From a virus, in UHGV virus genome UHGV-0170246: a stretch of 45,982 nt of DNA. The stretch is one strand, 5' to 3'. Positions within the stretch are counted from its first letter, which is position 1, and each line of letters begins with the position of its first letter. A program made the translations under genes and the position numbers. Of this stretch, positions 1 to 45,982 are shown one piece after another. The notes under the pieces were generated by a model that did not search any database, had not been told where the DNA came from, and worked only from the letters and a program-made list of their open reading frames with translations.

Positions 1-38
1 TGGTTTTTCTGTAATGCGCCAGAAGCCTTGTTTATCGT

Positions 39-64
39 TTCCTGCAAACCGAGGTTTTTGCGAA
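39..64. other. gix/cix-like crossover site for a serine DNA invertase (TTCCTGCAAACCGAGGTTTTTGCGAA)
   Basis: Read from sequence; about 22/26 identical to the Mu gix site as I recall it; sits ~65 bp upstream of the invertase gene; nt 1-55 are the exact reverse complement of nt 45928-45982. Confidence 0.7.
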
Positions 65-128
65 TTGCCTCTGTGTCGTCTGAACGATATTTTTTCCCGC
101 TTTTAGCAACAATCGTGGTTTAGAAAGT

Positions 129-683
129 ATGCAATATGGTTATGCGAGGGTGTCAACTTTTGACCAGAATTTGGAATTACAACTGGAGGCGCTCAGGAGT
201 TCAGGATGTGACCGGATTTTTGAAGATAAAATATCCGGTGCTAAATCAAAACGACCAGGACTTGATAAGCTACTGAAGGTGTTACGACCGGGCGATACGG
301 TTATTGTCTGGAAGCTGGACCGAATGGGGCGTTCTCTGATTCATCTTGTTGATTTACTTAACCATTTTTTATCAAACGACATTGAGTTTATTTCGATTAC
401 GGAAGGGATAAAAATTAGCACTTCAATTGGCCGCTTTGCCTACACGATGCTGAGTGCAGTCGCAGAGATGGAGCGGGAAAATATGATTGAAAGAACGCGT
501 GCAGGATTGGCGGTGGCAAGGGCTAACGGCAGGATAGGAGGACGCCGCTCAAAGCTGGCACCAGAGCAATGGGAACAGATCGGAAGGCTTATTGCGAATG
601 GTGTTTCACGTAAGCGGATAGCGATTATCTTCGATGTTACCTTATCCACGCTTTACCGCAGGTTTCCGGCTGGGAATCATTGA
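129..683 (+). CDS. Serine recombinase, DNA invertase of the Gin/Cin/Pin/Hin family
   Basis: 184 aa; N-terminal YARVST..Q motif with catalytic Ser, GRIGGR and C-terminal HTH; close to phage Mu Gin from recalled sequence. Confidence 0.9.
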   Translation: MQYGYARVSTFDQNLELQLEALRSSGCDRIFEDKISGAKSKRPGLDKLLKVLRPGDTVIVWKLDRMGRSLIHLVDLLNHFLSNDIEFISITEGIKISTSIGRFAYTMLSAVAEMERENMIERTRAGLAVARANGRIGGRRSKLAPEQWEQIGRLIANGVSRKRIAIIFDVTLSTLYRRFPAGNH

Positions 684-805
684 CTGGAGTTAGGCCAGTA
701 GTATGATGCTCGCAAAACGAGATCCAATTTAGATCCTTTTACTGGTGGATTATCGTTCGATCAGTGAGAGACTTCGTGCATGACCGAAAGTGTTGTGGTA
801 GAGTT

Positions 806-834
806 CTCTTAAAACCACGTAAAGTGGTTATAAT
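806..834 (+). promoter_or_regulatory. Candidate repA promoter: perfect -10 TATAAT (829-834) overlapped by a repressor-type operator palindrome
   Basis: TATAAT read directly; -35 is weak; the palindrome at 813-829 abuts and overlaps the -10. Confidence 0.4.
813..829. promoter_or_regulatory. Operator-like palindrome AACCAC-N5-GTGGTT (AACCACGTAAAGTGGTT)
   Basis: Perfect 6-5-6 inverted repeat; same half-sites as the palindromes in the cI/cro-like intergenic region (10533-10652) and at 9781-9797. Confidence 0.55.
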
Positions 835-870
835 TGTGGGTGTCTGGTTGAAAAGTGACCAGATATGGAA

Positions 871-953
871 ACAAAAAGCCCGCAGATAAATCTGCGGGCT
901 TCTTGCGACATCCACGGAAAGGAAAACCAACAACTAACCATGGGCGCCTCGAC
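871..953 (-). ncRNA. Candidate CopA-like antisense RNA of the repA leader
   Basis: Minus-strand promoter (rc of 983-988 gives TTGCGT -35, 16-nt spacer, rc of 961-966 gives a perfect TATAAT -10) followed by a 9-bp GC-rich hairpin (877-900) and a U-run on the minus strand; geometry matches IncFII copA/copT, but coordinates are inferred. Confidence 0.4.
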
Positions 954-998
954 TACTCCCATTATACGTTGGTTTTCCGTGGACGCAAGAGCGAACAT

Positions 999-1847
999 AT
1001 GGATAGACCAATGCCGTCTCTACGTTCAGCTTACGTTTGTAATTTGTCGCCGGAGTTCCAGCCTCCAAAGCACCATACGCACAAGCTGCCGCTGGTGTTA
1101 TCTGATGCTTTACAGCGCATTAATGGTCGTGATCTTACGTGTGAGGTTGCGTTCTACGTTAATCAACCGTCAGAGCGGAAACGCCGGATAAACGAGCATC
1201 GTCGTCGGGCGATTAATGCTGTGATTGCTGCGATTTTGCACCATGTAAACATCATTTCTAAGCGGGTTCTGGCCAGTGCTGAGGCGTTGGCTGATTTTTG
1301 CGGCCTGTCTACCGTATCCGAAGCTGGGAACAAGTCTATAACGCGCTGTACAAGGGCGTTGTCGCAACTGAAAGAGTTAGGTTTTATTGATTATGAACGT
1401 CGCTGGGATCGGGTGAATAAACAGTATTGGCCAGCGAAAATCGAGATTCGTGATCAACTGCTGGAAACAGTTGGTATTACTGAACAAGCATGGAGACGTG
1501 CGGTTAGCCAGAAACTTAATTACTTCAATGCGAAGAATAGCGAACGGCTTAAAAAAGCGATAACGGAGGCTGATTATAAGCGTATTGTTATTCAGGAGCA
1601 GATGGAGAATGTATGGCGTCAGAGGAAGACGGCCAGAGAGATAAAGGCAAAACAGAAAGCAGCGGAGAGAGCTGCGCGTCTTGTTCAGGAAAAGGGAGAG
1701 GCCGAACTTCGTCATCAAATCACTAGAGAGGTTAGCCAGGAATTTGCTGATGGCATGTATCCTGGTGCTGACCTTGCATATTTACGCTCCCTCGTTGAGC
1801 AGCGTTATAACAGGCTAAGAAAGACCTGGAAATCACTCCAACATTAA
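999..1847 (+). CDS. repA: Plasmid replication initiator, IncFII RepA1-like
   Basis: In-frame ATG inside ORF 855-1847 gives 282 aa, close to RepA1 length; motif GLSTVSEAGNKSITRCTRALSQLKELGFIDY resembles the R100 RepA1 region as recalled. The GTG at 855 is probably an ORF-finder extension. Confidence 0.7.
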   Translation: MDRPMPSLRSAYVCNLSPEFQPPKHHTHKLPLVLSDALQRINGRDLTCEVAFYVNQPSERKRRINEHRRRAINAVIAAILHHVNIISKRVLASAEALADFCGLSTVSEAGNKSITRCTRALSQLKELGFIDYERRWDRVNKQYWPAKIEIRDQLLETVGITEQAWRRAVSQKLNYFNAKNSERLKKAITEADYKRIVIQEQMENVWRQRKTAREIKAKQKAAERAARLVQEKGEAELRHQITREVSQEFADGMYPGADLAYLRSLVEQRYNRLRKTWKSLQH

Positions 1848-1859
1848 CCCACCTGAATG

Positions 1860-2300
1860 ATGAATCCGGTTTTACCGGAGGATTATCTACGTCGCAATAA
1901 AATATCTGTTCAAAAAACAATCTAAATTAATTTTCTCTAAACCTGAACACAGCAAAAATATCGCCTTTACAGGTATCGGATAATAAAGTTATCCACAGTT
2001 TTGATATGTATATGCAAATGGTTTTTTATAATAGATGCACTAAACAAATAAATGCAAAATTACTTTCTTTTATTAAAACTTTCTTTATTTAACTTACGCA
2101 GGCTTTGCCTGTGAATATGTTCGCCCTTGCAGCGAGCTAAAGCTCGCGCCGGTTCGAGTCGCTACGCTCAAATATACCTCCTCCGGCACTTGCCGGAGGC
2201 ATGGAGCAGCCTGATCATCCTTTTCGAAACGGCGCGTTTCGAACTATACAAAATCAATTTATATAAGGCCGAAATAAGGCCTACGGCCGGGCTTTGCAGG
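1860..2300. other. Candidate replication origin (oriR-like): consensus DnaA box TTATCCACA at 1989-1997, AT-rich tract and several perfect palindromes
   Basis: DnaA box read directly; AT-rich 1920-2100; palindromes GCGAGCTAAAGCTCGC (~2132-2147) and TTCGAAACGGCGCGTTTCGAA (~2224-2244); position just downstream of repA as in IncFII replicons. Confidence 0.5.
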
Positions 2301-2490
2301 AGGAAGGGGCGAGCCTTATCAATAAACGTCGATAAATACGCACACAGTAGCCATCAGAACGCGATAAAACGTAAGAAACATCGTTTCCTATTAGACATAG
2401 AAAACTTGTCTTATACGCAATGTAGTAAATTTCTATTGCCACATAGGAAAAGATTTCCTACCATCGTAGATATAATAAATGGAGATGGTT

Positions 2491-2778
2491 ATGGATAAAG
2501 ATACTGTTTTAAAAATGTTGAATCCGGCTTGTTTAAAAAAAGCGGATGAATGGGAATCTCCTACATGTGGAGAAGTTCGGGCAGTCATTGGCCTGACCGG
2601 AATGAGCGGATCGCAGTTGGCCAAAAAACTTGGCTTAAAAGATAGTCGCAATGTTCGCAACTGGCAGATGTTAAAGGAGTCCACATCCAGATCCAGCATT
2701 CCGTATGCAGCCTGGGCGCTGCTGTGTTACTTCGCTGGGTTAGGGTTAATCTTCATTGATAACAAAACAGATGTTTGA
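2491..2778 (+). CDS. Hypothetical protein, possible HTH DNA-binding protein
   Basis: ORF 2479-2778; GGAG RBS 6 nt before ATG 2491; HTH-like segment GSQLAKKLGLKDSRNVRNWQ. Confidence 0.4.
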   Translation: MDKDTVLKMLNPACLKKADEWESPTCGEVRAVIGLTGMSGSQLAKKLGLKDSRNVRNWQMLKESTSRSSIPYAAWALLCYFAGLGLIFIDNKTDV

Positions 2779-2801
2779 AACATGCAAATATGAGGTTTGT
2801 T

Positions 2802-3065
2802 ATGGAACTTGTACGCAAAACACGCAAAGAGTTCTTGGACCTGTATCGCATGGGAGCTTTCACTTGTGTTGTGGCTACCCAGGACGAAGTGACAAAAAGC
2901 TGGCGGCTTTTTGCTCTCAATAAAAAAGGGATTGCCGTTTTCATTGAAAAAGCCCGTGGTGGTATCCGCGAATGGGCGGGATTGAATTATGTGGCTGATT
3001 TTTGCGCAGCTATGGGGATTCGTCGCTGGGAAGTCCATATGCCAGGAGTAAAGTCACAAAAATAG
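2802..3065 (+). CDS. Hypothetical protein
   Basis: ORF 2775-3065; GAGG RBS before ATG 2802; directly follows the HTH-like gene, so a possible two-gene module. Confidence 0.35.
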   Translation: MELVRKTRKEFLDLYRMGAFTCVVATQDEVTKSWRLFALNKKGIAVFIEKARGGIREWAGLNYVADFCAAMGIRRWEVHMPGVKSQK

Positions 3066-3303
3066 GGCTTTCGCGTCGAAAATGAGGCGAAACTGAAAAC
3101 GAGATTTCATTAACAAATAAGCAACATAAAAAACGGTGGAAAACGCCCAGGAAAACATGATCTTTTGAGCGGATTTTTTAGATCCGACAATGAACGGTGA
3201 TCCGGTGGTGCCGATAACGTCCATTATGTTAAATAGCCCCGTTTTTCTTGAAATTATAACCCACAGGTTATATAGTTAGTGATATAAACTACAGGTTATA
3301 GGA

Positions 3304-3657
3304 TTGAGCATGTGGACGGTACTTTTTAGCCAGCGATTTGACGACTGGCTAAATGAGCAAGAAGACGCTCTTCAGGAAAAGGTTTTGGCTGATTTGAAAA
3401 AGCTACAGGTTTACGGACCTGAGTTACCCAGGCCATATGCCGATACCGTAAAAGGTTCTCGGTACAAAAATATGAAAGAGCTTCGCGTTCAGTTTTCTGG
3501 CCGTCCGATAAGAGCCTTTTATGCGTTCGATCCGATTCGCCGGGCCATCGTTCTTTGTGCAGGAGACAAAAGTAACGATAAACGGTTTTATGAAAAACTG
3601 GTGCGTATAGCTGAGGATGAGTTTGCAGCACATCTGAACACACTGGAGAGCAAGTAA
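3304..3657 (+). CDS. RelE/ParE-superfamily toxin, HigB-like (phage Gp49-like)
   Basis: 117 aa; toxin precedes an HTH antitoxin with TAATGA stop/start overlap at 3655-3660; family assignment from recalled pattern. Confidence 0.6.
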   Translation: MSMWTVLFSQRFDDWLNEQEDALQEKVLADLKKLQVYGPELPRPYADTVKGSRYKNMKELRVQFSGRPIRAFYAFDPIRRAIVLCAGDKSNDKRFYEKLVRIAEDEFAAHLNTLESK

Positions 3658-3956
3658 TGAGAACATTAGATGAGGTGATTGCCAGCCGTTCACCTGAAAG
3701 CCAGGCGCGAATTAAAGAAATGGCAGATGAGATGATTCTTGAGGTCGGCTTGCAGATGATGCGTGAAGAACTCCAGTTATCACAAAAACAGGTTGCTGAG
3801 GCGATGGGTATAAGCCAGCCAGCAGTAACAAAGCTGGAGCAGCGCGGAAATGATTTAAAGCTGGCGACATTAAAGCGTTACGTTGAAGCTATGGGAGGCA
3901 AATTAAGCCTGGATGTTGAGCTTCCCACAGGAAAACGAATAGCGTTTAACATCTGA
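3657..3956 (+). CDS. HTH XRE-family antitoxin, HigA-like
   Basis: 99 aa; HTH segment LSQKQVAEAMGISQPAVTKLE; translationally coupled to the upstream toxin. Confidence 0.6.
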   Translation: MRTLDEVIASRSPESQARIKEMADEMILEVGLQMMREELQLSQKQVAEAMGISQPAVTKLEQRGNDLKLATLKRYVEAMGGKLSLDVELPTGKRIAFNI

Positions 3957-3971
3957 TCAGAACGAATGATA

Positions 3972-3997
3972 AGCCCCTGTTGCAAAGGGGCTTTTTT
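3972..3997 (+). terminator. Rho-independent terminator
   Basis: 7-bp stem AGCCCCT/AGGGGCT with a 7-nt loop followed by TTTTTT. Confidence 0.65.
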
Positions 3998-4003
3998 GTG
4001 CTC

Positions 4004-4119
4004 ATAGAATTATATAATTATATATTTATATAAAAAATGCTTTACAGGTGGGAAAAAATTTCCTAAGGTTATAACCGAAACCGAGCGATACCCGCCCTGG
4101 TTAAACCGGAGATAACCCG
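4004..4119 (+). repeat. Conserved promoter/leader cassette, copy A (AT-rich repeat, TTTACA -35 at 4041-4046, ~70-nt leader, GGAG RBS)
   Basis: Near-identical to 13072-13190 and 20695-20812; ends at the ATG of the downstream gene. Confidence 0.7.
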
Positions 4120-4500
4120 ATGAGCATGATTAAAATCCGCAAAAATGCTTTCCTTAAAATTCAAACTATCCTGGCTGGTTCTGTTGGCGTGATTTGCCGT
4201 TCTTCTTCAAGCCGCATCGATGACGGCTACGATGATGAGTACCGTGTGTCCTCGTGCGATGAGGCTTTAACCTGGCTGAAGGAGAATCAGGAACGTGCCC
4301 AGGTATATCTGGAAACAGAGAACGGCAATCAGATGCTGCGTATTAGCGGTCGTTATGGATTTGAAACTACATTCATGGCCTATTTTAATCAGGCTTACTT
4401 TGACAAGGAGCTGGCCTGGTACACTGATCGCATGAGCAAAAGCGAGCCAGCCCCGATTACACCGCCGAACAATAAACCATTTTTATTCCTCGTTAAGTAA
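4120..4500 (+). CDS. Hypothetical protein, first gene after cassette A
   Basis: 126-aa ORF with GGAG RBS inside the conserved leader. Confidence 0.5.
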   Translation: MSMIKIRKNAFLKIQTILAGSVGVICRSSSSRIDDGYDDEYRVSSCDEALTWLKENQERAQVYLETENGNQMLRISGRYGFETTFMAYFNQAYFDKELAWYTDRMSKSEPAPITPPNNKPFLFLVK

Positions 4501-4506
4501 ACACAA

Positions 4507-4533
4507 TGCGCAAAGTGTCATTTTGACACTTTG
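4507..4533. promoter_or_regulatory. Perfect 27-bp palindrome CGCAAAGTGTCA-TTT-TGACACTTTGCG
   Basis: Read directly; upstream of the HTH gene at 4564; a partial copy (AAAGTGTCATTTTGA) is at 13021-13035. Confidence 0.45.
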
Positions 4534-4563
4534 CGAGTGTTAATATTGTGCGAGGAGGATGCT

Positions 4564-4836
4564 ATGACGGGTTATGAATTGAAATTATGGCGTCGTGGGA
4601 TGAACTGGACGCAGGAGCGAGCCGCCGAAGAATTTGGGATATCGTTGGCTACATATAAGCGATATGAGAAGGGGGAGCCGCCGAGGGTCATTGAGATGGC
4701 CATTCGCGTTCTGTCGTTTGACGATATGGTTAAGGATCTTTCACACCTTGATAAAGATGCGATTCTGTTAAGGCTGCAAACCCTTGTATGGGAAAAGGTT
4801 AAAGTGTCGTCAGAATTGGAACAAGGGATCAAATGA
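4564..4836 (+). CDS. HTH XRE-family transcriptional regulator
   Basis: Internal ATG of ORF 4531-4836 preceded by GAGGAGG; HTH segment WTQERAAEEFGISLATYKRYE. Confidence 0.5.
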   Translation: MTGYELKLWRRGMNWTQERAAEEFGISLATYKRYEKGEPPRVIEMAIRVLSFDDMVKDLSHLDKDAILLRLQTLVWEKVKVSSELEQGIK

Positions 4837-4884
4837 TCCTTTACGGATCGTTTTATGGTGGTGTAATGTAAGCGCCAGAAAGAC

Positions 4885-4910
4885 AAAAACCGCCTTGCCG
4901 GGCGGTTTTC
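4885..4910 (+). terminator. Possible rho-independent terminator
   Basis: Hairpin CCGCC-ttgccg-GGCGG extended by A-T pairs, then TTTT. Confidence 0.35.
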
Positions 4911-5607
4911 AGTCTGAAATTTAAATCTTGCTTGGTAGGCTGGATTTAAAAAGACACCTCTTGATTGGGGCGGCTTTCTTGCGTCTAAAGATAATCAAAT
5001 CTTTTTGCGCCTGCAACCCCTTTTTTACTGGTGCCTGTTTCAGACTCACGCTCGCGTCGTTGTCTTTGCCACTTCGTTGGGTTCGGTGTTTTTGGGCGGA
5101 GTGGCGCGCGGGTATGCGTACAAGGGGAAAGTGTGCTGACGCAAGCTAGGAACAGCGATCTAAACTAAGTCGAGTCTGAGAAAGGCAGGAGTGCGACAAC
5201 TCGCCTGTGCTCAATGAGCAGAAGAAGGTATATCAGACGACCAATGGCATGATTGTGGGCCACAGGGCGCACACGGCGGCGAAGCATTGGAAACGATGTG
5301 GAGCTATCTGGTGGCATGAGTTCCGGTACTCGATCTCGAGCTTTTTTTGATGCTTTTGAGAAGGGGCCGGAACTCCGGTAAAGGGCACCCTGTATGGGGG
5401 GAGGGGGGGTTGTGTCTGAAGGGTGGCTATCGGTTATGGTGGAATTATGATGCGTAGAAAAGCGAGTTTGCTGCAAGCTATTGGGTCCATTATTTCTTTG
5501 TTTCCGGCAGTTGATCATTTTCGTCATATGGCGACACGTTCGAGTATGGGCTTGGCGCGTGACGCTGACGCTATTCGAAAGGATTTTCAGAAAGTCTCTG
5601 GTGTTGA

Positions 5608-5641
5608 TAAGAGAGAAAAGAGTAAGGGGCCGTAGCCCCTT
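5608..5641 (-). terminator. Rho-independent terminator for the antirepressor gene
   Basis: Hairpin AGGGGC-cgta-GCCCCT just downstream of the stop at 5646; minus strand has a U-rich run after the hairpin. Confidence 0.5.
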
Positions 5642-5645
5642 GTAG

Positions 5646-6791
5646 TTATGGTCTGCTTTTCTGTGCCAGCTTATCAGCACATGTTTTTATCAGATCCTGT
5701 AGTGTCCTGGCTGGCAGGTTTGCATCCAGTACGCTGAGTATGCTGTTGTGTTCTGCTTGGTCGACTACTTTGCCTGTCGGTGGTAGTAGCTTGAGCTGAG
5801 GATTCAGGTTTTCGTCAAAGCTGATAAGTGCTCTGGCGTTTCTGAGCAGATCAAGAAGTAAGGCTGATATCACATTTTCCTGAGTCATTGCTGGCAGACT
5901 TAGCGCCGCTTTGGTTTTCCCTGTTGCCTTGTCAAACTCCTTGATTAGTTCCTTCCTGTAGTTCGGTTCCGTTAATAGCCGATTATGCTCTGTTGCCGCG
6001 CGGATAATCGTTTTTTCCTGGTATAGTCGTTTAGCCAGATCACGCTCGTACTGTGTTTTTAACACGCTGCTGATAGCGTTAAAGGCTTCAATGTAGGCCA
6101 GCTTGATATCTTTCACGCTTGGACCGTCGATGCTCTCCATGAGCAAGGTAAATCCGTCTTTTGTCATGCGATAGATTGTTATTTCGCGGTCGCTTCCTTC
6201 CAGCGGTCGTTGCTCTTTAAAGAAGTGACGCGCCGCAGCTGTGCGAGGAATGCGTAACGCATCGATGGCCATAACGATGGAATTGTTTGTGGTGCTGAAT
6301 GCCTGGGCAACATCGGCTGAGGTTGTGAGTGGCTCGTTGTTGCACACCTTAATGTAATACATTGGTTTAGCGTTGAGCGTATCGACAACCTCACGAGCAT
6401 TGTTTGGTGAGACGGTTACGGTCGCGGCCGTTTGCGCGTTCTGGTTGAAGTAGCAGTCTTCCAGCCGTTCGAATACATCCCACGCCTGATCGGTTTCGAG
6501 CATTTTAGCGTGACGTGCAGCCCCGCGTTCTGTCCAGAGGATGAGGGAGCGGACTTTAGGTGAAACTGGATTTTGAGAGTAGTTTAAAGCTACCCGCAAT
6601 TCTTTAAGGTCATTACCAACAACTTTGAAAAAGTGTTTCCCTTCAACGAAACGTGCTTTGTTCTCATGATGATTCTGGCGAATACGCACCGGCTCAGTGC
6701 CGTAAAGCTGTGCTAGTAACTCGGTAGTAATGACAGGGATTTGGTTATGCAGGATAGGCTGTAGGGTGTTAACGGTCGGAAGCGTTTTCAT
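5646..6791 (-). CDS. Antirepressor-like protein (ORF6N-type N-terminus, Rha-like central region)
   Basis: 381 aa; N-terminal pattern PVITTELLAQLYGTEPVRIRQNHHENKARFVEGKHFFK and internal TTSADVAQAF segment typical of phage Ant/Rha-type regulators (recalled domain patterns). Confidence 0.55.
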   Translation of the reverse strand: MKTLPTVNTLQPILHNQIPVITTELLAQLYGTEPVRIRQNHHENKARFVEGKHFFKVVGNDLKELRVALNYSQNPVSPKVRSLILWTERGAARHAKMLETDQAWDVFERLEDCYFNQNAQTAATVTVSPNNAREVVDTLNAKPMYYIKVCNNEPLTTSADVAQAFSTTNNSIVMAIDALRIPRTAAARHFFKEQRPLEGSDREITIYRMTKDGFTLLMESIDGPSVKDIKLAYIEAFNAISSVLKTQYERDLAKRLYQEKTIIRAATEHNRLLTEPNYRKELIKEFDKATGKTKAALSLPAMTQENVISALLLDLLRNARALISFDENLNPQLKLLPPTGKVVDQAEHNSILSVLDANLPARTLQDLIKTCADKLAQKSRP

Positions 6792-6979
6792 TTTGCACCT
6801 CCCATAACTACTTTGGTTACGAGGGAGATTTTTGCGTCAGAAACAGCGTTATCGTTGCTGGCGATGCGCATAGCTTCGCGCTCGATGATTTCAGCCAGGC
6901 GGAATTTATCGGCGTATGAGGCTTTCTTGAGAAGGATCTTTACGAGGTTGACGTAATAGTCATGGGGTAAGTTTGTCAT
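6788..6979 (-). CDS. Small hypothetical protein, first gene of the antirepressor operon
   Basis: 63-aa ORF; its stop overlaps the antirepressor start (ATGA). Confidence 0.35.
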   Translation of the reverse strand: MTNLPHDYYVNLVKILLKKASYADKFRLAEIIEREAMRIASNDNAVSDAKISLVTKVVMGGAK

Positions 6980-7394
6980 GGTGATAGTTCCCTTAAAGGT
7001 TAAGGATACTCACCACCGTCTGGTTCCAATCATTGGGTGGTGAGACGTACAGGGTTGGAACTACCGGTCACCATGGAATCCGGCGAGTCTTACGACTCCC
7101 CCGCACGCCCCACCATAATTTGGGTGTAGCAGTGCTTTACGCATAAAAAAACCGCTAACGCGGTATGCGCCATGATGATTATCGGGGTTCCAATCCCGAC
7201 CGTAGATTTTGCTACGGCTCGGAAAGTGTCCACCAATGGCGCATTTATGTCAATACAGAGGGATTTTAACAGAGACAACCACATAGCGTGGGTTTATTGG
7301 TAGGCAGAAACAAAAAAACCGCCCTATTGAGGACGGTTCTTTCGTGCTGATCGGATTCGCGGTCCTTTCAGCATAACGTCGTTGTACTAATACA

Positions 7395-7414
7395 ACCACG
7401 CAAGCACAAACAGC
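7395..7414. repeat. Direct repeat copy 1 (ACCACGCAAGCACAAACAGC)
   Basis: 19/20 identical to 7645-7664, about 250 bp downstream, in an ORF-poor region. Confidence 0.6.
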
Positions 7415-7644
7415 AACTACATTCTTACCCAACTGAGGTGAATAGTCCACTATTCATATAAAAAAATTTAGCTCATTAGCTCATGCAAAATGAAGGTTTT
7501 TAACTTATTTACGTGTAATCTCATGTAATAAAAGCGTTTTTTATTCCTTCATTATGAAGGGTATGACGTGTAATATGGCTTGGGGCCTTTCCGCCGATTC
7601 GCACCCGGGCACTGACTTTCAGGAAAGGATTATCCACTTGCCGT

Positions 7645-7664
7645 ACCACGCAGGCACAAACAGC
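7645..7664. repeat. Direct repeat copy 2 (ACCACGCAGGCACAAACAGC)
   Basis: See copy 1. Confidence 0.6.
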
Positions 7665-7728
7665 GTGCTTGCTCTCGCGTCATTTTCGTCGGTGGGGATG
7701 CCGTGAAACGGCCTGTAAGGGCCACACA

Positions 7729-7851
7729 ATGAAAAAATACTACATGTGTATTTTTATCGTTGTTACTGGAGCTTTGTTTACGCCACATGGGGAGGGTTGG
7801 AAGATTACTGATAACGCTCTGAATGTGACGATAAACATTAGCAGCAAGTAG
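7729..7851 (+). CDS. Possible small hydrophobic peptide (40 aa)
   Basis: In-frame ATG of ORF 7669-7851; one predicted transmembrane stretch (YYMCIFIVVTGALF); followed at once by a strong terminator; no recognisable family. Confidence 0.2.
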   Translation: MKKYYMCIFIVVTGALFTPHGEGWKITDNALNVTINISSK

Positions 7852-7856
7852 CGATT

Positions 7857-7880
7857 AGGCCCCTTCGGGGGCCTTTTTTA
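7857..7880 (+). terminator. Rho-independent terminator
   Basis: 7-bp stem AGGCCCC/GGGGCCT with TTCG tetraloop followed by TTTTTT. Confidence 0.75.
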
Positions 7881-8028
7881 CTGCAACCTGCATTTGATAG
7901 CTGTTTACCATTGCAGTAGCTTATATACCGTAAGAGCCACAAGATGTGGTTACGATTTCAATACGGGGTTGATATGAAAAAGCGGTATGACGAATTTGAT
8001 GGTTTCTAAGAGACGTTGACCTCTAATG

Positions 8029-8055
8029 AGGCGGGTTGGTTGCCCGCCTTTTTTA
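8029..8055 (+). terminator. Rho-independent terminator
   Basis: Stem GGCGGG/CCCGCC with a 7-nt loop followed by TTTTTT; second plus-strand terminator ~170 bp after the first. Confidence 0.7.
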
Positions 8056-8064
8056 TGGCTACAT

Positions 8065-8247
8065 TTAAACGCTGGAACGCATTAAACCTTTCAGAACTGC
8101 TTCACGTACCCATTCTGGCCTGGTTGATAGCAAGGCAAATAAACGCCCAGCTTTGAGTCGCTTGAGGTCTATTAGACGAGTTTTTAGTAACCGTGTATAT
8201 TGTTGTTCGGACATAACAAATTCCCCTTGTTGTGTCGCGACGGCCAA
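8065..8247 (-). CDS. Hypothetical small protein, distal gene of the partition operon
   Basis: 60-aa ORF directly downstream of the parG-like gene on the same strand. Confidence 0.3.
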   Translation of the reverse strand: MAVATQQGEFVMSEQQYTRLLKTRLIDLKRLKAGRLFALLSTRPEWVREAVLKGLMRSSV

Positions 8248-8276
8248 CAGTTGGCGCTGGAGGCCGTCACCTTCTC

Positions 8277-8525
8277 TTACTTCTGGTTGTATTGAGCCTT
8301 GAGTAACTCAAAAGATTTTGTCAGCACTTCTTTCAATGACATATCCATTGAACTGGCGAACGTTTTGTACTCGCGTTTAAATTCAGGGTCGACGTTAAAC
8401 GCCATTTGTGCCCCACCTGATTTGGTTCTGGTTGGCGTTTCAGTCGGGTCGAAAACCTGCGGTTGTTCGATCGATGGCGGTACGCCTTTGCTGTTCTTCT
8501 TTGGTGGTTTTGATGGTGCGGCCAT
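8277..8525 (-). CDS. ParG-like ribbon-helix-helix centromere-binding protein
   Basis: 82 aa, immediately downstream of parA; unstructured basic N-terminal tail and C-terminal RHH-like segment (FNVDPEFKREYKTFASSMDMSLKEVL). Confidence 0.6.
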   Translation of the reverse strand: MAAPSKPPKKNSKGVPPSIEQPQVFDPTETPTRTKSGGAQMAFNVDPEFKREYKTFASSMDMSLKEVLTKSFELLKAQYNQK

Positions 8526-8537
8526 GTGTATCCCCTC

Positions 8538-8570
8538 TTATATAAATCTATAAAACTATAATTATATATT
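8538..8570. repeat. AT-rich motif locus (TATAAATCTATAAAACTATAATTATATATT) downstream of parG
   Basis: Member of the dispersed TATAATTATATA(AAT) motif family. Confidence 0.55.
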
Positions 8571-9237
8571 ACGCGGCAGTAGTCAGAGCCTCAAGCTGGT
8601 TGATAATCCCCTGAATAACGTCGTCTGCCTTTTTGCGTGGCGCAACGTATGAGCATTCAATGAGGCTTAAGCCCTTATCCTGAGCTTTGCTCAGAGCTGG
8701 CTTGTGGGGAATGTACTTATCGACAACAAAGTATGGCGTATTAGCCAGGTACTCTTGGGCTTCAATATAGTCAGCTTCATTTTCAGCCGCGCCGGAAAAC
8801 ACCATGCAAATTTTCTTGATTGGCACACCCTTTTTAACGATGCCGTGAGCAGTGTTAACGGTGGTTTCCAGGTCATCGGTAGAGAATCGGGTTGGCAAAA
8901 TAACCATATCCAGAAATTCAGATAGCTTCGGTACTGATTCAGATGCGTAGGCACCGCCATCAACGATAACCAGGTCGTATACTTCTGATTCGATGATTTT
9001 CTGGACTTGTGATGGTGTGCCGCACGGCTGCGCCGCGATTGCTGGTTCGATATTGTTGGCCATTCTGCGTTGTACCCAACGCGTTACCGTTCCGTTAAGC
9101 ACATCCATATCGATCAGGCATACATTCCAGCCAGCCTTTGCATAAGCAACTGCTAAAGCACGGGCAATTGTTGATTTGGTTACGCCGCCTTTTCCGTTGA
9201 AAATACCTACAGAGATAGTCATTTGTCGAGACTCCAT
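8569..9237 (-). CDS. parA: ParA-family partition ATPase (small type Ib ParA/ParF-like)
   Basis: 222 aa; deviant Walker A GKGGVTKST near the N-terminus; followed by a small RHH protein gene. Confidence 0.8.
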   Translation of the reverse strand: MESRQMTISVGIFNGKGGVTKSTIARALAVAYAKAGWNVCLIDMDVLNGTVTRWVQRRMANNIEPAIAAQPCGTPSQVQKIIESEVYDLVIVDGGAYASESVPKLSEFLDMVILPTRFSTDDLETTVNTAHGIVKKGVPIKKICMVFSGAAENEADYIEAQEYLANTPYFVVDKYIPHKPALSKAQDKGLSLIECSYVAPRKKADDVIQGIINQLEALTTAA

Positions 9238-9246
9238 GTGTTTGGT

Positions 9247-9350
9247 TATATAATTCTATAAATCTATATTTATAGAACGAGGTAAGCATAACCAACTTTT
9301 TGGCGGATGGAAAGTGTTTTATATAATTATATAAATCTATAATCATATAA
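9247..9350. repeat. Two AT-rich motif blocks upstream of parA (candidate par promoter/centromere)
   Basis: TATATAATTCTATAAATCTATATTTATAGA and TTATATAATTATATAAATCTATAATCATATAA read directly. Confidence 0.55.
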
Positions 9351-9372
9351 GCGGGCGTTAGCCCGCTTGCAG

Positions 9373-9747
9373 TCAGAGGTCAGCTATCGTTGATATCAGT
9401 TGATTTGCTAGCTGTCGCTGTTTACGTGAGAGGGTTAGAGCAGCTTCTGAGCGGTCGCTAAGAGGGGTGTTTTCATCAAGAATCATGAGGCATACAGAAA
9501 TAATAGCCCTGTTATATGCCATCAATGGCTGGCACAGCTTCGATACCGCTGGCACATCGTATTGCAAGGCCGTTTTGAGGCAGACTTTTTGTTCTGATGC
9601 CAGATGAAGGATAGATTCTATCCAGTCGATATCTTTCTCATTATCAATGATTTGGCATAACATACACTCAATCGCTATGTTCAACGCTTGGATTTCGATT
9701 CCAGCAGTGATCAGAGTTTCATTTTTATTGGCTGTATGTAATTCCAT
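9373..9747 (-). CDS. Hypothetical protein downstream of the repressor gene
   Basis: 124-aa ORF, same strand as the repressor; an operator-type palindrome lies between the two genes. Confidence 0.45.
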   Translation of the reverse strand: MELHTANKNETLITAGIEIQALNIAIECMLCQIIDNEKDIDWIESILHLASEQKVCLKTALQYDVPAVSKLCQPLMAYNRAIISVCLMILDENTPLSDRSEAALTLSRKQRQLANQLISTIADL

Positions 9748-9780
9748 GCGTAGCCTCTTTTATACTTTTACATGTTGTCA

Positions 9781-9797
9781 AAACCACATAATGTGGT
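9781..9797. promoter_or_regulatory. Operator-like palindrome AACCACATAATGTGGTT
   Basis: Perfect 6-5-6 inverted repeat, same half-sites as 813-829. Confidence 0.55.
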
Positions 9798-9839
9798 TTT
9801 TTTGAGCGTAGAAATGCACGGCTTTCGCCGTGCTGTGTA

Positions 9840-10496
9840 TCATAACCAGTTGACAACACTAACTACGCGGCCAAGAACTTTATAACGCTTAAATTCCTCG
9901 TTATTCAGATGCTTAGTGTTCATTTCAGCATCCCTTTCGGTTGACAGCATAACAGCATTGTCACCCGGTATGACTCTACAGTGCCTCAAAACAACCAGGC
10001 CATTTCTGTCTTCAAGGGCATAGATCCCCTCATGAATCTCTGTATCGTCTGTATTAATCAGGACTTGGGAGCCAGGGGATATTGTTGGTGACATTAACTC
10101 ATCGTTGCTCTGGAGAACTGACAGAGACGATGGGTTGATGTTCTTGCTTCGTAGAATCTCCTGTTCTATCGCCAGCACTGGCTTTTCTCCGGCGTGCGAT
10201 GCTATGTCATTTTTTATAGCTACAAGCCCAGGAATAACAGGAGCGTTAGTATTCTGGGGTGGGAACGGGTTATCTGTTAAGCACGCGATATAAGGCGCTG
10301 ATGCTTTCAGGGCGTGCGCGATTTTCTTGATGGCAGGTATCGATGGTTGTCTTAATCCGGCCTCATAGTTCTGCAAGGTGCTTAAGCCTATTCCAGTGAC
10401 TTGCTGGAGATCTCCGGCAGTCATGCCGGATTGTTTCCGTAGAGTCTGAATGCGCAGACCTATTTCTTTCTTGATGTTCTCGTCGTTGCTTTTCAT
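9840..10496 (-). CDS. CI-like phage repressor (N-terminal HTH, C-terminal LexA/S24-like domain)
   Basis: 218 aa; HTH TAGDLQQVTGIGLSTLQNYEAG; C-terminal region has the overall S24 pattern but the GxSM catalytic motif is not obvious on hand alignment. Confidence 0.75.
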   Translation of the reverse strand: MKSNDENIKKEIGLRIQTLRKQSGMTAGDLQQVTGIGLSTLQNYEAGLRQPSIPAIKKIAHALKASAPYIACLTDNPFPPQNTNAPVIPGLVAIKNDIASHAGEKPVLAIEQEILRSKNINPSSLSVLQSNDELMSPTISPGSQVLINTDDTEIHEGIYALEDRNGLVVLRHCRVIPGDNAVMLSTERDAEMNTKHLNNEEFKRYKVLGRVVSVVNWL

Positions 10497-10532
10497 GTCT
10501 CATCAATCGTGAATGGTGGGTTATTTATACAT

Positions 10533-10652
10533 TACCACATTTAGTGGTTTTCACATGGTAAGACGAGAGGTGGACCACAAATAGAAGGTTATTTTTTGTT
10601 TCGCCCATTGAAAAACTCACGATATGTGGTTTTAATACCACATATCGTGGTT
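10533..10652. promoter_or_regulatory. Immunity-region operator cluster: three palindromes of the ACCAC-N5-GTGGT type
   Basis: TACCACATTTAGTGGTT (10533-10549), ACTCACGATATGTGGTT (10615-10631), TACCACATATCGTGGTT (10636-10652) between the divergent repressor and rightward early genes. Confidence 0.65.
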
Positions 10653-10670
10653 TTAACTGGAGTTCGTTAA

Positions 10671-11165
10671 ATGACCTTTCAGGAGTGGGTTGACGAAAAT
10701 GGAGGCCAAATTGGTGTTGCCAGAAAGTTTGGCTTTACGTCATCACTGATTGGTGCCTGGTATCGCTTCGAGAGATTCCCTCGTGCGGATAACCTGACGC
10801 TGCTGGTGGCGTATTCGGAAGGCCGGATTAACGTCCAGCAATGGGCGGCAGATTTTGCCGAACGTCAGCGCCAGCGTAGCGATGGCACATCGGTTCGGCA
10901 GAACAAGATCAAAGGGAATCTCCCTGTTAACTGCTTATCAAGGCTGAAAGCGGTTTTCTCTGAGCTGGGGATGCCTGCGGAGCGTTGCAATCTACGCGGT
11001 CCGCGATTCATTGCTCGCTGGAAACACTCACACGTAACCGTTTCAGAGGTTCGTGATGCGATTACCGTGCTGGAGCTTAAGAATAAAGATTCCAGCGATA
11101 TCGAGCTGATTCATAAGGAGATTAGCAACGCCCGGCGTTCAGCACTTGGGAGGCTTGAGGAATGA
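10671..11165 (+). CDS. Putative HTH regulator, first gene of the rightward early operon (Cro/CII position)
   Basis: 164 aa; divergent from the repressor across the operator cluster; function is by position only. Confidence 0.35.
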   Translation: MTFQEWVDENGGQIGVARKFGFTSSLIGAWYRFERFPRADNLTLLVAYSEGRINVQQWAADFAERQRQRSDGTSVRQNKIKGNLPVNCLSRLKAVFSELGMPAERCNLRGPRFIARWKHSHVTVSEVRDAITVLELKNKDSSDIELIHKEISNARRSALGRLEE

Positions 11166-11677
11166 TGATTCTGGCCTTCTTTGGTGATAATCACCAGATT
11201 CAATCGCAGGTGGTGCACTACCTTGATCAAACGATTAAAGGATTTGTTATCGATCATATTGATAACGATAGCAAACATCTATCTGTAGATCAGAAAATTG
11301 GACGTGTGCAGCGACTGGTTGCCAGCCGTAACAGACGTGACACCGTAACAGTAGTCACGGGGATAACGGAGGTCATGGAGTACCAGATGTTGCTGCATCG
11401 TGGAGCTGTTTTCTGCGTTCTTCCTGGCATTCTGCCAGCAATTCTTGCTCGTGGTTTTGTCCCTATTGATGAGTCGTTTTTATATGTAACCCCAAGCCGT
11501 TCCCTTCTGGATACGGAGGCGAAGCGTCGCATTTATATGATGCCGGACGAGGCATTTTCTGAATGTTACCGCCGTGAAATGAGGTTGGGTAAACGAGAAG
11601 TGTCTGTTGTTCGTGATGGCAGGTTTTTAAGAAGCCGCACGGTGAAAAGCACCAGAAATGACGGGGGCCATCAATGA
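11162..11677 (+). CDS. Hypothetical protein
   Basis: 171-aa ORF; ATGA overlap with the upstream gene. Confidence 0.45.
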   Translation: MMILAFFGDNHQIQSQVVHYLDQTIKGFVIDHIDNDSKHLSVDQKIGRVQRLVASRNRRDTVTVVTGITEVMEYQMLLHRGAVFCVLPGILPAILARGFVPIDESFLYVTPSRSLLDTEAKRRIYMMPDEAFSECYRREMRLGKREVSVVRDGRFLRSRTVKSTRNDGGHQ

Positions 11678-11907
11678 GTAGTTATGTTCGCGGTGCTGCG
11701 ATGCATTGCCAGAATCCCCAATTCTGGCGCTTTCTGACCAGTAAAACAGGGAAGAACGTTTCAAACAGTTCTGAGGCCTCTGTGATTCTGCGTGAGTTTT
11801 GCGGGATCTCATCCCGTAAAGAGCTGGCAAAGAACTACGCGGCCAGAAGCATGTATGTCCAGTTAATCAACGAGTTCAACCTCTTTATCAATGGTAAGGG
11901 GCGCTGA
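11674..11907 (+). CDS. Hypothetical protein
   Basis: 77-aa ORF in an operon of overlapping reading frames. Confidence 0.35.
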   Translation: MSSYVRGAAMHCQNPQFWRFLTSKTGKNVSNSSEASVILREFCGISSRKELAKNYAARSMYVQLINEFNLFINGKGR

Positions 11908-12311
11908 TGAACGGACGTACACCAACGAAGAAAGAGAAACTTTATATACAAGCGGTGCTCACTCACGTGGGTTGCATAGCTTGCATTATTGATGGCCGTG
12001 AAATTGAGAATCCAGAGCTGTGGACGGAGCTACATCACGATCCTGATTACGGCAGCGTTGATGAGAATTGCCACTTTCATAGCTTTGGATTGTGCGCACC
12101 ACATCATCGCGGTGTTGTGCCTGGTGGTGGGCGCGTGCCTCCGCATATCGCCGTTCGTCACCCTCCCCTGAGTAATTGTGCTCGCTTTGTTGAGCGTTAT
12201 GGCACCGATGAATTTTTGTGTGCGCAGACGTGGGAGCTGTTGCCGCAGTCAGTTAAAGACGAAATTGGGTTTGATCTTAGTCTTGGTGAAGTACCAGGGG
12301 ATACCAAATGA
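11907..12311 (+). CDS. Putative HNH-type nuclease, Ref-like
   Basis: 134 aa; Cys/His-rich with paired HH motifs (ELHHDPDYG, CAPHHRG) and GCIACI; resemblance to the P1 Ref/DUF968 family is a recalled pattern. Confidence 0.35.
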   Translation: MNGRTPTKKEKLYIQAVLTHVGCIACIIDGREIENPELWTELHHDPDYGSVDENCHFHSFGLCAPHHRGVVPGGGRVPPHIAVRHPPLSNCARFVERYGTDEFLCAQTWELLPQSVKDEIGFDLSLGEVPGDTK

Positions 12312-12640
12312 GATATACCGGCTTTCGCAAACCAGCGACCAGGAAAAGCAAATACGGCAATAAAAAAACGGTTGTCGATGATATCGCTTTTGATAGCAAA
12401 AAAGAGGCTGATTACTACTGCGAACTGAAGTTACTGAGAAAAGCTGGCCGCGTTGTGACGTTTCTTATGCAGGTGCCTTTTCATCTGCCTGGTGGTGTCG
12501 TTTATAAACTTGATTTCATGGTGTTTTATGACGATGGGACGATTGATTGTGTCGACACTAAAGGTGTGCGAACAGACGTCTACATCATGAAGAAAAAGCA
12601 GGTAGAGGCGCTTTATCCCGTCACGATACGGGAGATCTGA
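12308..12640 (+). CDS. DUF1064-like phage protein
   Basis: 110 aa; N-terminal RKSKYGNKKT..DDIAFDSKKEADYY pattern recalled as characteristic of DUF1064. Confidence 0.45.
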   Translation: MRYTGFRKPATRKSKYGNKKTVVDDIAFDSKKEADYYCELKLLRKAGRVVTFLMQVPFHLPGGVVYKLDFMVFYDDGTIDCVDTKGVRTDVYIMKKKQVEALYPVTIREI

Positions 12641-12643
12641 ACA

Positions 12644-13021
12644 GTGAGACGCGATCTGGATAGCTTGTTTGAGCTATGGGCGCTGTGGGTGCGCAATGGC
12701 TGCAACGCCCGTAGCGGTTTCGCGTCGATGTTAGAAATGATGATGGTTACGCGTTGCCAGTTTACCGGAGGGGGCGGCGCACCAAATGACTCACTGGAAA
12801 CCAGTATCGAGGGAGCTGTGACGGCCCTCACGGTAGTTGATGAGACTGCGGCGCTGGTTGTCCGAATTGAATACGGGGCGTGGGAGATTCGGGGCCTCGA
12901 CATAAATGCACCGCATATTGATAAAGCCCACGCCCTTTCTCTTAGTCTCAGACAGTATCGCCGGAAGCTGGCAAAAGCCAGGGCGTATGTTGTCGACTAT
13001 TTGAAAAAGCGAAGAGAGTGA
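12644..13021 (+). CDS. Possible Q-like antitermination protein
   Basis: 125 aa; N-terminal LWALWVRNG resembles the WGAW region of one Q family; weak and from memory only. Confidence 0.25.
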   Translation: MRRDLDSLFELWALWVRNGCNARSGFASMLEMMMVTRCQFTGGGGAPNDSLETSIEGAVTALTVVDETAALVVRIEYGAWEIRGLDINAPHIDKAHALSLSLRQYRRKLAKARAYVVDYLKKRRE

Positions 13022-13071
13022 AAGTGTCATTTTGAGCTGTTTTGATGGTGTGTAGACATCGGGAACATCGA

Positions 13072-13190
13072 AAATCTATAAATATATAATTATAGATTTA
13101 TATAAAAAGTGCTTTACAGGTGGGAAAAAATTTCCTAAGGTTATACCCGAAACCGAGCGATACCCGCCCTGGTTAAACCGGAGAAATCTG
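13072..13190 (+). repeat. Conserved promoter/leader cassette, copy B (TTTACA at 13113-13118)
   Basis: Near-identical to cassettes A and C; ends at ATG 13191. Confidence 0.7.
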
Positions 13191-14258
13191 ATGAATAAAC
13201 AAGTAATTATTTCTGACTGGATCAACAACCCTAACAGCCTGTTAAGCACTGATACTGGCTACCTATTACGCCATGTTAATGGTCGTATGGTCAAAAGCGA
13301 TGAGCACGAAACCTTTTTCTTTGTTGAAGACGATGGGCGTATCTATGAGGATGGTTACTCTTATGAAGCCCAAACTGGTTGTATCCCTGCGGAGCTGGTG
13401 GACGTAACAGAAGATCTGCGCAAAGCATGGCTTGAACAGCAGCAGCGCGGAGATGATTACGTAAACACCTATCAGGAACGCCAGAACGCGCGTCTTGCCC
13501 GATATATTGCTCGTGCAGAAAAAGCCAGAAAAGAAGGTGCGGTAGCGCATAAGCGAGCGCATGACCTGTTGGATGTGATCCCGTTAGGCCAGCCGATTTT
13601 AGTTGACCATTATAGCGCGAAAGGCCATCGCCGCCGTTTGTCTAAAGCTGATGCGTTATTCAGAAAAGCGTTTGTTGAATGCGAAAGTAAAGCATCACAC
13701 TACGAGAGCAAAGCCGCAGGTGTTGGTCGTAATGGAATTTCGTCTGATGATCCTGATGCGCTATTTAAGTTGCTTCGTAAGCTGCAAGGCTGCATGAAGT
13801 CACACGTCAAAATGAAGGCAGCAAATAAGGCCATTCGCAAATACAAAAAAGACCAATTACAGCAGCTTTCTGCATTAATCGATCTCAGGTTTACAGAAAG
13901 CGAAGCCAAAGAGTTACTGGCCGGAGATTTCTGTGGGCACATCGGATTCCCTTCATACGCACTGAGCAACAATAAGGCCGAAATCAAACGACTACAGAGC
14001 CGTATTAAGGAGCTTGAATCGGTCAAGTCTGTAACAGGAGCACAGCGCGAAGAATACGACGGCTTTTCTATGGAGATAGATCCAGAGGATAACCGCATCC
14101 TGTTTTATTTCCCTGGCAAACCAGAGGCAAACATTCGTTCGCTGCTTAAATCACGCGCCTTTAAGTGGAGTCCAACCCGTAATGCATGGGTTCGCAAGAT
14201 TACTCCAAACGCCCTGGCTGATGCCCGATATCTGAAAGAATCGCTATTGAAAGCCTGA
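13191..14258 (+). CDS. Hypothetical protein (355 aa), first gene after cassette B
   Basis: Long ORF with GGAG RBS in the conserved leader; family not recognised. Confidence 0.5.
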   Translation: MNKQVIISDWINNPNSLLSTDTGYLLRHVNGRMVKSDEHETFFFVEDDGRIYEDGYSYEAQTGCIPAELVDVTEDLRKAWLEQQQRGDDYVNTYQERQNARLARYIARAEKARKEGAVAHKRAHDLLDVIPLGQPILVDHYSAKGHRRRLSKADALFRKAFVECESKASHYESKAAGVGRNGISSDDPDALFKLLRKLQGCMKSHVKMKAANKAIRKYKKDQLQQLSALIDLRFTESEAKELLAGDFCGHIGFPSYALSNNKAEIKRLQSRIKELESVKSVTGAQREEYDGFSMEIDPEDNRILFYFPGKPEANIRSLLKSRAFKWSPTRNAWVRKITPNALADARYLKESLLKA

Positions 14259-14288
14259 CAGTAAGCCTACGGCGGGATATCTCCCGCC

Positions 14289-14320
14289 GTATATAGAATT
14301 ATATATTTATATAAATGTAT
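14289..14320. repeat. AT-rich motif locus (TATATAGAATTATATATTTATATAAATGTATA)
   Basis: Shares the ATAGAATTATATA core with cassettes A and C. Confidence 0.5.
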
Positions 14321-14335
14321 AAGGACGCCTCGACA

Positions 14336-14617
14336 ATGAAACGCAAAATTATTAACCCCCAAGATGTGATTAATTTCCTGACCGATCACCCATGTTCAAA
14401 AGTGGACGTAATCGCGGAGCACATTGGTGTGTCGCAGAACTCTATGCGTTGCAGACTGAGAAGCATGGTTGCCGAAGGACAGATAACAACCAGGAAAATA
14501 AATGGTTGCCTGTACTACTCCGCTAAACCGGAATTGCCATTTGGCATGAATCCTAACTCCATGTTGTTTAACACCTTATTAGCCAAAGTTAAGCCGTTGA
14601 GAGGGGCTGTGGCATGA
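14336..14617 (+). CDS. Hypothetical protein, possible winged-helix DNA-binding protein
   Basis: Internal ATG of ORF 14315-14617. Confidence 0.35.
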   Translation: MKRKIINPQDVINFLTDHPCSKVDVIAEHIGVSQNSMRCRLRSMVAEGQITTRKINGCLYYSAKPELPFGMNPNSMLFNTLLAKVKPLRGAVA

Positions 14618-14979
14618 GCATCAAAACCCATACCGGAATAATCATTACCAATGATGGTGAGAAAAGAGTGAAGTTGCGCGAAACGCCGACAACCTGGTGT
14701 GTTGGTCCGAAAGAAACATATCGCAAGGAAGATGGCCGTCGTTGTGGGGCACCACTTTCCCGCCGTCGCCTCCTTTTGAGCACGATAAAACCTATCGGGC
14801 AGGTTGAGCAACCAACGACTCCGGTAACGAAGATTTCAGACAAGAGTCTGGCAAACCTGATCGCCGATGCGGACAAGGTGCTGGAGCGGAACACCCCCGT
14901 TGCAGATGAGGAATGGTGGCAGGATTTCCGAGCCGCAATGCTAGAGCTTCAGGAACGTCGTCGGGAGGAGTTGAAGTGA
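14614..14979 (+). CDS. Hypothetical protein
   Basis: 121-aa ORF; ATGA overlap with the upstream gene. Confidence 0.4.
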   Translation: MSIKTHTGIIITNDGEKRVKLRETPTTWCVGPKETYRKEDGRRCGAPLSRRRLLLSTIKPIGQVEQPTTPVTKISDKSLANLIADADKVLERNTPVADEEWWQDFRAAMLELQERRREELK

Positions 14980-15167
14980 GCAAGAAAAATGCCGGATGGG
15001 TCAGGCCAATGAAGGCGAATAAACATCATTATTTTAATGAAGGTGAAGTAACCAGCATTTGCGGCCGTTGGATGTATTTTGGTGATTACCGTGAGCCAGA
15101 CACTTTTGAGAGTCCTGATGATTGCGTGTCTTGTCGCCGGAAATTGAACAAGGTGGCTTCTAAATGA
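14976..15167 (+). CDS. Small Cys-rich hypothetical protein
   Basis: GTG start overlapping the preceding stop; CxxxxC and CxxC pairs (CGRW, CVSC). Confidence 0.3.
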   Translation: MSKKNAGWVRPMKANKHHYFNEGEVTSICGRWMYFGDYREPDTFESPDDCVSCRRKLNKVASK

Positions 15168-15856
15168 AAGAACGTGGTGTTGTTTTTAATGACGATATGG
15201 TTAGGGCCATCCTCGAAGGAAGGAAGACGCAGACTCGCCGACCTGTAAAAAATGTCAGGGCCGATAACTGCCTGGTTATCCGTAAACCGACAAAGAAACG
15301 CAATGGTGTCTATACCCACGTTATGGATGCACCTGAACATGGTTTATGCCCGTTCGGTAACGTTGGTGATCGCATATGGGTCCGTGAGGCGTGGGCGATA
15401 TTAGGCAATGAGGATGGTTGCAGTGTGGACTGGAACGACAACCTTTGTCGTGGCGATGAGAAGAACGCAGCAAGGATTTATCGGGCCAGTTGTGAGCAAA
15501 AGCCGGGTGATTACGGCTTATGGTCGATACCCGATGATGCCGACTGGAAACCTCACACTGTGAATGAAAAGTTTGATGGCGGGTGGCGTCCATCAATTCA
15601 CATGCCGCGCTGGGCTTCGCGTATTTTGCTGGAAATTACCGACGTGCGTGTGGAACGGCTGCATGACATGAGCGAGGCAGATGCTAAAGCGGAAGGCGCA
15701 TCTCCGGCGACGTACAAGATTACACCGCCGGAAGCTGTTTATCGCGTTGGCTTTGGTGATATCTGGCGCGGTATTTACGGGCAAGAGAACTGGCTATCTA
15801 ACCCGTGGGTATGGGTAATTGAGTTTAAACGTATTCAGGGGGCAACCAGTGAGTAA
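15164..15856 (+). CDS. ASCH-like domain protein
   Basis: 230 aa; N-terminal MVRAILEGRKTQTRRP and GDRIWVREAW resemble the ASCH/PUA-like fold pattern (recalled). Confidence 0.4.
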   Translation: MKERGVVFNDDMVRAILEGRKTQTRRPVKNVRADNCLVIRKPTKKRNGVYTHVMDAPEHGLCPFGNVGDRIWVREAWAILGNEDGCSVDWNDNLCRGDEKNAARIYRASCEQKPGDYGLWSIPDDADWKPHTVNEKFDGGWRPSIHMPRWASRILLEITDVRVERLHDMSEADAKAEGASPATYKITPPEAVYRVGFGDIWRGIYGQENWLSNPWVWVIEFKRIQGATSE

Positions 15857-16106
15857 TTCCGCACGGCTACAGCTTGGTTTTTCACCGCTATCAAAAACCA
15901 TCGTGTTGGCCAAAATGCGCGATTTAGGTGACGGAACAAAACGCCGTGTAGGCAATGATCGCGGTCGTGATGTAACCAACGAGGCCGCACAACTCGTTTG
16001 GCATCTTGTCATGGCAGAATGCGGTGAAATCAATTGGGAGCTGGATGATGATTCTCGCATGGTGTTAAGGGCAGAAAAGCAGGGGGCAAACGATGAAAAA
16101 CCGTAA
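15849..16106 (+). CDS. Hypothetical protein
   Basis: ORF 15819-16106; GTG at 15849 preferred because of the AGGGGG RBS; start uncertain. Confidence 0.3.
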   Translation: MSNSARLQLGFSPLSKTIVLAKMRDLGDGTKRRVGNDRGRDVTNEAAQLVWHLVMAECGEINWELDDDSRMVLRAEKQGANDEKP

Positions 16107-16281
16107 AGCAAAGATTCTGTTAGTTCGTAGAAACGCTCCTGGCGTCTGGCAGTGGGTGAGACTCAGCAACCGACGGATGGGGTTGATGAAATATTACGGG
16201 ATGATGGATTGTGGTTTTTGCAAAAAGCCCAGCGCGGCGCAAAACCGCTGGAAAAACCACTTGCGCAATAAAGGAGAGTGA
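16093..16281 (+). CDS. Small hypothetical protein
   Basis: 62-aa ORF with AGGGGG RBS; overlaps the upstream stop. Confidence 0.3.
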   Translation: MKNRKAKILLVRRNAPGVWQWVRLSNRRMGLMKYYGMMDCGFCKKPSAAQNRWKNHLRNKGE

Positions 16282-16282
16282 T

Positions 16283-16648
16283 ATGGCACTGACGAAAAAA
16301 CAACGTGCAGAGCTGCGCATGAAGTTCGGCGGTCGCTGTGCTTATTGTGGCTGTGAACTTGGCGAAAAGTGGCATGCAGACCATGTAAAACCGGTCATTC
16401 GTTTTGCTGGAAATATGCTTCACCAGGAACGTGACGATATATCCAACATGGTTCCGGCATGCCACCCATGCAATCTGCACAAGCATTGCAGCAGCCTGGA
16501 AGATTATCGGCGAATTATCAGTGATGGTCGTCGTGAATTCCTTGCGTCCGGGAAAGGCAAAGCGCTGGTTCGTATGGGATTGGTTGAAATGAAATCTGAC
16601 CCGGTTGTGTTCTGGTTTGAAAAATATCAAGAAGGGGCTACGGCATGA
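16283..16648 (+). CDS. HNH endonuclease
   Basis: AAGGAGAG RBS before ATG 16283; CAYCGC..HADHVKP..CHPCNLHKH is a classic HNH Zn-finger layout. Confidence 0.7.
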   Translation: MALTKKQRAELRMKFGGRCAYCGCELGEKWHADHVKPVIRFAGNMLHQERDDISNMVPACHPCNLHKHCSSLEDYRRIISDGRREFLASGKGKALVRMGLVEMKSDPVVFWFEKYQEGATA

Positions 16649-17157
16649 CCACTATTACCAGAGAACAAGCTCTGAAAATTATTGAGGCAGCCGATGAGGT
16701 TATTAGTGCGCTTGCCGGAACTAACGAGGATGTTCACCTTGGTAGCGATAACATGCTACGTCTGTGGGATGACCTGAATGACCGTTACGCGCCGCCAGAA
16801 GTTGTGCGCGAACTGGCACGGATTGCACTGGCATCGCTGGAAGCGGAGCCTGTAGCGTGGCGATATCGCTACGTGAAAAAAGGCGTTACGGACTCTCAGG
16901 GGGAGCCGTGGGTTGGTGACTGGAAATATGTACCGACAAAAGAGGATTGCAACGACAGGCCGAACTATGAAATTCAGGCGTTATTCACGGCCCAGCCTGT
17001 GCCACTGACACCAGAAGGATTGATTAAAGCAGTGCGTTTCTATGAACAGGTAAAGCGTGAGAATCCGCCAGTCGAAACCGGAGCATGGAAAGACGCTGTT
17101 GATTGGGTACTCAAAGAGGCTTGCCAGGCTGTAAACATTGGTACCAAAGGAGATTGA
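16645..17157 (+). CDS. Hypothetical protein sharing an IALASLEAEPVAW motif with the next gene
   Basis: 170-aa ORF; ATGA overlap with the HNH gene. Confidence 0.45.
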   Translation: MTTITREQALKIIEAADEVISALAGTNEDVHLGSDNMLRLWDDLNDRYAPPEVVRELARIALASLEAEPVAWRYRYVKKGVTDSQGEPWVGDWKYVPTKEDCNDRPNYEIQALFTAQPVPLTPEGLIKAVRFYEQVKRENPPVETGAWKDAVDWVLKEACQAVNIGTKGD

Positions 17158-17158
17158 T

Positions 17159-17566
17159 ATGAGCACTTTTACCGACAAAGAAATGATTAAAGAAATCAAA
17201 GAGCGCATAGGCAGCCTGGACGTGAGAGACAATATTGAGCGCCGTGCTTATGAAATTGCTCTGGCATCGCTGGAAGCAGAGCCGGTAGCGTGGGAATGCG
17301 GTGAAAACATAATCCTGTTTAACCCTGACACAGTTGAAGCATACGCAAAACGTGCGGAAATATCACCTAAACCTCTATTCTCCGCGCCGCCAACGGCGGT
17401 AGTGCCGGATGATGGGCGCGAAAAGTTCGAAGCACTTGTCAGGTTTCATGCGGGTGATAAAAACCATGAAACATTATTGCTTCGTGCCAACGAAGGGATG
17501 AATTACCAAGACCCGAATGTTGATCTGGCGTGGATATTCTGGAAGTCCAGTCGTGAACATATATAA
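17159..17566 (+). CDS. Hypothetical protein, motif paralogue of the upstream gene
   Basis: AAGGAG RBS before ATG 17159; contains IALASLEAEPVAW. Confidence 0.45.
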   Translation: MSTFTDKEMIKEIKERIGSLDVRDNIERRAYEIALASLEAEPVAWECGENIILFNPDTVEAYAKRAEISPKPLFSAPPTAVVPDDGREKFEALVRFHAGDKNHETLLLRANEGMNYQDPNVDLAWIFWKSSREHI

Positions 17567-17908
17567 GCTGTAGTGAGAAGCCATGCGCTTACGAGCAGTA
17601 TTCAGATATTCAGAGCGGGTAATGAAGCACATACAACCGAAAACATGGCAGAAACTGGACTTTATGGGAGTTAAGTTGGAGAAGATTACTCAACTTAAGC
17701 AGTGGCATATTGGCGAATATTATGGAAGTCCTGGTCGGGATGTTCGTTTGGTAAAAAGTTGAGTATTGTTTTTTTATTGATCAATTAACCACAGAGTGAA
17801 GGTTTTTTTATGGGAAAGCCTTGTTTTAGGTGGTAACTGGGTGTAGTGTTTCATTTAACGTAGTAAAACTGCGTTAAGCGATTACCGCGTAATTTGTTGC
17901 TTTATGAA

Positions 17909-17939
17909 GCCCTGCCTTTTTCGGCGGGGCTTTTTTTTT
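17909..17939 (+). terminator. Rho-independent terminator just upstream of the lysis cassette
   Basis: 8-bp stem GCCCTGCC/GGCGGGGC (one G-U pair) followed by nine T. Confidence 0.7.
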
Positions 17940-17952
17940 AACGAGGATTTCA

Positions 17953-18348
17953 ATGTCAGCAGAACCAATTTCCGGTACGGCCGTTGCTGCTGGTGGCCTG
18001 ATGGGTGCCAGCGTTTTTGGTATTGCAACTGGTATTGATTACGGCGTTGTATTCGGGGCATTTGCTGGCGCTGTTTTCTATGTTGCTACAGCGGTGAATA
18101 TTAGCCGTCTCAAGCTGATTGGCTATTTCTTTACATCGTTCATTGTTGGAGTGATTGGAGCGCCGTTAGTTGGCTCATTTCTTGCCAAATGGACCAGCTA
18201 CAACGATCGTCCTCTGGATGCGCTTGGTGCGGTTATTGTGGCTGCATTGACCATTAAAATCCTCACGTTCGTAAACAGCCAGGATCTCGGTAGCATCTTT
18301 GGAATGCTTTCTCGCTTACGTGGAGGGGGTTCAAATGGTAAGCAGTGA
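17953..18348 (+). CDS. Putative holin
   Basis: 131 aa with several hydrophobic Gly/Ala-rich transmembrane segments; first gene of the lysis cluster. Confidence 0.55.
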   Translation: MSAEPISGTAVAAGGLMGASVFGIATGIDYGVVFGAFAGAVFYVATAVNISRLKLIGYFFTSFIVGVIGAPLVGSFLAKWTSYNDRPLDALGAVIVAALTIKILTFVNSQDLGSIFGMLSRLRGGGSNGKQ

Positions 18349-18631
18349 CCCGTCAGCACTGATTAATGCGGTGCTTTGCACAGTAATAGTAATGGCGCTG
18401 ATGCTTTATCGACGGAAAGACTCCAGGCATCGTCCATTTGTTTCCTTTCTGGCTTATATCTACGTCATTGTATACGCCAATGTTCCCTTCCGTTATGTGT
18501 TCGGTCTTTATCAAGAATCCCACTGGCTGGTGGTTATTGGAAATCTGATTATCTGCATCGTTGTTCTGTATTTCAGGGGCAATCTGGCGCGGATAGTTGA
18601 CGCATTAGGGTTTAATCATGACCAAAGATGA
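18335..18631 (+). CDS. Putative membrane protein (second holin or antiholin candidate)
   Basis: Internal ATG of ORF 18299-18631; two or three hydrophobic segments. Confidence 0.4.
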   Translation: MVSSDPSALINAVLCTVIVMALMLYRRKDSRHRPFVSFLAYIYVIVYANVPFRYVFGLYQESHWLVVIGNLIICIVVLYFRGNLARIVDALGFNHDQR

Positions 18632-19160
18632 GATTTTTAACAGCGTTCTTGGAAAAGAGGGCGGCTATGTGGATCACCCTGACGACAAGGGAGGCCCAAC
18701 AAAGTGGGGCATTACTCAGAACACTGCCCGTGCTCATGGATACCGTGGCGATATGCGCGATTTAACTCGCGAACAGGCTCTGGAAATCCTTGAGGCTGAT
18801 TACTGGTACGGCCCACGTTTTGACCAGATAGCAACTCTGTCGCCGGATATTGCCGCAGAACTGTGCGACACGGGCGTCAACATGGGGCCAACAGTGGCGT
18901 CAAAAATGCTTCAACGCTGGCTGAATGTGTTCAACCTGCGTGGGAAGCTGTATCCCGATTTGGATGCAGACGGACGAATCGGTCCACGTACCATTAATGC
19001 GCTGCGTGCTTATCTTGGGAATCGGGGAAAAGACGGCGAACGGGTGATGCTGACGTCGCTGAACTGTACGCAGGGCGAACGCTATCTGGAGTTGGCGGAG
19101 AAGCGCGAGGCTAATGAGTCGTTTGTCTACGGCTGGATGAAAGAGCGAGTGGTGGTATGA
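18618..19160 (+). CDS. Endolysin (GH108-like N-terminal domain with C-terminal peptidoglycan-binding domain)
   Basis: 180 aa; EGGYVDHPDDKGGPTKWGIT motif characteristic of GH108 lysozymes (recalled). Confidence 0.8.
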   Translation: MTKDEIFNSVLGKEGGYVDHPDDKGGPTKWGITQNTARAHGYRGDMRDLTREQALEILEADYWYGPRFDQIATLSPDIAAELCDTGVNMGPTVASKMLQRWLNVFNLRGKLYPDLDADGRIGPRTINALRAYLGNRGKDGERVMLTSLNCTQGERYLELAEKREANESFVYGWMKERVVV

Positions 19161-19435
19161 CTGGTTTGAAGGCCGTTTTGTCATTTATTGGCACAATTAT
19201 ATTGGTTGCATTTGGCGCGTTTGGTTTTGGTCGTATGAAGGGGCGAGAAAAGGCCGAAGATGAAGCTGAAAAGCAGCGCATTAATGAGAATGCAGCCGCC
19301 GTAAAAGCCACTGCGGAGCGGCGTATAGAAGTGACAAAAGAGGTGGGGAATGTACAGCAGAGTGTTAACCATATGGCTGATGACGATGTTGATCGCGAGC
19401 TGCGGGAGTCGTGGAAGCGTCCCGGTGGTGGTTGA
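19157..19435 (+). CDS. Putative i-spanin (Rz-like)
   Basis: 92 aa; N-terminal transmembrane segment then charged coiled region; follows the endolysin with ATGA overlap. Confidence 0.5.
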   Translation: MTGLKAVLSFIGTIILVAFGAFGFGRMKGREKAEDEAEKQRINENAAAVKATAERRIEVTKEVGNVQQSVNHMADDDVDRELRESWKRPGGG

Positions 19436-19559
19436 TACCGCCTGTGATTGGGTAAAGCCCATCTACCTGACTGATCACGACATCGATGTTATGGACCGAC
19501 AGACAAAGAAAGATATTCTGGCTCATAACAGGGCATGGGAAATCAACTGTCCAAAGTAA
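19350..19559 (+). CDS. Putative o-spanin lipoprotein (Rz1-like), overlapping the i-spanin gene in another frame
   Basis: 69 aa; signal peptide with lipobox LIASC. Confidence 0.5.
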   Translation: MYSRVLTIWLMTMLIASCGSRGSVPVVVDTACDWVKPIYLTDHDIDVMDRQTKKDILAHNRAWEINCPK

Positions 19560-19594
19560 TATATATTTCTATAATTATATAAATATATAGTTAC
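19558..19594. repeat. AT-rich motif locus (ATATATTTCTATAATTATATAAATATATAG)
   Basis: Contains the CTATAATTATATAAAT core shared with the par-flanking repeats. Confidence 0.5.
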
Positions 19595-19728
19595 AACATT
19601 CTATGCGCTTTTCTCATGGGCGCACGCATCAACCATGTTTGTCTGATATGCCGCCGCGCCCAAAAATCCTGAATTTATTGGCTGGGATTTTCGTGCGCGG
19701 CGCCACACCAGACAAACAAATCAAATAT

Positions 19729-19804
19729 GGCCCCTTAGCTCAGTGGTTAGAGCAGGCGACTCATAATCGCACGGTCATCGGTTCAAATCCGGTAGGGGCC
19801 ACCA
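19729..19804 (+). tRNA. tRNA with anticodon CAU (Met, or Ile2 if lysidine-modified)
   Basis: Hand-folded cloverleaf: 7-bp acceptor stem GGCCCCT/AGGGGCC, D arm, anticodon loop CTCATAA, T arm GGTTCAAATCC, encoded CCA; strongly resembles E. coli ileX as I recall it. Confidence 0.85.
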
Positions 19805-20111
19805 ATTCACTCTCACACATAAAGATAAGCGCGGTGGAGTTACTTCTTCGTGCTCATCTTTATGCGTGCCTGGTGCGCATTTCGGGCGAACGTGGGGCTA
19901 AGTTACAGGCAGGGCCTGTTATCCGCAAAGGGGTAAAAGCTGGAGCGGCACGGAACTGTAGCCGTGTTACCAAAACAGCGTTGTCGGGCGATATCCGGCA
20001 CACAACAGGCAAGGGCATTAATCAGTCTGGTTAGTGCCCTTTTCGTTGTGTTTGCTGTAGAGCTGGCCAGCGTTATGACTGCCGGAGATAAGCGCCGGAG
20101 GCACAATTAAC

Positions 20112-20699
20112 ATGGAGGCAATTGCATTGTTTAATCTGATTTATGCAGATCCCCCCTGGGAATACAAAGACAAGTGTAAGGATGGGAATCGTGGAGCTGG
20201 TTTTAAGTATCCAACGATGAAAGCTGAGGAGATTGCTCGTATTCCTGTCTGGCAGCTTGCTAATCCTGAATCGTGTTTGTTGGCCATGTGGTGGGTTCCG
20301 ACTCAGCCAGAAGAAGCGTTGCTGGTGGTTAAAGCATGGGGATTCAGGCTGATGACCATGAAGGGCTTCACATGGAACAAATGTGGTAGCCGACAACCAG
20401 ATAAGCTGGTGATGGGGATGGGGCATATGACTCGTGCAAACAGTGAAGATTGCTTGTTTGCGGTAAAAGGCAAACTGCCGACCCGTCTTGATGCGGGGAT
20501 CATTCAGTCGTTTACATCGCCTCGTCTGGAGCATTCTCGGAAGCCTGATGTGGTCCGTGACAAGCTGGTAAAGCTGTTAGGTGATGTTCCTCGTATTGAG
20601 CTGTTTGCTCGCGGTGATTTACCTGATGGCTGGCATGGCTGGGGCAACCAGTGCAATGGAGGTATCCAGTTGCATGATGCTCTCTGGCAAGTGGCATAG
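20112..20699 (+). CDS. MT-A70 family N6-adenine DNA methyltransferase
   Basis: 195 aa; DPPW catalytic motif (YADPPWEY) near the N-terminus. Confidence 0.8.
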   Translation: MEAIALFNLIYADPPWEYKDKCKDGNRGAGFKYPTMKAEEIARIPVWQLANPESCLLAMWWVPTQPEEALLVVKAWGFRLMTMKGFTWNKCGSRQPDKLVMGMGHMTRANSEDCLFAVKGKLPTRLDAGIIQSFTSPRLEHSRKPDVVRDKLVKLLGDVPRIELFARGDLPDGWHGWGNQCNGGIQLHDALWQVA

Positions 20700-20812
20700 A
20701 ATTATATAATTATAGATTTATATAAAAAGTGCTTTACAGGTGGGAAAAAAATTTCCTAAGGTTATACCCGAAACCGAGCGATACCCGCCCTGGTTAAACC
20801 GGAGATAACCCG
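20695..20812 (+). repeat. Conserved promoter/leader cassette, copy C (TTTACA at 20733-20738)
   Basis: Near-identical to cassettes A and B; ends at ATG 20813. Confidence 0.7.
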
Positions 20813-21082
20813 ATGAAAGTACAAGACCGTGAAGTAGTAAAAAACCTCCTGCAATACCTGACCTCAAAAAACCTGACGGGCAGCGTTGAGTTCCGTGAAG
20901 CGTTAAAACATTTCAACGTCACTACGGTTTATCGTTGGGAAAACGAACATTCTGAAAGACCGTATGTGGTGGATGTTTTTGCGCCTGATATTGAGTGCGG
21001 TTTTGAGCGTCATTCGTTCAAGGAGAAACATTCCGCTGATGTTTTTTGTGAGGTTGTATGTGCGGCAGGAGATGATGAGTGA
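20813..21082 (+). CDS. Hypothetical protein, first gene after cassette C
   Basis: 89-aa ORF with GGAG RBS in the conserved leader. Confidence 0.45.
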   Translation: MKVQDREVVKNLLQYLTSKNLTGSVEFREALKHFNVTTVYRWENEHSERPYVVDVFAPDIECGFERHSFKEKHSADVFCEVVCAAGDDE

Positions 21083-21279
21083 TGCGTATTTCCTTCAAAC
21101 GTGCGACTGAGCAGCAACGCAAAGAGTTCCTGGCTGATGATGTAGCGGCCGTTTATGACCTCATGAAAGAGGTTGTGGAATCAGGGAACTACACGGCGGC
21201 AAAGATGCTTAAACTGCAATTCTTGCTGGGCGACCTGAAATACAAATCCGAAGTTGTCGCCGGACGACGCGAGCATTAA
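21079..21279 (+). CDS. Hypothetical protein
   Basis: 66-aa ORF with ATGA overlap; followed by a terminator. Confidence 0.4.
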   Translation: MMRISFKRATEQQRKEFLADDVAAVYDLMKEVVESGNYTAAKMLKLQFLLGDLKYKSEVVAGRREH

Positions 21280-21302
21280 ACCGTAACGATAACGAACAAC
21301 GA

Positions 21303-21329
21303 GCCTCGGCAATTGCCGGGGCTTTTTTA
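21303..21329 (+). terminator. Rho-independent terminator
   Basis: Hairpin around the CCGGCAATTGCCGG palindrome followed by TTTTTT. Confidence 0.65.
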
Positions 21330-21353
21330 CATCCAGACAAAGGAGAACATGGG

Positions 21354-21809
21354 ATGCCTTCGACAAGCACCAAAAAAGAAATGGCGATTAGTGATGTGCT
21401 TTACGCGCTTTCGATTATGTGTGACGGAGCAATGATGAGGATGAAAGTCCTCCATGAAGCATACGGAAAAAGTCACGACGAGGCAGCCAAAGAGTGCCTG
21501 AATGAGATTGTGGACTTCATTGATAGCCATCGGTCGCTGATAGCTCTCGATAACCAGCCTCAAGCCGAAGAATGCCAGAAGCGCGAGTATAAAACGATAT
21601 ATGGGAATAAGTTCTCCTGTCTAAGCGAGTTGGCTGCAAAGGTGGCCGACATTCTGGAGAACAACGGCGGTCGAATGCGTCAGGTTAGCTATCAGTCTGA
21701 ATATGAAGCTCTAATCATGTTAGTTGATCAGTTAGTTGATACCGGAGCTTTACAGCTCAACTGCGTAAGGCTATCTGGTCATCCGATAAAAATGAATGGA
21801 AGGATATAA
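21354..21809 (+). CDS. Hypothetical protein
   Basis: 151-aa ORF. Confidence 0.45.
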   Translation: MPSTSTKKEMAISDVLYALSIMCDGAMMRMKVLHEAYGKSHDEAAKECLNEIVDFIDSHRSLIALDNQPQAEECQKREYKTIYGNKFSCLSELAAKVADILENNGGRMRQVSYQSEYEALIMLVDQLVDTGALQLNCVRLSGHPIKMNGRI

Positions 21810-21811
21810 CC

Positions 21812-22018
21812 GTGGACTTGCCGAGTGATTTGTTCTGGTTTCCGCTTCCAATAAGAGATTTGTTGGTATTTCTGGCTGGGGCTTACGTCTGGAGAAAAGC
21901 GAAAGACACCTCGTTATCTTTGAGGTTTGTCTTAGCTATATCGGTAGGAACCGCGCTGGGGACGGCGTATCTCTTGACATTACTGGAGATATTCATTGAA
22001 GAATGGATAGTTTCATGA
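21812..22018 (+). CDS. Small membrane protein
   Basis: 68-aa ORF with two hydrophobic stretches. Confidence 0.35.
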   Translation: MDLPSDLFWFPLPIRDLLVFLAGAYVWRKAKDTSLSLRFVLAISVGTALGTAYLLTLLEIFIEEWIVS

Positions 22019-22167
22019 ATGGTGTTGGCATTTTTCTGATGGTTGTGGCCGTGTGTTTTTGTATCTCGCTGGTGGTTATCGCTGGTGTCCTGTGGCGCAT
22101 CTTAGTGGCGCAGAGAGCTTTTCGGCGTAAGCGGGAGCAATTGCGCCTTGATTTCTATCGAAAGTAA
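22015..22167 (+). CDS. Small membrane peptide (50 aa; not in the supplied ORF track)
   Basis: Hand-translated as MNGVGIFLMVVAVCFCISLVVIAGVLWRILVAQRAFRRKREQLRLDFYRK; ATGA overlap with the upstream gene; stop TAA at 22165-22167. Confidence 0.3.
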   Translation: MNGVGIFLMVVAVCFCISLVVIAGVLWRILVAQRAFRRKREQLRLDFYRK

Positions 22168-22216
22168 CTCTTACAGCCTCGCGGTGTCGCGGGGCTTTTT
22201 ATTTTCAGGTGATGTT

Positions 22217-22627
22217 ATGGAAAAGAAAGAAGATAAACCGATTGCCATTGGTGCAGAGTCTGTTCCGTTTAAGTTTGAATTATCCCAACTGGTAACAATG
22301 CGTATCAGTGACGAATGGGGAGAAGTTCAAGCCCGTGCTCAGTATGCAAATGGCGAAAACCAGTATCTGATTCACTATCAGGCGGCTGATGGCCGTGCTA
22401 CCACAGAGTGGTTCGGTGAGTCGATGCTGATTGCGATGGAGGATAAACGTCATCCTGGCTGCCCTGTTTTTGCCTGTATTGATTTGCCAGAAGGCGCGGT
22501 ACTTGAAGACGACGAAGAAGAATGCTCATCTGATGGCGAACTTGTCATTACCGGAATCGTTGATGGTAAGCCGGAATACTCTCGTATTGAGGTAAATAAC
22601 GGCTGCCTCCGTTTGATCCCTGCGTAA
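22217..22627 (+). CDS. Hypothetical acidic protein
   Basis: Internal ATG of ORF 22148-22627 preceded by AGGTGA. Confidence 0.4.
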   Translation: MEKKEDKPIAIGAESVPFKFELSQLVTMRISDEWGEVQARAQYANGENQYLIHYQAADGRATTEWFGESMLIAMEDKRHPGCPVFACIDLPEGAVLEDDEEECSSDGELVITGIVDGKPEYSRIEVNNGCLRLIPA

Positions 22628-22861
22628 CGCATTACAGCAGCTCTTGTGCCTATCAGGGGCTGCGATAATGCGCAAACCAAAGCTGCCTCATTAACTCCAG
22701 CTCGCTGTGGAGTTAATGCTGGTGGCTTTTTTATTACTGGAAGGTGGGCGACCGCCGTCAGTTGCGACCTGACGACAGTCATTCATACCCACAGGGTGCC
22801 GTGGATACAAACCGAGGCCCACTTGCTTGCACAAGCGAGGGGATTTTAGCGGATAAACGGC

Positions 22862-23533
22862 ATGACAAAACATCTTAATGTGGTTTCTTTACCACTTTCT
22901 GTGTTGATTGGTTATGAAAAGAACGCTCGCACACACTCCGTGGAGCAGGTAGATCAGATTGTTGCCAGCATACAGGAGTACGGATGGACTAATCCGATCC
23001 TGATAGACGAGAACAACGTTGTAATTGCTGGTCATGGTCGAATTGTTGCGGCCACTCAGTTGGGGATGGATGACGTTCCCTGCATTGTTCTGGAAGGGCT
23101 AACGGAGAATCAGAAGAAGGCATATCGTCTGGCCGACAACCGTATTCCGCTGAATGCTGGTTGGGATGAAGAGTTGTTAAGCGCGGAACTTGCAGATCTT
23201 GCGGCCGATGATTTTGCTCTGGACTCAATTGGTTTTACTCAGCGCGAACTGGATAACTTATTGAGTGCGGCGGTCTACGATGACACAGAGGGTATGGATA
23301 TCCCATTTGAGAAGGATGAGGCCAAATCAGGCGTAAAAGTTCAGTACCTGTCATTTGGAGGTCATAAAATCCCAGCAACGGATGGGAAGCGGATCGTTTT
23401 GACTGCGCGGTATCTCGTTATGTTGATGATAATGGCAGCTATATCGGATTTGTATCCGCATTGCTGGCTGGGGAGGTGTGCTGATGCTTCATCTCAATTA
23501 CGACATAACGCACCTACGCGGCGCGGAATATAA
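22862..23533 (+). CDS. ParB-like nuclease domain protein (paralogue 1)
   Basis: 223 aa; ParB/Srx motif AGHGR; about 55% identical by eye to the protein at 26151-26741 over the N-terminal ~130 aa. Confidence 0.7.
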   Translation: MTKHLNVVSLPLSVLIGYEKNARTHSVEQVDQIVASIQEYGWTNPILIDENNVVIAGHGRIVAATQLGMDDVPCIVLEGLTENQKKAYRLADNRIPLNAGWDEELLSAELADLAADDFALDSIGFTQRELDNLLSAAVYDDTEGMDIPFEKDEAKSGVKVQYLSFGGHKIPATDGKRIVLTARYLVMLMIMAAISDLYPHCWLGRCADASSQLRHNAPTRRGI

Positions 23534-24857
23534 CCCGCGTTTTATCGGTGAGGATGATCTTGCGAGGCTGGCGGAAAGCGTCAGGGAGCTGGGGCTTGTG
23601 AAGCCATTGATAGTGCGCGGCGATTTGCTGGTGGCGGGACACCAAAGGACGAAGGCGCTACGTAAGTTGGGAATAACGCGTGCTGCGGTGTATGTGTTGC
23701 CCTGTGAAACGACGGTATACGACGAAGTACGGTTTAACCAACTGCATAACGGAACGGATTTTGACAGCGGAGATGAGCGTTGCAGGGTGTCAGGTCTGGA
23801 AGATAAGCATGGTTTTGTTCAGGTATCGGCAAGCCAGATCTCAGGCAATATGCGCGCGAAAATGGCATATGTTCGAAAGAACATAGCGGAACTGGTTATC
23901 AAGTATGGGCCGTGGGGTGGTTGTGTTGCTACTCAGTCTGGTGAGGTTATTCACTGTGCTCAGTATGCATTAGCAGCGAAGATGACGCGCACACCGCTAA
24001 CGGTGTTTGTGATCCCTGATGTTGAGAAGGAAAAATACCAAAGTTATCTGAATAAAACTTATGGTGTATTTGAGTATTCTCACCTGGAGAAAACAACATA
24101 CATCCAGACGTATGCGCAGCTTATGCGGTTGCGTAATGGTGGCAGCCTGAAATCAAACCTGTATGAGTCGTTGATCCTCCCGATCATTGCCAAGACGCCA
24201 AGAGGAATTGATTTTGGTTCGGGGCAGGGAGACTACGCGCGAATGCTCAGGGCAAAGGGATATAACCTGCATGATCTAGAGCTTTTCCGCCGTAAGGGCG
24301 CTGGAAACACTCTGGATAGGACTGCAACAAACCGGATGATTGATACGCTGGTGGACGACTTAAAAACGCGAGGGCGTTACGACTACGTGATTTGCGATAG
24401 CGTTTTGAACTCGGTCGATAGTGTCGAGGCTGAATGGTCCGTTCTAACGGTTCTGAAAGGCCTGTGTAAAGCTGGTGGGTCAATATTCTTTTCTGGTCGT
24501 AGCCGTGGAGAGCTGGAAACAGTCCTGAAGCAAACACAAGCGGCGAGTTCCAAAAGCCGGCTTTATTTTATTGATCATAACGGTTTTACCGCGTTGTACC
24601 GGAAGGGGCACTGGTTTTACCAGAAGTTTCACTCTGATGATGAAGTGAAGCAGTTGTGTCGTGTACATGGTTTCAGGATTAAGCGGTCAATATTCAACTG
24701 TAAGAGCTGGTATTTGCACGTCATTAACGATGATTCCCTTAGTTGGGCGAGTCTGGAGAAAGCTGTTCGTTTTGAGTTTGAGTTGCCGTTGCCTGGTGGT
24801 TCAACAATCGGACGATCTGATGATGTGCTGGCGGCTTTCCGGCCGTTGATTAAGTAG
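23484..24857 (+). CDS. ParB-like N-terminal domain fused to a class I SAM-dependent methyltransferase-like domain
   Basis: GGGAGG RBS before ATG 23484; N-terminus LLVAGHQRTKALRKLG is ParB-like; C-terminal region has motif I IDFGSGQG, acidic post-I, hhhhD (YDYVICD) and GG motif; no DPPY-type motif seen. Confidence 0.55.
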   Translation: MLHLNYDITHLRGAEYNPRFIGEDDLARLAESVRELGLVKPLIVRGDLLVAGHQRTKALRKLGITRAAVYVLPCETTVYDEVRFNQLHNGTDFDSGDERCRVSGLEDKHGFVQVSASQISGNMRAKMAYVRKNIAELVIKYGPWGGCVATQSGEVIHCAQYALAAKMTRTPLTVFVIPDVEKEKYQSYLNKTYGVFEYSHLEKTTYIQTYAQLMRLRNGGSLKSNLYESLILPIIAKTPRGIDFGSGQGDYARMLRAKGYNLHDLELFRRKGAGNTLDRTATNRMIDTLVDDLKTRGRYDYVICDSVLNSVDSVEAEWSVLTVLKGLCKAGGSIFFSGRSRGELETVLKQTQAASSKSRLYFIDHNGFTALYRKGHWFYQKFHSDDEVKQLCRVHGFRIKRSIFNCKSWYLHVINDDSLSWASLEKAVRFEFELPLPGGSTIGRSDDVLAAFRPLIK

Positions 24858-24873
24858 TCTGTAGGAGGCGCTG

Positions 24874-25593
24874 GTGGCTGACAGAATTGAGATAAAGATT
24901 GATTTTTCTTCTCAGGATATTCAACGACAACTCCAGCGCCTTGAAGAACGCGAATTGCCGTTCGCAATGGCGCTTGCGGCAACCAGAACGGCAAAGGCTT
25001 CTCAGGCTGCGATTAAGAATGAAATTAATCGGGTATTTGACAGGCCCACGCCGTGGATTCAGAACTCTACTTACGTTTTGGCCGCAAAGAAGAGTGATCC
25101 TACAGCCATTGTGTATGCTCGTGAATGGGGAGGAACGCCAGCCCCTGTAACGTTGACTCCGCAAATCGAAGGTGGCCAACGACAGTACAAACGCTCAGAA
25201 GGGGCGCTAAGGGCTGGTGGATATTTGCCTAACGGCTGGCAGCTTGCTCCTGGTCCCGGCGCAAAGCTGGACAAATACGGGAATATTTCGCGGGGGCAAT
25301 TACAGCAGGTCTTATCTGGCCTAAGAGTTCAGCGAGATGTGCATCAAAATCGCCGTCAGGGCAAGCCTACGGAGTTTTTTGTTGTTCGACCTGGTACAAG
25401 TAACCCGCTTCAACCAGGCGTCTGGCAGCGCGTTGGGCGGCGTCCTACGTTGATCCTTACGTTTATCCAGCAACCTAACTATTCGCAGCGTCTTGATTGG
25501 CATGGCGTGGCGCTGCGTGCTGGTGAGGATGCGTTTGCTGATGAAGTCACAAAGGCTATTGATGACATTCTTTCTAAGACCTTCTCTCGTTAA
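24874..25593 (+). CDS. Hypothetical protein (239 aa) between ParB-domain genes
   Basis: GTG start with AGGAGG RBS; family not recognised. Confidence 0.45.
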   Translation: MADRIEIKIDFSSQDIQRQLQRLEERELPFAMALAATRTAKASQAAIKNEINRVFDRPTPWIQNSTYVLAAKKSDPTAIVYAREWGGTPAPVTLTPQIEGGQRQYKRSEGALRAGGYLPNGWQLAPGPGAKLDKYGNISRGQLQQVLSGLRVQRDVHQNRRQGKPTEFFVVRPGTSNPLQPGVWQRVGRRPTLILTFIQQPNYSQRLDWHGVALRAGEDAFADEVTKAIDDILSKTFSR

Positions 25594-25599
25594 TCATCG

Positions 25600-26150
25600 T
25601 GTGGTTGATGGTGTTGTTATGCAGAGTGTATTCACTGTGTTCTGTAGTGTCGCTCGCTGGCTGTCTGTGGGGGAGCACGAGCATCGTTTCATCGTCCGGC
25701 AGAATTGGGTCCTTCTGGCCAAAAGCGTTGGATGCGGGTCATTCGAACCCCGATGTTCGGCTAGCTAAACGTGAAAAAAGTTAGGTTAAAAGTTTCGGTA
25801 AAAGAAATTTACTCATCTCATTGAAAAACATCGGGAAAACGTGATTTTTTGCTGTGCTTGTGATGGTGAAAAGAAAGTAGAGAATTTTCTTTTAGATCAT
25901 CAAGATACGCGCAGATCTTTAACCAATGTAAGGCTGTTTTGATAAAAATCGTTATAAATCATGCAAATACATCCAATCTTTTAACCAAAACACCATATCA
26001 AGATCCTTTTTACTTATAAAAACTTAATAAAATCAGATGATTATTCTGGTTTGTGTGATTTTTTATGAGTAAAAAGATCGTCATTTTTCTCTTTTAGTAT
26101 CAATAAGTTAAACAGTTTTCTTTAACCTGTTGTGTTATGGCGGTTAAAAA
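25600..26150. promoter_or_regulatory. ORF-free AT-rich intergenic region with three copies of (A)TCTTTAACC; candidate late promoter and/or packaging (cos/pac) region
   Basis: Repeats at about 25916-25930, 25973-25990 and 26113-26125; lies upstream of the ParB-like and terminase genes. Confidence 0.3.
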
Positions 26151-26741
26151 ATGGCTCTAAAAATCGAATATTTACCAGTCGGTAAGCTGCTCAGATACGC
26201 CAAAAATTCACGGACTCATTCAGATGAGCAAGTTGAACAGTTGGTGAACAGTATCCGTGAGTTCGGTTTCACTAATCCTGTGCTGATCGATGAAAAGAAT
26301 GAACTGATTGCGGGGCATGGGCGGCTTGCAGCAGCCGAAATTCTGGAAATGGATAAAGTTCCAGCGATTCGGTTGAGTAACCTTTCTGAAAAACAGAAGA
26401 AGGCTTACAGGATTGCAGATAACAAGCTGGCCTTAAATGCTGGCTGGGATATGCAGCTTCTGGCCGAAGAAGTCAAAGCGTTAATGGATGATGATTTTGA
26501 TATTGATCTGCTTGGGTTTAATGATGCAGAGCTTGACGAAATGTTAAGCGATGAACAGCCGCAGGAAGAAGACGATAATTCTTCCCCTGTTGTTCAAATT
26601 AAGTACCTGGCTATTGATAAAGAACGTATTCCCGCGACGGATATGGAAATTGCATTGTTGCTGGATGTTTATCGTCAGTACCACGACGCGCATGAAACGC
26701 ATGAGGGATTTGTTCAGTATCTTGCTAATGGTTGCAAGTAA
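26151..26741 (+). CDS. ParB-like nuclease domain protein (paralogue 2)
   Basis: 196 aa; AGHGR motif; paralogue of 22862-23533. Confidence 0.7.
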   Translation: MALKIEYLPVGKLLRYAKNSRTHSDEQVEQLVNSIREFGFTNPVLIDEKNELIAGHGRLAAAEILEMDKVPAIRLSNLSEKQKKAYRIADNKLALNAGWDMQLLAEEVKALMDDDFDIDLLGFNDAELDEMLSDEQPQEEDDNSSPVVQIKYLAIDKERIPATDMEIALLLDVYRQYHDAHETHEGFVQYLANGCK

Positions 26742-27292
26742 TGGCCATCGTCAGTAAGTCAGAGTTTGCCCGCCGAAAAGGTATTTCTCCGGCAATGGTT
26801 ACGAAGCTCTGTCGTTCCGGTCGCATTCCAGTGCTGAAAAGCGGCAAGCTGGATTTTGATAAAGCTAGTGCGGCTTATGAAGCGAGCCGACAGGTTGGTC
26901 GTGAGGTATCTGCTGAAAATGGAAAAAGAGGGCATGGGATATCTTCGGAACAACCAGAGTTACCCGCTGATGATGCCGGATTAGCTGGTGGTACTTCCGG
27001 TGTTGCGGTGCAATTCAACAAGGCTAAGACCGCAGAAAAAATTTATCAGGCAAAGCTGAAACGCCTTGAATTTGAAGAAAAGGAAGGCTCTCTCATCGCT
27101 AAAGATGCGGTCAGGGATGATGCATTTCTGGCAGCTAATGAATTGCGTAGCCGCTTATTTAGTATTGCTCCAAGAGCAGCTCCCCGTTGTGAAGGCAAAA
27201 CAGCCAGGGAGATCGAACGCATTATTGAAGACGAGATTAATTTTGCGCTTCAGGCGCTCCAGGAATCCCGATTTATTAAGCAGGAAGAATAA
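26741..27292 (+). CDS. Terminase small subunit (Nu1-like)
   Basis: ATG overlapping the upstream stop (TAATG); N-terminal HTH-like SKSEFARRKGISPAMVTK; immediately precedes the large subunit. Confidence 0.6.
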   Translation: MAIVSKSEFARRKGISPAMVTKLCRSGRIPVLKSGKLDFDKASAAYEASRQVGREVSAENGKRGHGISSEQPELPADDAGLAGGTSGVAVQFNKAKTAEKIYQAKLKRLEFEEKEGSLIAKDAVRDDAFLAANELRSRLFSIAPRAAPRCEGKTAREIERIIEDEINFALQALQESRFIKQEE

Positions 27293-27297
27293 ACCTC

Positions 27298-29154
27298 ATG
27301 GGCGAAACAGTATGGAGCACCGCTTTTTTCCGTGCGCTTCGCCCTAAATCACGGCTAACTGTTTCCGAATGGGCTGATAAGTATCGTCATGTAGCGCCGG
27401 GAACGTCTCCAGAGCCAGGGCCGTGGCGTACAAGCCGAGTGCCATATTTGCGTGAACCAATGGATGTTATTGGTGACGCTGATACAGAAACAGTAGTGAT
27501 GCAATGTAGCTCGCAAATTGGTAAATCCGAATTACAGCTAAATGTTATGGGTTACTTTGCAGATCAGGAGCCATCTCCTCAGTTGATGATTTATCCAACG
27601 GTAGAGGCGGCTGAGGCTTTTTCAAAAGAGCGTATTGATCCGACGTTCAAATATTCCCCTGGTTTGAAACACAAGCTGCATGAAGGGAAAGAGGGGCGCG
27701 GTGCAGCCAAAAAGTCCAGCACGACTATACGTATGAAGCATTACGCTGGTGGATATATAGCACTTGTTGGTGCTAATTCCCCAGCAGGTCTTGCATCCAG
27801 GCCAATTCGAATACTGTTAGCTGATGAGATTGATCGTTACGGTGTGACGCAGGAGGGCGACCCACTAAAACTAGGTATTCAGCGTACTACCAACTTTCAT
27901 AATCGTAAGAAAGTTTTTGTTTCTACTCCTGTTTTGGAGGAAACGAGCAAAATCCACAAGTGGTTTAAGCTCTCCGATCAGCGTTACTACCATGTTCCTT
28001 GCCCATGTTGTGGCACCATGCAGGTGATGAAATGGTCGCAAGTCAGATGGGATAAGAGCGATTCAGGTGAGGCGTTACCGGAAACGGCCAGATATGAGTG
28101 CTGTGAGTGCGGCGGGATTATGCGCGGATCTGGTAAACCAGACGTTGATTGGTTGGCGAAGGGGGTATGGATAGCTGAACATACTGGAATTAAAGGTATT
28201 GTTGGTTTTCATATTAACAGTCTTTACTCCCCGTGGGTTGCATTGTCAGAGCTGGTTGAAGAGTTTACGGAAGCAACCAGAAACCGCGATAAAAATGGAT
28301 TAATGGAGTTTATTAACCTTAAGCTGGGTGAGCCATGGAAAGAGGATGCTAAAGACGATATCGATCCTGAATACTTGTTGCAACGCAGAATAAGGTTTGA
28401 AGAGTTTTTACCAGATGATGTTTTATTGTTAAGTGCTGGTGTTGACGTACAGGACACGTATTTAGTTTGTGAATTGGTCGGTTGGGGAAAAGGTAAGGAG
28501 TCATGGGGGATAGAATATAAAATATTCCCAGGTGATCCCGCACAAGATGTTGTCTGGAAACAACTTGATGAATACTTACTCCGTAGCTGGTCATTCCGTG
28601 ACGGTAGAAAATTACAGATTTCTTCCGTTTGTATTGACTCTGGTGGGCATTTTACGACAGAGGTATATCGCTTTACTAAGCCGAGAGAATCAAGGCGAAT
28701 ATACTCTATCAGGGGGCGTGGTGGGGTAGGTTTACCATTTATAGGAAAGCCAAGTAATAATAACCGTGTGGGTGCTATGTTGTTTAATTTGGGGGTTGAT
28801 GATGGTAAAGGGACCATCATGGCAAGAATTAAACTACATGATCCTGGTCCTGGTTATATGCATTTCCCATTAGATTCTGACAGAGGATATGATACCGAAT
28901 ACTTTAAAGGATTATTATCAGAGAAAAAAATATTTGAATATAAAAATGGGCAGACAAAAGAAAAGTGGGTGAAAGTCTACGAGCGTAACGAGCCTCTTGA
29001 TTGCCGTAACTATGCAACTGCCGCGATGGAAATTCTGAACCCTAATTTTAACTGGCTTGCCGAACAGGAAATGCGAGGTAATGTGTATGTGCAGAACTCG
29101 TCAGGTATACGTAGAAGACGCCGTAGAGTTATAAGTAAAGGCGTAACCATATAG
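27298..29154 (+). CDS. Terminase large subunit (lambda GpA family)
   Basis: 618 aa; N-terminal GpA-like pattern with P-loop CSSQIGKSE. Confidence 0.85.
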   Translation: MGETVWSTAFFRALRPKSRLTVSEWADKYRHVAPGTSPEPGPWRTSRVPYLREPMDVIGDADTETVVMQCSSQIGKSELQLNVMGYFADQEPSPQLMIYPTVEAAEAFSKERIDPTFKYSPGLKHKLHEGKEGRGAAKKSSTTIRMKHYAGGYIALVGANSPAGLASRPIRILLADEIDRYGVTQEGDPLKLGIQRTTNFHNRKKVFVSTPVLEETSKIHKWFKLSDQRYYHVPCPCCGTMQVMKWSQVRWDKSDSGEALPETARYECCECGGIMRGSGKPDVDWLAKGVWIAEHTGIKGIVGFHINSLYSPWVALSELVEEFTEATRNRDKNGLMEFINLKLGEPWKEDAKDDIDPEYLLQRRIRFEEFLPDDVLLLSAGVDVQDTYLVCELVGWGKGKESWGIEYKIFPGDPAQDVVWKQLDEYLLRSWSFRDGRKLQISSVCIDSGGHFTTEVYRFTKPRESRRIYSIRGRGGVGLPFIGKPSNNNRVGAMLFNLGVDDGKGTIMARIKLHDPGPGYMHFPLDSDRGYDTEYFKGLLSEKKIFEYKNGQTKEKWVKVYERNEPLDCRNYATAAMEILNPNFNWLAEQEMRGNVYVQNSSGIRRRRRRVISKGVTI

Positions 29155-29165
29155 AGGAAATATAA

Positions 29166-29405
29166 ATGAACAATGAAGCATTTTCTCTGACTGAAGCCAG
29201 AGAGATGTTATCTGTCTGGCGGGAAGCATATCGCGCTATTGCTATTGGCGGTCAGTCATATAAATTTGGTACGCGGCAGTTAACTCGTGCGGATTTATCA
29301 GAAGTCAGAAAAGAGATGGATTACTGGCGTAATGAAGTAGAAAGATTATCAGCAGGTATACGCCGAGGCCCACGAATTAAACGAGTGGTGATAAGAGATT
29401 TATGA
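29166..29405 (+). CDS. Head-tail joining protein (lambda gpW-like)
   Basis: 79 aa between terminase and portal, as in lambda. Confidence 0.5.
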   Translation: MNNEAFSLTEAREMLSVWREAYRAIAIGGQSYKFGTRQLTRADLSEVRKEMDYWRNEVERLSAGIRRGPRIKRVVIRDL

Positions 29406-30976
29406 ATATTCTTGATCGAGTTATTGCGCCGTTTTCACCTCAGAGGGCATTAAATCGAGCTTTGGCAAGAAAACGGTTAGAAGCACTTGAAGGTATTAAT
29501 AACCTTGGATATTCACGTCATGGTGCAAGCACTCATAAAAAATCATTAAGGGGTTGGTTTAGTAAAGCTGGTTCTCCTGATGATGATATTGTTAAAAATA
29601 TAGATAAATTGCGTGAGCGTTCTCGTGATCTCTTCATGGGAAACCCGCTATCGGTTGGCGCAATAAAAACTATCAGGACAAACGTTGTTGGTTCCGGTTT
29701 AAAACTAAATGCGAACATTGATGCCGATTTCTTGGGGATGACGCAGGAAGAAGCGCGAGCATGGGAAAAGCATGTTGAGCGTGAGTTTAGATTATGGGCT
29801 GATTCTCCAAATTGTGATGCATCAAGAATGTGTACTTTTGGACAATTGCAATCATTGGTCCAAATATCTGCGTTAACATCTGGCGATATATTTGCTGCGC
29901 TACCAGTTATTAAGCGTAAGGGTGTTATATATGATTTGTGCGTCTATTTAATTGAAGGTGATCGTGTTTGCAATCCAGAGGATCGTTTTATACCAAATCT
30001 TTACGGTGGCGTAGAGGTTGGTGAATTTAGCGAGCCTGTGGCGTACTGGGTTGCAAAACATCACCCAGCCGGGACTTCTGGTTTTGTAACCCGCAAGTGG
30101 GAACGTATTCCCGCATATGGGAGTAAAACAGGAAGAAGAAATATTCTGCATGTCATGCAGGATTTTGAAAGGCCTGGGCAACGCCGTGGCGTTCCTGTCC
30201 TTGCTCCTGTAATTGAAGCATTGAAGCAGTTAGGACGATACACCGATGCTGAATTGGTTGCTGCGGTTGTGTCAGGGATGTTTACTGTCTTTATTAAAAC
30301 AGACGCTCCTGATGGACCAGTCGGTGAATCGGGTATCCCTCAGTACGAGCAGATCGATAACCATGATGATAACACCCAAGAAATGGGGAATGGCTCCATA
30401 GTAAGTTTGGGTGAAGGTGAGTCGATAGATACAGCAAATCCCGGGCGACCAAATACGGCATTTGATGGTTTTGTTGTCGCCATATGCCGTCAAATTGGGG
30501 CTGCTTTAGAACTCCCTTACGAACTCTTGGTAAAGCATTTTACAGCAAGTTATAGCGCTAGCAGGGCCGCATTACTTGAAGCCTGGAAAATGTTCCGTAT
30601 GCGACGTGACTGGATGGTTCAGTCATTTTGCCAACCGATCTATGAGGAATGGTTGGCCGAAGCCGTTGCAAAAGGCCGTGTTATTGCCCCTGGTTTTTTT
30701 TATGGTCCTGAATATCGCGCTGCATGGAGCGGCGCCCAATGGTATGGCCCATCACAAGGCCAATTAGATCCCCTTAAAGAAGTTAAAGCTGCAAAACTGC
30801 GTGTTGAGGAAACATTCTCTACCCGTGAAAAGGAAGCGGCTGAAATGTCAGGTCTTAACTGGGAAGAAACCGCACAAATCTGTGGCAGAGAAGAGAATGC
30901 TCGCCGTGAGTTGGGGCTTATTACACCTCCTGTTTCTGAGGTAAATGAACAAAATATGGAGACTGATGATGCCTAA
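29402..30976 (+). CDS. Portal protein (lambda gpB family)
   Basis: 524 aa; position and length; ATGA overlap with the upstream gene. Confidence 0.8.
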   Translation: MNILDRVIAPFSPQRALNRALARKRLEALEGINNLGYSRHGASTHKKSLRGWFSKAGSPDDDIVKNIDKLRERSRDLFMGNPLSVGAIKTIRTNVVGSGLKLNANIDADFLGMTQEEARAWEKHVEREFRLWADSPNCDASRMCTFGQLQSLVQISALTSGDIFAALPVIKRKGVIYDLCVYLIEGDRVCNPEDRFIPNLYGGVEVGEFSEPVAYWVAKHHPAGTSGFVTRKWERIPAYGSKTGRRNILHVMQDFERPGQRRGVPVLAPVIEALKQLGRYTDAELVAAVVSGMFTVFIKTDAPDGPVGESGIPQYEQIDNHDDNTQEMGNGSIVSLGEGESIDTANPGRPNTAFDGFVVAICRQIGAALELPYELLVKHFTASYSASRAALLEAWKMFRMRRDWMVQSFCQPIYEEWLAEAVAKGRVIAPGFFYGPEYRAAWSGAQWYGPSQGQLDPLKEVKAAKLRVEETFSTREKEAAEMSGLNWEETAQICGREENARRELGLITPPVSEVNEQNMETDDA

Positions 30977-32033
30977 TTGGTGGGAAATAAAAAATAGCAC
31001 GGGTGAAGATGACTCTCCGGCTGAACTTTTAATTTACGGGTATATTGGTGAATTTGATGAGGTTTCTTCTTCTGACATAGTTAATAAATTAAAGGATATT
31101 TCATCAAATACTATCAACGTAAAAATTAATAGTTATGGTGGGTCTGTTTTTACTGCTCAAGCTATTCTTTCATCATTAAAGCGTCATAAGGCGAATATTA
31201 CGATTTATATCGACGGGATTGCTGCATCGGCTGCAACTATTATTGCAATGGCGGGTGATAAAATTATTATCCCATCTAATGCTATGATGATGATCCATAA
31301 TCCGTGGACATTTGCTGCTGGCGATGCGGATGAATTGCGTGATATTGCTGAGATGATGGATAAGATACGCAATAGTATTTTATCTGTATATAAGGAGAAA
31401 ACAGGGCTTTCTGAGGATAAATTAATTGAACTAATGGATCAGGAAACATGGCTAAATGCAGAAGAGGCTGTAGAGCTTGGATTTGCTGACGAAGTTGAAA
31501 AACCAATGCGCTTATCCGCTTCTATAAAGGAAGGGATGCTTTCGCTTAATGGAATAACTTTTGAAGCATCAAGGTTTTCAAAATTACCTGATTCACTCGC
31601 AAAGTTGCCGCAAAATAAAAATGAGTTATCTACTGAATCAAATGAACAAAATGAGGACGATATTGTGACTCTTGATGAATTAAAAAATAAATATCCAGAA
31701 TTATACAATCAGGTTTTTAATGCTGGTAAAGACGAGGGCGTTAAATCAGAACGCGAGCGCATTGAAACAATCGAGAATAGCGTGATTCCTGGTCATGACG
31801 ACCTGGTTAAGAATGCAAAATTCAAAACAGGAGTTTCTGCGGCTGAACTTGCTTTGGAAATTATGAATGCAGAGCGAGCGCGTAACAAAAACTTTCTTAA
31901 TCAACGGCAAGAAGACGCAAGTGAGGTGAATGATTCAGTTGATGTTAATCAACCAGAAAACAACGGCAACAAACAGGCTGAAGCAGTAAAAAATGTTATT
32001 GGGTCAGTATTTAAAAACCGCGATAAAAATTAA
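30966..32033 (+). CDS. Prohead protease, ClpP/S49-like, with C-terminal scaffold-like acidic region
   Basis: ClpP-like core (IDGIAASAATIIAMAGDK, MMMIHNPW) then a Glu/Asn-rich helical tail; start 30966 or 30969. Confidence 0.8.
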   Translation: MMPNWWEIKNSTGEDDSPAELLIYGYIGEFDEVSSSDIVNKLKDISSNTINVKINSYGGSVFTAQAILSSLKRHKANITIYIDGIAASAATIIAMAGDKIIIPSNAMMMIHNPWTFAAGDADELRDIAEMMDKIRNSILSVYKEKTGLSEDKLIELMDQETWLNAEEAVELGFADEVEKPMRLSASIKEGMLSLNGITFEASRFSKLPDSLAKLPQNKNELSTESNEQNEDDIVTLDELKNKYPELYNQVFNAGKDEGVKSERERIETIENSVIPGHDDLVKNAKFKTGVSAAELALEIMNAERARNKNFLNQRQEDASEVNDSVDVNQPENNGNKQAEAVKNVIGSVFKNRDKN

Positions 32034-32042
32034 GGTGAGTTT

Positions 32043-32426
32043 ATGCGAGAGTCTTTTTCATTTGAACCAGATAATCTGATTATTTCTGGTGGTATGCCAG
32101 CAATTCCAACAAGTATTAAACTTGCCAGCGGTAAAGTAAAACGGGGTGAGTTACTTGCTTTTGTCAGTATTGATCAGACAACAAATGTTGTCACTGTGGC
32201 GCCAATAAATCTCTCTGGTGAAGGGGAGGCAAAAGAACCGTATTGTATCGCTCAACACAATATTGATGCGACTGATTCAGCGCAAGTCGGAACAGCATGG
32301 CTGACCGGAATGTTCAATGCACATGCGGTTATCCTTCCTGAATCAGCAAAAGTTGCCGATGTATATCTGGCTTGCCGGAAGGTTGGAATATTCCTTAATA
32401 CCGCACAACAAAATCCATCTGCATAA
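32043..32426 (+). CDS. Head decoration protein (lambda gpD-like)
   Basis: 127 aa between protease and major capsid gene. Confidence 0.5.
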   Translation: MRESFSFEPDNLIISGGMPAIPTSIKLASGKVKRGELLAFVSIDQTTNVVTVAPINLSGEGEAKEPYCIAQHNIDATDSAQVGTAWLTGMFNAHAVILPESAKVADVYLACRKVGIFLNTAQQNPSA

Positions 32427-32446
32427 TATAAAGAGGTCGTATTTTT

Positions 32447-33490
32447 ATGCCGAATATTGATATTTTTGAACGACGTACAATGCTTGAGCCTGTTATTCAG
32501 AATTTCAAGGCTCGTCGTTTTCTTCTTCGTACCTTTTTCCCTGGTGTTCAGACCTTTAATACAAAGAAAGTTGATCTGGATTTTGTTCGCGGTGGCCGTA
32601 CTATGGCTCCGTTTGTTGGTAAAGGTTTTGGCTCAAAAACCGTTGAGCGACGCGGCTTTGTAACGAGAACTCTGGAGCCACCACTTGTTGCACCTGATTT
32701 GGTAACAACAGCCGAGCTGCTTTTAAACAGGCTTCCGGGTGAGAATATTTACAACGCAAAATCGCCAGCAGAACGAGCCGCCGAGCAATTAGGTAAAGAT
32801 TTGCTTGAGCTTGATGAAATGGTTAACCGCCGTGAAGAATGGATGTGTGCACAGGTCTTGTTTACGGGACAGGTTGATATTGTTGGTGAAGGAGTAGATG
32901 ACACAGTTTATTTTTGGCCTGAAGAGGAAGGTGATAAACCATACCTTGAACTGACAGGTGATGATTTATGGAGTGCCGCAAAATCAGATCCGTTGGTCAA
33001 TATCCGCAACTGGAAGCGCCGGGTATCACTAACATCAGGTTTTACACCTCGTACTGCTGTAATGGGTGCAAAAGTTGTTGATGCATTCGTTAAAAATGAA
33101 GCAGTAACTAAATATCTTGATAATCGTCGAAAAGAGTTTGGGTATATTAAGCCAGAGGACTTAGAAGAAGGAGTTACTCATTATGGTAATATTGAGGGGC
33201 TCGATTTTTATGGTTACGACGAACTTATTCTTAGTGATAAAACAGGAAAACCAGAACCATTAGTGCCGGAGGATAAGATTCTCCTTGGCTCTCCGGGGCG
33301 GGGAACTATGTTGTATGGTGCTGTAGAGCTTGTAGATGAAGCTGAAAAGACTCTGACGATTGTTGAGTCACCACGAGTTCCAGATACTTGGGTATCTCGT
33401 AAGCCGGGAGGTCGTTATGTTGCCATGAAGTCGTCTCCACTGCCTAATCCTGGCGTGGCTGACGCCTATCTGGTGGCTAAGGTGGTTTAA
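32447..33490 (+). CDS. Major capsid protein (lambda gpE family)
   Basis: 347 aa; N-terminal pattern resembles lambda gpE (recalled); position after the decoration gene. Confidence 0.8.
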   Translation: MPNIDIFERRTMLEPVIQNFKARRFLLRTFFPGVQTFNTKKVDLDFVRGGRTMAPFVGKGFGSKTVERRGFVTRTLEPPLVAPDLVTTAELLLNRLPGENIYNAKSPAERAAEQLGKDLLELDEMVNRREEWMCAQVLFTGQVDIVGEGVDDTVYFWPEEEGDKPYLELTGDDLWSAAKSDPLVNIRNWKRRVSLTSGFTPRTAVMGAKVVDAFVKNEAVTKYLDNRRKEFGYIKPEDLEEGVTHYGNIEGLDFYGYDELILSDKTGKPEPLVPEDKILLGSPGRGTMLYGAVELVDEAEKTLTIVESPRVPDTWVSRKPGGRYVAMKSSPLPNPGVADAYLVAKVV

Positions 33491-33883
33491 ATGGCCAGAC
33501 TGGTTAAAAACATCGATACGATAAGCCACGGCTCGCTAAAAGCGGGCCGTTTGCTTAATGGGCTAATGGATAACTCCAGAATTGCCGAACTGATTGCGTC
33601 AGGACATGCTATTGCCACCGAAGAGGATGGTGATTTGGCATCGGCTGGGGGCTATGATGCTGCTAAGTTAGCTTTTGAGCACGGATACGCATCTGCTGTT
33701 AATGATGCTGTGGACGCGGGGTTGATTACGCGAACGGAGGCGGGTAGCTGTGTATTCGAGGTTGAGTTTGAGGATGATGGCGGCAATGAGGAAATGGTTG
33801 CTGATGATTCATCTGAATCTGTAGCTACTTCTGATACCAGTAATGCGAAAAAATCAACGCAAAAAAAAGGTAATAAGAAGTAA
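33491..33883 (+). CDS. Hypothetical acidic head-associated protein (lambda FI position)
   Basis: 130 aa; by size and position only. Confidence 0.3.
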   Translation: MARLVKNIDTISHGSLKAGRLLNGLMDNSRIAELIASGHAIATEEDGDLASAGGYDAAKLAFEHGYASAVNDAVDAGLITRTEAGSCVFEVEFEDDGGNEEMVADDSSESVATSDTSNAKKSTQKKGNKK

Positions 33884-34227
33884 TGAACTCCTTCAAAGAG
33901 GTTATAGCGCAAGATATTTCTGCAATATTCCTCAATGAAAAAGAGTTTGCCGATACATATAACATAGACGGCAAGGATATCCTTGCCGTTATTGATACAG
34001 ACCTTATTCATGAGCGTAATAAACGCTCATATGCTGAGTTTGCAGAGGGAATAAATCAGGGACAAATAATATTATTTGTTTCAAGAAAAGATTTTCCTGT
34101 TATCCCTGTCAAAGACCAGTCAATGAAAATCAACGGTAAAAATTATATTGTTGATGAAGTATCAGATAATGTTGGTGTATTGGAAATAACTCTCACTGTT
34201 AATACTAACAGAGGAATGCCGATTTGA
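33883..34227 (+). CDS. Putative head-tail connector (lambda FII-like)
   Basis: 114 aa; by size and position, weak pattern similarity. Confidence 0.35.
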   Translation: MNSFKEVIAQDISAIFLNEKEFADTYNIDGKDILAVIDTDLIHERNKRSYAEFAEGINQGQIILFVSRKDFPVIPVKDQSMKINGKNYIVDEVSDNVGVLEITLTVNTNRGMPI

Positions 34228-34709
34228 TTAATCTTTTGATAGATGCAATAAAAAATCGGTTGGAACATGAGGTTTTCCATGATTTATTAGTGCAGGGGCC
34301 TCCTTATGATGAAACAGACAGCGATATTAAATTGTTTGTTCCAACAATATTTAAAGGGTACTTGCCTCCTAAATCACAACCATCTCCAGATAAACCGCCA
34401 GAATTTCCTCATGTGATTATCAGACCCACGGAAGGAGGAATGCAGCCTGAAACGGATGAAGTTAAGGTTAAGTTTCTTCTAGGTGGTTTTTGTGAGGACC
34501 ATACTGGATATGAATGGGTAATGGCTCTTCTTGAAAGGATGATGTTTCATTTTCAGGAGAAGCCTTTACTTGAAGAGAAATTTCTCTTTCAGGGTGATAT
34601 CAGATGGCGAATGTTTGATGATCAACCATATCCATATTGGATAACGGAAGCAACTGGAACGTGGCTAGTATTAAAGCCTCAGAATATTCAGTCTCAGGAG
34701 TTTATCTAA
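34224..34709 (+). CDS. Hypothetical protein, likely neck/tail completion
   Basis: 161 aa between head and sheath genes. Confidence 0.3.
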   Translation: MINLLIDAIKNRLEHEVFHDLLVQGPPYDETDSDIKLFVPTIFKGYLPPKSQPSPDKPPEFPHVIIRPTEGGMQPETDEVKVKFLLGGFCEDHTGYEWVMALLERMMFHFQEKPLLEEKFLFQGDIRWRMFDDQPYPYWITEATGTWLVLKPQNIQSQEFI

Positions 34710-35000
34710 ATGGCTAATAAGAAAAGTAGTAAAGAAGATATAGAAAAGAAGGAAGATGTTGCTCAAACATTTGTATATATAGGACCAACAATCCCTCAAC
34801 TCTCAATTTTGAAGCATAAACTATTTAAGAATGGTTTATCTCCAGAGTGTGAAAAATTAATATCACATATTCCTGGTGCAAAGTGTTTGTTTGTGGCAAC
34901 CAGTGATTTTGCAGATGCAGAAAAAAGACTTTCTGATAAAACCAGTGTCGAGTATGTAATGTACTCTAGAGTTTCTTCTTCTATCATGGAGATTAAATAA
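34710..35000 (+). CDS. Hypothetical protein
   Basis: 96-aa ORF directly upstream of the sheath gene. Confidence 0.3.
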   Translation: MANKKSSKEDIEKKEDVAQTFVYIGPTIPQLSILKHKLFKNGLSPECEKLISHIPGAKCLFVATSDFADAEKRLSDKTSVEYVMYSRVSSSIMEIK

Positions 35001-36463
35001 TGGGATATCGCCACGGTATTTATATATCTGAGCTGGCTACATCTATAACTCCTCCAGTACAAGTTAGTGCTGGGTTGATTGTCGCATTTGGTACAGCTCC
35101 TGTTAATCAGTTAGAAGATCCAGCCTCAGCGGTAAATAAACCTATCATTGCTTATACATACGCAGAGGCCGTATCTAAAATAGGATATAGCACAAACTTC
35201 GAGAAATATACTTTAAGCGAAGTAATTAAAGTCGCATTTGGAATATATGGTGTTGCGCCAGTTGTATTTATTAATGTGCTTGATCCAGCAAAGCATAAGA
35301 AAGACGTAACTGATGAGGTAGTAAAACTTTCTGGCGGGAAAGGTACGCTCTCTAACGATGGTGTCTTATATAAATCTGTTGTTGTGAAAAAAGCAGATGG
35401 TGATTCGGCAGGATTAACGGTTGATACCGATTATGTGCTGGCGCTGGATGATAATGGCTATACGGTCATTACCGCTATTAGCGGAGGAAAAATTACCGAA
35501 AAAGATGCTACTCTTAAGGTTAGTTATACGCATCTTGATCCCGGTGCCGTAACTAAAAATGACATTATCGGTGGTGTGGATTCCAACACTAAAGCCAATA
35601 CAGGGCTTGAGTTACTGTCTGATGTGTATCCCCGCTTCAAGTTGGTTCCTGGACAAGTGATTGCGCCTGGATTTAGTTCTGATAGTGAAGTTGGTCAGCT
35701 AATGGCGGCTAAAGCCGCGTTGATTAGTGAATTGTTCAAAGCAGAAGCCATAACTGATGCACCGACCGATAAATCTACTATCAGTGATTACTCGGCTGTT
35801 CCTGAATGGAAACAGAACAATAATCACATGGCCGCTAACCAGACAGTGTGCTGGCCGATGGTGAAACTTGGTGACAATATTTACCATCACTCAACCCATT
35901 TAGCGGCCGCAACATGCTTGCTGGATAGTCAGTATGGTGATATTCCATCACGTTCTCCGTCAAATATAAAACTACAGATGGACGGTGCTGTACGTAAAGA
36001 TGGCAGTGAAGTATGGCTTAACATTAGCCAGGCAAACTACTTAAATGGACAGGGGATTGTAACAAGCCTTAATTTTGATGGTTGGAAATCATGGGGAAAT
36101 CGTAATGCTATTTATCCAACATCTACAGACCCCAAAGACGCATTTCGTGTTTGCCGACGTATGTTTAACTGGGTGGGTAATACGTTAATTCTTTCGCATT
36201 GGTCAAAAATAGACAATCCTGCAAACCGTCGATTAATTGAATCGATTGTTACAAGTGCGAATATTTGGCTTAACGGCCTCACAGGTAATCAGGATATTGC
36301 AGGTGGTGTTGTTACCTTTGATCAGTCTGAAAACACGATTACGTCATTGATGGACGGGATTGTTAAATTCCATGTAAAAATGACACCATTCTCACCTGCC
36401 AGAGATATAGAGTTCGTCATGGAATATAATCCTGATTATCTGCTGAACTTGTTTTCTGAATAA
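35000..36463 (+). CDS. Contractile tail sheath protein
   Basis: 487 aa; N-terminal GIYISELATSITPPVQVSAGLIVAFGTAPVN pattern typical of myovirus sheath proteins. Confidence 0.8.
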   Translation: MGYRHGIYISELATSITPPVQVSAGLIVAFGTAPVNQLEDPASAVNKPIIAYTYAEAVSKIGYSTNFEKYTLSEVIKVAFGIYGVAPVVFINVLDPAKHKKDVTDEVVKLSGGKGTLSNDGVLYKSVVVKKADGDSAGLTVDTDYVLALDDNGYTVITAISGGKITEKDATLKVSYTHLDPGAVTKNDIIGGVDSNTKANTGLELLSDVYPRFKLVPGQVIAPGFSSDSEVGQLMAAKAALISELFKAEAITDAPTDKSTISDYSAVPEWKQNNNHMAANQTVCWPMVKLGDNIYHHSTHLAAATCLLDSQYGDIPSRSPSNIKLQMDGAVRKDGSEVWLNISQANYLNGQGIVTSLNFDGWKSWGNRNAIYPTSTDPKDAFRVCRRMFNWVGNTLILSHWSKIDNPANRRLIESIVTSANIWLNGLTGNQDIAGGVVTFDQSENTITSLMDGIVKFHVKMTPFSPARDIEFVMEYNPDYLLNLFSE

Positions 36464-36479
36464 ATAATAGGAGGTTGCT

Positions 36480-37001
36480 TTGAGCAATCAAATTCCTGAG
36501 AGACTTATTAACTTTACAGTATACGGTGAGGGAAACCGTATTATCGGTGTTGCTGACGCAAAGCTGCCATCAATTGAGATGATGACAGAAACTGTTAGTG
36601 GTGCAGGTATCGCTGGAGAGCTTGAGAGCGGAACGCTGGGGCATTTCAAACCAATGACTGTCTCTCTTAAATGGCGAACTCTGACCTCTGCTGGTACAAA
36701 ATTATTTCTATCCTCATCGCATCAGGTAGATTTTCGCGGTAGCCAGCAGGTTTATGATGCAGGAACAGGAAAATATAAAACGGTTCCTATTCGGGCTTCA
36801 ATGAAGCTAAACCCTAAAAAACTGGATTTAGGTTCGCTACAGGTGGCAAAGGCTACTGATTCAGAGAATGAATTTGAAGTTCTCTATATCAAATTATTTA
36901 TTGATGGAAAAGAAGTCTTGGAAATTGATAAGTTGAACTTTATTTGTATCTTTGATGGTGAAGATATATTAAAAAGCGTTCGTGATGATTTAGGTTTATA
37001 A
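36480..37001 (+). CDS. Tail tube protein (P2 FII-like)
   Basis: 173 aa; TTG start 7 nt after AGGAGG; N-terminal NFTVYGEG pattern. Confidence 0.7.
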   Translation: MSNQIPERLINFTVYGEGNRIIGVADAKLPSIEMMTETVSGAGIAGELESGTLGHFKPMTVSLKWRTLTSAGTKLFLSSSHQVDFRGSQQVYDAGTGKYKTVPIRASMKLNPKKLDLGSLQVAKATDSENEFEVLYIKLFIDGKEVLEIDKLNFICIFDGEDILKSVRDDLGL

Positions 37002-37010
37002 GGTGACAAA

Positions 37011-37292
37011 ATGGAAACCGTTAAATTAAGTAAAGAATATCGTTTTGAAGACTTTGAGCCGGTGACTGAACTCAACCTTGATTTAGACAACCTAAAAGGC
37101 AGTGATATTTTAGAGGTATCGGACTTACTGCAATCTCAAGGGCATGTTTCAGTTCAAACATCACTTGATAATAAAGTCCATGCAGCCTTGGCTGCTCGCT
37201 GTATTGGCCGTCCAATAGAGTATCTGAATGGATTGCCAGCGAAAGACTTTATTAAAGTTTGTCAAAAGGTACAGAATTTTTTGCTCTCGTAG
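37011..37292 (+). CDS. Tail assembly chaperone (P2 gpE-like), frame-0 product
   Basis: 93 aa between tube and tape-measure genes; ends just after a slippery heptamer. Confidence 0.6.
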   Translation: METVKLSKEYRFEDFEPVTELNLDLDNLKGSDILEVSDLLQSQGHVSVQTSLDNKVHAALAARCIGRPIEYLNGLPAKDFIKVCQKVQNFLLS

Positions 37293-37441
37293 GTTTTGAT
37301 GAGCAAAAACCTATTGATAAGCAAATAATGAGGGCCGCGAGTTCTCTATCTCAATCATCTCAATCAACACCTATATCCTACTGGCTTTCGCTTCGGTTGA
37401 GGCGAATCGTCGCATGGATTGATGTGTTTAATGAGGATTAA
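37259..37441 (+). CDS. Frameshift extension of the tail chaperone (E'-like), made only as a fusion with 37011-37283
   Basis: -1 frame relative to the chaperone; continues 52 codons past the slip site. Confidence 0.5.
   Translation: MSKGTEFFALVGFDEQKPIDKQIMRAASSLSQSSQSTPISYWLSLRLRRIVAWIDVFNED
37277..37283 (+). other. Candidate -1 programmed ribosomal frameshift site, slippery heptamer T-TTT-TTG
   Basis: In frame 0 the heptamer is aaT TTT TTG; the overlapping ORF 37259-37441 is in the -1 frame. Confidence 0.6.
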
Positions 37442-37446
37442 TACTA

Positions 37447-40239
37447 ATGGCCAGCAATAAGAACTTTAAGCTGGCTTTTGAAATTGGCGGCAAAGTTGCC
37501 GCCTCTCTCCCCAAAAGTTTTACTACAGCTAATCAGGCTGTTGCTAAATTAAATGCCGAGCTTGCTGGATTAACGAAAGAACATGGGGAAATTCAAAAGC
37601 TACAATCTGTAAAAGTAAAGGTTGGACAGACTGCCCTCGAATATCATAAAGCTGCCGCTCGCGTTGAAGAGTTACAGAAGCAAATAAAAAACACGGCCAA
37701 TCCAACCAGAGCGATGCTTCGTGACTTTGAGAAGGCAAAAACACATTCATCAAATTTACGAGCATCACTACGTTCTCAGCGTGAAGAACTGGCCGCTTTA
37801 AAGTCTGCGTATCAGGGAGCTGATACATCTGCCAGAGCTTTGGCCTCAAGAGAGAAAGAGCTTAAAGCAAGCATTGATCGTAATCGTGAGGCTCAGGCCC
37901 GTAGCGTTGAGCAGGTTAACCGCTACAGAACGGCTTTGGCTTTAGCCAGAGCAAATGTTCAGCAAGTGAAAAAACAGCAGGAGGAACTTAACCGGGCATT
38001 AGAAAAACAACGTATTGATAAAATTAACAGTTATAAAAATGCGTTGGCTGAAGCACGGAAAAATGTTCTTGCAGTAAAACGTGCTCAGGAGGAGTTAAAC
38101 CGCGCGTTGGAAAGGCAGCGTGAATTGAAGCGAGAGCATCTTGGTGAGGCAAAGAGTCAACTTGTAAGGTCAGGATTACAAACTGGTGCTGTAGCGGCTG
38201 GTGCATTTGCTGCTGCTAACAATGCAGCAAATTTCAATCGTGAAAACAAAATGATTGGTCTTACGGCAGATATGAAGCCGGAAGAAGTTCAGGCGATGGG
38301 GCAGGCGATGCTTGTTACCGGAACGGCCACCAACCAGTTTGCATCTGATATTCAGGCCGCTCAGGGTTTTCTCGTCGCTGCTGGGCAGGATTATAAAGAG
38401 GCTCAGGCGAATCTACTAACTATTGGGCGAACAGCTACAGCTACTGGCTCTGATATCCTCGATGTCTCGAAAGCATCATTTACATTAAGTGACTCATTGA
38501 AGATTGATCCATCTCAAATGAAGTCTGCAATGGGGATTCTGGTTCAGGCAGGGAAAGAGGGAAACTTTGAATTTAAAGATATGGCCAAAAATCTTCCTGT
38601 GCTTGGTGCTCAGTTCCAGGCATTAAAAATGGGAGGTAAAGAAGCCGCCGCGACGATGGGGGCAGCTTTGCAGATAGCTCGCAAAGGTGCTGCAACTTCG
38701 GATGAGGCTGCTAATAATATGAACAACTTTTTGGCAAAAATACTTTCCCCTGAAACACTAAAAAAAGCAAAGAAAAATTTCGGTGTAGATTTATATAAAA
38801 TTGTCACAACAGCGCAGAAAAAAGGGAAGAATCCATTCGAAGCTGCAATGCATTCTGTCATGAAAATGACTAAGAACGGAGATCAGAAGTTACTTGGTGA
38901 ACTATTTGGCGATATGCAGGTTCAGAACTTTGTTCGTCCGATGATTCAAAACTGGAAGGAATACCAGAGAATCAAAGCAACATCTCTTGGAGCTGGAAGT
39001 GCTGTTATTGACCGCGATTTTGCCAACATAACGAAAGATAATGCGGAGCGATTGAAACAATTACGTATTCAGGCTAGCAATGCATCATTAAGTTTTGGTC
39101 AGGCCTTGCAACCTGCTTTGAATGCCGCGCTTAGTGTTTTGGTTCCGCTGATTACAAAAATTAGTGAATTTGTAGCTAACAACCCCAATTTTGTGTCTCA
39201 GATAGTGATGGCGGCAGGTGCGTTTCTAACCATGAAAAGTGTGGTTATAGCGTGTAGGGTAGCTATGCTGGCTTTATCTGTAGCGACAAAGCTAACACCC
39301 TTCGGGTGGATTCAGATGGCTATATCTGCGCTGGTTGCCGCAGGAATATTGCTCTATCAGAACTGGGATAAGATCAGAGATTATGCTGTCAGAGTTTGGC
39401 CTTCTGTTAAGGAATATACAGTTAAATCGTTTGAGACTATAAAAAACTTTATCTTAAACTTTGATCTCAATGGATGGATTATATCTATATTTGGTAAAGC
39501 ATGGGATTATCTTTCCAACATAAACTGGAGTTCGGCAGGAGTAAGAATTTACAGTACATTAATTAGTGCTTTTAAATGGATGTCTCCGCTTCCGTTCTTA
39601 ATTAAAGCATTTAAACTTACAACAAATTACCTTTCTGGCATTAACTGGAGCGAAACAGGAAAGAAAATCATAGATACACTGGTATCTGTTTTTATGCGTT
39701 TTTCGCCAGTTGGACTCTTTATAAGAGCATTCCAATCTGTAACGGCTTATTTATCTGGAATAAACTGGAGTGAGTCAGGTGCAAAAATAATTGAGACGTT
39801 AATCATTGGGATAAAATCAAAAGCAAATGCTTTAATTAATGAAGTGAAAGGCGTTTTTTCTTCTGTACGTGAGTATTTACCGTTCTCTGACGCGAAAAAA
39901 GGTCCATTCTCACAGCTAACAAAGTCAGGTGGTGCAATAATGACTACTCTGGCATCAGGTGTTAGCAGGAATAACAGCTTACAGAATGCAATAGCAACCA
40001 AGTTCGGGCAATCAAATTTATCACCTCACGGGATATCTGCCGCCGGGACTTCTGGACCTCGCCAGAACGTTAATGCTGTGACTGGTGGAATAACCTATTC
40101 ACCTGTAATCAATCTTCCGGCTGGTTCACCAAAGGAAACTGAGGCGGCAGCTAAAAGAGCATTAGATGCGGGATATTCTGATTTTGAGAAGAAATTGAGT
40201 GCTCATATGTTCCAACAACGGAGATTAAGTTTTGGATGA
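37447..40239 (+). CDS. Tail tape measure protein
   Basis: 930 aa; coiled-coil N-terminal region, central hydrophobic segments, W-containing repeats (GINWSE x3). Confidence 0.85.
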   Translation: MASNKNFKLAFEIGGKVAASLPKSFTTANQAVAKLNAELAGLTKEHGEIQKLQSVKVKVGQTALEYHKAAARVEELQKQIKNTANPTRAMLRDFEKAKTHSSNLRASLRSQREELAALKSAYQGADTSARALASREKELKASIDRNREAQARSVEQVNRYRTALALARANVQQVKKQQEELNRALEKQRIDKINSYKNALAEARKNVLAVKRAQEELNRALERQRELKREHLGEAKSQLVRSGLQTGAVAAGAFAAANNAANFNRENKMIGLTADMKPEEVQAMGQAMLVTGTATNQFASDIQAAQGFLVAAGQDYKEAQANLLTIGRTATATGSDILDVSKASFTLSDSLKIDPSQMKSAMGILVQAGKEGNFEFKDMAKNLPVLGAQFQALKMGGKEAAATMGAALQIARKGAATSDEAANNMNNFLAKILSPETLKKAKKNFGVDLYKIVTTAQKKGKNPFEAAMHSVMKMTKNGDQKLLGELFGDMQVQNFVRPMIQNWKEYQRIKATSLGAGSAVIDRDFANITKDNAERLKQLRIQASNASLSFGQALQPALNAALSVLVPLITKISEFVANNPNFVSQIVMAAGAFLTMKSVVIACRVAMLALSVATKLTPFGWIQMAISALVAAGILLYQNWDKIRDYAVRVWPSVKEYTVKSFETIKNFILNFDLNGWIISIFGKAWDYLSNINWSSAGVRIYSTLISAFKWMSPLPFLIKAFKLTTNYLSGINWSETGKKIIDTLVSVFMRFSPVGLFIRAFQSVTAYLSGINWSESGAKIIETLIIGIKSKANALINEVKGVFSSVREYLPFSDAKKGPFSQLTKSGGAIMTTLASGVSRNNSLQNAIATKFGQSNLSPHGISAAGTSGPRQNVNAVTGGITYSPVINLPAGSPKETEAAAKRALDAGYSDFEKKLSAHMFQQRRLSFG

Positions 40240-40450
40240 TTATAGAACGGTTCAAGGGGACTCATGGGATAGTATCGCGTTAAAGTTGTATGGTAATGAG
40301 TACCTGTCTTATCTTCTTATTGATGCTAATACTGAGCACCGCTTTACGGTGCTTTTTTCTGCGGGAATTATTCTTAAAGTTCCTGATGCTCCGGTTATGC
40401 CAATATCAGTAAACAATTTGCCTCCGTGGAGACGCAATAGTGTTACGTAA
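40232..40450 (+). CDS. Tail protein X-like (LysM-like)
   Basis: 72 aa; LysM-like N-terminus; position after the tape measure gene. Confidence 0.5.
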   Translation: MDDYRTVQGDSWDSIALKLYGNEYLSYLLIDANTEHRFTVLFSAGIILKVPDAPVMPISVNNLPPWRRNSVT

Positions 40451-41441
40451 AACGCTTTTTGATGTTATATATCAGAATGTAAATATTACCGCTCATATGT
40501 CACCTGATGTTTTGTCAATGTCTTATACAGATAATGAAGATGGTCAGGTCGATGATATTTCTATTATATTAAAAAATGATGATGGGAAATGGTCTGGAGA
40601 CTGGACACCTAAAAAGGGTGATTTTATTGATTTGAGCTTTAAGCCTATAAATCAAATCGTCCTTGAGTGCGGGAAATTCCAGGTAGATGGCATAACTTGC
40701 TCTGGACCACCTTCTGTTGTTGAGGTGACTGCTGTTTCTGTTCCTGTTTCATCAGGCATTAGACGTGATTTAAAAAGTAATGCATGGGAAAAAACAACTC
40801 TTAAAGATATAGCAACCTCTATAGCTAAATTAGCTAACCTTGAACTGTTGTTTCTTATTGATGGTGATAGTAATCCATATTATGCGCGTGAAGATCAAAT
40901 GGAGGAAAGCGATTTAAAATTTCTCCATCGACTATGCCAGGATGAAGGGTTGTCGTTAAAGGTCACTGATAGCCAATTAATAATATTTGCTCAAGAGATG
41001 TTTGAGCAAAAAGATCCTATCGCTACGCTTACGTTAGGTATTGATGAGATAATCAGATATAGCTTTAGCACACAATCTACAGATTTGTATAAAAGTTGCA
41101 CGTGCAAATATCGCGTACCTAAAAAAAGAAAGTCGCTTTCGTATACTTGGGTAGATCCATCCGTAGAAGAAGGGTCGAATCTTAAGATAAGAAAACTGGT
41201 AGCTAATTTAGATGAAGCAAAACGTAAGGCAAAGGCTGCTTTGCGGCTTAAAAATAGATATCAAAATACAGGATCTTTAGTATTGGTTGGAGACACCAGA
41301 TTGGTAGCTGGTGTAACTATAAATCTGGACGGATTCGGTTCATTTTCTGGAAAATATCTTATATCGAAAGCTGTGCATTCAATTGGGGCTAGTGGTTATA
41401 CCACCTCGATTGATGTCCGAAGAGTAATTAATGGGTATTAA
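40440..41441 (+). CDS. Tail protein, P2 gpD-like (late control D / baseplate hub)
   Basis: 333 aa; position between X-like and V-like genes. Confidence 0.55.
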   Translation: MLRKTLFDVIYQNVNITAHMSPDVLSMSYTDNEDGQVDDISIILKNDDGKWSGDWTPKKGDFIDLSFKPINQIVLECGKFQVDGITCSGPPSVVEVTAVSVPVSSGIRRDLKSNAWEKTTLKDIATSIAKLANLELLFLIDGDSNPYYAREDQMEESDLKFLHRLCQDEGLSLKVTDSQLIIFAQEMFEQKDPIATLTLGIDEIIRYSFSTQSTDLYKSCTCKYRVPKKRKSLSYTWVDPSVEEGSNLKIRKLVANLDEAKRKAKAALRLKNRYQNTGSLVLVGDTRLVAGVTINLDGFGSFSGKYLISKAVHSIGASGYTTSIDVRRVINGY

Positions 41442-41443
41442 TT

Positions 41444-42064
41444 ATGAATGATTTAGAAACATTATTACGTCAGACTATAAGAGTTGGCGTTGTTTCTGAT
41501 ATTGATGATGGTGATGTTACAGCAAGAGTTACTTTCGATGATCAGGATAACGTCACTTCGGCAAAGTTATCAGTTATTGTGAAAAATACGGATAAGAATG
41601 CTGATTACTGGATGCCAGATATTGGTGAGCAAGTTTTGTGTATCTTTCATCCCGCAGGGCCGCAACAAGGTTTTATTCTTGGTAGTTTTTATGATGAAAC
41701 ACAGAAGCCGCCATCTAATACTGTTAATAAACGCGTCATTAGATTTAATAACGGAACTCGTATTGAGGTAGACAGAGAATCTAATTTACTCCTTGTTGAT
41801 GCTGTCGGAGATGTAACCGTTAAGGCTACAGGAACCGTAACTATTGATGCTCCAGAAACCATCATTACCGGAAATGCTACAGTTGAAGGATTACTAACCT
41901 TCAAAGGTGGAATGAAAGGATCTTCTGCTGGAGGTGTTGCAGCTACAATTTCTGGGGATGTTAAGGTTGTTGGTGGTGATATAGATGTTGATGGGATTAA
42001 ATCTAAAGGCCACCATCACACGGCTCAGGGGGAATACGCTCCGACAACGGAGGCTCAGGCATGA
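41444..42064 (+). CDS. Baseplate assembly protein V-like (spike)
   Basis: 206 aa; N-terminal OB-fold-like region and Gly/Val-rich beta C-terminus. Confidence 0.6.
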   Translation: MNDLETLLRQTIRVGVVSDIDDGDVTARVTFDDQDNVTSAKLSVIVKNTDKNADYWMPDIGEQVLCIFHPAGPQQGFILGSFYDETQKPPSNTVNKRVIRFNNGTRIEVDRESNLLLVDAVGDVTVKATGTVTIDAPETIITGNATVEGLLTFKGGMKGSSAGGVAATISGDVKVVGGDIDVDGIKSKGHHHTAQGEYAPTTEAQA

Positions 42065-42528
42065 TTGTGGGTATGCTTGGTACAATGCCTTTTGTTGCCT
42101 CATCAATAGTGGTGAATACGTTCAACAATTTTAAAAGGACGTCAAAGCGTCGTGTAGCGCGCCATGATGTTATTGGGCTTAAACCTGTTCTGGAGGATAT
42201 AGGTCCAGATCTGGATGAAGTTAGTTTTAATATGCGGTTGGATACAACACTTGGCATTGTTCCATTGGCTGCGCTTTCATTACTTAGGACAATGCAATCA
42301 ATTCAGGAAGTAAATCCTGTTGTAATTGGTATTCAGTATTTTGGTAATTTTATAATTACAGATATAGAGGAATCATGGACTTATTTCGGTCCAACTGGGA
42401 ATCCACGAGTGATTATCGTCGGCATTAAATTACAGGAAGTCGGACAGACCTCTCTGAAAGAAGCATTAGTTGATATTGCTGGCAATATAGAGTCAAAAAC
42501 TAGAAGTGCGTTAGGTAAATTATTATGA
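42061..42528 (+). CDS. Hypothetical baseplate-associated protein
   Basis: 155 aa between V-like and W-like genes. Confidence 0.35.
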   Translation: MIVGMLGTMPFVASSIVVNTFNNFKRTSKRRVARHDVIGLKPVLEDIGPDLDEVSFNMRLDTTLGIVPLAALSLLRTMQSIQEVNPVVIGIQYFGNFIITDIEESWTYFGPTGNPRVIIVGIKLQEVGQTSLKEALVDIAGNIESKTRSALGKLL

Positions 42529-42845
42529 ATAATACGTTTACCATATCATCACCTTCTTACTCGATTGATTGGTCACCCAAAACAGTTGTAGAAGAAGTTT
42601 TGCAAAATGTCTCTACTATTATTAATACTCAGATTGGCACTGTACCATATGCCAGAAAATTAGGAGTTAATTCAAGTCTTGTTGATAGCCCTAGCCCAAT
42701 TTTTATTGCTACAGCAACACGAGAAATAATTCAAAAAATTAGTGAGTTTGAGCCTAGAGCGATTATCCATTCTGTTACTTTTGAAAGAACGGACGTTTCT
42801 GATGGTTTTATTAGGCCAAAACTTGTGATAGGAGTTAGAGAATGA
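42525..42845 (+). CDS. Baseplate wedge protein, GPW/gp25-like
   Basis: 106 aa; EEVLQNVSTIINTQIGTVPYARKLG fits the gp25/GPW pattern. Confidence 0.65.
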   Translation: MNNTFTISSPSYSIDWSPKTVVEEVLQNVSTIINTQIGTVPYARKLGVNSSLVDSPSPIFIATATREIIQKISEFEPRAIIHSVTFERTDVSDGFIRPKLVIGVRE

Positions 42846-43966
42846 CGTTGCCGCGCGGTGGTTTGCCAGATATTACTTTCGCAGATTCTAACCCGACTGA
42901 TATAACAACTCGTTCAATCAGGGCTTTTGAGAGTATAACAGGTGAAACATTAGCACCTGCTGATCCACGTAGATTATTCATCTTGTCATTGTGTGAGATT
43001 ATTATACAGCAAAGAAAAGCTATCGATTTTTCTGCAAAACAAAACCTTCTTACATATGGTGGGGGTGAATATCTCGACCATATAGGCTATCTGACGGATA
43101 CGCCTAGGCTGGAAGCTCAATCTGCCTTGACTACATTTGAGTTTAATCTGTCAACAAAATTATCGGGGATATATACAATACCTGCTGGCACTCAAATTTC
43201 AACTGGAAATAGTGTTATTTTCCAAACAGATGTTTTGTTGGAAATACCAGCTGGGAAAACAGTTGGTACAGTCTCAGGATATGCTGTTATACCTGGCTTA
43301 TCGGGGAATGGATTTTTACCTGGGCAAATAAACGAGTTGGTGACTCCGTTGCCGTATGTTTCCAGCGTAAGGAATCTAACAACATCTAATTCTGGTGCTG
43401 ATACAGAGTCAGATGATAATTATGCTGAAAGAATAAAACTGTCGCCGGAAAAACTGTCTACAGCAGGGCCGGAGGATTCTTATAAATATTGGACAAGAAC
43501 AGCCAATCAGAATATAAAAGATGTGAATGTATATACACCATCGCCCGGAACTGTAGAAATCCGTTCTTTGTTAGAGAACGGGGATATACCTTCTGATGAA
43601 CTATTAGAGCAGATAAATAGCGTTCTCTCTGCAACTAATATTCGACCATTCACAGATAAAGTTCTTGTTAAGAAACCAGAGAGCATTGAATACGATATAA
43701 TAATTAAATACTGGATTAACTCATCGGACAAAAACAGAACAACGTTAATTCAAAGTGAGGTTGAGAAAGCTCTTGATGAGTATAAACAATGGCAACGTTC
43801 GGTTATGGGAAGAGATATAAATCCAGATGAAATTATTCAACGTTTAAAAAATGCCGGGGCTAAAAGATTAGAAATATCAAGTCCTGTATTTACTGTAGTT
43901 GGAGAGACGCAGGTCGCCAGAGAGAGAAATATAAATTGCCAGTATGCGGGGTTAGAGGATGGCTGA
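42842..43966 (+). CDS. Baseplate protein J-like
   Basis: 374 aa; position and size match P2 gpJ. Confidence 0.7.
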   Translation: MTLPRGGLPDITFADSNPTDITTRSIRAFESITGETLAPADPRRLFILSLCEIIIQQRKAIDFSAKQNLLTYGGGEYLDHIGYLTDTPRLEAQSALTTFEFNLSTKLSGIYTIPAGTQISTGNSVIFQTDVLLEIPAGKTVGTVSGYAVIPGLSGNGFLPGQINELVTPLPYVSSVRNLTTSNSGADTESDDNYAERIKLSPEKLSTAGPEDSYKYWTRTANQNIKDVNVYTPSPGTVEIRSLLENGDIPSDELLEQINSVLSATNIRPFTDKVLVKKPESIEYDIIIKYWINSSDKNRTTLIQSEVEKALDEYKQWQRSVMGRDINPDEIIQRLKNAGAKRLEISSPVFTVVGETQVARERNINCQYAGLEDG

Positions 43967-44540
43967 TATCTTTAATGTTAGCTTGTTGGATGTTTTACCT
44001 CCTAACTTAGCTAGAGATCCCAACGTGATAGCTATGTCGAAAGCTATTGATGATGAACTACAAGCAATTAACAATTTAATATATAAGACAGAAATATATA
44101 GCGTTGTTGATAACCTGGACTCAGTTGTTCTCGATCATTTAGCTTGGCAATGGAATGCTGATACATGGAGGGATAGTTGGCCTGTATCGTTAAAGCGTTC
44201 TGTTTTTAAATCAATAATACGAACAAAGCGAATAAAGGGTACAAGGGCAGCGGTTGACGATGTAGTAAATAGCTTGGGTGGAGAGGTAAACATAACAGAA
44301 TGGTTTGAAACATCACCACCTGGCGAACCATATACAGCCTCAATTGTTGCTTCGATTAACTCTTTTGATGGTGCCGTTCCTTCGAAAGAGATGTTGGAAG
44401 ATACGTTAAGAAGTATCAAGAGCGCAAAGTCGGCAAGAACATTATTTACATTTTCGCAAGCAGCCAATGTTTCTGGTGGTGTCGGTATTGTTGGTGCTTG
44501 TCAGCCTGTGTCTTATGTACGATTAATTGGCGAGTGCTAA
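43959..44540 (+). CDS. Tail protein I-like
   Basis: 193 aa; follows the J-like gene with overlap. Confidence 0.65.
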   Translation: MADIFNVSLLDVLPPNLARDPNVIAMSKAIDDELQAINNLIYKTEIYSVVDNLDSVVLDHLAWQWNADTWRDSWPVSLKRSVFKSIIRTKRIKGTRAAVDDVVNSLGGEVNITEWFETSPPGEPYTASIVASINSFDGAVPSKEMLEDTLRSIKSAKSARTLFTFSQAANVSGGVGIVGACQPVSYVRLIGEC

Positions 44541-44570
44541 TTCGCAATTTGTTAATTCAAGGAATTAAGC

Positions 44571-45982
44571 GTGAGTAAATTATTATTTACGATGACTGAC
44601 GCCGGGCGTCAGGAGCTGGTTAATGCCAACAAAACAGGAACAAATAAAGTTGAGATTGTTTCTGTTGGTTTAGGTAGTAGATATTATGTCACGTCAACTT
44701 CACAAACAAATATAACAAACGAAATAAAACGACTTACCACAATAGGTGGCAAAGTTGTTTCCCCTGATACAATTCATGTAACAGCGAAGGATGATAGTAA
44801 AGATGAGTATGTTGTCCATACAATAGGATTGTATACGAATAAGGGTACGTTGTTTGCTGTATACTCACAAGAACAAGCAATAATAAATAAAGCATCATCT
44901 ACTATCGCTTTAATATCAAGTGATATAGCAATTAAAACTCTTGATACTAAAAATATTACATTTGGTGATATTGAGTTTATTAATCCTCCCGCGACCGAAA
45001 CTGTTGTTGGGGTGGCAAGATTTGCTAATGAACAAGAAATTGATGCAGGTACAGATGATTCCCTTGCTGTTTCAGCAAAACGGCTTAAGCAAGCCATTGT
45101 GAAACATGAGCAATCACGTAATCATCCTGATGCAACTTTAACCTCAAAAGGCTTTGTTCAACTTAGCAGCGCCACCAATAGCGCGTCTGAAACGCTTGCT
45201 GCGACGCCTAAGGCTGTTAAGGCAGCATATGACCTGGCTAATGCTAAATACACCGCACAGGACGCTACCACAGCGCGAAAAGGGATTGTTCAGCTCAGTA
45301 GTGCCACCAACAGCACGTCTGAAACGCTGGCAGCAACACCAAAGGCTGTTAAGGCAGCGTATGATCTTGCGGCCGGAAAGGCTCCGTCCAATCACACGCA
45401 TTCGTGGGAGCAGATAACAAATGTGCCTGTAGCTTCACTGACTGTAAGGGGAATAACTCAGCTCAGTAGTGCCACCAACAGCACGTCTGAAACACTGGCC
45501 GCGACATCGAAAGCTGTAAAGGTGGTAATGGATGAAACGAACAAGAAAGCGCCCCTGAACAGTCCGGCGCTGACCGGAACACCAACAACACCAACTGCGC
45601 CAAAAGGTACTAACAATACTCAGATCGCAAGCACGGCTTATGTTATGGCTGCGATTGCCGCCCTTGTAGATTCGTCACCTGACGCACTGAATACGCTGAA
45701 CGAGTTAGCGGCGGCGCTGGGAAACGACCCGAATTTTGCGACCACCATGACTAACGCGCTTGCGGGTAAGCAACCGAAAGATGCCACCCTGACGGCGCTG
45801 GCCGGGCTTGCTACTGCGGCAGACAGGTTTCCGTATTTTACGGGGAATGATGTCGCCAGCCTGGCAACTCTGACAAAAGTCGGGCGGGATATTCTTGCGA
45901 AATCGACCGTTGCCGCCGTTATCGAATACCTCGGTTTGCAGGAAACGATAAACAAGGCTTCTGGCGCATTACAGAAAAACCA
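44571..45982 (+). CDS. Tail fibre protein (P2 gpH / Mu S-like constant part), 3'-truncated by the window edge
   Basis: GTG start; open frame to the window end, absent from the ORF track because there is no stop; three tandem fibre repeats; reading frame runs through the gix-like site at 45919-45944. Confidence 0.8.
   Translation, partial: MSKLLFTMTDAGRQELVNANKTGTNKVEIVSVGLGSRYYVTSTSQTNITNEIKRLTTIGGKVVSPDTIHVTAKDDSKDEYVVHTIGLYTNKGTLFAVYSQEQAIINKASSTIALISSDIAIKTLDTKNITFGDIEFINPPATETVVGVARFANEQEIDAGTDDSLAVSAKRLKQAIVKHEQSRNHPDATLTSKGFVQLSSATNSASETLAATPKAVKAAYDLANAKYTAQDATTARKGIVQLSSATNSTSETLAATPKAVKAAYDLAAGKAPSNHTHSWEQITNVPVASLTVRGITQLSSATNSTSETLAATSKAVKVVMDETNKKAPLNSPALTGTPTTPTAPKGTNNTQIASTAYVMAAIAALVDSSPDALNTLNELAAALGNDPNFATTMTNALAGKQPKDATLTALAGLATAADRFPYFTGNDVASLATLTKVGRDILAKSTVAAVIEYLGLQETINKASGALQKN
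45150..45535 (+). repeat. Three tandem ~90-bp coding repeats inside the tail fibre gene (GxVQLSSATNSxSETLAATPKAVKAAYDLA)
   Basis: Read directly at ~45150-45242, 45280-45372 and 45446-45535. Confidence 0.8.
45919..45944. other. gix/cix-like crossover site (TTATCGAATACCTCGGTTTGCAGGAA), inverted partner of 39-64
   Basis: About 23/26 identical to the Mu gix site as recalled; lies inside the tail fibre reading frame. Confidence 0.7.

Follow-up and report, generated by a model that had tools for sequence, protein, structure and literature searches.

What does a gap of some 800 bp between two convergent genes hold in a compact phage genome? The question is raised by UHGV virus genome UHGV-0170246, a 45,982-nt stretch of DNA that was analysed whole (the window), in which a preliminary description had marked positions 4840-5645 as ORF-poor and had suggested a structured non-coding RNA, an origin or recombination site, or a decayed gene. 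The gap between convergent genes is real, lying between an HTH gene (+) that ends at 4836 and an ORF6N/Rha antirepressor gene (-) that runs from 6791 to 5646. The marked interval, in turn, proved to be of two parts: 4837-5423 (587 nt, without a conserved ORF; hereafter the block) is truly non-coding and conserved, and the 3′ ~200 nt (5424-5645) lie outside the conserved element. The block is GC-rich, as had been noted, with 51.4% GC against 44.7% across the window, and contains more G than C (31% vs 21%; GC skew +0.21). The G-run remarked on earlier is GGGGGGAGGGGGGG at 5396-5409, and the local dyads correspond to hairpins at 4886-4909, 5068-5105, 5318-5375 and 5624-5641. Coordinates are collected in Table 1.

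Table 1. Features of the non-coding block and its flanks (positions in the window); promoters, transcripts and folds are predictions
Feature	Position	Strand	Details
HTH promoter	4509..4549	+	-35 TTGACA 4523-4528, -10 TATTGT 4544-4549
XRE-type HTH protein gene, 90 aa	4564..4836	+	RefSeq start 4564; Pfam HTH_3, phrog_6962
ColE1 RNA II-like promoter	4831..4876	+	-35 TTTACG 4840-4845, 18-nt spacer, -10 TAATGT 4864-4869
Candidate cis-antisense RNA (RNA I-like), ~108 nt	4874..4981	-	three stem-loops, the last being the terminator
Conserved G-rich structured RNA (RNA II-like), ~548 nt	4876..5423	+	predicted start to end of conservation
SL1-like hairpin	4886..4909	both	AAAACCGCC-TTGCCG-GGCGGTTTT; first 5′ stem-loop on +, intrinsic terminator on -
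Predicted antisense promoter	4988..5016	-	-35 TTGCAG 5016-5011, 17-nt spacer, -10 TATCTT 4993-4988, start near 4981
Hairpin with strongest covariation	5068..5105	+	GCCACTTCG/CGGAGTGGC vs GCTGTCTCG/CGAGATAGC and others
37-nt core	5110..5146	+	GGGTATGCGTACAAGGGGAAAGTGTGCTGACGCAAGC; invariant in six-sequence first alignment, almost entirely in 30-sequence alignment
Multi-helix domain	5153..5258	+	closing helix CAGCGATC/GATTGTGG; predicted in 3/3 fold windows
6-bp hairpin, GAAA (GNRA) tetraloop	5284..5299	+	3 pairs doubly changed
Long hairpin, ~21 bp	5318..5375	+	GAGTTCCGGTAC...GGGGCCGGAACTC
G6AG7 run	5396..5409	+	14-27 nt before conservation ends
Variable cargo slot	5424..5623	+	outside conserved module; here 62-aa ORF 5447-5635
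Bidirectional terminator hairpin	5624..5641	both	common to + transcription unit and convergent antirepressor operon; terminator scan

The HTH gene lies directly upstream of the block in every relative, and its homologues in Klebsiella aerogenes, Citrobacter, Yokenella and Salmonella (68-76% amino acid identity) are all followed by the block. Its promoter gave the top sigma-70-like score on the + strand in a scan of 4480-5700 and may supply read-through into the block; overlapping it is a perfect 12+12 inverted repeat (4509-4535), unique in the window and likely an operator. On the far side, the cargo slot is empty in some relatives, where the terminator hairpin begins ~5 nt past the block, and in others holds the 62-aa ORF (labelled ‘hypothetical’ in GenBank/RefSeq relatives) or a 211-220-aa membrane protein (phrog_23465). 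Considered as a Rop-like protein, the 62-aa ORF product had no Pfam/PDB match and gave a single-helix model of low confidence. In the wider neighbourhood there is a toxin-antitoxin/HTH region on one side of the block and the antirepressor operon on the other, with repA (IncFII_repA family) ~3 kb upstream; no lytic replication genes are annotated in the element, and there is no repL. Direct repeats at 4853 and 5434 that flank the block were dismissed as chance, since the left one is not constant among relatives and the right one falls in the variable slot.

The block is a core part of a family of ~48-kb enterobacterial phage-plasmids like Yersinia phage vB_YpM_39. The 48.5-kb plasmid of E. coli ATCC 25922 belongs to the same family, and the block was found in 72 of 5426 complete E. 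coli genomes (terminase 72, RepA 71), almost always on ~48-kb plasmids. BLASTN searches, near and distant, covered phages, plasmids and E. coli genomes and located it only within this family, with no similarity in phage records outside it, and exact-motif scans of viral, genome and metagenome collections returned family members together with chance matches (L017, L019 and L044) and no distant homologues. The name pSLy3 was ruled out for the family, pSLy3 being a member of the SSU5 supergroup, and a search of the literature on the family's Yersinia phages found no paper.

The idea that the gap might be an unconserved remnant did not survive comparison with related elements, which revealed a strongly conserved block. 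Its identity is 88.5-97.8% across 21 lineage pairs, that of the adjoining HTH gene is 70-81% in most pairs, and the block is more conserved than its coding neighbours in 20 of the 21 pairs, which span five genera. The matches of relatives stop at 5422-5423. As judged by these alignments the module is under strong purifying selection. Greater conservation than in the coding neighbours, together with folding below shuffled controls, places the block beyond chance.

A decayed gene, one of the options first put forward, was rejected: in relatives the block has 1-nt indels as well as deletions of 22 and 50 nt, and it shows no codon signature. All ORFs of at least 10 aa on both strands were compared across relatives with the same outcome. 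On the + strand, indels or the 50-nt deletion interrupt the ORFs, leaving none intact in all relatives, and the only conserved ones are tiny and hydrophilic and have no ribosome-binding site. On the minus strand a 50-codon ORF (5165-5317) is open in 7/7 representatives and in 28 of 30 aligned sequences, but its variable sites are distributed 9:7:9 over the codon positions, showing no bias, and non-synonymous codon changes (7-10) predominate over synonymous ones (2-4). By these comparisons the module is not protein-coding. They bear equally on the proposal of an unannotated small protein or a type I toxin gene with antisense RNA (hok/sok-like), for which that open frame could be cited along with a ryfA-type locus near the block and a layout, long structured RNA plus short antisense RNA, like that of type I toxin-antitoxin loci. 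Against it, no conserved small hydrophobic ORF was found in the block, and we regard this proposal as extremely improbable.

The block folds below shuffled controls, both as the + strand of 4912-5430 (z = -2.6) and in its 589-nt empty-slot form (z = -3.7), and the RNAalifold consensus is -180 kcal/mol on the + strand vs -116 on the - strand. The full consensus comprises 164 pairs, 99.5% canonical, and contains 9 doubly changed pairs vs 3.9±1.3 in shuffles (0/500) and 0-2 in slid controls. Long-range helices shift with the fold window; the helices consistent between windows (115 pairs in 29 distinct sequences, 99.4% canonical) contain 48 doubly changed cells vs 14±2.8 (0/500), in a family that is narrow (83-100% identity), so that the covariation rests on few lineages. 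G-U pairs make up 17% of paired cells on the + strand and would be A-C on the other strand. These substitutions, which keep pairing strand-specifically via G-U, point to RNA rather than duplex DNA. Within the alignment, then, substitutions preserve extensive + strand RNA secondary structure, and this strand-specific covariation supports the structured non-coding RNA among the initial suggestions.

The same pattern is seen in individual elements. The hairpin at 5068-5105 shows both-sided changes in 5 of 13 pairs and is cleanly lost in a metagenome relative (L036), whose 50-nt deletion contains it entirely. In the multi-helix domain changes are one-sided (GU to GC, GU to AU, UG to UA) and pairing is always kept; likewise five pairs of the long hairpin vary on one side only and are still paired. 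The GNRA hairpin combines an invariant loop with five stem versions (GCAUUG, GUGCUG, GUACUG, GUGUUG and GCGUAG). The 37-nt core includes a GGGG stretch ~290 nt ahead of the block end, and the G6AG7 run is conserved, relatives differing only by homopolymer length or a single G>T; its pairing partner varies with the fold model.

An alternative at the DNA level would make the block a recombination, packaging or protein-binding site, or a relic of ColE1 cointegration, its conservation reflecting recent recombination and not function. Such a site could explain the sharp homology break at 5423 beside the variable slot, the mosaicism of two lineages (L004 and L005) whose HTH genes are 99.3% identical and whose blocks are 95.6% identical, and a likeness to ColE1 that is confined to the first ~80 nt. 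It is hard to square with the pair-keeping G-U substitutions and with conservation above that of the neighbours in all but one lineage pair; moreover, no iterons or repeat arrays were found, and ~22 kb separate the block from the terminase and the likely packaging region. We consider it very unlikely. A XerCD/cer-like site was also set aside: GCGTACAA resembles a XerC arm, but there is no XerD arm (by eye, against consensus sequences).

A covariance-model scan, recommended at the outset, was run with Rfam, and no known non-coding RNA family matches the gap. At the gathering threshold the whole window yielded only ryfA, C4, isrK and a tRNA, and at E<=10 the region 4400-6000 yielded chance-level matches only, those to RNAI and Phe-leader stemming from the terminator hairpin. 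A CsrA-sponge role was discarded, the GGA count not being above the composition expectation (by-eye estimate).

A more specific clue comes from the 5′ end. The first ~80 nt of the block are related, by profile comparison, to the ColE1-type RNA II promoter and first stem-loop. A ColE1 promoter+SL1 profile run over the whole 46-kb window had its best match at 4828-4909 (+), with 19.7 bits and E=1.6e-5, and an anchored profile of six ColE1 promoters scored the promoter alone at 16.1 vs a null of -13.7±7.6, a score reached by 2/5990 windows. In the reverse search the block profile matched the SL1 region of two ColE1 plasmids (nhmmer E~2.5e-4), and the hairpin at 4886-4909 equals the RNA I terminator/SL1 of Col440II/pSC2017030-4k at ~24/26 positions. 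GATC occurs at 4835-4838 and 4846-4849, giving the same GATC-N7-GATC arrangement around the -35 as in ColE1. The promoter hexamers are invariant in 29 distinct sequences, variation being limited to spacer columns 19-22, and the predicted + start is near 4876. The terminator scan called the hairpin on the minus strand (4911 to 4884), with a U-tract reaching ~4876; the A5 tract that encodes it is invariant, and the + strand U-tract is 3-4 nt. The promoter scan run with it called no promoter in the block, and both transcription starts, sense and antisense, are predictions from weak consensus matches.

Opposite this 5′ end, the predicted antisense promoter has the top minus-strand score in 4480-5700; its hexamers are invariant, with only two variable positions, both in the spacer. 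It is placed at +105 to +140 from the + start, as is P_RNAI in ColE1, and has no sequence similarity to P_RNAI. The 108-nt RNA that would start there folds into three hairpins in all three versions compared (E. coli, Salmonella and K. aerogenes), as does pMB1 RNA I in a parallel fold. Against the Rfam RNAI model it scores weakly, 18.1 bits (E=1.9) where the gathering score is 47, and the Salmonella versions did not reproduce this match.

The similarity to ColE1 ends early. A full profile of six diverse ColE1 origins, a whole-origin HMM being the criterion of PMC8683028, had no match to the block, and none of the ColE1 sub-profiles past the first 120 columns matched, that of the near-invariant origin-proximal segment included. 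When anchored, this segment gave a marginal 4/300, driven by the G-run. For the RNA body, the RNA I promoter and the origin-proximal region, profile and anchored tests thus give no support to homology with ColE1. MOB-suite assigned no Col replicon to these plasmids, and both natural deletion derivatives examined keep repA, so that 0/2 have the block without it. The distance from the predicted start at 4876 to the end of conservation at 5423 is 548 nt; RNA II is ~550 nt long (PMC8683028).

How the sense RNA is transcribed bears on a further rival, namely that the block serves the HTH gene as a long structured 3′ UTR, the downstream cargo genes as a 5′ leader, or both. Its G-rich fold would then add to mRNA stability, protect untranslated RNA from Rho and bring RNA polymerase to the accessory genes. 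The HTH promoter is the strongest on the + strand, the hairpin at 4886-4909 with its short U-tract is a poor + strand terminator, cargo ORFs lie between block and terminator without an obvious promoter of their own, and the excess of G over C would speak against Rho loading sites. On the other hand many relatives keep the block without any cargo, conservation is far higher in the block than in the HTH coding sequence that it is supposed to serve, and a plain UTR leaves the ColE1-like promoter and the antisense unit unexplained; we therefore hold this rival to be improbable.

Collectively these data lead us to propose that the block is a divergent, antisense-controlled RNA module of the RNA II/RNA I type, probably an RNA-primed origin, a proposal to which we give not quite an even chance. 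Two features make an origin a specific hypothesis: homology of the 5′ ~80 nt to the RNA II promoter and SL1, and a layout that copies that of RNA II/RNA I. The block may in that case be a protein-independent second replication origin. In the proposed mechanism the weak promoter at 4840-4869 would start, near 4876, an RNA that is rich in G and heavily folded, and read-through from the HTH gene may add to its transcription. This RNA would extend ~548 nt to the end of conservation, just beyond the G6AG7 run, and would stop at the terminator common with the convergent antirepressor gene, ahead of which accessory genes could be inserted. The minus-strand promoter (5016-4988) would produce a ~108-nt three-hairpin antisense RNA that ends at the 4909-4886 terminator and is the full complement of the long RNA's 5′ end. 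On the model of ColE1 RNA II/RNA I, the long RNA would be a pre-primer that stays hybridised through its G-rich 3′ part to the C-rich template; host enzymes would process and extend the hybrid to give a RepA-independent origin, auxiliary or for the lytic phase, and the antisense RNA would hold it in check. We infer that the G6AG7 run nucleates an R-loop. In ColE1 a G-rich RNA II loop at -265 reportedly nucleates the hybrid, a finding attributed to Masukata and Tomizawa in 1990, and the core at 5110-5146 could, by its position, be the analogous element.

The main competitor to this RNA-primed origin is a stand-alone, large and structured non-coding RNA of regulatory or structural role with a cis-antisense partner, in which the ColE1-type promoter and first hairpin were kept or borrowed and no priming takes place; it might act in trans on host or phage targets, or titrate the RNA I of co-resident ColE1 plasmids. 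The covariation-backed fold with its GNRA hairpin and multi-helix domain would suit such an RNA, as would the complete promoter-to-terminator unit in empty-slot relatives, the near identity of SL1 to that of Col440II-type plasmids, the absence of ColE1 origin-proximal sequence and the IncFII-type RepA replicon that the element already carries. It is, however, weakened by the search for antisense targets, in cis or in trans, which found no complementary target elsewhere in the 46-kb window, and by the absence of an Rfam family match, and it leaves the RNA II-like length, the antisense promoter position and the near-end G-run as coincidences. We judge it possible, though rather unlikely. Less probable still is that the block represents a new class of ~0.55 kb ornate RNA, found in enterobacterial phage-plasmids only, which merely retained a ColE1-style promoter, hairpin and antisense brake; it might work as a structural or catalytic particle made of RNA alone, or as a decoy in the plasmid-prophage state, directed at co-resident ColE1 plasmids or host RNA-binding proteins.

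Even without priming, the block would encode a rare structured non-coding RNA of >500 nt in E. coli, Salmonella and Klebsiella, wholly overlooked by current annotation (PGAP, Rfam). It is easy to study, as E. coli ATCC 25922, a standard laboratory strain, carries the module. Among large ornate RNAs, ROOL, GOLLD, OLE and HEARO are comparable in size class (~0.55 kb here), phage association and a multi-helix fold with a GNRA tetraloop; in contrast to these, the block is much narrower taxonomically, contains a ColE1-like control region and does not match their Rfam models at E<=10.

Enterobacterial phage-plasmids are thought to replicate via the protein initiators RepA and RepL. Phage P1 is said (Heinrich and colleagues, in 1995) to possess a lytic replicon, P53-kilA-repL, with an antisense P53as RNA and an adjoining c4/ant immunity region. 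The P1 lytic replicon depends on RepL and has its origin within the repL gene. P1 offers a second, lytic-phase replicon by the immunity region that is restrained by antisense RNA; here there is no repL, and the block is convergent with ant and not downstream of it. If our proposal is true, a temperate phage would have an initiator-free, antisense-throttled origin, a simple means of switching between life as a plasmid at low copy and lytic replication at high copy, and this could explain how the family replicates lytically without recognisable replication genes.

RNA-based origins are known from mycobacterial phage-plasmids, Wetzel et al. 2020 (PMC7157519) having described extrachromosomal mycobacteriophages with RNA-based prophage origins. 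There, a transcribed non-coding region (~400-500 bp) is implicated in replication without a dedicated initiator acting on it, as is proposed here; those phages, however, have no repA and the RNA lies beside parABS (PMC7157519), and in our element repA is present and the neighbours are different. The hosts are unrelated. The closest parallel is with ColE1-type (ColRNAI) replicons. The block differs from them in having no detectable similarity past the first ~80 nt, the conserved origin-proximal segment being missing, in residing on a 48-kb phage-plasmid with an IncFII-type RepA in place of a small multicopy mobilizable plasmid, and in belonging to an element without a rop gene. It resembles them in the GATC-flanked -35 and TAATNT -10, in a first stem-loop (the RNA I terminator) 8-10 nt past the start, in a predicted opposite-strand promoter ~105-140 nt downstream that would give a ~108-nt three-hairpin antisense RNA, in a structured sense RNA of, as predicted here, ~550 nt, and in a G-run ~20 nt before the end, after which empty-slot relatives have an A-rich stretch and a T-run hairpin. 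Were an RNA-primed origin confirmed, the ColE1 principle would extend far beyond small multicopy plasmids.

The preliminary description had singled out an ORF-poor, GC-rich gap of ~800 bp (4840-5645) between convergent genes. The interval is bounded by a 90-aa XRE-type HTH gene (4564-4836, +) and an ORF6N/Rha antirepressor gene ending at 5646 (-), and a hypothetical 62-aa ORF is its only annotated feature in relatives. It is indeed GC-rich (51% versus 45% for the window), the G-run noted earlier lies at 5396-5409 and several local dyads are present. Homology among relatives extends from the HTH stop codon to ~5423 every time and then breaks, hence the object of interest is 4837-5423 (587 nt), here called the block. 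Only this part of the gap is conserved and non-coding; the remainder is a variable slot before a bidirectional terminator (5624-5641). The slot is empty, with the terminator directly 3' of the block, or holds the 62-aa ORF (as in the window) or a membrane protein of 211-220 aa (phrog_23465, no Pfam match) whose membrane helix is at the N-terminus. A short AAGGG repeat is common to the insertion borders.

The region is shared with Yersinia phages vB_YpM_39, 41 and 44 (99.8% identity), with 59 non-mobilizable plasmids of ~48 kb from E. coli, E. albertii, E. fergusonii and Klebsiella aerogenes (98-99.8%) and with three Salmonella plasmids (88-89%). Full annotation of one E. coli relative, the 48.5-kb plasmid of ATCC 25922, describes a myovirus-type phage-plasmid with an IncFII-family RepA, a HigB-type toxin-antitoxin pair, ParA, an XRE repressor and early operon, and lysis, head and tail genes; no lytic replication genes were recognisable in it. 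Among 5426 complete E. coli genomes the block occurs in 72, the terminase of the same phage in 72 and its RepA in 71, which makes the block a core element, and PGAP places no annotation on it. The natural deletion derivative pCREC-544_3 (circular, 32,182 bp) lacks the repressor, early operon, ParA and lysis genes and retains repA, the toxin-antitoxin pair, the HTH gene, block, antirepressor and structural genes; both natural deletion derivatives examined retain repA and the block.

A P1-like immunity I arrangement, its RNAs identified with Rfam, adjoins the block. A Salmonella relative, plasmid L004, gives a score for the C4 target motif c4-a1b1 as well (36.9 bits). Just past isrK and C4 lies a full-length ryfA match (7581-7879, +; 134.6 bits, gathering score 80). 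Loci of the ryfA type code for a small type I toxin (TimP), so the match may represent a toxin-antitoxin locus carried on the plasmid; in the ATCC 25922 plasmid PGAP leaves this position unannotated. Elsewhere, a tRNA with a CAT anticodon (19729-19804, +) is tRNA-Met according to ARAGORN, and PGAP gives tRNA-Ile for the equivalent ATCC 25922 plasmid gene.

Features of the block and its surroundings (window coordinates unless stated)
Feature	Position	Strand	Remarks
Inverted repeat CGCAAAGTGTCA-TTT-TGACACTTTGCG	4509-4535		perfect; overlaps HTH promoter -35; unique in window
Promoter-like site TTTACG-N18-TAATGT	4840-4869	+	hexamers invariant, spacer variable
Hairpin	4886-4909		better terminator on - strand; A5 tract invariant, + strand U-tract varies 3-4
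Hairpin	~4927-4943, within 4920-4950	+	also supported
Promoter-like site	-35 5016-5011, -10 4993-4988	-	best of region on that strand
Hairpin	5068-5105	+	among best-supported helices; 5 covarying pairs
Domain	5153-5258	+	pair-preserving single changes only
Hairpin	5284-5299	+	among best-supported; 6-bp stem, five stem versions, invariant GAAA tetraloop
Long hairpin	5318-5375	+	pair-preserving single changes only
Slot	5424-5623; L005 (Salmonella plasmid) 3127-3771; L006 3133-3768		accessory-gene insertion point, block to shared terminator
Hypothetical 62-aa ORF	5447-5635		only annotated feature of interval in relatives
ORF6N/Rha antirepressor	6791-5646	-	last element of P1-like immunity I operon
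63-aa ORF, phrog_7886	6788-6979	-	immunity I operon, between C4 and antirepressor
C4 antisense RNA	7033-7120	-	Rfam; immunity I operon, after isrK
isrK-like RNA	7145-7218	-	Rfam; first element of immunity I operon

Comparison with related elements, an approach named in the preliminary description, did reveal a conserved non-coding block. In 21 lineage pairs its identity is 88.5-97.8%, compared with 70-81% for the HTH gene in most of them; the one exception is a mosaic pair. In that pair, Salmonella plasmids L004 and L005, the HTH genes are 99.3% and the blocks 95.6% identical and the antirepressor modules differ, a sequence pattern indicative of recombination breakpoints within the block or at its edges. 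In the Salmonella relatives the block has 87% identity, compared with 67% for flanking coding sequences. HTH homologues with 68-76% amino-acid identity occur in K. aerogenes, Citrobacter amalonaticus, Yokenella and Salmonella, and every one is followed by a block of 89-90% nucleotide identity. Reading the block as a structured leader or UTR would account for the cargo slot and for a + strand terminator that is weak, but not for the relatives with an empty slot, nor for a block more strongly conserved than the gene to be served.

Relatives carry single-base indels in the block, a 22-nt deletion in one case and, in a metagenome relative (L036), a 50-nt deletion that takes out one whole hairpin (5068-5105). 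The block does not pass as a coding region or as a type I toxin gene: there is no conserved + strand ORF across relatives, and the single minus-strand ORF open in all of them (5165-5317) lacks a coding signature, with variable sites distributed 9:7:9 by codon position and non-synonymous changes far exceeding synonymous ones. These comparisons mark the block as functional and non-coding. BLASTN found no similarity to it outside this phage-plasmid family, and no Rfam model matches it.

Folds of both block strands beat shuffled controls. The RNAalifold consensus reaches -180 kcal/mol with 164 pairs for the + strand and -116 with 124 pairs for the - strand. In the + consensus G-U makes up 17% of paired cells, which would be A-C mismatches if read on the other strand; over 24 distinct sequences 99.5% of its pairs are canonical. 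Double-sided changes affect nine pairs, against 3.9±1.3 in shuffled alignments (0/500) and 0-2 in slid controls. A second test added five lineages and was confined to helices recurring in every fold window (115 pairs): 99.4% are canonical and 48 cells are doubly changed, compared with 14±2.8 (0/500) and no more than 11 in slid controls. The long-range pairings, among them that of the G-run, shift with the fold window, and these helices are predicted, unproven ones. Covariation support is real but modest, because the family is narrow (83-100% identity). The structured ncRNA envisaged earlier is thus supported by + strand-specific covariation and G-U-preserving changes, and on this comparative evidence the + strand of the block specifies a structured RNA. 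Were the block a DNA site or the relic of a cointegration, its mosaicism and the abrupt end of homology would fit, but these strand-specific substitutions would not.

The antisense promoter-like site lies in invariant sequence ~105 nt from the 4886-4909 terminator. The terminator and the antisense and sense promoter-like sites together form the layout of ColE1 RNA II (the pre-primer) and its antisense, RNA I, and therefore the block was compared with six diverse ColE1-type origins. A full ColE1 profile of the six did not detect the block. The block profile matches the SL1/RNA I-terminator region of two of the six (E~2.5e-4), with a near-identical hairpin, and in a whole-window scan the top match to a ColE1 promoter plus SL1 profile is 4828-4909 (+; 19.7 bits, E=1.6e-5). 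When only the promoter part (4831-4876) was tested, anchored at its place before the hairpin, the score was 16.1 (null -13.7±7.6; reached in 2/5990 windows), and both systems have a GATC-N7-GATC arrangement around the -35. The next-best SL1/RNA I-terminator match (~15 bits) is a hairpin at 7308-7345 (+; AAACAAAAAAACCGCCCTATTGAGGACGGTTCTTTCG), limited to the hairpin and with no promoter similarity upstream.

In each of three lineages the predicted 108-nt antisense RNA (4981 to 4874) adopts a fold of three hairpins, and so does pMB1 RNA I. The predicted + start and the end of conservation are 548 nt apart, compared with a length of ~550 nt for ColE1 RNA II (PMC8683028). The G6AG7 run lies 14-27 nt upstream of the end of conservation; in the alignment ColE1 has its own G6 run ~20 nt before the origin. 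A regulatory or structural ncRNA that does not prime would account for the fold and for the absence of ColE1 origin sequence, but under this reading the length, the antisense unit and the G-run would be coincidental.

The HTH promoter (4523-4549, -35 TTGACA) is overlapped by an inverted repeat that is probably the operator of the HTH protein itself. In vB_YpM_41 (~1567-1889) and vB_YpM_44 a ~323-bp insertion sits exactly at the HTH start codon, so that the ATG is cut off from its ribosome-binding site. The insertion has terminal inverted repeats of ~27 bp (GGGGTTCCGTGGGAATTTCTGCGATAA...), GCTATG is duplicated, and the whole resembles a MITE; it is absent from vB_YpM_39 and the window. Shorter relatives of the HTH protein (L060/L061 3001-3225, L063 3001-3183; 63-68% identity over about half its length) have ssb, psiA/psiB and a ParB_N gene as neighbours, apparently in the leading regions of large conjugative plasmids, and no block comes after them.

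The preliminary description was right in its observation, and among its possibilities the answer is a structured, conserved RNA module whose control region resembles that of ColE1. The module is unannotated and absent from Rfam, and by analogy with ColE1 it is plausibly an RNA-primed origin. In our model a weak, Dam-site-flanked promoter would produce a G-rich RNA (G 31%, C 21%), to which read-through from the autoregulated HTH promoter might add; being tightly folded, it would be a poor Rho substrate. A constitutive antisense RNA would pair with the 5' hairpins of this long RNA and limit its productive folding. Once the long RNA is freed from this control, its G-rich 3' portion would form a persistent hybrid with the C-rich template (~5396-5409), and processing to a primer would allow RepA-independent initiation, rightwards. 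Lytic growth of a phage-plasmid needs escape from strict low-copy control, and no lytic replication genes were recognised in this element.

In contrast to ColE1, the block has no alignable sequence past the first ~80 nt, its RNA I promoter region is dissimilar and the origin-proximal segment, almost invariant among ColE1 relatives, is absent (an anchored test was marginal, 4/300, driven by the G-run). As the likeness ends there, a RepA replicon is present and MOB-suite typing of these plasmids gives no Col replicon, we do not file the block under the ColE1 family. Mycobacterial phage-plasmids are known to have RNA-based origins (PMC7157519); for those of enterobacteria our literature search turned up no description of a module of this kind. 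We propose, by analogy, that the block works like a member of the ColE1 family without being assigned to it.

Follow-up and report, generated by a model that had tools for sequence, protein, structure and literature searches.

What could hold the antirepressor-like gene of the viral genome UHGV-0170246 silent, and what is the structured stretch of DNA in front of it? An earlier note, made from the letters alone, had placed there a candidate switch run by a small antisense RNA or a secondary repressor. Our analysis of the whole 45,982-nt stretch (hereafter the window) bears this suggestion out and gives it a name: the region 5' of the antirepressor gene encodes a C4-type antisense RNA together with its own putative decoy and target sites, with Rfam matches to C4 and isrK exactly in place and with exposed C4 elements that complement the ribosome-binding region of the small upstream frame, ORF63, and co-vary with their targets. 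The locus is very probably an RNA immunity cassette of the P1 immI type fronting an unrelated antirepressor, and as such represents a known type of switch whose mechanism is unchanged from that known since the P1 work, not a new one. The antirepressor is most likely silenced in lysogeny by the C4 RNA and its target sites.

The antirepressor operon and its leader

All operon elements lie on the minus strand, in the order of the P1 immI, N15 and Gifsy-1 isrK layouts; in these three elements, too, isrK- or c4-a1b1-type and C4 RNAs stand together 5' of ant genes. From the distal end of the operon to its promoter region, the features are:

5614–5641, minus: terminator-like hairpin closing the operon, 4 nt past the ant stop (stem 5641–5624, 7 pairs, T-rich tail)
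5646–6791, minus: ant, 381-aa antirepressor-like protein (Pfam, PHROG)
6788–6979, minus: ORF63, 63 aa, predicted three-helix bundle, in the slot of icd in P1
6798–6828, minus: predicted pairing of the ant SD GGGAGG (6803–6798) with UCUCCCU (6828–6822) in ORF63 (MFE fold of 6900–6750)
6977–6984, minus: target site b2, UCACCAUG, complementary to b' and covering the ORF63 start codon
6986–7010, minus: hairpin holding the ORF63 SD UAAGGGA (6995–6989) (repeat I3, constrained fold)
7009–7044, minus: hairpin of the C4 3' strand CUCACCACC (7044–7036) and a downstream arm GGUGGUGAG (7017–7009), with a2 in its 18-nt loop
7023–7029, minus: target site a2, UUGGAAC, complementary to a'
7033–7120, minus: C4 antisense RNA, Rfam RF01695 (84.3 bits, threshold 45)
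7036–7114, minus: predicted mature C4-type RNA, 79 nt, ends by analogy with P1 c4
7145–7218, minus: isrK-type (a1/b1) leader RNA, Rfam RF01394, full length (70.2 bits, threshold 50)
7225–7253, minus: putative proximal promoter, TTGACA (7253–7248), 17 nt, GACACT (7230–7225), 6 nt, G7218
7263–7271, minus: possible promoter P2, extended −10 TGT-TAAAAT, read from the sequence
7279–7291, unstranded: operator-like palindrome CCAC-N5-GTGG, CCACGCTATGTGG on the minus strand (motif enrichment)

Both reading frames occur exactly where the earlier note had put them. The 381-aa protein is called an antirepressor by homology: it carries an ORF6N domain (residues 12–97, 3e-20; 72.7 bits, cut-off 27.8) and a Phage_pRha domain (residues 156–240, 1.8e-12; 48.1 bits, cut-off 29.9), followed by an uncharacterised C-terminal third. 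It corresponds to PHROG 8244 over its full length, its N-terminus matches several anti-repressor PHROGs (1.8e-64 to 1e-30), and over its first 150 residues it shares 53% identity with Gifsy-1 AnrP (E 1e-48). The Ant-like identity first proposed for it therefore holds, Ant/Rha-type domains being present. Searches against PDB sequences matched no solved structure, the best BLASTP E-value against P1 Ant1 was 6.6, and no similarity to N15 gp30 was detected. The candidate partner of Ant is a 218-aa CI-like protein with an HTH_3 domain and a weak Peptidase_S24 match (9840–10496).

The ORF63 stop codon overlaps the ant start in the sequence ATGA. Homologues of ORF63 form 39 clusters from six genera, mostly of exactly 63 aa, and evolve with a dN/dS of 0.06–0.14 (about 0.1), a strong purifying selection suggesting that the frame is more than a passive leader ORF. 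The protein belongs to phrog_7886, a family of unknown function; its structural model (pLDDT 79) had no matches in the PDB or in a viral model library, BLASTP returned no alignment with P1 Icd, no Icd-like NCBIfam or Pfam family matched, and comparison with N15 gp31 and gp32 gave no similarity. A search of species-representative genomes with ORF63 retrieved only 2 loci. When loci were collected by ORF63 alone, each of the 17 had a C4-type RNA whose end lies ∼50 nt upstream, and in 15 of them the next gene starts at an ATGA overlap. The modelled masking of the ant SD within ORF63 would provide a structural basis for translational coupling between the two genes.

The upstream region is as structured as had been supposed: relative to chance, the 263-nt leader has a folding z of −4.5 and its C4 segment one of −3.6, and terminator-like sites number 14 against 3.3 expected. 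The C4 match spans model positions 1–87 of 87 of the Rfam covariance model (E 2.9e-15), and the predicted RNA ends at 7114 and 7036 were set by alignment to the annotated 77-nt P1 c4. Minimum free energy and centroid folds of C4 agree (−44.3 kcal/mol) on a long GU-rich closing stem around two hairpins, with a single-stranded 3' junction. Two elements are exposed in this fold, namely b' (CAUGGUGA, 7075–7068) within the 12-nt loop of hairpin 2 and a' (GUUCCAA, 7061–7055) within the junction. Hairpin 1 occurs with 13 arm pairs among 58 distinct C4s, of which 10 pair at 5/5 positions and three, all singletons, at 4/5.

In the isrK-type RNA, a1 (UUGGAAC, 7193–7187) lies in a hairpin loop, b1 (UCAUCAUGG, 7178–7170) follows, and the 3' end is formed by a terminator-like hairpin at 7164–7145 (stem 7164–7151, then a U7 run). 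The c4-a1b1 model (RF03163) stayed below threshold at this element in a gathering scan of the whole window, and scored only 14.4 bits (threshold 46.7) when the scan truncated the element at 7200.

Both promoters were assigned from positional homology and are putative. In the isrK alignment, model position 1 falls on 7218, and the geometry of the proximal promoter equals that of the P1 promoter P1c4, TTGACC-17-TATAGT-6-G of GUCGUAGC in the annotated record, with a weak −10 (GACACT, 3/6). The P2 sequence is kept in family members, and its −10 sits 38 nt 5' of the proximal −10, compared with 40 nt for the tandem P2c4/P1c4 of P1. A consensus promoter scan called neither of them, nor any other promoter, on the operon strand.

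The palindrome CCAC-N5-GTGG is present in 7 copies in the window versus 0.35 expected (20-fold), a count that 0 of 100 shuffles reached. One copy lies ∼61–73 nt 5' of the isrK 5' end, overlapping the −35 position of P2, and its position is identical in all family members; other copies are grouped near the CI-like repressor, in its divergent region (10535, 10618, and 10638). In unrelated carriers of the RNA cassette, the motif is absent at the promoter. This distribution points to CCAC-N5-GTGG as the probable repressor operator at the operon promoter, with a presumed binding protein.

The interval 6980–7450, which the earlier note had treated as one unit for transcript mapping, divides in two: above ∼7310 lies a separate module, a TimR-like sRNA of a ryfA/TimP toxin pair. 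For the long TimR-like and ryfA RNAs, RNAduplex energies were uninformative, shuffles giving similar values, and a longest-run test was used instead.

Co-variation of C4 with its target sites

In the window, a' and a2 are perfect complements over 7 nt and b' and b2 over 8 nt, with b2 lying over the AUG of ORF63. Site a2 begins 7 nt past the predicted C4 3' end, a position as in P1, and the isrK elements complement C4 as well, a1 with a' and b1 with b'. Duplex energies in the window only modestly beat those of shuffled targets (p ∼0.02–0.08), so the case leans on co-variation across loci.

This co-variation was assessed in 40 distinct loci, with P1-type loci left out of the table and compared by eye and in the inner/outer stem comparison. 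The a'/a2 match is a perfect 7-mer in 40 of 40 loci, representing 11 specificities, and a1 is a perfect 7-mer in 39 (a 6-mer in L116). Non-self a'/a2 pairs of at least 6 nt occurred in 0.08% of comparisons, and the mean b'/b2 complementarity was 8.5 nt for self versus 4.9 nt for non-self pairs. Between the window and the ∼96%-identical plasmid of ATCC 25922, b', b1, and b2 are all altered together. In every one of the other loci examined, b2 is on or adjoining the SD. An additional a-type site, GGAACUA (6991–6985), stands beside b2 and would create a contiguous 15-nt target; it was rejected as a selected site because one locus (L129) keeps GGAACUA though its own a' differs.

Among operons with ORF63, five or more combinations of a' and b' occur, a pattern that marks specificity classes at the level of sequence. 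These results offer a functional reading for a stretch annotated only as 'hypothetical protein' in a widespread family of ∼48 kb phage-plasmids, whose hosts are E. coli, E. albertii, Salmonella, and Yersinia and one of whose members is the plasmid of the reference strain ATCC 25922; neither the C4 nor the isrK RNA is annotated in the records examined. Sister plasmids should accordingly split into RNA-defined immunity classes, which would decide which element induces or excludes another and would bear on the compatibility and spread of plasmids and prophages.

A proposed circuit and its alternatives

In the circuit we propose, we carry over from P1, N15, and Gifsy-1 how the RNAs are processed, where they end, and in which direction regulation runs. 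Transcription would start at ∼7218 from the promoter at ∼7253–7225, possibly also from an upstream promoter overlapped by the operator, and the intrinsic terminator at 7164–7145 would halt most transcripts, yielding a ∼74-nt isrK-type RNA that displays a1 and b1. Read-through transcripts would hold the tRNA-like C4 element, from which, as in P1 (RNase P at the 5' end), a stable ∼79-nt RNA may be excised. The switch RNA, which sits in the sense-strand leader of the operon and is not a convergent antisense transcript, would then act in trans on its own operon mRNA, with a' pairing to a2 and b' to b2 over the ORF63 start codon, so that ribosomes could not start ORF63. Because the ant ribosome-binding site (RBS) is predicted to be masked inside ORF63 and the two frames overlap in ATGA, no Ant would be made without ORF63 translation. 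In P1, Rho then terminates the untranslated message, and a similar polarity may operate here. The short isrK RNA, with its target mimics a1 and b1, could titrate C4; a burst from the promoter, such as might follow release of the CCAC-N5-GTGG operator by the main repressor, would flip the circuit on, and the Ant then made would inactivate or bypass the CI-like prophage repressor.

The homologous cassette of Gifsy-1 provides an experimental precedent for parts of this scheme. There, anrP is expressed from the isrK promoter and needs translation of the upstream ORF, and the short IsrK is a trans-acting activator (PMC4825925). The compensatory mutants G28A/C162U and G31A/C159U reported for that locus (PMC4825925) map exactly onto a1 and a'. 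Its authors read IsrK as acting on mRNA structure directly, not as a C4 decoy, and when isrK and orf45 (the STnc1160 region) were co-expressed constitutively, the IsrK-mediated growth arrest became stronger, not weaker (PMC4825925), a poor fit to simple repressor titration. Hfq binding and trans-activation of the read-through mRNA by isrK are known only for Gifsy-1 (PMC4825925).

The inverted repeat singled out in the earlier note was confirmed (CTCACCACC and GGTGGTGAG, 7009–7017 and 7036–7044; repeat I4), with arms of 9 nt, 100% complementary and 18 nt apart, whereas its description as nested applies only loosely, the inner stem in the window being just 2 bp. It consists of the C4 strand and a downstream arm and is not the core of the regulator. 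Other real repeats in the region are the SD hairpin at 6986–7010 (I3), C4 hairpin 2 (I2), and the b'/b2 pair at 6977–6984 and 7068–7075 (I9). Since perfect stems of at least 9 bp (loop 3–30) arise in 4.3% of dinucleotide shuffles of 6980–7450, the 9-bp repeat alone is marginal against chance, and it is its recurrence in relatives that gives it meaning. The hairpin at 7009–7044 excludes the base of the C4 closing stem, and vice versa. It might be the core of a four-segment conformational switch formed by the C4 5' strand (segment 1), the C4 3' strand (2), the arm GGUGGUGAG (3), and the RBS (4), a tentative idea that extends the main explanation without conflicting with it. In the OFF state, 1:2 would make the C4 RNA and 3:4 would bury the ORF63 RBS; in the ON state, a1/b1 would pair with a'/b' in cis or in trans, C4 would unfold, 2:3 would form, and the RBS would be free.

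Several computed properties are consistent with such a switch. The 259-nt leader has two nearly isoenergetic conformers, one with a forced C4 stem (−98.1 kcal/mol) and an alternative that is the MFE fold (−99.2 kcal/mol); the RBS is unpaired in the latter, while in the C4-folded conformer the arm pairs with AUCACC at the RBS, extending the SD hairpin by GGUGGU (7017–7012) with AUCACC (6985–6980), before and partly inside the start codon. Computed RBS accessibility rises from 0.26 to 0.47 in the window when the competing C4 3' strand is added, and from 0.35 to 0.43 across 45 loci, where a scrambled strand leaves it at 0.35, but the p-values are inflated because the loci are not phylogenetically independent, and the effect is absent or reversed in P1-type and many Rha-type loci. 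The arm is kept in 34 of 34 aligned lambdoid-type loci, with 86.9% of cells paired in the outer stem, and the arms of P1-type loci differ yet remain complementary (CCUGCCACC and GGUAGCAGG, 8/9 pairs); Gifsy-1 leader RNA forms two native-gel conformers with different translational activity (PMC4825925). However, an explicit pair count over the 34 loci found 0 compensatory pairs in the outer stem, so we claim no covariation support for this hairpin, and sequence conservation is enough to account for its pairing in the aligned set. The inner stem did not outperform shuffled interiors (mean z = −0.5), and RNAalifold returned no structure for the 34 aligned segments, whose loop length varies and among which P1-types are out of register. 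With C4 and the hairpin alone, the C4 fold is ahead by 3.4 kcal/mol, and segment 2 is gone from the mRNA once C4 has been excised.

A different reading of the same elements, that the C4-type RNA mainly causes premature transcription termination in the leader, as described for P4 CI RNA and N15 CA RNA, instead of blocking ORF63 translation, seems to us improbable. C4, c4-a1b1, and their relatives are grouped in one Rfam clan, and the isrK element has a strong predicted intrinsic terminator whose efficiency could be tuned by C4 pairing with the adjacent b1. In the Discussion of PMC4825925, the P4 CI RNA pairs with seqA and seqC to bring about termination and IsrK is named a structural homologue of SeqA, and transcriptional fusions in Gifsy-1 gave an IsrK-dependent 8-fold rise (PMC4825925, Table 1B). 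That figure is far below the 139-fold translational effect at the same locus (PMC4825925), however, and the placement of b2, on the ORF63 start codon in the window and on or adjoining the SD elsewhere, is the one predicted by a translational block; moreover, the a2 hairpin is not followed by a U-tract, and no other intrinsic terminator lies between C4 and ORF63. With RNA control left unchanged, the 381-aa protein might instead be a KilA-N/ORF6N and Rha DNA-binding regulator that directly activates lytic genes, which we consider rather unlikely, though less so than termination. In its favour are the annotation of both domains, ORF6N and Rha, as regulatory or DNA-binding and the label 'transcriptional regulator' on several PHROG matches, and the protein is unrelated to P1 Ant1 and N15 gp30 and matched no solved structure; its closest studied relative, Gifsy-1 AnrP, raises antQ expression and induces the prophage by a mechanism left undetermined in that study (PMC4825925). 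Against this stand the best N-terminal PHROG matches, which are anti-repressor families, and the position of the gene in the ant slot of a cassette that in P1 controls proven antirepressors.

Least credible, to the point of being hardly tenable, is that the upstream region codes for small proteins (64 aa, 7090–7284; 66 aa, 7250–7450; or an 'Ash family' protein) and not for RNAs. Open frames are present; in some relatives gene callers lengthen ORF63 to 95 aa, the extension matching PF10554 Ash (26.1 bits, threshold 26), and a 45-codon frame through the C4 sequence of Gifsy-1 is reportedly translated (PMC4825925). Yet neither frame of the window has a Pfam match, both are overlapped by RNA family matches with strong structure scores, the frame from the AUG at the C4 5' edge closes after 8 codons, and what variation among loci leaves intact is pairing within and between the RNAs, not a reading frame. 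For orf45, the Gifsy-1 authors are reported in PMC12197685 to find the nucleotide sequence conserved and the amino-acid sequence not. PF10554 itself appears to be, at least partly, a translation of this C4-cassette RNA gene.

Returning to the C4-type cassette, we advance, as a speculation that may well prove wrong, a broader view of it as a three-RNA bistable leader (decoy isrK, repressor C4, target a2/b2), with IsrK and P1 c4 as halves of one portable device and ORF63 as its possible effector. Bistability would arise from C4 folding and ORF63 RBS exposure being mutually exclusive through the hairpin at 7009–7044, and the device would be portable in that IsrK and P1 c4, which published work handles as separate systems, would drive interchangeable antirepressor cargo. 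ORF63, being under strong purifying selection and always travelling with the RNA cassette whatever the cargo, could itself be the effector, for instance a host-directed protein with a role analogous to that of P1 Icd.

Relation to known immunity cassettes

The immI operon of P1 and P7, with its c4 antisense RNA, icd, and ant1/ant2, closely resembles the arrangement in the window. Shared features are the tandem promoter positions, the a1/b1 elements, a C4 of the same family, a2 a few nucleotides past C4, b2 at the RBS of a small ORF, and the ATGA overlap, and order and spacing match the annotated a1, b1, c4, a2, b2, icd, and ant1. The first 17 nt of P1 C4 (AATTATGGTGGGGCGTG) are identical to those of the window C4, a repressor operator occupies the upstream promoter position in both (Op51 in P1; putatively CCAC-N5-GTGG here), and the specificity variants P1 and P7 likewise alter loop and targets together. 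In contrast to P1, b2 covers the start codon in the window and not the SD, ORF63 is not similar to Icd nor Ant to Ant1, and the operator sequence differs, as presumably does the repressor (CI/LexA type here, not C1). The a1/b1 leader of the window is closed by a terminator-like hairpin and recognised by the isrK model, whereas that of P1 scores only as c4-a1b1.

N15, also a phage-plasmid, carries by direct scan isrK (62 bits), next C4 (79 bits), after that small ORFs, and last the annotated antirepressor gene 30, all on one strand. The RNA of its anti-immunity region (genes 32-31-30) is the 'CA RNA', and the published mechanism for N15 is termination control. N15 has two small ORFs instead of one, both unrelated to ORF63, and its Ant is likewise unrelated to that of the window. 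Its genome is linear and has a protelomerase, and its tail is lambda-like, whereas the window has RepA/ParA, as a replicon of circular type, and a contractile tail.

The Gifsy-1 isrK-orf45-anrP locus has isrK and C4 matches in identical order, an AnrP resembling the N-terminal domain of Ant (53% identity), a translationally coupled upstream ORF, and a processed stable RNA, STnc1160, at the C4 position (PMC4825925), although P1 c4 does not figure in its authors' description of the locus (PMC4825925). The coupled orf45 runs through the C4 sequence in Gifsy-1, whereas the corresponding frame closes after 8 codons in the window, which instead has the separate conserved ORF63 between C4 and ant. 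AnrP, with 187 aa, is without the Rha and C-terminal parts, and Gifsy-1 is an integrated lambdoid prophage whose output is AntQ (PMC4825925).

More distant parallels are known from summaries in these papers. As summarised in PMC4825925, the P4 CI RNA is likewise a small RNA cut from the leader of the operon it controls, with sites up- and downstream, but it acts by transcription termination on replication genes, not by blocking antirepressor translation. The sar RNA of P22, in the summary given by PMC12197685, blocks translation initiation on the antirepressor mRNA in lysogeny; it is a cis-antisense RNA from the opposite strand, unlike the window RNA, which is encoded on the same strand and relies on short loop-target pairing. 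Across the closer relatives, Gifsy-1 IsrK, P1 c4, and the N15 region have in common one portable RNA cassette with swappable protein cargo.

Antisense RNA cassette at the head of the ORF63-ant operon

An Rfam scan of the whole window returned four matches above curated thresholds, two of which, a C4 antisense RNA and an isrK element, lie directly upstream of a 63-aa ORF (ORF63) and on the same strand. ORF63 precedes ant, which encodes a 381-aa antirepressor-like protein. Target-type sites (a1, b1, a2, b2) and the complementary elements exposed on C4 (a', b') could be placed throughout the leader.

Features of the ORF63-ant operon and its leader
5641-5624, minus: terminator-like hairpin after the ant stop, the second in the operon besides the isrK terminator
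5646-6791, minus: ant, 381-aa ORF
6788-6979, minus: ORF63, 63-aa ORF, stop overlapping the ant start as ATGA
6984-6977, minus: b2 UCACCAUG, overlying the ORF63 start codon
7029-7023, minus: a2 UUGGAAC, placed as in P1, beginning 7 nt past the predicted 3' end of C4
7033-7120, minus: C4 antisense RNA (Rfam, 84.3 bits; threshold 45)
7061-7055, minus: a' GUUCCAA, in the single-stranded junction of C4, complementary to a2
7075-7068, minus: b' CAUGGUGA, in the 12-nt loop of C4 hairpin 2, complementary to b2
7145-7218, minus: isrK (Rfam, 70.2 bits; threshold 50)
7178-7170, minus: b1, within the isrK element
7193-7187, minus: a1, in a hairpin loop of isrK
7253-7248 (TTGACA), 17 nt, 7230-7225 (GACACT), 6 nt to the isrK 5' end at 7218, minus: candidate proximal promoter
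7271-7263 (TGT-TAAAAT), minus: candidate upstream promoter, 38 nt upstream, as P2c4 in P1

C4 begins with 17 nt that the window and P1 have in common, and an intrinsic terminator closes the isrK element. Structure in the region far exceeds chance, with z = -4.5 for the 263-nt leader fold and 14 terminator-like sites compared with 3.3 expected. The proximal promoter shares the geometry of P1c4 in P1; both promoters are put forward as candidates because a consensus promoter scan called neither. A perfect 9-nt complementarity links the proximal-promoter spacer (7236-7244, AUGCGCCAU) to the flank of b1 and the isrK terminator (7165-7173, AUGGCGCAU). Such pairing would be relevant only to transcripts from the upstream candidate promoter, in which it could alter terminator or b1 folding.

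The earlier note had taken the 381-aa protein to be Ant-like, a reading that depended on Ant/Rha-type domains. These are present, namely Pfam ORF6N (residues 12-97, 3e-20) and Phage_pRha (156-240, 1.8e-12), and the objection that they might be missing therefore fails. PHROG 8244 aligns with the whole of Ant, several anti-repressor PHROGs match its N-terminus, and its first 150 residues share 53% identity with Gifsy-1 AnrP (E 1e-48).

ORF63 is a real protein. Its homologues form 39 clusters, mostly of exactly 63 aa, in Escherichia, Salmonella, Klebsiella, Yersinia, Hafnia, and Erwinia, with dN/dS of 0.06-0.14 at near-saturated synonymous divergence. The predicted structure is a confident three-helix model (pLDDT 79), for which a search found no structural relatives. 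Within ORF63, UCUCCCU (6828-6822) is the predicted pairing partner of the ant SD, GGGAGG (6803-6798), and this masking fits translational coupling. Comparisons of ORF63 with P1 Icd and N15 gp31/gp32, and of Ant with P1 Ant1 and N15 gp30, gave no similarity; because these proteins are unrelated, the RNA cassette is portable and its cargo interchangeable.

Complementarity and co-variation across loci

A search of viral contigs for the exact conserved C4 5' strand gave 120 loci, and 40 distinct loci were analyzed. All 40 contain a perfect a'/a2 7-mer, drawn from 11 different a' sequences, with a2 always 6-9 nt past C4 and the matching a1 72-85 nt upstream; non-self a'/a2 combinations reach at least 6 nt in 0.08% of cases. 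Across 28 distinct loops, b'/b2 complementarity averages 8.5 nt for self pairs versus 4.9 nt for non-self pairs. C4 hairpin 1 is represented by 13 arm pairs, 10 of them fully complementary and three, each a singleton, complementary at 4/5 positions.

Identity between the window and the ATCC 25922 plasmid is ∼96% here and a' is shared, but b', b1, and b2 all differ (CCAUGGUGA / UCAUCAUGG / UCACCAUG in the window vs GUCAUUGUG / ACACAAUGG / CACAAUGAC in the plasmid), and each set is still self-matching. Judged from sequence, this joint change is the signature of the RNA-defined heteroimmunity known from P1/P7.

Among 17 loci found via ORF63 alone, every one has a C4-type RNA ending ∼50 nt upstream (Rfam C4 in twelve, the look-alike sRNA-Xcc1 in the five most divergent), isrK is present in 13 (twelve of these with the Rfam C4 type), and the next gene starts in an ATGA overlap in 15. 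The cargo behind ORF63 varies, including ORF6N-type proteins with different C-termini, a KilA-N-like protein, and a Rha-like protein, and ORF63 operons carry at least five a'/b' combinations. Rfam sRNA-Xcc1 (RF02221, 69-76 bits) sits at the C4 position (loci L128, L139, L140, and L142, ∼2376-2464; locus L141, 1614-1698). Because it carries its own b'/b2 pair at the SD (UCUCACUGA / UCAGUGAGG) and its own a'/a2 pair (UUUCGAA / UUCGAAA), it appears to belong to the same functional class as C4, though it lies outside the C4 clan.

One viral contig (L115) holds two tandem C4 + ORF6N-ant modules ∼1 kb apart (L115:2411 and L115:3416), which share the b' loop and differ in their a' junctions (AGUUCCAA, AGUGCAAA), each matched by its own a2.

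In some relatives (P0001, P0008), gene callers lengthen ORF63 upstream to 95 aa. Residues 2-39 of this extension match Pfam PF10554, 'Ash protein family' (26.1 bits, threshold 26), and the matching stretch is the translated C4 3' half plus leader; the start of N15 gene 32 (L144:28082-28372) falls inside the C4 match. From these placements, PF10554 looks, at least in part, like a protein model made from an RNA gene.

The inverted repeat and predicted leader conformers

Nested inverted repeats had been singled out in this leader by the earlier note. The outer repeat is exact (7009-7017 / 7036-7044, 9 nt, 100% complementary, 18 nt apart), but the inner stem is no better than chance; as 4.3% of shuffles of the region contain a perfect stem of that length, the repeat alone is borderline. 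The 5' arm consists of the final 9 nt of C4, 7 of which belong to the closing stem; the 3' arm is downstream of C4, and the loop holds a2. P1-type loci have different yet complementary arms (CCUGCCACC / GGUAGCAGG, 8/9 pairs), and Xcc1-type loci keep just a 5-bp tail hairpin (ACCAC / GUGGU; ACCAU / AUGGU in one locus).

Such an arrangement could form a four-segment switch in which the C4 5' strand, the C4 3' strand, the downstream arm, and the ORF63 RBS pair alternately. Two folds of the 259-nt full leader are nearly isoenergetic: the C4 fold (-98.1 kcal/mol), in which the downstream arm pairs with AUCACC at the RBS, and an alternative (-99.2 kcal/mol), in which a'/b' are bound in cis by a1/b1, the arm is taken up by the hairpin, and the RBS is left open. 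When the C4 3' strand is available, the modelled accessibility of the RBS increases from 0.26 to 0.47 in the window and from 0.35 to 0.43 across 45 loci (0.35 with a scrambled control), although these loci are non-independent and the rise is absent in P1-type and many Rha-type loci. In 34 aligned loci, 86.9% of cells in the hairpin pair, versus 30-60% with the partner slid, but no compensatory change was found among its pairs and RNAalifold predicted no structure for it. A four-segment switch is plausible but less likely than not.

Putative repressor sites, neighboring elements, and known switches

The palindrome CCAC-N5-GTGG occurs in seven copies in the window (0.35 expected), plus one imperfect copy.

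Palindromes and other features outside the operon
815-827, 7279-7291, 7937-7949, 9784-9796, 10535-10547, 10618-10631 (imperfect), 10638-10650, 44737-44749: (A)CCAC-N5-GTGG(TT) sites, all intergenic
∼7450-7311, minus: TimR-like sRNA, divergent, terminator-ended
7581-7879, plus: ryfA RNA (Rfam, 134.6 bits)
7729-7851, plus: TimP-like 40-aa hydrophobic ORF in ryfA (MKKYYMCIFIVVTGALF...)
9840-10496: 218-aa HTH_3 protein, CI/LexA-like (weak Peptidase_S24 match, 18.4 bits, below cut-off)
19729-19801, plus: tRNA gene (Rfam tRNA, 67 bits)

The perfect copy at 7279-7291 overlies the -35 region expected for the upstream candidate promoter. Every family member has it at this position, and unrelated genomes that carry the RNA cassette lack it; we regard it as a good candidate operator for the main repressor, analogous to Op51 in P1. 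Copies at 10535 and 10638 (perfect) and 10618 (imperfect) lie in the divergent region beside the CI-like gene, one perfect copy precedes the ORF124-parA operon, and another copy precedes a 330-aa ORF at 855 (possibly RepA). The set looks like putative dispersed operators of one global repressor, as in P1. The CI-like gene is divergent from a rightward operon (10671-12311), and its product is likely the primary prophage repressor, possibly SOS-cleavable.

The window's family comprises phage-plasmids of ∼46-50 kb from E. coli, E. albertii, Salmonella, and Yersinia. Over this stretch, identity to Yersinia phage vB_YpM_39 is 97.7%, and coverage of it reaches 80% or more in 52 PLSDB plasmids, among them one of 48.5 kb from E. 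coli ATCC 25922. One close relative has genes for RepA and ParA, for a lambda-like head, and for a contractile tail. The records of relatives that were examined label the two ORFs 'hypothetical', 'ORF6N domain-containing' or 'Rha family' and annotate no RNA.

Many relatives, including the ATCC 25922 plasmid and Yersinia phages vB_YpM_39/41/44, carry an extra 670-790-bp cassette just upstream of the 7279-7291 site (junction ∼7296-7312; L001:3051-3950, L003:3083-3830), which the window is without. It contains a divergent HTH_3 gene (179-190 aa) and a spacer in which AAGTTCC-type motifs recur. The insertion falls cleanly between the TimR-like terminator and the putative ant-operon operator, and the cassette could provide a second repressor dedicated to the ant promoter. 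Next to the ant operon is a type I toxin-antitoxin-like pair (7311-7879). Its minus-strand sRNA contains a 21-nt run (7415-7395) complementary to ryfA 7645-7665 (maximum of 18 in 200 shuffles) and fills the upper part of the interval 6980-7450, for which the earlier note had proposed transcript mapping.

In Gifsy-1, the antirepressor-like gene anrP lies downstream of isrK and is expressed from its promoter, the IsrK terminator ends most transcripts, read-through mRNA is translationally silent, short IsrK in trans turns on translation of an ORF upstream of anrP and coupled to it, and downstream of IsrK lies STnc1160, a stable RNA made by processing (PMC4825925). The Rfam matches at this locus are isrK (L005:2399-2475) and C4 (L005:2501-2584). 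The compensatory pairs G28A/C162U and G31A/C159U (PMC4825925) map to a1 (UUGGCGU) and a' (ACGCCAA), which pair as predicted, and the a1-a' contact is thus experimentally validated in a homologous cassette. The Gifsy-1 authors drew their comparison with P4 CI RNA, not P1 c4 (PMC4825925), and IsrK and c4 have separate entries in a 2025 review (PMC12197685). In the window, the frame equivalent to Gifsy-1 'orf45', which starts at an AUG on the C4 5' edge, is closed after 8 codons. When isrK and orf45 (STnc1160 region) are co-expressed constitutively in Gifsy-1, IsrK-mediated growth arrest becomes more pronounced (PMC4825925), which fits awkwardly with a simple decoy model.

The P1 mechanism is the best-supported for the window's cassette. 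C4 would be cut from the operon's own leader and, by pairing a' with a2 and b' with b2, would keep ORF63 translation from starting, and Ant production would require that translation. The short isrK RNA, with its target mimics, would oppose C4 as a decoy, and promoter activity would probably be limited by the main repressor. The sequence analysis itself establishes the RNA families and their fold, the complementarities and how they co-vary, the ATGA overlap, and the domains of the proteins; from these we infer the mechanism, including Rho polarity and the target of Ant, presumed to be the CI-like protein. This type of switch is already known and will not surprise a specialist; the cassette is well worth annotating, as it helps predict immunity classes among these plasmids. 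N15, also a phage-plasmid, has isrK, then C4, two small ORFs, and antirepressor gene 30. The P1 reference record runs from the C1 operator through two tandem promoters, a1, b1, c4, a2, b2, and icd to ant1, with icd and ant1 overlapping by ATGA, and the layout of the window matches it element by element.

Follow-up and report, generated by a model that had tools for sequence, protein, structure and literature searches.

The window (the whole 45,982-bp stretch of DNA that was analysed) carries between positions 7312 and 8055 two divergent RNA genes, both predicted, an ORF for a 40-aa peptide within one of them, and a short insertion downstream. The features are the following.

7312–7414, minus strand: TimR-like antitoxin sRNA of ~103 nt with putative ends, with a seed at its 5′ end, a conserved hairpin in the middle part and an intrinsic terminator
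7312–7336, minus strand: TimR terminator (stem-loop 7319–7336, U-run 7312–7318), found by direct reading and as the 3′ hairpin of the fold
7395–7414, minus strand: repeat copy 1, the putative TimR seed; minus-strand reading GCUGUUUGUGCUUGCGUGGU
7421–7449, minus strand: candidate TimR promoter; -35 TGGACT (plus-strand positions 7444–7449), 17-nt spacer, -10 AAGAAT (7421–7426)
7548–7576, plus strand: candidate timP promoter; -35 TTCATT (7548–7553), -10 TAATAT (7571–7576)
7583–7880, plus strand: timP (ryfA) toxin mRNA, ~298 nt, Rfam RF00126
7610–7616, plus strand, in SL1 (7586–7628): pseudoknot site 1, CACUGAC, pairing with site 3
7639–7644, plus strand: site 2, UGCCGU, pairing with site 4
7645–7665, plus strand: repeat copy 2, the putative TimR binding site, spanning the 5′ flank, 5′ arm and loop of SL2 (7651–7671)
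7688–7694, plus strand, in SL3 (7674–7707): pseudoknot site 3, GUCGGUG, pairing with site 1
7708–7713, plus strand: site 4, ACGGCC, the 5′ flank of SL4
7710–7723, plus strand: SL4, GGCCU-GUAA-GGGCC, sequestering the Shine-Dalgarno AAGGG (7717–7721) in its loop and 3′ arm
7729–7851, plus strand: TimP-like 40-aa toxin ORF (ATG 7729, Shine-Dalgarno AAGGG 7717–7721); product MKKYYMCIFIVVTGALFTPHGEGWKITDNALNVTINISSK
7857–7880, plus strand: timP intrinsic terminator (stem-loop 7857–7874, then a T-run), at the 3′ end of the Rfam model
7876–8050, plus strand: 175-bp insertion outside timPR, its register ambiguous within the flanking repeat GCCTTTTTTA (7871–7880 and 8046–8055)
7894–7922, in the insertion: promoter-like element; TTGATA (7894–7899), 17-nt spacer, TAGCTT (7917–7922)
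7937–7949, in the insertion: hairpin
7963–7968, in the insertion: Shine-Dalgarno ACGGGG
7974–8009, in the insertion: 11-codon ORF, MKKRYDEFDGF
8028–8055, plus strand: second terminator (8028–8050 and a T-run), ending the inserted mini-ORF unit

The plus-strand RNA matched Rfam RF00126 over the full model (window 7581–7879, model positions 1–296 of 296), with 134.6 bits against a gathering threshold of 80 (E=2.2e-34). Positions 7583–7781 were ~70% identical to annotated chromosomal timP, and the predicted fold of the mRNA gave z = -3.85. The candidate -10 lies 7 nt upstream of G7583, the counterpart of the Salmonella timP +1, which we placed by matching alignment columns to the published C57, G125 and C138 (PMC13000454). 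The preliminary description had noted two strong plus-strand terminators in the region; both lay where it had put them and were the two strongest matches (7857–7874 and 8028–8050, each with its T-run) of a scan that returned 10 terminator-like sites against 1.9 expected.

In known timP the 5′UTR forms four stem-loops with the Shine-Dalgarno sequestered in SL4 (PMC11228461). A 7-bp pseudoknot between SL1 and SL3 is needed for translation, pairing of site 2 with site 4 opens SL4 (PMC13000454 for site 2-4), and a published alternative pairing of sites 1 and 2 locks the inactive state. Pseudoknot sites were placed here by maximal complementarity and the published 7-bp length. All 7 pairs could form in each of the 8 sequences compared (100% of cells), and two pairs were compensatory, changed on both sides from G-C to A-U and from U-A to C-G or U.G. 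The site 2-4 columns correspond to the published C57-G125 pairing (PMC13000454); 5 of the 6 pairs are present in the window, all Watson-Crick, and 93.8% of alignment cells were paired, with one compensatory pair. Over SL1–SL4 and the pseudoknot together, 95.5% of cells were paired compared with 35–48% when partners were slid, and 8 pairs of the 5′UTR were altered on both sides across the alignment. The minimum free energy fold reproduced SL2–SL4, and one relative (L038) has GCGA instead of GUAA in SL4, so that a GNRA-type loop is kept. As judged from the alignment, the published pseudoknot and site 2-4 switch are preserved via compensatory changes.

A 40-aa ORF with one transmembrane stretch had been described at 7729–7851; the ORF was confirmed, and its profile has a single hydrophobic stretch, with a Kyte-Doolittle maximum of 2.73 at aa 7–17 (11-residue window). 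The N-terminus reads MKK and then YYMCIFIVVTGALF; mean hydropathy is 2.09 over aa 4–17 (2.34 in K-12 TimP) and -0.53 from aa 18 to the end (-0.68 in K-12), a profile that we read as a signal-like N-terminal hydrophobic segment followed by a polar tail. The ORF occupies the same position relative to SL4 as in known timP. Against the NCBIfam model NF040796 (toxic_TimP) the peptide aligned over aa 1–40 of 40 with 22.2 bits (E=1.2e-4), under the cut-off of 45, where K-12 TimP scored 86.8 bits; BLASTP against K-12 TimP gave 33% identity at E=1e-6. Every copy compared (15/15) had an intact ORF. Variant codons were synonymous in 3 cases and nonsynonymous in 1, and a single 3-nt deletion keeps the frame. 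We identify this ORF, by homology, as probably a divergent TimP; translation and toxicity of TimP have been demonstrated for the homologue (PMC7667032). The carrier plasmids and the phage that we inspected lacked any annotation of it, an omission that we attribute to its score below the cut-off of the curated model, and Pfam has no family for TimP. A collection of 5.8 billion proteins contained the exact peptide once (one identical cluster) and no bridging homologues.

The minus-strand RNA aligned with chromosomal TimR of E. coli, Shigella, E. ruysiae, E. whittamii and S. diarizonae, all sharing the core GCUGRAARGRCCGCGAAYC followed by a terminator. Its predicted fold has -42 kcal/mol (z = -5.07), and it would start ~170 bp upstream of the timP mRNA on the opposite strand. 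It is nearly invariant among relatives and the neighbouring intergenic DNA diverges. Position 7322/7333 of its terminator forms G.U on the minus strand and C.A on the plus strand, which makes the hairpin better on the minus strand. This terminator was absent from the sites listed by the scan of the region, we think owing to pairing between the U-run and the A-tract on the 5′ side of the stem. Six nucleotides separate the candidate -10 from G7414, and TGGACT and the -10 position are conserved islands within otherwise diverged intergenic DNA; the equivalent promoter of a second plasmid allele (allele B, below) is TGGACT-16-TAAAAT. A consensus promoter scan called neither this candidate nor that of timP, both being weak matches. 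An RNAI-like Rfam match on the minus strand (7311–7408) reached 25.9 bits against a threshold of 47 (E=0.027); we took it as mere resemblance of shape and rejected an RNAI reading because the RNA aligns with TimR. Published TimR has the same design as predicted here, a divergent gene whose 18-nt 5′ end faces the timP 5′UTR and which ends in a terminator (PMC7667032).

The predicted seed of this RNA and its target are the two copies of a direct repeat. The twin 20-bp repeats had been reported at exactly these positions, ACCACGCAAGCACAAACAGC at 7395–7414 and ACCACGCAGGCACAAACAGC at 7645–7664, and they are 19/20 identical at a spacing of 250 bp. Allowing ≤3 mismatches on both strands, these were the only two sites in the window, with 0.01 expected. 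None of 100 shuffled windows had two such sites, and none of 200 shuffles of 7250–8100 contained any 20-mer pair with ≤1 mismatch, so the identity is far above chance. A direct DNA repeat transcribed from opposite strands yields complementary RNAs. The preliminary description had suggested predicting RNA duplexes between the repeats, and with timP mRNA numbered from window position 7581 the seed was predicted to pair with nt 65–85 in a contiguous helix of 20–21 bp, at -39.4 kcal/mol for the 5′ 26 nt of the TimR-like RNA. The lone A/G difference between the copies is a transition that gives a G.U pair in the RNA duplex. Published work places the TimR site of timP in SL2, in agreement with the helix position here (PMC11228461), and in all 8 loci compared, chromosomal and plasmid, the predicted helix starts at mRNA nt 62–65, its position here coinciding with that in five chromosomal loci. 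These features identify the twin repeats, at the level of predicted pairing, as the signature of a divergent antisense RNA plus its target.

Three seed/target alleles occur on plasmids, A (...ACAGC), B (...GCAGC) and C (...GCGGC), with the same letters in both copies of each. Pairing was measured by seed-restricted duplexes and longest-helix counts; full-length RNAduplex runs gave uninformative global duplexes, with shuffles reaching -75 kcal/mol against -65 kcal/mol for the cognate pair. For each of 6 timP mRNAs compared (6/6), the best predicted duplex energy was with its cognate TimR. Pairing with K-12 timP or TimR was limited to 7–10 bp. By these predictions, seed and target co-vary among the three plasmid alleles, in a small sample of three plasmid alleles and five chromosomal lineages as independent events, and the seed is orthogonal to the timP/TimR pair of the E. 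coli chromosome. Since the seed/target pair mismatches the chromosomal one, host TimR should not neutralise the toxin of the element.

The preliminary description had also placed the locus by a partition operon, and parA/parB do adjoin it: ParA and a small partner gene lie at 8277–9237 on the minus strand. On the other flank are C4, isrK and an ORF6N/Rha antirepressor. The locus occupies an accessory slot, bordered by the par operon and the C4/isrK immunity region, in a roughly 46–52 kb Escherichia phage-plasmid family. In PLSDB, 58 plasmids have the par operon and 58 have the timPR module. The plasmid prophage was present in 71 of 5,426 complete E. coli genomes (~1.3%), and the reference strain E. 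coli ATCC 25922 has the module at 99.1% identity on its plasmid NZ_CP009073.1. Yersinia phage vB_YpM_39 is another carrier. Among relatives both RNAs are conserved and the intergenic region between them is mosaic. A Salmonella relative (L040) with a ParA 95.5% identical has no timPR at all, which makes the module accessory; the 88-aa ORF in its place matched no Pfam or PHROG family. Scans of IMG/VR with the uSL1 motif and with the TimR core matched this phage-plasmid family only. In species-representative genomes, a degenerate pattern recovered the chromosomal loci of Escherichia, Shigella and Salmonella, without yielding any chromosomal source closer to the plasmid allele. It also hit four GC-rich MAG contigs, which we discarded as chance matches since nothing aligned outside the pattern. 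In the literature searched, timPR was not reported from any plasmid or phage.

The second terminator had been described as the distal member of a tandem pair, a description that does not hold for a single transcript: it sits in the 175-bp insertion, which most relatives lack (9/9 of those aligned). Lying inside a separate insertion, it is not part of the toxin transcript, and a fail-safe role for tandem terminators on that transcript was rejected. The insert occurs at 99–100% identity in 6 PLSDB plasmids, and copies ~79% identical are found in roughly 290 E. coli chromosomes, in P2-like prophages directly upstream of a DUF4760 gene. Terminator and mini-ORF are conserved together in the P2-like copies. 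No Rfam family matched these prophage copies, and none covers the insert of the window. PADLOC assigned the DUF4760 protein to no defence family and gave its neighbour a weak Csx27-like match only. One possibility is that the orphaned 175-bp unit with its MKK(R/M)YDEFDGF ORF is a regulatory cassette of the leader-peptide or small-RNA kind, as yet undescribed, and that it controls cargo genes, DUF4760 among them, in the variable region of P2-like prophages.

Taken together, these comparisons indicate that 7312–7880 is very probably a type I toxin-antitoxin locus of the timPR (ryfA/ryfB) type, complete and divergent, carried by a phage-plasmid. A type I toxin/antisense locus was what the preliminary description had suspected, and the full-length ryfA match, the TimP-like peptide and the divergent antisense RNA with its target support it. 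Its statement that no family could be recognised is superseded, the family being the well-studied timPR, formerly ryfA/ryfB (PMC7667032, PMC11228461, PMC13000454). The phage-plasmid copy is unannotated, and the timPR family of enterobacteria was already known. Phenotypes of timPR have been ascribed in the literature to "sRNA RyfA".

The locus shares with chromosomal timP/TimR (ryfA with ryfB/STnc2070, in Salmonella and E. coli; RF00126) the RNA family, by full-length covariance-model match, and the predicted 5′UTR of four stem-loops with the SL1-SL3 pseudoknot, the site 2-4 pairing and an SD-sequestering SL4. It likewise shares the ORF position, a similar peptide size, the N-terminal hydrophobic signal-like segment, a C-terminal ..SSK, and a divergent TimR with homologous body and terminator whose 5′ seed faces SL2 (mRNA nt 62–85). 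It differs in lying on a phage-plasmid, between par and immunity genes and not between sseA and sseB, in a peptide only 33% identical and under the NCBIfam cut-off, and in its orthogonal seed/target pair. The seed copy is ~188 nt upstream of the timP start, compared with ~96–101 nt in chromosomal loci with a proximal TimR, and SL4 is shorter (5 bp, GUAA loop).

Other type I systems resemble it in part. We propose hok/sok of plasmid R1, the textbook type I module for post-segregational killing on plasmids, as a functional analogue, being an extrachromosomal, antisense-controlled small membrane-toxic peptide near stability functions, but it has no sequence or structural homology to the locus. 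In hok/sok the antisense RNA is encoded in cis and overlaps, there is a mok leader ORF, and the mRNA is processed at its 3′ end; timP does without processing and relies on a structural switch and a divergent sRNA encoded in trans (PMC11228461). Rfam scans of the window matched no hok/sok-type family, and the antisense RNA here is trans-encoded and non-overlapping. The tisB/istR-1, zorO/orzO and shoB/ohsC systems also have a divergent upstream antitoxin with ~18–21 nt of complementarity to the toxin 5′UTR, visible in the DNA as a short direct repeat; their toxins and RNAs are unrelated to those of timPR, and their mRNAs need 5′ processing or standby sites. None of them matched the window in the Rfam scans. 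The phage-plasmid P1, likewise a plasmid prophage with a C4-type antisense immunity region, carries the addiction module phd/doc. This system is of type II, its antitoxin is a protein, and its sequence shows no relation to timPR.

Three other explanations were weighed. The plus-strand RNA might be mainly a regulatory or dual-function sRNA, with the peptide incidental or untranslated and the antisense RNA a sponge or regulator. The RyfA literature, which deals with stress resistance and virulence, does treat ryfA as an sRNA and gives it phenotypes in UPEC, APEC and Shigella (PMC8205139, PMC13188913, PMC10664665), and the 3′ two-thirds of the ORF are invariant among plasmid alleles, synonymous sites included, which could mean constraint at the RNA level. 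Against this, ORF, Shine-Dalgarno and frame are retained in 15/15 copies, even through the in-frame 3-nt deletion, and the SD-sequestering SL4, the pseudoknot and site 2-4 are all preserved by compensatory change; such compensated translation-control elements make sense only if translation matters. With translation and toxicity also demonstrated for the homologue's TimP (PMC7667032), we consider this reading improbable.

A decaying, non-functional chromosomal timPR remnant hitch-hiking on the element would account for the peptide score under the family cut-off, the weak promoters and the related Salmonella element without the locus, but hardly for seed-target co-variation across three alleles, for compensated structural pairs and an ORF intact in every copy, for RNAs far better conserved than the DNA between them, or for a module whose plasmid count equals that of the par operon (58 and 58); we judge it very improbable. 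Least credible, to the point of being nearly discounted, is that proteins bind the repeats, as iterons, a parS centromere or operators, an idea suggested by direct repeats near a partition operon. Only two copies occur in the 46 kb, and each is embedded in a structured, conserved RNA with homology to TimR or timP, on which grounds the iteron/parS reading was rejected. The sole difference between the copies is a transition giving G.U in the RNA duplex, and chromosomal timPR, which has no par genes, shows the same layout with wholly different repeat sequences.

For the timPR locus, homology with the Salmonella system suggests how it would work. The Shine-Dalgarno would be held shut in SL4, and both the SL1-SL3 pseudoknot and pairing of site 2 with site 4 would be required for translation. 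TimR bound at SL2 would block the active fold, TimP would be produced only if TimR is short, and excess TimP would harm the inner membrane. As host TimR should not disarm the toxin and the locus lies beside parA/parB, the likeliest role, which we put forward tentatively, would be stabilisation of the plasmid prophage through post-segregational growth inhibition. Alternatives are the exclusion of other phages or a membrane function in the phage life cycle. Deletion of timR in Salmonella raises TimP and still permits growth (PMC7667032), which counts against a role in killing or addiction. Native TimP levels do not stop growth. The Salmonella relative without timPR was likewise counted against such a role.

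Type I systems are usually viewed as poorly mobile (PMC5367252), so that a phage-plasmid copy is a modest counter-example. A conserved, co-evolving and host-orthogonal copy beside partition genes suggests a testable role in maintenance or competition. It is possible, though we hold it rather doubtful, that this is the first mobile timPR, captured by a phage-plasmid, re-keyed in seed and target against host TimR, and used for addiction or phage exclusion. If true, this would supply a definite selective function for timPR, a family long without explanation, along with a natural system in which to test it.

Detection of a twin 20-bp direct repeat (7395-7414 and 7645-7664, one A/G difference, 250 bp spacing) bore out the preliminary description. 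No third copy was found on either strand of the 46-kb window with ≤3 mismatches (expectation 0.01), two copies occurred in 0/100 shuffles of the window, and 0/200 local shuffles yielded a comparable pair. The 40-codon peptide ORF with an ATG start was equally present at 7729-7851. An Rfam scan of the whole window returned a full-length match to RF00126 (ryfA) at 7581-7879 (134.6 bits, E=2.2e-34; gathering score 80). The ryfA RNA encodes the type I toxin TimP and is repressed by TimR, an sRNA encoded divergently from it (PMC7667032). The locus had been likened to type I toxin/antisense systems without recognition of a family; this match and the cognate antisense pairing of the repeats support the former and identify the family as ryfA/timPR.

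The window peptide, MKKYYMCIFIVVTGALFTPHGEGWKITDNALNVTINISSK, matched NCBIfam toxic_TimP over its full length (E=1.2e-4, 22.2 bits, under the cut-off of 45). It shares 33% identity with K-12 TimP and the same hydropathy layout. Records of related plasmids carry no annotation for this ORF, probably because of the sub-threshold score, and the exact peptide occurs once in a collection of 5.8 billion proteins. The ORF is kept in 15/15 plasmid and phage copies, with three synonymous variant codons, one nonsynonymous, and one in-frame 3-nt deletion. In plasmid pO145_122715_2 (L038) TimP differs: it begins MRKYVCILIV... and has lost a codon in frame.

Since the copies of the direct DNA repeat are transcribed from opposite strands, their RNAs are complementary. 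The copy at 7645-7664 corresponds to nt 65-84 of the timP mRNA (counted from window 7581), covering the 5′ flank, 5′ arm and loop of SL2, one of four stem-loops (SL1-SL4) in the 5′UTR and the one at which Salmonella TimR binds (PMC11228461). The copy at 7395-7414 provides the first 20 nt of a putative minus-strand RNA ending at an intrinsic terminator:

7319-7336, minus strand: terminator stem of the TimR-like RNA, with its U-run at 7312-7318

This strongly structured RNA (z = -5.07) aligns with chromosomal TimR from five Escherichia, Shigella and Salmonella lineages, sharing the internal hairpin core GCUGRAARGRCCGCGAAYC followed by the terminator. The predicted seed/target helix comprises 20-21 contiguous bp (dG -39.4 kcal/mol), the A/G difference becoming a G.U pair. 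At each locus examined, the seed fits the target of that locus over 17-21 bp, and pairing invariably begins at mRNA nt 62-65.

Three seed/target alleles, each with the same ending in both repeat copies, were found among the window and its relatives (L numbers denote comparison loci):

allele A (window, L037, L038): ...CAAACAGC
allele B (L003, L039 and others): ...CAAGCAGC
allele C (L036): ...CAAGCGGC

A change in the TimR seed is thus accompanied by the same change in the target, and for each of 6 timP mRNAs compared the cognate allele gave the best predicted energy. Both RNAs are nearly invariant, and the intergenic DNA holding both inferred promoters exists in three unrelated versions. The allele-A type alone contains a tandem 8-mer, TAGCTCAT TAGCTCAT (7469-7485), which could be a candidate regulator binding site. 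Against K-12 timP, the window TimR seed forms only 10 bp, and the two K-12 TimR copies form 7-8 bp with window timP. With cross-pairing this short (7-10 bp), host and element timPR are unlikely to cross-neutralise and, judging from seed and target sequences, should act independently; alleles A, B and C would be expected to cross-react among themselves. On the K-12-type chromosome, the sseA-timP interval (L001 198-622) holds a pair of TimR-like genes and a partial second copy of the timP 5′ end. The helix formed with the timP target is 20 bp long for the distal TimR copy but only 11 bp for the proximal one, whose seed fits the Shigella-type allele of timP instead.

We aligned the 5′UTRs of the window, two allele-B copies, K-12, the Shigella-type allele, E. 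ruysiae, E. whittamii and S. diarizonae; columns correspond exactly to the published Salmonella numbering of C57, G125 and C138 (PMC13000454). Cells of SL1-SL4 and the pseudoknot were paired in 95.5% of cases, versus 35-48% in slid controls. The 7-bp pseudoknot between SL1 and SL3 (CACUGAC, 7610-7616, with GUCGGUG, 7688-7694) is paired in all sequences, two positions having changed on both sides. Pairing of sites 2 and 4 (7639-7644 with 7708-7713) retains 5/6 pairs in the window, with one compensatory pair in the alignment. The Shine-Dalgarno (SD) sequence is sequestered by predicted SL4 (7710-7723). In L038 the SL4 loop reads GCGA instead of GUAA, which keeps a GNRA-type loop, and the SD becomes GAGGG.

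Two strong plus-strand terminators had been described as tandem. Both exist and are the two best terminator-like sites of the region, but alignment with nine relatives placed the second inside a 175-bp insertion (7876-8050) flanked by the repeat GCCTTTTTTA; they would therefore end two independent transcripts.

7857-7874, plus strand: timP terminator, then T-run
8028-8050, plus strand: terminator of the insert, then T-run
7974-8009, plus strand: 11-codon ORF MKKRYDEFDGF (MKKMYDEFDGF in P2-like copies)

In relatives, the sequence of 8051 onwards directly follows the timP terminator. The insert is common to 6 PLSDB plasmids, and P2-like prophages of some 290 E. coli chromosomes contain homologues (~79% identity), located between the portal and DUF4760 genes. 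It consists of a promoter-like TTGATA, 17-nt spacer and TAGCTT, a hairpin, a strong SD, the 11-codon ORF and the terminator, and matches no Rfam family. The DUF4760 start codon lies within about 20 nt 3′ of the prophage unit, which consequently resembles a leader/attenuator or small RNA. The unit may be a hitherto undescribed leader-peptide or small-RNA cassette, and is orphaned in the window. In P2-like prophages it lies immediately 5′ of the DUF4760 gene, within the variable stretch flanked by the portal gene and ParM/rep A. Copies were noted at window 7876-8050, L011 2990-3180, and in L012 and L026-L034; in L030, different DNA replaces the sequence past the terminator loop.

The neighbours of timPR are as follows:

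5646-6791, minus strand, left: ORF6N+Rha antirepressor
left, minus strand, downstream of the C4/isrK matches: 63-aa ORF (phrog_7886)
7120-7033, minus strand: C4 antisense RNA (Rfam, 84.3 bits)
7218-7145, minus strand: isrK (Rfam, 70.2 bits)
7231-7179, minus strand: c4-a1b1 target (Rfam, sub-threshold)
8065-8214, minus strand, right: 49-aa ORF MSEQQYTRLLKTRLIDLKRLKAGRLFALLSTRPEWVREAVLKGLMRSSV, conserved, good SD, last gene of the parA operon
right, minus strand: 82-aa ORF and ParA, converging with the 49-aa ORF on timP

Together, isrK, C4, the 63-aa ORF and the antirepressor make up an immI immunity region of the P1 type, which borders directly on the TimR terminator. The 49-aa ORF matched no Pfam or PHROG family. 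The window's family comprises 46-52 kb non-mobilizable Escherichia plasmids and isolated Yersinia phages such as vB_YpM_39, and its members are thus phage-plasmids. PLSDB contains 58 records with the par operon and 58 with the timPR module; among complete E. coli genomes, 71/5,426 have the module. A related phage-plasmid of Salmonella Weltevreden (L040, NZ_LN890526.1), whose ParA is 95.5% identical and whose C4/isrK region is the same, lacks timPR, its slot (L040 5456-6030) holding an 88-aa ORF with its own terminator; this ORF matched no Pfam/PHROG family and no entry in the (incomplete) PLSDB gene table. The slot is therefore variable, and timPR is accessory cargo within it. In many relatives an extra XRE-type helix-turn-helix gene of about 0.5-0.6 kb ends at the TimR terminator (L002 2456-3028); it is absent from the corresponding interval of the window (about 7219-7311, from the isrK region to the terminator of TimR), marking the timPR flanks as an indel hotspot. 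The window also encodes a tRNA (19729-19801, plus strand, Rfam 67 bits); a tRNA-Met is annotated in the related Yersinia phage.

At the sequence level, there is support for RNA-family membership, for a cognate antisense RNA and for conservation of the switch elements. By analogy with Salmonella, TimR binding at SL2 would prevent the active fold with its pseudoknot, shutting off TimP translation, and TimP in excess would damage the inner membrane. The genomic context suggests a role in stabilising the plasmid prophage, which the orthogonality of the seed would permit; against this, timR deletion in Salmonella gives a mild phenotype. The literature searched contained no report of plasmid- or phage-borne timPR. 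We conclude that the locus is a new, divergent and mobile member of the timPR family rather than a new kind of system.

Follow-up and report, generated by a model that had tools for sequence, protein, structure and literature searches.

The analysed stretch of DNA, hereafter the window (45,982 nucleotides), contains eight sharply edged arrays of an A/T-rich repeat, each 32 bp long and scattered over 46 kb, which are best read as sites that serve a type Ib ribbon-helix-helix (RHH) partition protein both as centromere and as operator, the protein acting as a global regulator. Judged from the sequence, the arrays are probably cooperative binding sites for dimers of the 82-aa ParG-like, predicted RHH protein of the element itself, the putative partner in a type Ib partition system. 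As the arrays are most likely ParG-like binding sites, a second role in the control of several phage operons is probable for this segregation protein. The parA promoter lies between two arrays, a third occupies the parA-parG spacer, three lie just upstream of the -35 of the three near-identical promoter cassettes, one in each, and two head other transcription units. Four of the eight lie 3-5 nt upstream of a -35, one lies over the transcription start as read from the sequence, and four end 6-21 nt 5' of a ribosome binding site (RBS) or start codon within transcription units.

Detection and composition of the arrays

Each array consists of about four units of 8 bp with the consensus ATAKAWTT. 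The 20-mer proposed in the initial annotation gave 13 matches in the window with up to three mismatches and none in 100 shuffles, and the 12-mer TATAAATCTATA gave 14 matches with at most one mismatch against an expectation of 0.27. A weight matrix was made from the 8-bp unit and scored over four consecutive units; it revealed exactly eight loci in the window at 32-42 bits, while the maximum in 200 shuffles was 13 bits. The same eight arrays are also the only 32-nt segments of the window with three or fewer G/C. The self-identity within the arrays peaked at 0.71 at a lag of 8 and stayed at or below 0.56 at the other lags. The initial annotation had described this motif family at seven loci; the family is real and far beyond chance, but the arrays number eight, and the region 9247-9350, which had been taken as one locus, holds two of them separated by the par promoter. 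An AT-rich background, named there as the null, is not applicable, the G+C content of the window being 45% overall with a range of 0.36-0.50 and the shuffles never coming close. Both strands of the arrays scored alike with the weight matrix and the arrays are quasi-palindromic as DNA; a purely A/T repeat allows more than one reading of the box and of its orientation.

The conservation of the arrays was analysed in Yersinia phage vB_YpM_39, the E. coli ATCC 25922 plasmid and plasmids of E. fergusonii and Salmonella. All eight array loci are kept in these relatives at 87-99% identity, and the number of units per array varies among them from 3 to 6, changing by steps of 8 bp.

The par locus

The par genes lie on the minus strand. 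The ParG-like candidate centromere-binding protein of 82 aa (8277..8525) was identified from its translation, structure model and RHH matches, and the small Walker-type partition ATPase ParA of 217 aa (8569..9222) from Pfam CbiA/ParA/MipZ and the ParA-like PHROG 164. The parA reading frame reaches 9237; the start at 9222, preceded by the RBS GGAG, was chosen as it fits the annotation of the relatives, which carry a 654-nt gene annotated 'ParA family protein', and the alignment from M6. This ParA, at 217-222 aa, fits the small class typical of type Ib systems (about 200-220 aa); it carries a deviant Walker A motif NGKGGVTKST at the N-terminus and lacks an N-terminal HTH domain, and the Pfam matches (CbiA/ParA/MipZ/AAA_31) span the whole protein. 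The earlier reading of this region as a partition operon, made up of a small Walker-type ParA and the 82-aa ParG-like RHH candidate, is thus supported.

Three arrays of four 8-bp units each, all recognised from sequence, weight matrix and G/C-poor composition, accompany these genes on the minus strand. The array parG_up (8536..8567) fills the parA-parG spacer and ends 10 nt 5' of the parG-like ATG, touching the RBS. The other two sandwich a putative par promoter (9285..9313, minus strand) read from the sequence as -35 TTTCCA at 9313-9308, a 17-nt spacer and -10 TATGCT at 9290-9285. The parA distal array (9317..9348) directly adjoins the hairpin (9351-9370) that terminates the upstream gene and stops 3 nt short of the -35, and the parA proximal array (9244..9275) lies downstream of the -10 at about +2 to +35, 21 nt 5' of the parA start at 9222. 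No array was found in the window 3' of the parG-like gene; the motif, previously said to flank parA/parG, therefore flanks parA, with two arrays upstream and one in the parA-parG spacer. The -35 and -10 assignments of the par promoter and of the cassettes described below were read by eye, with weak -10s, and a consensus promoter scan did not call these promoters. Upstream of parA lie the genes of a conserved 124-aa protein (9373-9747) and of a CI-like repressor (9840-10496), and the CI, 124-aa, parA and parG genes are syntenic in all the phage-plasmid relatives.

The dispersed arrays

Three of the dispersed arrays belong to near-identical promoter cassettes on the plus strand, which are clear duplicates of one another and place the array at the UP-element position (-38 to -70). 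Cassette 1 (4004..4119) comprises the array at 4004-4035, a -35 TTTACA at 4041-4046 and a -10-like TAAGGT at 4064-4069, with a 50-nt leader and an RBS between the -10-like element and the ATG at 4120; the gene of a small HTH protein lies at 4564-4836. Cassette 2 (13076..13190; array 13076-13107) has the same promoter and leader and by its position drives a DUF3560/primase-like gene (13191-14258). Cassette 3 (20696..20812; array 20696-20727), again with the same promoter and leader, overlaps with its array the last codon of an MT-A70 methyltransferase gene (20112-20699) and heads an operon that continues into ParB/Srx-like, terminase and structural genes. No arrays were found near the three ParB/Srx-domain proteins of the element, which adjoin the terminase. 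The conserved 50-nt cassette leader was considered as a structured RNA and rejected, its folding being not significant (z -1.5) and no Rfam family being found there.

The remaining two arrays, on the plus strand, stand at operon junctions. The array at 14293..14324, recognised from sequence, weight matrix and G/C-poor composition, follows a hairpin (14271-14288) and ends 11 nt before the ATG at 14336 of a 93-aa MarR/winged-helix-like gene (14336-14617), the translation-initiation region of which resembles that of parA. The array at 19561..19592 begins at the stop codon of the gene 19350-19559 and lies 136 nt upstream of a tRNA-Met (19729-19804). An open reading frame at 19603-20034 was rejected as its target as it contains the tRNA-Met and has no annotation in the relatives. 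A separate family of palindromes, ACCACATAATGTGGT, was found at the divergent region between cI and the early operon and elsewhere, and it fits a CI-type HTH dimer.

The ParG-like protein

The predicted layout of the 82-aa protein follows the plan of TP228 ParG, that is, a disordered basic tail and a ribbon-helix-helix-like domain. The basic tail (residues 1-40) is predicted to be disordered and carries a motif KPPKKNxKGxPP that is conserved in the family; it is followed by a predicted beta-strand QMAFNV (40-45) and helices at 47-59 and 64-80. In type Ib systems such a flexible tail stimulates the ATPase activity of ParA with an Arg/Lys finger. The AF2 model, built from an alignment of 46 sequences, gave pLDDT >90 over residues 41-80, with an extended segment and two helices. 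The top Foldseek matches of this model were almost all RHH proteins, including ParG 1P94, CopG, Arc, ParD and AmrZ, and the RHH neighbours had target-normalised TM values of 0.65-0.87 and rmsd of 1-2.4 A. Pfam RHH_10 was matched by 16 of the 46 homologues, whereas Pfam ParG was matched neither by the protein nor by its homologues; its PHROG is 6024, of unknown function, and the ParG-like proteins form about 50 clusters at 50% identity. The comparison of the family with TP228 ParG by hhalign gave 48.8% probability (E 1.8e-4) over the RHH domain, and the profile of the 46 homologues retrieved 1P94 from the PDB at a marginal E of 0.88, aligned over the strand and helix 1.

Covariation of the box and the beta-strand

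Nine hand-picked par loci with homologous pairs of ParA and ParG-like protein were compared, forming five specificity classes; the boxes were read by eye and then confirmed by weight matrices, and the comparison is not a family-wide statistical test. The identity across these loci was 45-54% for ParA, where measured, and 35-48% for the ParG-like protein. The comparison indicated that the repeat box changes together with the ParG-like residues that are predicted to face the DNA. The strand AQMAFNV of the window goes with the box TATA/TAGA, AQLNLYV of locus L012 with CTATA/TATA, LLTFNI of L007 with TACATA/TATGTA, and xNFNV of L008, L010 and L011 with CTTTAA, while L009 and L013, both with KDLNFKV, have the G/C-containing CGCT-type box TTTCGCTAA/TTAGCGAA. 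The box of L013 was forecast from its strand sequence before it was inspected. While the box differs, the order of the par locus is kept as terminator, distal array, -35/-10, proximal array, RBS and parA, and a promoter sandwich like that of the window is present in the homologous loci L007, L008, L010 and L011. L007 and L008, both distant, showed no arrays with the weight matrix of the window; they use other boxes.

Longer contigs show the box of the respective locus scattered as well, in part at positions of shared synteny. L010 has five non-promoter arrays at 25-32 bits against a shuffle maximum of 19.7; one of them follows an MT-A70 homologue, like cassette 3 of the window, and an array at 4178 ends shortly before an RBS or start codon inside a transcription unit. 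L013, a Rep3/TrwC plasmid in which phage genes are absent, has arrays flanking rep, primase and ssb. The conjugative plasmid L012 carries TATA-type arrays at its par operon, including a perfect 28-bp palindrome among its arrays, and at two gene junctions within its T4SS operon. It has no homologue of the CI, 124-aa, MarR-like or small HTH proteins and, apart from a recently imported HigBA fragment, has only ParA and the ParG-like protein in common with the window; the par proteins are therefore the sole common binder candidates. Small conjugative plasmids of the pCRY-like type with the same par family account for 87 PLSDB records.

The element and its relatives

Every complete relative is a circular record that carries an IncFII-type RepA and has no protelomerase annotated, and the inverted repeat at the ends of the window is part of an invertible tail-fibre segment beside an invertase. 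The phage-plasmid family was found in 71 of 5,426 complete E. coli genomes, including the quality-control strain ATCC 25922, with further relatives in Salmonella, Klebsiella and E. albertii; its infectivity is shown by the phages of Yersinia pestis that belong to it. Membership of the element in the 'pSLy3' phage-plasmid group was rejected, pSLy3 being a 114-kb relative of SSU5. Literature searches turned up no work on this phage family or on its par system; the arrays resemble sites of known systems, and for this element family they have not been described before.

Proposed mechanism and alternative explanations

In the proposed mechanism one dimer of the ParG-like protein would bind each box, with about four boxes per array at 8-bp spacing, each made up of a TATA/TAGA-type box and an A/T spacer. 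On the three arrays around parA the partition complex would assemble, and through them the operon would be autoregulated, while the five dispersed arrays would bring the protein to the three near-identical promoters and the two operon junctions and may be extra centromere sites as well. Several phage and plasmid modules would then be expressed according to how concentrated the partition protein is relative to the number of genome copies. We infer both the binding of the ParG-like protein to the arrays and their centromere activity from the sequence comparison. Repression, with a somewhat better than even chance, would be the sign of the regulation; activation appears improbable, and the remainder falls to arrays without transcriptional effect. 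Three findings count against the proposed mechanism. An A/T tract in the -38 to -70 position would have UP-element activity even with no dedicated protein, the four arrays that abut an RBS inside transcription units have a placement not obviously useful for an operator, and there are only about four boxes per array, while the TP228 centromere needs at least eight for efficient function (PMC3130281).

An extension of this mechanism, which is possible though doubtful, would make the partition protein a sensor of genome copy number that times phage development by titration off the arrays. While the element is kept as a plasmid, the ParG-like protein, autoregulated and constant in amount, would saturate all eight arrays, holding down the three cassette promoters and blocking read-through at the two operon junctions. 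Lytic replication would multiply the arrays and titrate the protein, so that the cassette-driven modules, namely the primase-like gene, the operon into the packaging genes and an HTH regulator, would be released together. Such a regulon would have co-evolved with the beta-strand through at least five specificity classes, in phage-plasmids and conjugative plasmids.

The arrays may also have no dedicated binder and be either nucleation sites of host nucleoid proteins such as H-NS, IHF or Fis or unspecific A/T-rich parts of promoters (UP elements, -10-like TATAAT clusters), spread by duplication of a promoter cassette. Four arrays stand exactly at the UP-element position, the promoters there have weak -10 hexamers (TAAGGT, TATGCT), the three cassettes are plainly duplicated, and TpA-rich A/T tracts are good targets of H-NS. 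This explanation is nevertheless unlikely. Homologous par loci hold other boxes at the same positions, including the G/C-containing CGCT type, which track the ParG-like beta-strand and are therefore not what a generic A/T-dependence predicts; no recognisable promoter lies downstream of four arrays (the parA-parG spacer, par +2 to +35, 14293 and 19561), and the strict 8-bp period with 8-bp length steps points to a protein that reads the repeat. The same CGCT-box variants, which are not simply A/U-rich, speak against an action at the RNA level, in which A/U-rich tracts before the RBS would serve as translational enhancers through ribosomal protein S1 or as RNase E sites. The four arrays ending 6-21 nt before an RBS or start, like those at the L012 T4SS junctions and at 4178 in L010, would suit such a role, which is the least probable of all in view of the four other arrays that lie upstream of a -35 and would not be transcribed from those promoters, the quasi-palindromic form of the arrays as DNA, with the perfect palindrome in L012, and the cassette leader, which is not significantly structured.

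A binder other than the ParG-like protein is very improbable, even though the synteny of CI, 124-aa, parA and parG in all phage-plasmid relatives means that the CI-like repressor or the 124-aa protein would also co-vary with the arrays, and the array directly before the MarR-like gene would suit autoregulation by its product; the small HTH protein is a further candidate of this kind. CI, proposed earlier as a possible binder, is unlikely as it probably has an operator family of its own in the ACCACATAATGTGGT palindromes, and L012 has TATA-type arrays without a homologue of any of these four regulators; L013 likewise keeps dispersed arrays without phage genes. If the ParG-like protein is the binder, all eight arrays might still only load the partition complex, as dispersed centromeres in the manner of N15 and with no role in transcription. 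Four contiguous repeats per array are enough to activate ParA in the omega system, and N15 demonstrates that a phage-plasmid can have scattered centromere sites. This is a minor possibility, somewhat ahead of the other alternatives, for the position of the arrays at promoters is precise (four lie 3-5 nt upstream of a -35, one over a transcription start), arrays also lie at operon junctions whose synteny extends to distant relatives, the element differs from N15 (it is circular, with a type Ib ParA and no annotated protelomerase), and the RHH protein doubles as operon repressor in all characterised type Ib systems (PMC3130281; PMC9499535). Combined centromere and operator sites of the ParG-like protein thus remain the preferred reading, and the earlier suggestion that the motifs are operators of a global regulator linking the cassettes to partition is favoured by the covariation of the box with the ParG-like beta-strand.

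If the preferred reading is true, one small partition protein would couple plasmid segregation to phage gene expression, a link so far demonstrated in a Gram-positive plasmid (omega) and, through another class of protein, in N15. The change of the box with three beta-strand residues while the architecture stays constant may provide a rule set for RHH-DNA recognition, and the comparative series may be usable as natural RHH-operator pairs or as orthogonal repressor and centromere parts. The arrays in the T4SS operon of a conjugative plasmid suggest that the principle of dispersal may be general for the par family. The maintenance functions of this common phage-plasmid family have so far been unstudied in the literature.

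Comparison with known systems

KorB of RK2/IncP, a ParB protein with 12 OB sites, is both a partition protein and a global transcriptional regulator acting through dispersed operators. It is a large HTH ParB that recognises a 13-bp palindrome and can act at a distance, without an RHH fold and without short-repeat arrays, unlike the system described here. The dispersed sites of N15 had been invoked in the initial annotation, and the analogy holds in logic only. Like N15 with its SopAB system (IR1-IR4), the element is a temperate phage kept as a plasmid with scattered, here putative, partition sites. The N15 system is of type Ia, with SopB and four palindromic IR sites (PMC7205306), and its partition sites are scattered over the genome and not clustered (Ravin and Lane 1999, as cited in PMC7205306). 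SopB belongs to the HTH ParB family and its four palindromes are 16-18 bp long (GTGCGACCnnGGTCGCAC-type), in contrast to the 8-bp repeat arrays found here; N15 is linear with a protelomerase, whereas the element is circular with an IncFII-type RepA, a small type Ib ParA and an 82-aa RHH-like partner.

The type Ib ParF-ParG system of TP228 (E. coli; centromere parH, operator OF) is similar in its components, a small Walker ParA and a protein of about 80 aa whose N-terminal tail is basic and flexible and whose C-terminal domain is an RHH, and in its binding sites upstream of the operon, which are arrays of short boxes repeated every 8 bp in mixed orientation, separated by A/T spacers; the similarity of sequence and fold to ParG is weak and correctly placed. 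The targets of TP228 ParG are tetramer boxes in direct or inverted orientation, with AT-rich spacers of 4 bp between them (8-bp period) and each bound by one dimer, and its sites double as operator and centromere (PMC3130281). The box here is TATA/TAGA-like while that of TP228 is ACTC, and array scans found no ACTC arrays in the window. TP228 has 12 and 8 contiguous boxes, whereas three sets of four are arranged here around the promoter and in the parA-parG spacer, and five further arrays lie 4-12 kb off at other promoters and operon junctions; to our knowledge, dispersed sites of this kind are not known for TP228.

The closest match in logic is the delta/omega system of pSM19035. The RHH protein ParB omega binds parS arrays in three promoters (copS, delta and omega) that are both operators and centromeres, with four contiguous repeats as the functional minimum (PMC9499535), and this minimum equals the array size here. 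The element shares this trait at the sequence level: arrays of about four units adjoin the -35 in four cases, and a fifth array of that size extends over the transcription start. The repeats of omega are 7-bp heptads (WATCACW) and not 8-bp A/T units, omega was absent among the sequence matches in PDB searches, and pSM19035 is a Gram-positive plasmid (Inc18, Firmicutes), whereas the element is an enterobacterial phage-plasmid. The targets in pSM19035 are copy control, partition and toxin-antitoxin genes; here they would be phage and plasmid modules, mostly of unknown function, and a tRNA region.

Repeat arrays in the window

The initial annotation had described an AT-rich motif family at seven loci, and its non-random character at these places was confirmed. 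The earlier 20-mer with up to 3 mismatches gave 13 matches in the window against none in shuffles, and a core 12-mer gave 14 against 0.27 expected. Alignment of the copies revealed that every locus consists of about four 8-bp units with the consensus ATAKAWTT. A weight matrix of the 8-bp unit was scored across four consecutive units, using 200 shuffles as control. Exactly eight loci scored 32-42 bits while the best shuffle reached 13 (n=200), so the count of seven was too low, the stretch 9247-9350 being two arrays with the par promoter between them. The eight loci are the sole 32-nt windows in 46 kb with three or fewer G/C. The AT-rich background proposed earlier as the null does not apply, as the G+C content is 0.36-0.50 throughout. 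The self-identity within arrays was maximal at lag 8 (0.71, compared to at most 0.56 at other lags). The motif is quasi-symmetric and scores alike on both strands, so the orientation of the box cannot be fixed.

The element carrying the arrays

The window (45,982 bp) is a nearly complete circular phage-plasmid. In PLSDB it is matched at 98-99% identity by 61 plasmids of 46-52 kb. Most of these come from E. coli, among them the 48.5 kb plasmid of ATCC 25922; three Yersinia pestis phages (vB_YpM_39, 41 and 44) also match. The annotated relatives encode an IncFII-type RepA, DNA invertase, HigBA toxin-antitoxin, CI-like repressor and ParA, along with lysis genes, terminase and a P2-like contractile tail. 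The par region was present in 71 of 5,426 complete E. coli genomes, 71 of its 72 places being on plasmids. Membership of the pSLy3 group was considered and rejected. The window ends (1-58 and 45925-45982) form a 58-nt inverted repeat, 98% complementary, adjoining a Hin/Gin-type invertase gene (129-683), and three 93-nt direct repeats (45146-45538) lie in the tail-fibre region beside the window end. The terminal repeat beside the invertase indicates that the window was cut within an invertible tail-fibre (host-range) segment; it is not a linear genome with hairpin ends.

Rfam matched a C4 antisense RNA (7033-7120, minus strand), an isrK-like RNA (7145-7218, minus) and a ryfA-like RNA (7581-7879, plus) beside an ORF6N/Rha antirepressor gene (5646-6791, minus). 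Together these look like a P1/P7-type immI module, in which c4 RNA controls the antirepressor, besides the CI-like repressor. A second dispersed motif family comprises palindromes of the AAACCACATAATGTGGTTT type (806-834, 7271-7298, 9775-9803, 10608-10657 and 22862-22890), with two copies in the divergent cI/early-operon region and single copies near the c4 region and upstream of repA; these are probably operators of the CI-like repressor.

Placement of the arrays

The arrays, taken in the orientation of the gene that follows, were sorted into two classes. Four stop 3-5 nt upstream of a -35 hexamer: the distal par array and one in each of three 108-nt cassettes. These cassettes (starting at 4004, 13076 and 20696) consist of array, TTTACA, 17 nt, TAAGGT, a 50-nt leader, GGAGA and ATG, and two copies are 95% identical. 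After the distal par array (9317-9348) come TTTCCA, 17 nt and TATGCT. The other four immediately precede an RBS or downstream feature, within or heading transcription units: the parA-parG spacer array (8536-8567), the proximal par array (9244-9275), which extends over the par promoter from about +2 to +35, the array before the MarR-like gene (14293-14324) and that upstream of tRNA-Met (19561-19592). The par promoter is sandwiched between its distal and proximal arrays. The promoter hexamers were assigned by eye from the sequence, the -10 being weak, and a consensus promoter scan of the window did not call the cassette and par promoters.

All eight loci are kept in vB_YpM_39, ATCC 25922, E. fergusonii and Salmonella relatives, with 3 to 6 units per array changing in 8-bp steps. 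Cassette 2 of E. fergusonii pRHB41-C23_4 (L001, NZ_CP055602.1, 14603-14658) has an array of 6 units; in a Salmonella Weltevreden plasmid (L005, NZ_LN890526.1; 30365-30392 and 34060-34088), the array of cassette 1 and the distal par array are each 3 units long. Such whole-unit variation is what a protein reading the repeat would tolerate. A 32-kb relative (L004, NZ_CP024829.1) keeps RepA, HigBA, cassette 1 (its array below the scan threshold) and tail genes in the fetched 20.6 kb, where parA-parG, cI and the early operon were not seen; it would apparently be a deletion derivative kept without the par system.

The cassettes also share a near-identical promoter and 50-nt leader (CGAAACCGAGCGATACCCGCCCTGGTTAAACCGGAGA) before unrelated genes (4036-4119, 13108-13190 and 20728-20812); the predicted folding of this leader did not exceed that of shuffles (z -1.5), and no Rfam family matched it. 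The initiation region after the 14293 array (AAGGACGCCTCGACAATG, 14325-14338) resembles that of parA (ATGGAGTCTCGACAAATG, 9222-9243) and those of parA at the homologous loci L008 and L011, which suggests that array and initiation region were duplicated as one unit. A 34-nt inverted repeat (19636-19669 and 19685-19718) lies between the 19561 array and tRNA-Met. The 143-aa ORF at 19603-20034 is probably spurious, as it encloses tRNA-Met (CAT; 19729-19804) and the relatives annotate the tRNA only.

The partition proteins

ParA (8569-9222, within an ORF reaching to 9237) is of the type Ib kind, being a small ATPase of the Walker type that lacks an N-terminal DNA-binding domain. The 82-aa protein encoded downstream has few close relatives and gave no match in Pfam or PDB sequence searches. 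An exhaustive search revealed about 50 small homologues of 32-48% identity, in which a variable linker joins a basic motif at the N-terminus, KPPKKNxKGxPP, to a conserved C-terminal part (LNFKV..EF.RE.K.FA...DMSM.ELL...FELYK). Weak Pfam matches among 46 homologues were to RHH_10 (16) and Antitox_RHH (10). The family profile retrieved ParG (1P94) in the correct register at E 0.88, and hhalign against TP228 ParG gave 49% probability. AlphaFold with a deeper alignment predicted an extended segment and two helices at residues 41-80 (pLDDT >90) behind a disordered tail. The protein is likely, though not proven, to be a ribbon-helix-helix (RHH) protein.

Covariation of box and protein

The comparison set comprised loci encoding distant homologues of the 82-aa protein and a conjugative plasmid that surfaced in the DNA search. 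Wherever the region upstream of parA was recovered, the small gene follows a gene for a homologous ParA, and one arrangement recurs: a terminator, the distal array, the -35/-10, the proximal array, an RBS and parA. Within this shared order the repeated box varies from locus to locus, tracking predicted beta-strand residues that alternate with hydrophobic ones. The strand AQMAFNV of the window goes with TATA/TAGA, AQLNLYV of the conjugative plasmid (L012) with CTATA/TATA in a perfect 28-bp palindrome, LLTFNI (L007) with TACATA/TATGTA, xNFNV (L008, L010 and L011) with CTTTAA/CTTTAT, and KDLNFKV (L009) with TTTCGCTAA/TTAGCGAA. Locus L013 has the KDLNFKV strand on another replicon type (Rep3 with a TrwC-type relaxase); a CGCT box was forecast from its strand and then found. 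The window's own matrix found no arrays in L007 and L008, while locus-specific matrices recovered their arrays well above shuffles. For assigning the arrays to the 82-aa protein, this argument is stronger than the shared 8-bp period.

The par locus of L012, a pCRY-like plasmid, was present in 87 PLSDB records. What this plasmid shares with the window comes down to ParA (45%), its ParG-like partner (39%) and a HigBA fragment of recent import; CI, the 124-aa protein encoded upstream of parA and the MarR-like protein are absent. Because so little else is shared, the array binder would by elimination be a par protein.

Dispersed arrays are a trait of the par family. L012 has TATA-type arrays upstream of parA, in the parA-parG spacer and, within the T4SS operon, at two gene junctions. 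The distant phage-plasmid L010 has five CTTTAA arrays away from the par promoter, one directly 3' of an MT-A70 homologue, like cassette 3, and another downstream of a homologue of gene 12644-13021, roughly the cassette-2 position; the dispersed copies have changed together with the specificity. In L007, arrays were seen downstream of parG and at a distance of 2.4 kb from par; in L013 they flank rep and also precede ssb and a Toprim gene. L012 (NZ_CP037908.1), a cfr plasmid, also carries at 1444-2900 a 97% identical copy of window 3013-4057 (HigBA and cassette 1), cut by IS26 just after the -35 and adjoining its own par operon, whose arrays are likewise of the TATA type. This copy is sequence evidence of exchange between phage-plasmid and conjugative plasmid.

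Alternative readings and proposed mechanism

Generic A/T-dependent effects (UP element, H-NS) account for the cassette positions but leave the covariation, the G/C-containing box variants and the non-promoter arrays unexplained. Binding by the CI-like repressor is opposed by its own probable palindromic operator family, ACCACATAATGTGGT (806, 7271, 9775, 10608-10657 and 22862), and by the repressor's absence from L012 and L013. Purely N15-like centromeres are possible, yet this role ignores the exact placement at promoters, and the N15-type parallel drawn by the initial annotation fails in both replicon form and Par protein class. A role at the RNA level fits just the four RBS-proximal arrays. 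Three ParB/Srx N-terminal-domain proteins are encoded upstream of terminase (22862-23533, 23478-24857 and 26151-26741), one fused to a methyltransferase in relatives and none adjoining an array; they are unlikely to serve as partition ParB.

Binding by the ParG-like protein is preferred; it is inferred, as are the sign of regulation and centromere activity. Dimers of this protein would bind cooperatively along each four-box array. At par, the promoter sandwich would give autoregulation, and the three arrays (12 boxes) would form the partition complex, with the basic tail stimulating ParA. The cassette array covers the UP-element position (-38 to -70), and the -10 hexamers of the cassette promoters are poor. 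The simplest effect of a bound array would be less transcription, the RNA polymerase alpha C-terminal domain being displaced, though activation may occur instead. The two operon-junction arrays could be roadblocks or extra centromere sites.

Comparison with known systems

The literature search found nothing on this phage-plasmid family or its par system. The system is seen as a putative type Ib RHH partition protein with a dispersed, apparently co-evolving site regulon in a prevalent enterobacterial phage-plasmid. The principle already has precedents, and the comparative series and the natural host ATCC 25922 ease testing. The system is not demonstrably of the ParG family, to which its homology is marginal and whose box differs, nor of the omega or SopB families. 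In TP228 each 4-bp box takes one ParG dimer, in either orientation, and AT-rich spacers of 4 bp separate the boxes; the arrays double as operator, with 8 boxes, and as centromere, with 12 (PMC3130281). The 8-bp period is the same as in the window. The RHH ParB omega of pSM19035 acts at the copS, delta and omega promoters, and four contiguous repeats are the minimum activating ParA (PMC9499535), which is the size of the window arrays. N15 and RK2 KorB are looser precedents, while TP228 ParFG is alike in site architecture and pSM19035 delta/omega in regulon logic.

Follow-up and report, generated by a model that had tools for sequence, protein, structure and literature searches.

A small gene of a new, narrow protein family behind a predicted CI operator in an enterobacterial phage-plasmid

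Gene X and the phage-plasmid that carries it

The DNA analysed here (UHGV-0170246; the window, 45,982 nucleotides in all) represents a circular RepA/ParA myovirus phage-plasmid of ~48 kb. It encodes a CI repressor of 218 aa (9840..10496, − strand), and 92 nt 3′ of the cI gene, on the same strand, lies a gene for a protein of 124 aa (9373..9747, − strand), here called X, just as an earlier sequence-only reading of this DNA had described. X starts with ATG, 6 bases downstream of a Shine–Dalgarno sequence (AAGAGG, 9754..9759, − strand), and a terminator hairpin, AAGCGGGC-UAAC-GCCCGCUU (9349..9368, − strand; −14.9 kcal/mol), follows directly 3′ of its stop codon. This terminator separates X from the promoter and repeat region of parA, where two 32-nt direct repeats (9246-9277 and 9319-9350; 88% identical, 73 nt apart and with internal palindromes) flank the parA promoter. 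The repeats are likely to be the par operator or centromere, and the distal copy abuts the X terminator. Beyond them are the genes for ParA (8569..9237, − strand) and a ParG-like protein of 82 aa (8277..8525, − strand). Divergent from cI is a Cro-like gene (10671-11165, 164 aa), the first ~50 residues of which weakly resemble a repressor HTH (PHROG 35, E 0.002). A comparison of X with the 126-aa ORF at 4120..4500, as a candidate paralogue, revealed no relationship.

The 1.5 kb surrounding X is 99% identical to the corresponding DNA of three Yersinia pestis myophages (vB_YpM_39, 41 and 44) and of 58 PLSDB plasmids, which are from E. coli nearly throughout. Of 5,426 complete E. coli genomes, 71 carry the region; it was plasmid-borne in 72 of the 73 places where it occurred, and is present in all ATCC 25922 assemblies, in which strain X is DR76_RS25550 of plasmid NZ_CP009073. 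One plasmid is annotated with P2-like tail genes, a terminase, a portal, an IncFII-type RepA, ParA and toxin-antitoxin genes, and related elements also occur in Citrobacter, Enterobacter, Serratia, Klebsiella, Salmonella and Yokenella. Neither X nor CI had a match among the GTDB species-representative genomes. A literature search under the X protein accessions and the ATCC 25922 locus tags returned nothing, and the X region goes unmentioned in the published phage-plasmid papers and in the paper on Yersinia phage HQ103.

The X protein has a mass of 13.8 kDa, a pI of 4.8 and a net charge of −6, with a range across the family of pI 4.4-4.8 and net charge −4.5 to −9.3. It matches PHROG 7632 ('unknown function') over its full length (E 5.5e-84, residues 1-124 of 124), and sequence searches of Pfam, NCBIfam, PADLOC and the PDB gave nothing credible, in keeping with the earlier view that the family is an unrecognised one. 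Matches to a NucC-type protein (PADLOC, E 0.022, 12.5 bits, in a helical stretch) and to PHROG 9665 'transcriptional regulator' (E 0.077) were treated as noise. Structure prediction and a remote homology search had been proposed in that reading as the way forward; the two gave an up-down four-helix bundle (AF2 model, pLDDT 91, pTM 0.84) and no known family. Foldseek returned no significant match and no informative solved structure. Its top matches were designed bundles, and most of the natural proteins among the matches were modules that bind helices or other proteins, FAT domains and talin being examples.

The conserved face of X consists of the N-terminal helix and a DIDWIES turn, and the motifs A-[IL]-E-C (helix 1) and E-A-x-L-T (helix 4) persist across subfamilies. 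We found no membrane segment (the maximum 19-residue Kyte-Doolittle hydropathy is 1.5, in stretches that contain charged residues), nucleic-acid-binding motif or enzymatic feature. As a soluble acidic bundle without DNA-binding, enzymatic or membrane features, X is most probably a cytoplasmic protein that acts through binding another protein, judging from the model. An N-like antiterminator was ruled out by the acidic pI and the confidently predicted fold.

CI operators and the spacer between cI and X

Between cI and X, 33 nt 5′ of the X ATG, lies a perfect 21-bp palindrome, AAAACCACATAATGTGGTTTT (9780..9800, core 9783-9797). The sequence-only reading had placed an operator-type palindrome at 9781-9797. 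The palindrome does lie between the two genes, with those coordinates one base off: the 17-mer AACCACATAATGTGGTT occupies 9782-9798, and the symmetry is perfect out to 21 bp. Its core motif, ACCAC-N5-GTGGT, occurs as four perfect copies in the 46 kb window (at 814, 9783, 10534 and 10637), compared to 0.025 expected from shuffles. Allowing up to one mismatch raises the number of sites to 9, compared to 0.86 expected, and 0 of 100 shuffles reached as many. Because this core recurs at the cI/cro operators and far above its frequency in shuffles, the sequence identifies the palindrome as an operator of the adjacent CI, rather than a chance inverted repeat. It is the best predicted CI site in the genome, and it lies just 5′ of the X ribosome-binding site (RBS). 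As − strand RNA, the same palindrome could form a hairpin of −9.3 kcal/mol, followed by a U run. Control of X by LexA was ruled out, as LexA boxes are at chance level in the window and none is near X.

The divergent cI/cro region holds two perfect copies of the operator and one with two mismatches. An OR-type operator, ACCACATTTAGTGGT (10534..10548), adjoins the cI start, and an operator pair (10616..10651) brackets the −10 element of a PR-like promoter (TTGAAA-N17-TTTAAT) driving the cro-like gene. A further perfect operator, ACCACGTAAAGTGGT (814..828), abuts a consensus TATAAT (GTGGT runs directly into TATAAT, 814-834) 5′ of an IncFII-type repA (855-1847). CI therefore appears to use single dispersed operators at promoters, and it probably controls the replication initiator repA.

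An operator with one mismatch (7278-7292) lies 6 nt before TGTTAAAAT, 5′ of an isrK/C4/icd/ant operon. This − strand module (5646-7292) is P1 immI-like and comprises the operator, TGTTAAAAT, isrK RNA (7145-7218, − strand), a C4 antisense RNA recognised by Rfam (7033-7120, − strand), a 63-aa ORF (6788..6979, − strand) and an ORF6N/pRha antirepressor (5646..6791, − strand). The ORF-poor stretch from this module to the par operon contains a full-length ryfA-family RNA (Rfam RF00126, 134.6 bits; 7581-7879, + strand). An operator-like site, GCCACAAGATGTGGT, belongs to a + strand unit at 7936-8052 and abuts a TACGAT (GTGGT again running directly into it); 3′ of this site are ~95 nt in which an ORF of 11 aa is the only one, and the unit closes with a strong terminator, GGCGGGttggttGCCCGCC-T6. 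The unit is a candidate for a CI-repressed small RNA or micro-peptide. A LexA-box-like sequence with one mismatch, CTGTTTACCATTGCAG (7901-7916), lies 20 nt upstream of its operator. Elsewhere, two adjoining near-operator sites, ACATCTTAATGTGGT and ACCACTTTCTGTGTT (22870-22905), may mark one more promoter under CI control, within the late or packaging region.

The cI gene is followed by an intrinsic terminator, GCACGGC-GAAA-GCCGTGC (9807..9833, − strand; −15 kcal/mol, z = −4.7), with AUUUCU after the stem. In relatives the stem is kept, the loop differs in nearly every lineage, and 5-7 U follow. When the 92-95 nt spacer between cI and X was compared across seven diverged relatives, its identity per column was 84%, while flanking synonymous sites are saturated (dS >1.5). 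Three blocks are invariant: the hairpin GCACGG(C)...(G)CCGTGC (with 5-7 T after it in relatives and ATTTCT in the window); AAAACCAC-N5-GTGGTTT, in which the half-sites are fixed and the centres seen were ATTAT, ATTTT, GCTTT, GATTT, GTTAC, GTTTC, GTTTT and ACAAT; and, in the close subfamily, GAGAGGC-N-CGC-ATG. The least conserved part is the 20-25 nt separating the operator from the RBS.

Neither a consensus scan nor a position weight matrix (PWM), applied to ten loci, found a convincing sigma-70 promoter for X. The best candidates scored at or under the mean of random genomic 100-mers, compared to 7-11.6 for PR. The only semi-conserved promoter-like motif between operator and RBS, TGTAAAAGT (9764..9772, − strand; TGTAAA(A)GT, ~10 nt beyond the operator), is a weak candidate for an extended −10-like element, with a PWM score no higher than the background of random genomic segments. 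A perfect TTGACA at 9775-9780 was ruled out as a −35 element, as it has no −10 partner and is missing in relatives. An antisense promoter on the + strand, inspected by eye, was ruled out because it is not conserved. Activation of X by CI was also ruled out, since the centre of the operator would lie at ~−33 to −38 from any possible start, and not at −41.5.

Conservation of the layout and divergence of X and CI

Homologues of X formed 12 clusters in a word-indexed search of 5.8 billion proteins and 20 clusters in a profile search. When 1.84 billion cluster representatives were scanned exhaustively with HMMER, only 7 representatives of the family came up. All of the homologues are unnamed 'hypothetical' proteins, and their hosts are Escherichia, Salmonella, Citrobacter, Yokenella, Enterobacter and Klebsiella. 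X is kept in syntenic relatives at 44-98% identity. Six diverged relatives of X (44-60% identity) were retrieved together with their flanks, and all six kept the gene order cro-like, cI, X, ParA and the 82-aa protein, as far as the contigs reach. The layout in every relative, including those described below whose CI is only ~30% identical, runs cI, intrinsic terminator, CI operator or operators, RBS, X, X terminator, parA.

The pairwise dN/dS of X (median ~0.2, with dS mostly >1.5) is the highest locally. A value of this size indicates that X encodes a protein under purifying selection, and on this sequence evidence we take X to be a real gene. By mean pairwise identity it is the fastest-evolving gene in the neighbourhood, at 59%, compared to 70% for CI, 73% for g171, 77% for Cro, 85% for Ref, 90% for DUF1064, 93% for the ParG-like protein and 94% for ParA. 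Between clades, the identity of its C-terminal half falls to 36-51%. Some database alleles are disrupted. Three (P0008, P0010 and P0011) are frameshifted, in either direction, right after Lys54 at an A5 run in codons 52-54 (GAACAAAAAGTC, 9586-9592), and a fourth (P0020) is joined to IS-derived sequence at residue 30. Disrupted alleles such as these could be genuine inactivations or homopolymer assembly errors; the occurrence of several independent ones suggests that X is dispensable for plasmid carriage.

CI combines an HTH_3 domain with a degenerate S24-like domain, and its Pfam S24 match is under threshold (18.4 bits, against a cutoff of 23.3). When it was aligned with LexA and lambda CI, Leu occupied the position of the catalytic Ser and Ser that of the Lys, and the Ala-Gly cleavage site was absent; all five family members aligned share these features. 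CI is thus predicted to be non-cleavable: lacking the Ser/Lys dyad and the Ala-Gly site it should not undergo autocleavage, so that its inactivation would have to come from proteins. Its DNA-binding domain is 84% conserved, compared to 63.5% for its C-terminal domain. Divergence of X tracks that of the CI C-terminal domain best (Spearman 0.74, compared to 0.49 for the CI N-terminus and 0.55 for Cro). This co-divergence, seen across 7 taxa in 4 clades, is suggestive at most and may simply reflect shared phylogeny; by dN, X tracks g171 and DUF1064 more closely than cI.

Contigs of ~45 kb in which CI is 29-32% identical came from an alignment-based IMG/VR scan that used CI as the query. These contigs keep the same order, with an ORF of 124-133 aa between cI and parA. 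The long C-terminal extension of the protein in the Cro position is also kept even in this distant subfamily. The distant ORF family (X2; 33 clusters from Enterobacter, Serratia and Citrobacter) is also predicted to form four helices. The direct match between X and X2 is weak (hhalign E 6e-5, probability 65%), and their homology is established by a bridging protein, P0056. The X profile finds P0056 at E 1.8e-9 in 1.84e9 proteins, the X2 profile matches it with an hhalign probability of 97%, and P0056 itself is 35% identical to the L046 ORF by BLASTP (E 1e-17).

Operators in the distant subfamily differ, being of the asymmetric AAACTAC-N5-GAG and AACCAC-N5-GGG types. In the spacer 5′ of the X homologue there is one site of each type, after a GCACG...CGTGC-T5 terminator, and one of these sites agrees with the PR operator of the same phage at 16 of 17 positions, which was equalled in 0 of 200 shuffles. 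Thus, the sequence of the operator has changed along with the repressor while the arrangement has stayed constant, and for these predicted sites no other finding speaks as strongly for a functional role of repressor binding 5′ of X. Taken with the invariant half-sites and the motif shared with the cI/cro operators, it bears out the operator-type character that the earlier reading had given the palindrome.

Possible roles of X

What the analysis shows is the gene itself, the identity of its operator, both terminators, a layout kept in relatives, the class of fold and a narrow distribution; repression of X by CI, the timing of X expression and a role directed at CI are inferred. X is a self-contained, single-gene cassette (cI terminator, CI operator, RBS, ORF and its own terminator), and a fixed part of the immunity and partition region that a narrow set of RepA/ParA myovirus phage-plasmids from enterobacteria share. 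The palindrome would act as a high-affinity CI operator, placed between terminated cI transcription, the only upstream source, and the X RBS. A terminator and a CI operator between cI and X point to a CI-gated architecture, and argue against rex-like co-expression. Since the terminator isolates X, and the same operator touches promoters of repressor-type units elsewhere, CI bound at this site would be expected to hold X expression at zero or a very low level once lysogeny is established. This could happen by two routes: CI may occlude a weak, −35-less promoter that overlaps the operator, or it may block residual read-through from cI. X would be released once CI is absent or inactivated, that is, in a fresh infection or upon induction. 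A further reading of the site is that the operator at 9780-9800 could be mainly a distal looping site for OR.

We consider X more likely to be off in the lysogen than to be rex-like, and the role that we favour, if only tentatively, is that of a modulator of the CI switch. X would act on the lysis/lysogeny decision via the non-cleavable CI, would resemble P1 Coi in function but not by homology, and would add positive feedback as repression begins to fail. Several points weigh against this reading. No convincing sigma-70 promoter was found between operator and RBS, and the co-divergence with the C-terminal domain of CI may reflect shared phylogeny. The element already has a canonical ORF6N/pRha antirepressor under C4 RNA control, so that a second antirepressor is not required; and X has no sequence similarity to any known antirepressor, and its fold is generic.

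In P1, the C1 operators are dispersed, the antirepressor gene coi adjoins c1 and is repressed by C1, and a separate Ant is controlled by c4 RNA (PMC8546580). Like P1 with its immC region, the element studied here is a phage-plasmid whose master repressor is predicted not to be SOS-cleaved and whose operators are single and dispersed. X resembles coi in being a gene for a small soluble protein that adjoins the repressor gene and has a repressor operator in front, and in both elements a separate icd/ant module under C4 antisense RNA control lies elsewhere (here with an Rfam match to C4). X differs from Coi in several respects. The two have no sequence similarity (hhalign E 0.46, probability 0.1%); Coi has 69 aa and is encoded 5′ of c1 in one operon, whereas X has 124 aa and is encoded 3′ of cI, past a terminator; that X binds CI is a proposal made here by analogy; and the HTH_3/S24-like CI is unrelated in type to P1 C1.

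The layout also resembles the PL/OL early-left region of lambdoid phages (lambda N, P22 gene 24), where repressor gene, operator or operators, first gene and terminator follow in the same order. However, lambdoid N proteins are basic, arginine-rich and disordered, and act on nut RNA, while X is acidic and folded, and it does not head an operon: the autonomous par operon comes next. The CB repressor of N15 has operators at cro/Q and 5′ of repA, and the operator at 814-828 here likewise sits at the promoter of a replication initiator. N15 is, unlike this element, a linear siphovirus with a telomerase, and none of the homology searches that we ran found an X homologue in it. The N15 repressor is also non-proteolytic (PMC10432266).

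Some plasmid-like prophages encode small orphan TF-smORF or Qtip-type proteins, in part near par genes, which inactivate their cognate cI without proteolysis and are repressor-specific (Silpe et al. 2023, PMC10432266). These smORFs have ~55-60 aa, and each depends for its expression on a dedicated transcription factor encoded next to it (PMC10432266), whereas X has 124 aa, the CI operator itself in front of it and no homology to them. A more specific proposal, speculative and on balance rather unlikely, is that the X family are a new class of repressor-gated commitment factors in phage-plasmids whose CI is non-cleavable. Each X, kept off by CI itself, would upon release bind the fast-evolving C-terminal domain of its cognate CI and lock the element into lytic growth, with immunity-type specificity residing in the protein pair and not in the operator DNA.

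X may instead be an early, CI-repressed factor for host takeover or anti-defence, which neutralises a host protein such as a nuclease (e.g. RecBCD), a restriction enzyme, a protease or a division protein. The regulatory evidence for such a factor is identical to that for the CI-gated reading, and the position of X is equivalent to that of the first PL gene of lambdoid phages. Comparable early factors are lambda Gam, Ral, CIII and Kil, from the PL operon, and T7 Ocr. X is also acidic (net charge −4.5 to −9.3 in the family) and all-helical, and it diverges rapidly, chiefly in the C-terminal half (36-51% between clades). However, it has no sequence or fold similarity to Gam, Ocr, ArdA or anti-CRISPR families, and it is far less densely charged than the classical DNA mimics. 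Its family is moreover confined to one phage-plasmid lineage (7 representatives in 1.84e9), where a wider spread would be expected. We therefore consider an anti-host role unlikely.

The sequence-only reading had pointed out that genes at this position, expressed in the lysogen, often serve superinfection exclusion or abortive infection, as rex does for lambda. For this X would have to be made in the lysogen, either through partial read-through past the cI terminator or from a constitutive promoter that went unrecognised, and the operator would mainly be an OL-like site looping to OR. Like rexA and rexB, X directly follows cI on the same strand and precedes the next unit controlled by an operator; an independent promoter of X is not recognisable; and the weak U-tract of the cI terminator in the window (AUUUCU) makes some read-through into X plausible. 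Its rate of evolution, with the top local dN/dS (0.2), is like that of arms-race genes, and the frameshifted or IS-disrupted alleles would fit a gene dispensable for maintenance. In lambda, however, one transcript from PRM covers cI and rexAB, and OL is located past rexAB, whereas here a terminator and an operator separate cI from X. The terminator is conserved, with strong U5-7 tracts in relatives, and in all subfamilies the operator or operators lie 3′ of it, right before the RBS, where bound CI would hinder read-through. Exclusion proteins are mostly membrane proteins, and X has no membrane segment. It is a single gene, followed by that for ParA, with no RexB-like polytopic membrane protein and no homology to rex, and it has no credible match to a PADLOC defence family. 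It is also a fixed syntenic core gene across subfamilies and not variable cargo. Nothing found supports the exclusion reading, and the anatomy partly contradicts it; we regard it as unlikely but, like the anti-host role, as a live alternative, and some expression in lysogens by terminator read-through may occur.

Very unlikely, finally, is an accessory role in plasmid maintenance, in which X would modulate the ParA/ParG-like partition system or RepA and link partition or copy number to the state of the repressor: X is invariably directly 5′ of parA and its repeat-flanked promoter, and the CI operator at the repA promoter couples CI to plasmid functions, but X has its own terminator and stands outside the par operon, type Ib par systems need only an ATPase, a small DNA-binding protein and a centromere, and the conservation of ParA (94%) and ParG (93%) while X falls to 44-59% argues against a tight physical partnership.

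The regulatory layout around X is ordinary among temperate phages, and its protein family is new and narrow. Clinical and animal E. coli commonly carry the phage-plasmid, the universal quality-control strain ATCC 25922 among them, and the lysis/lysogeny switch of this common lineage has so far not been described. X is the sole uncharacterised gene within the immunity region that is wired directly to a predicted CI operator, and its role is directly testable in a strain that most laboratories already own. Should X prove to be a defence or anti-defence protein, it would represent a new family. If, as we tentatively favour, X acts on CI, it would extend the Coi logic, by which a repressor represses its own inactivator, to a second and structurally new case, and this would explain why X and the C-terminal domain of CI diverge fast beside constant operators.
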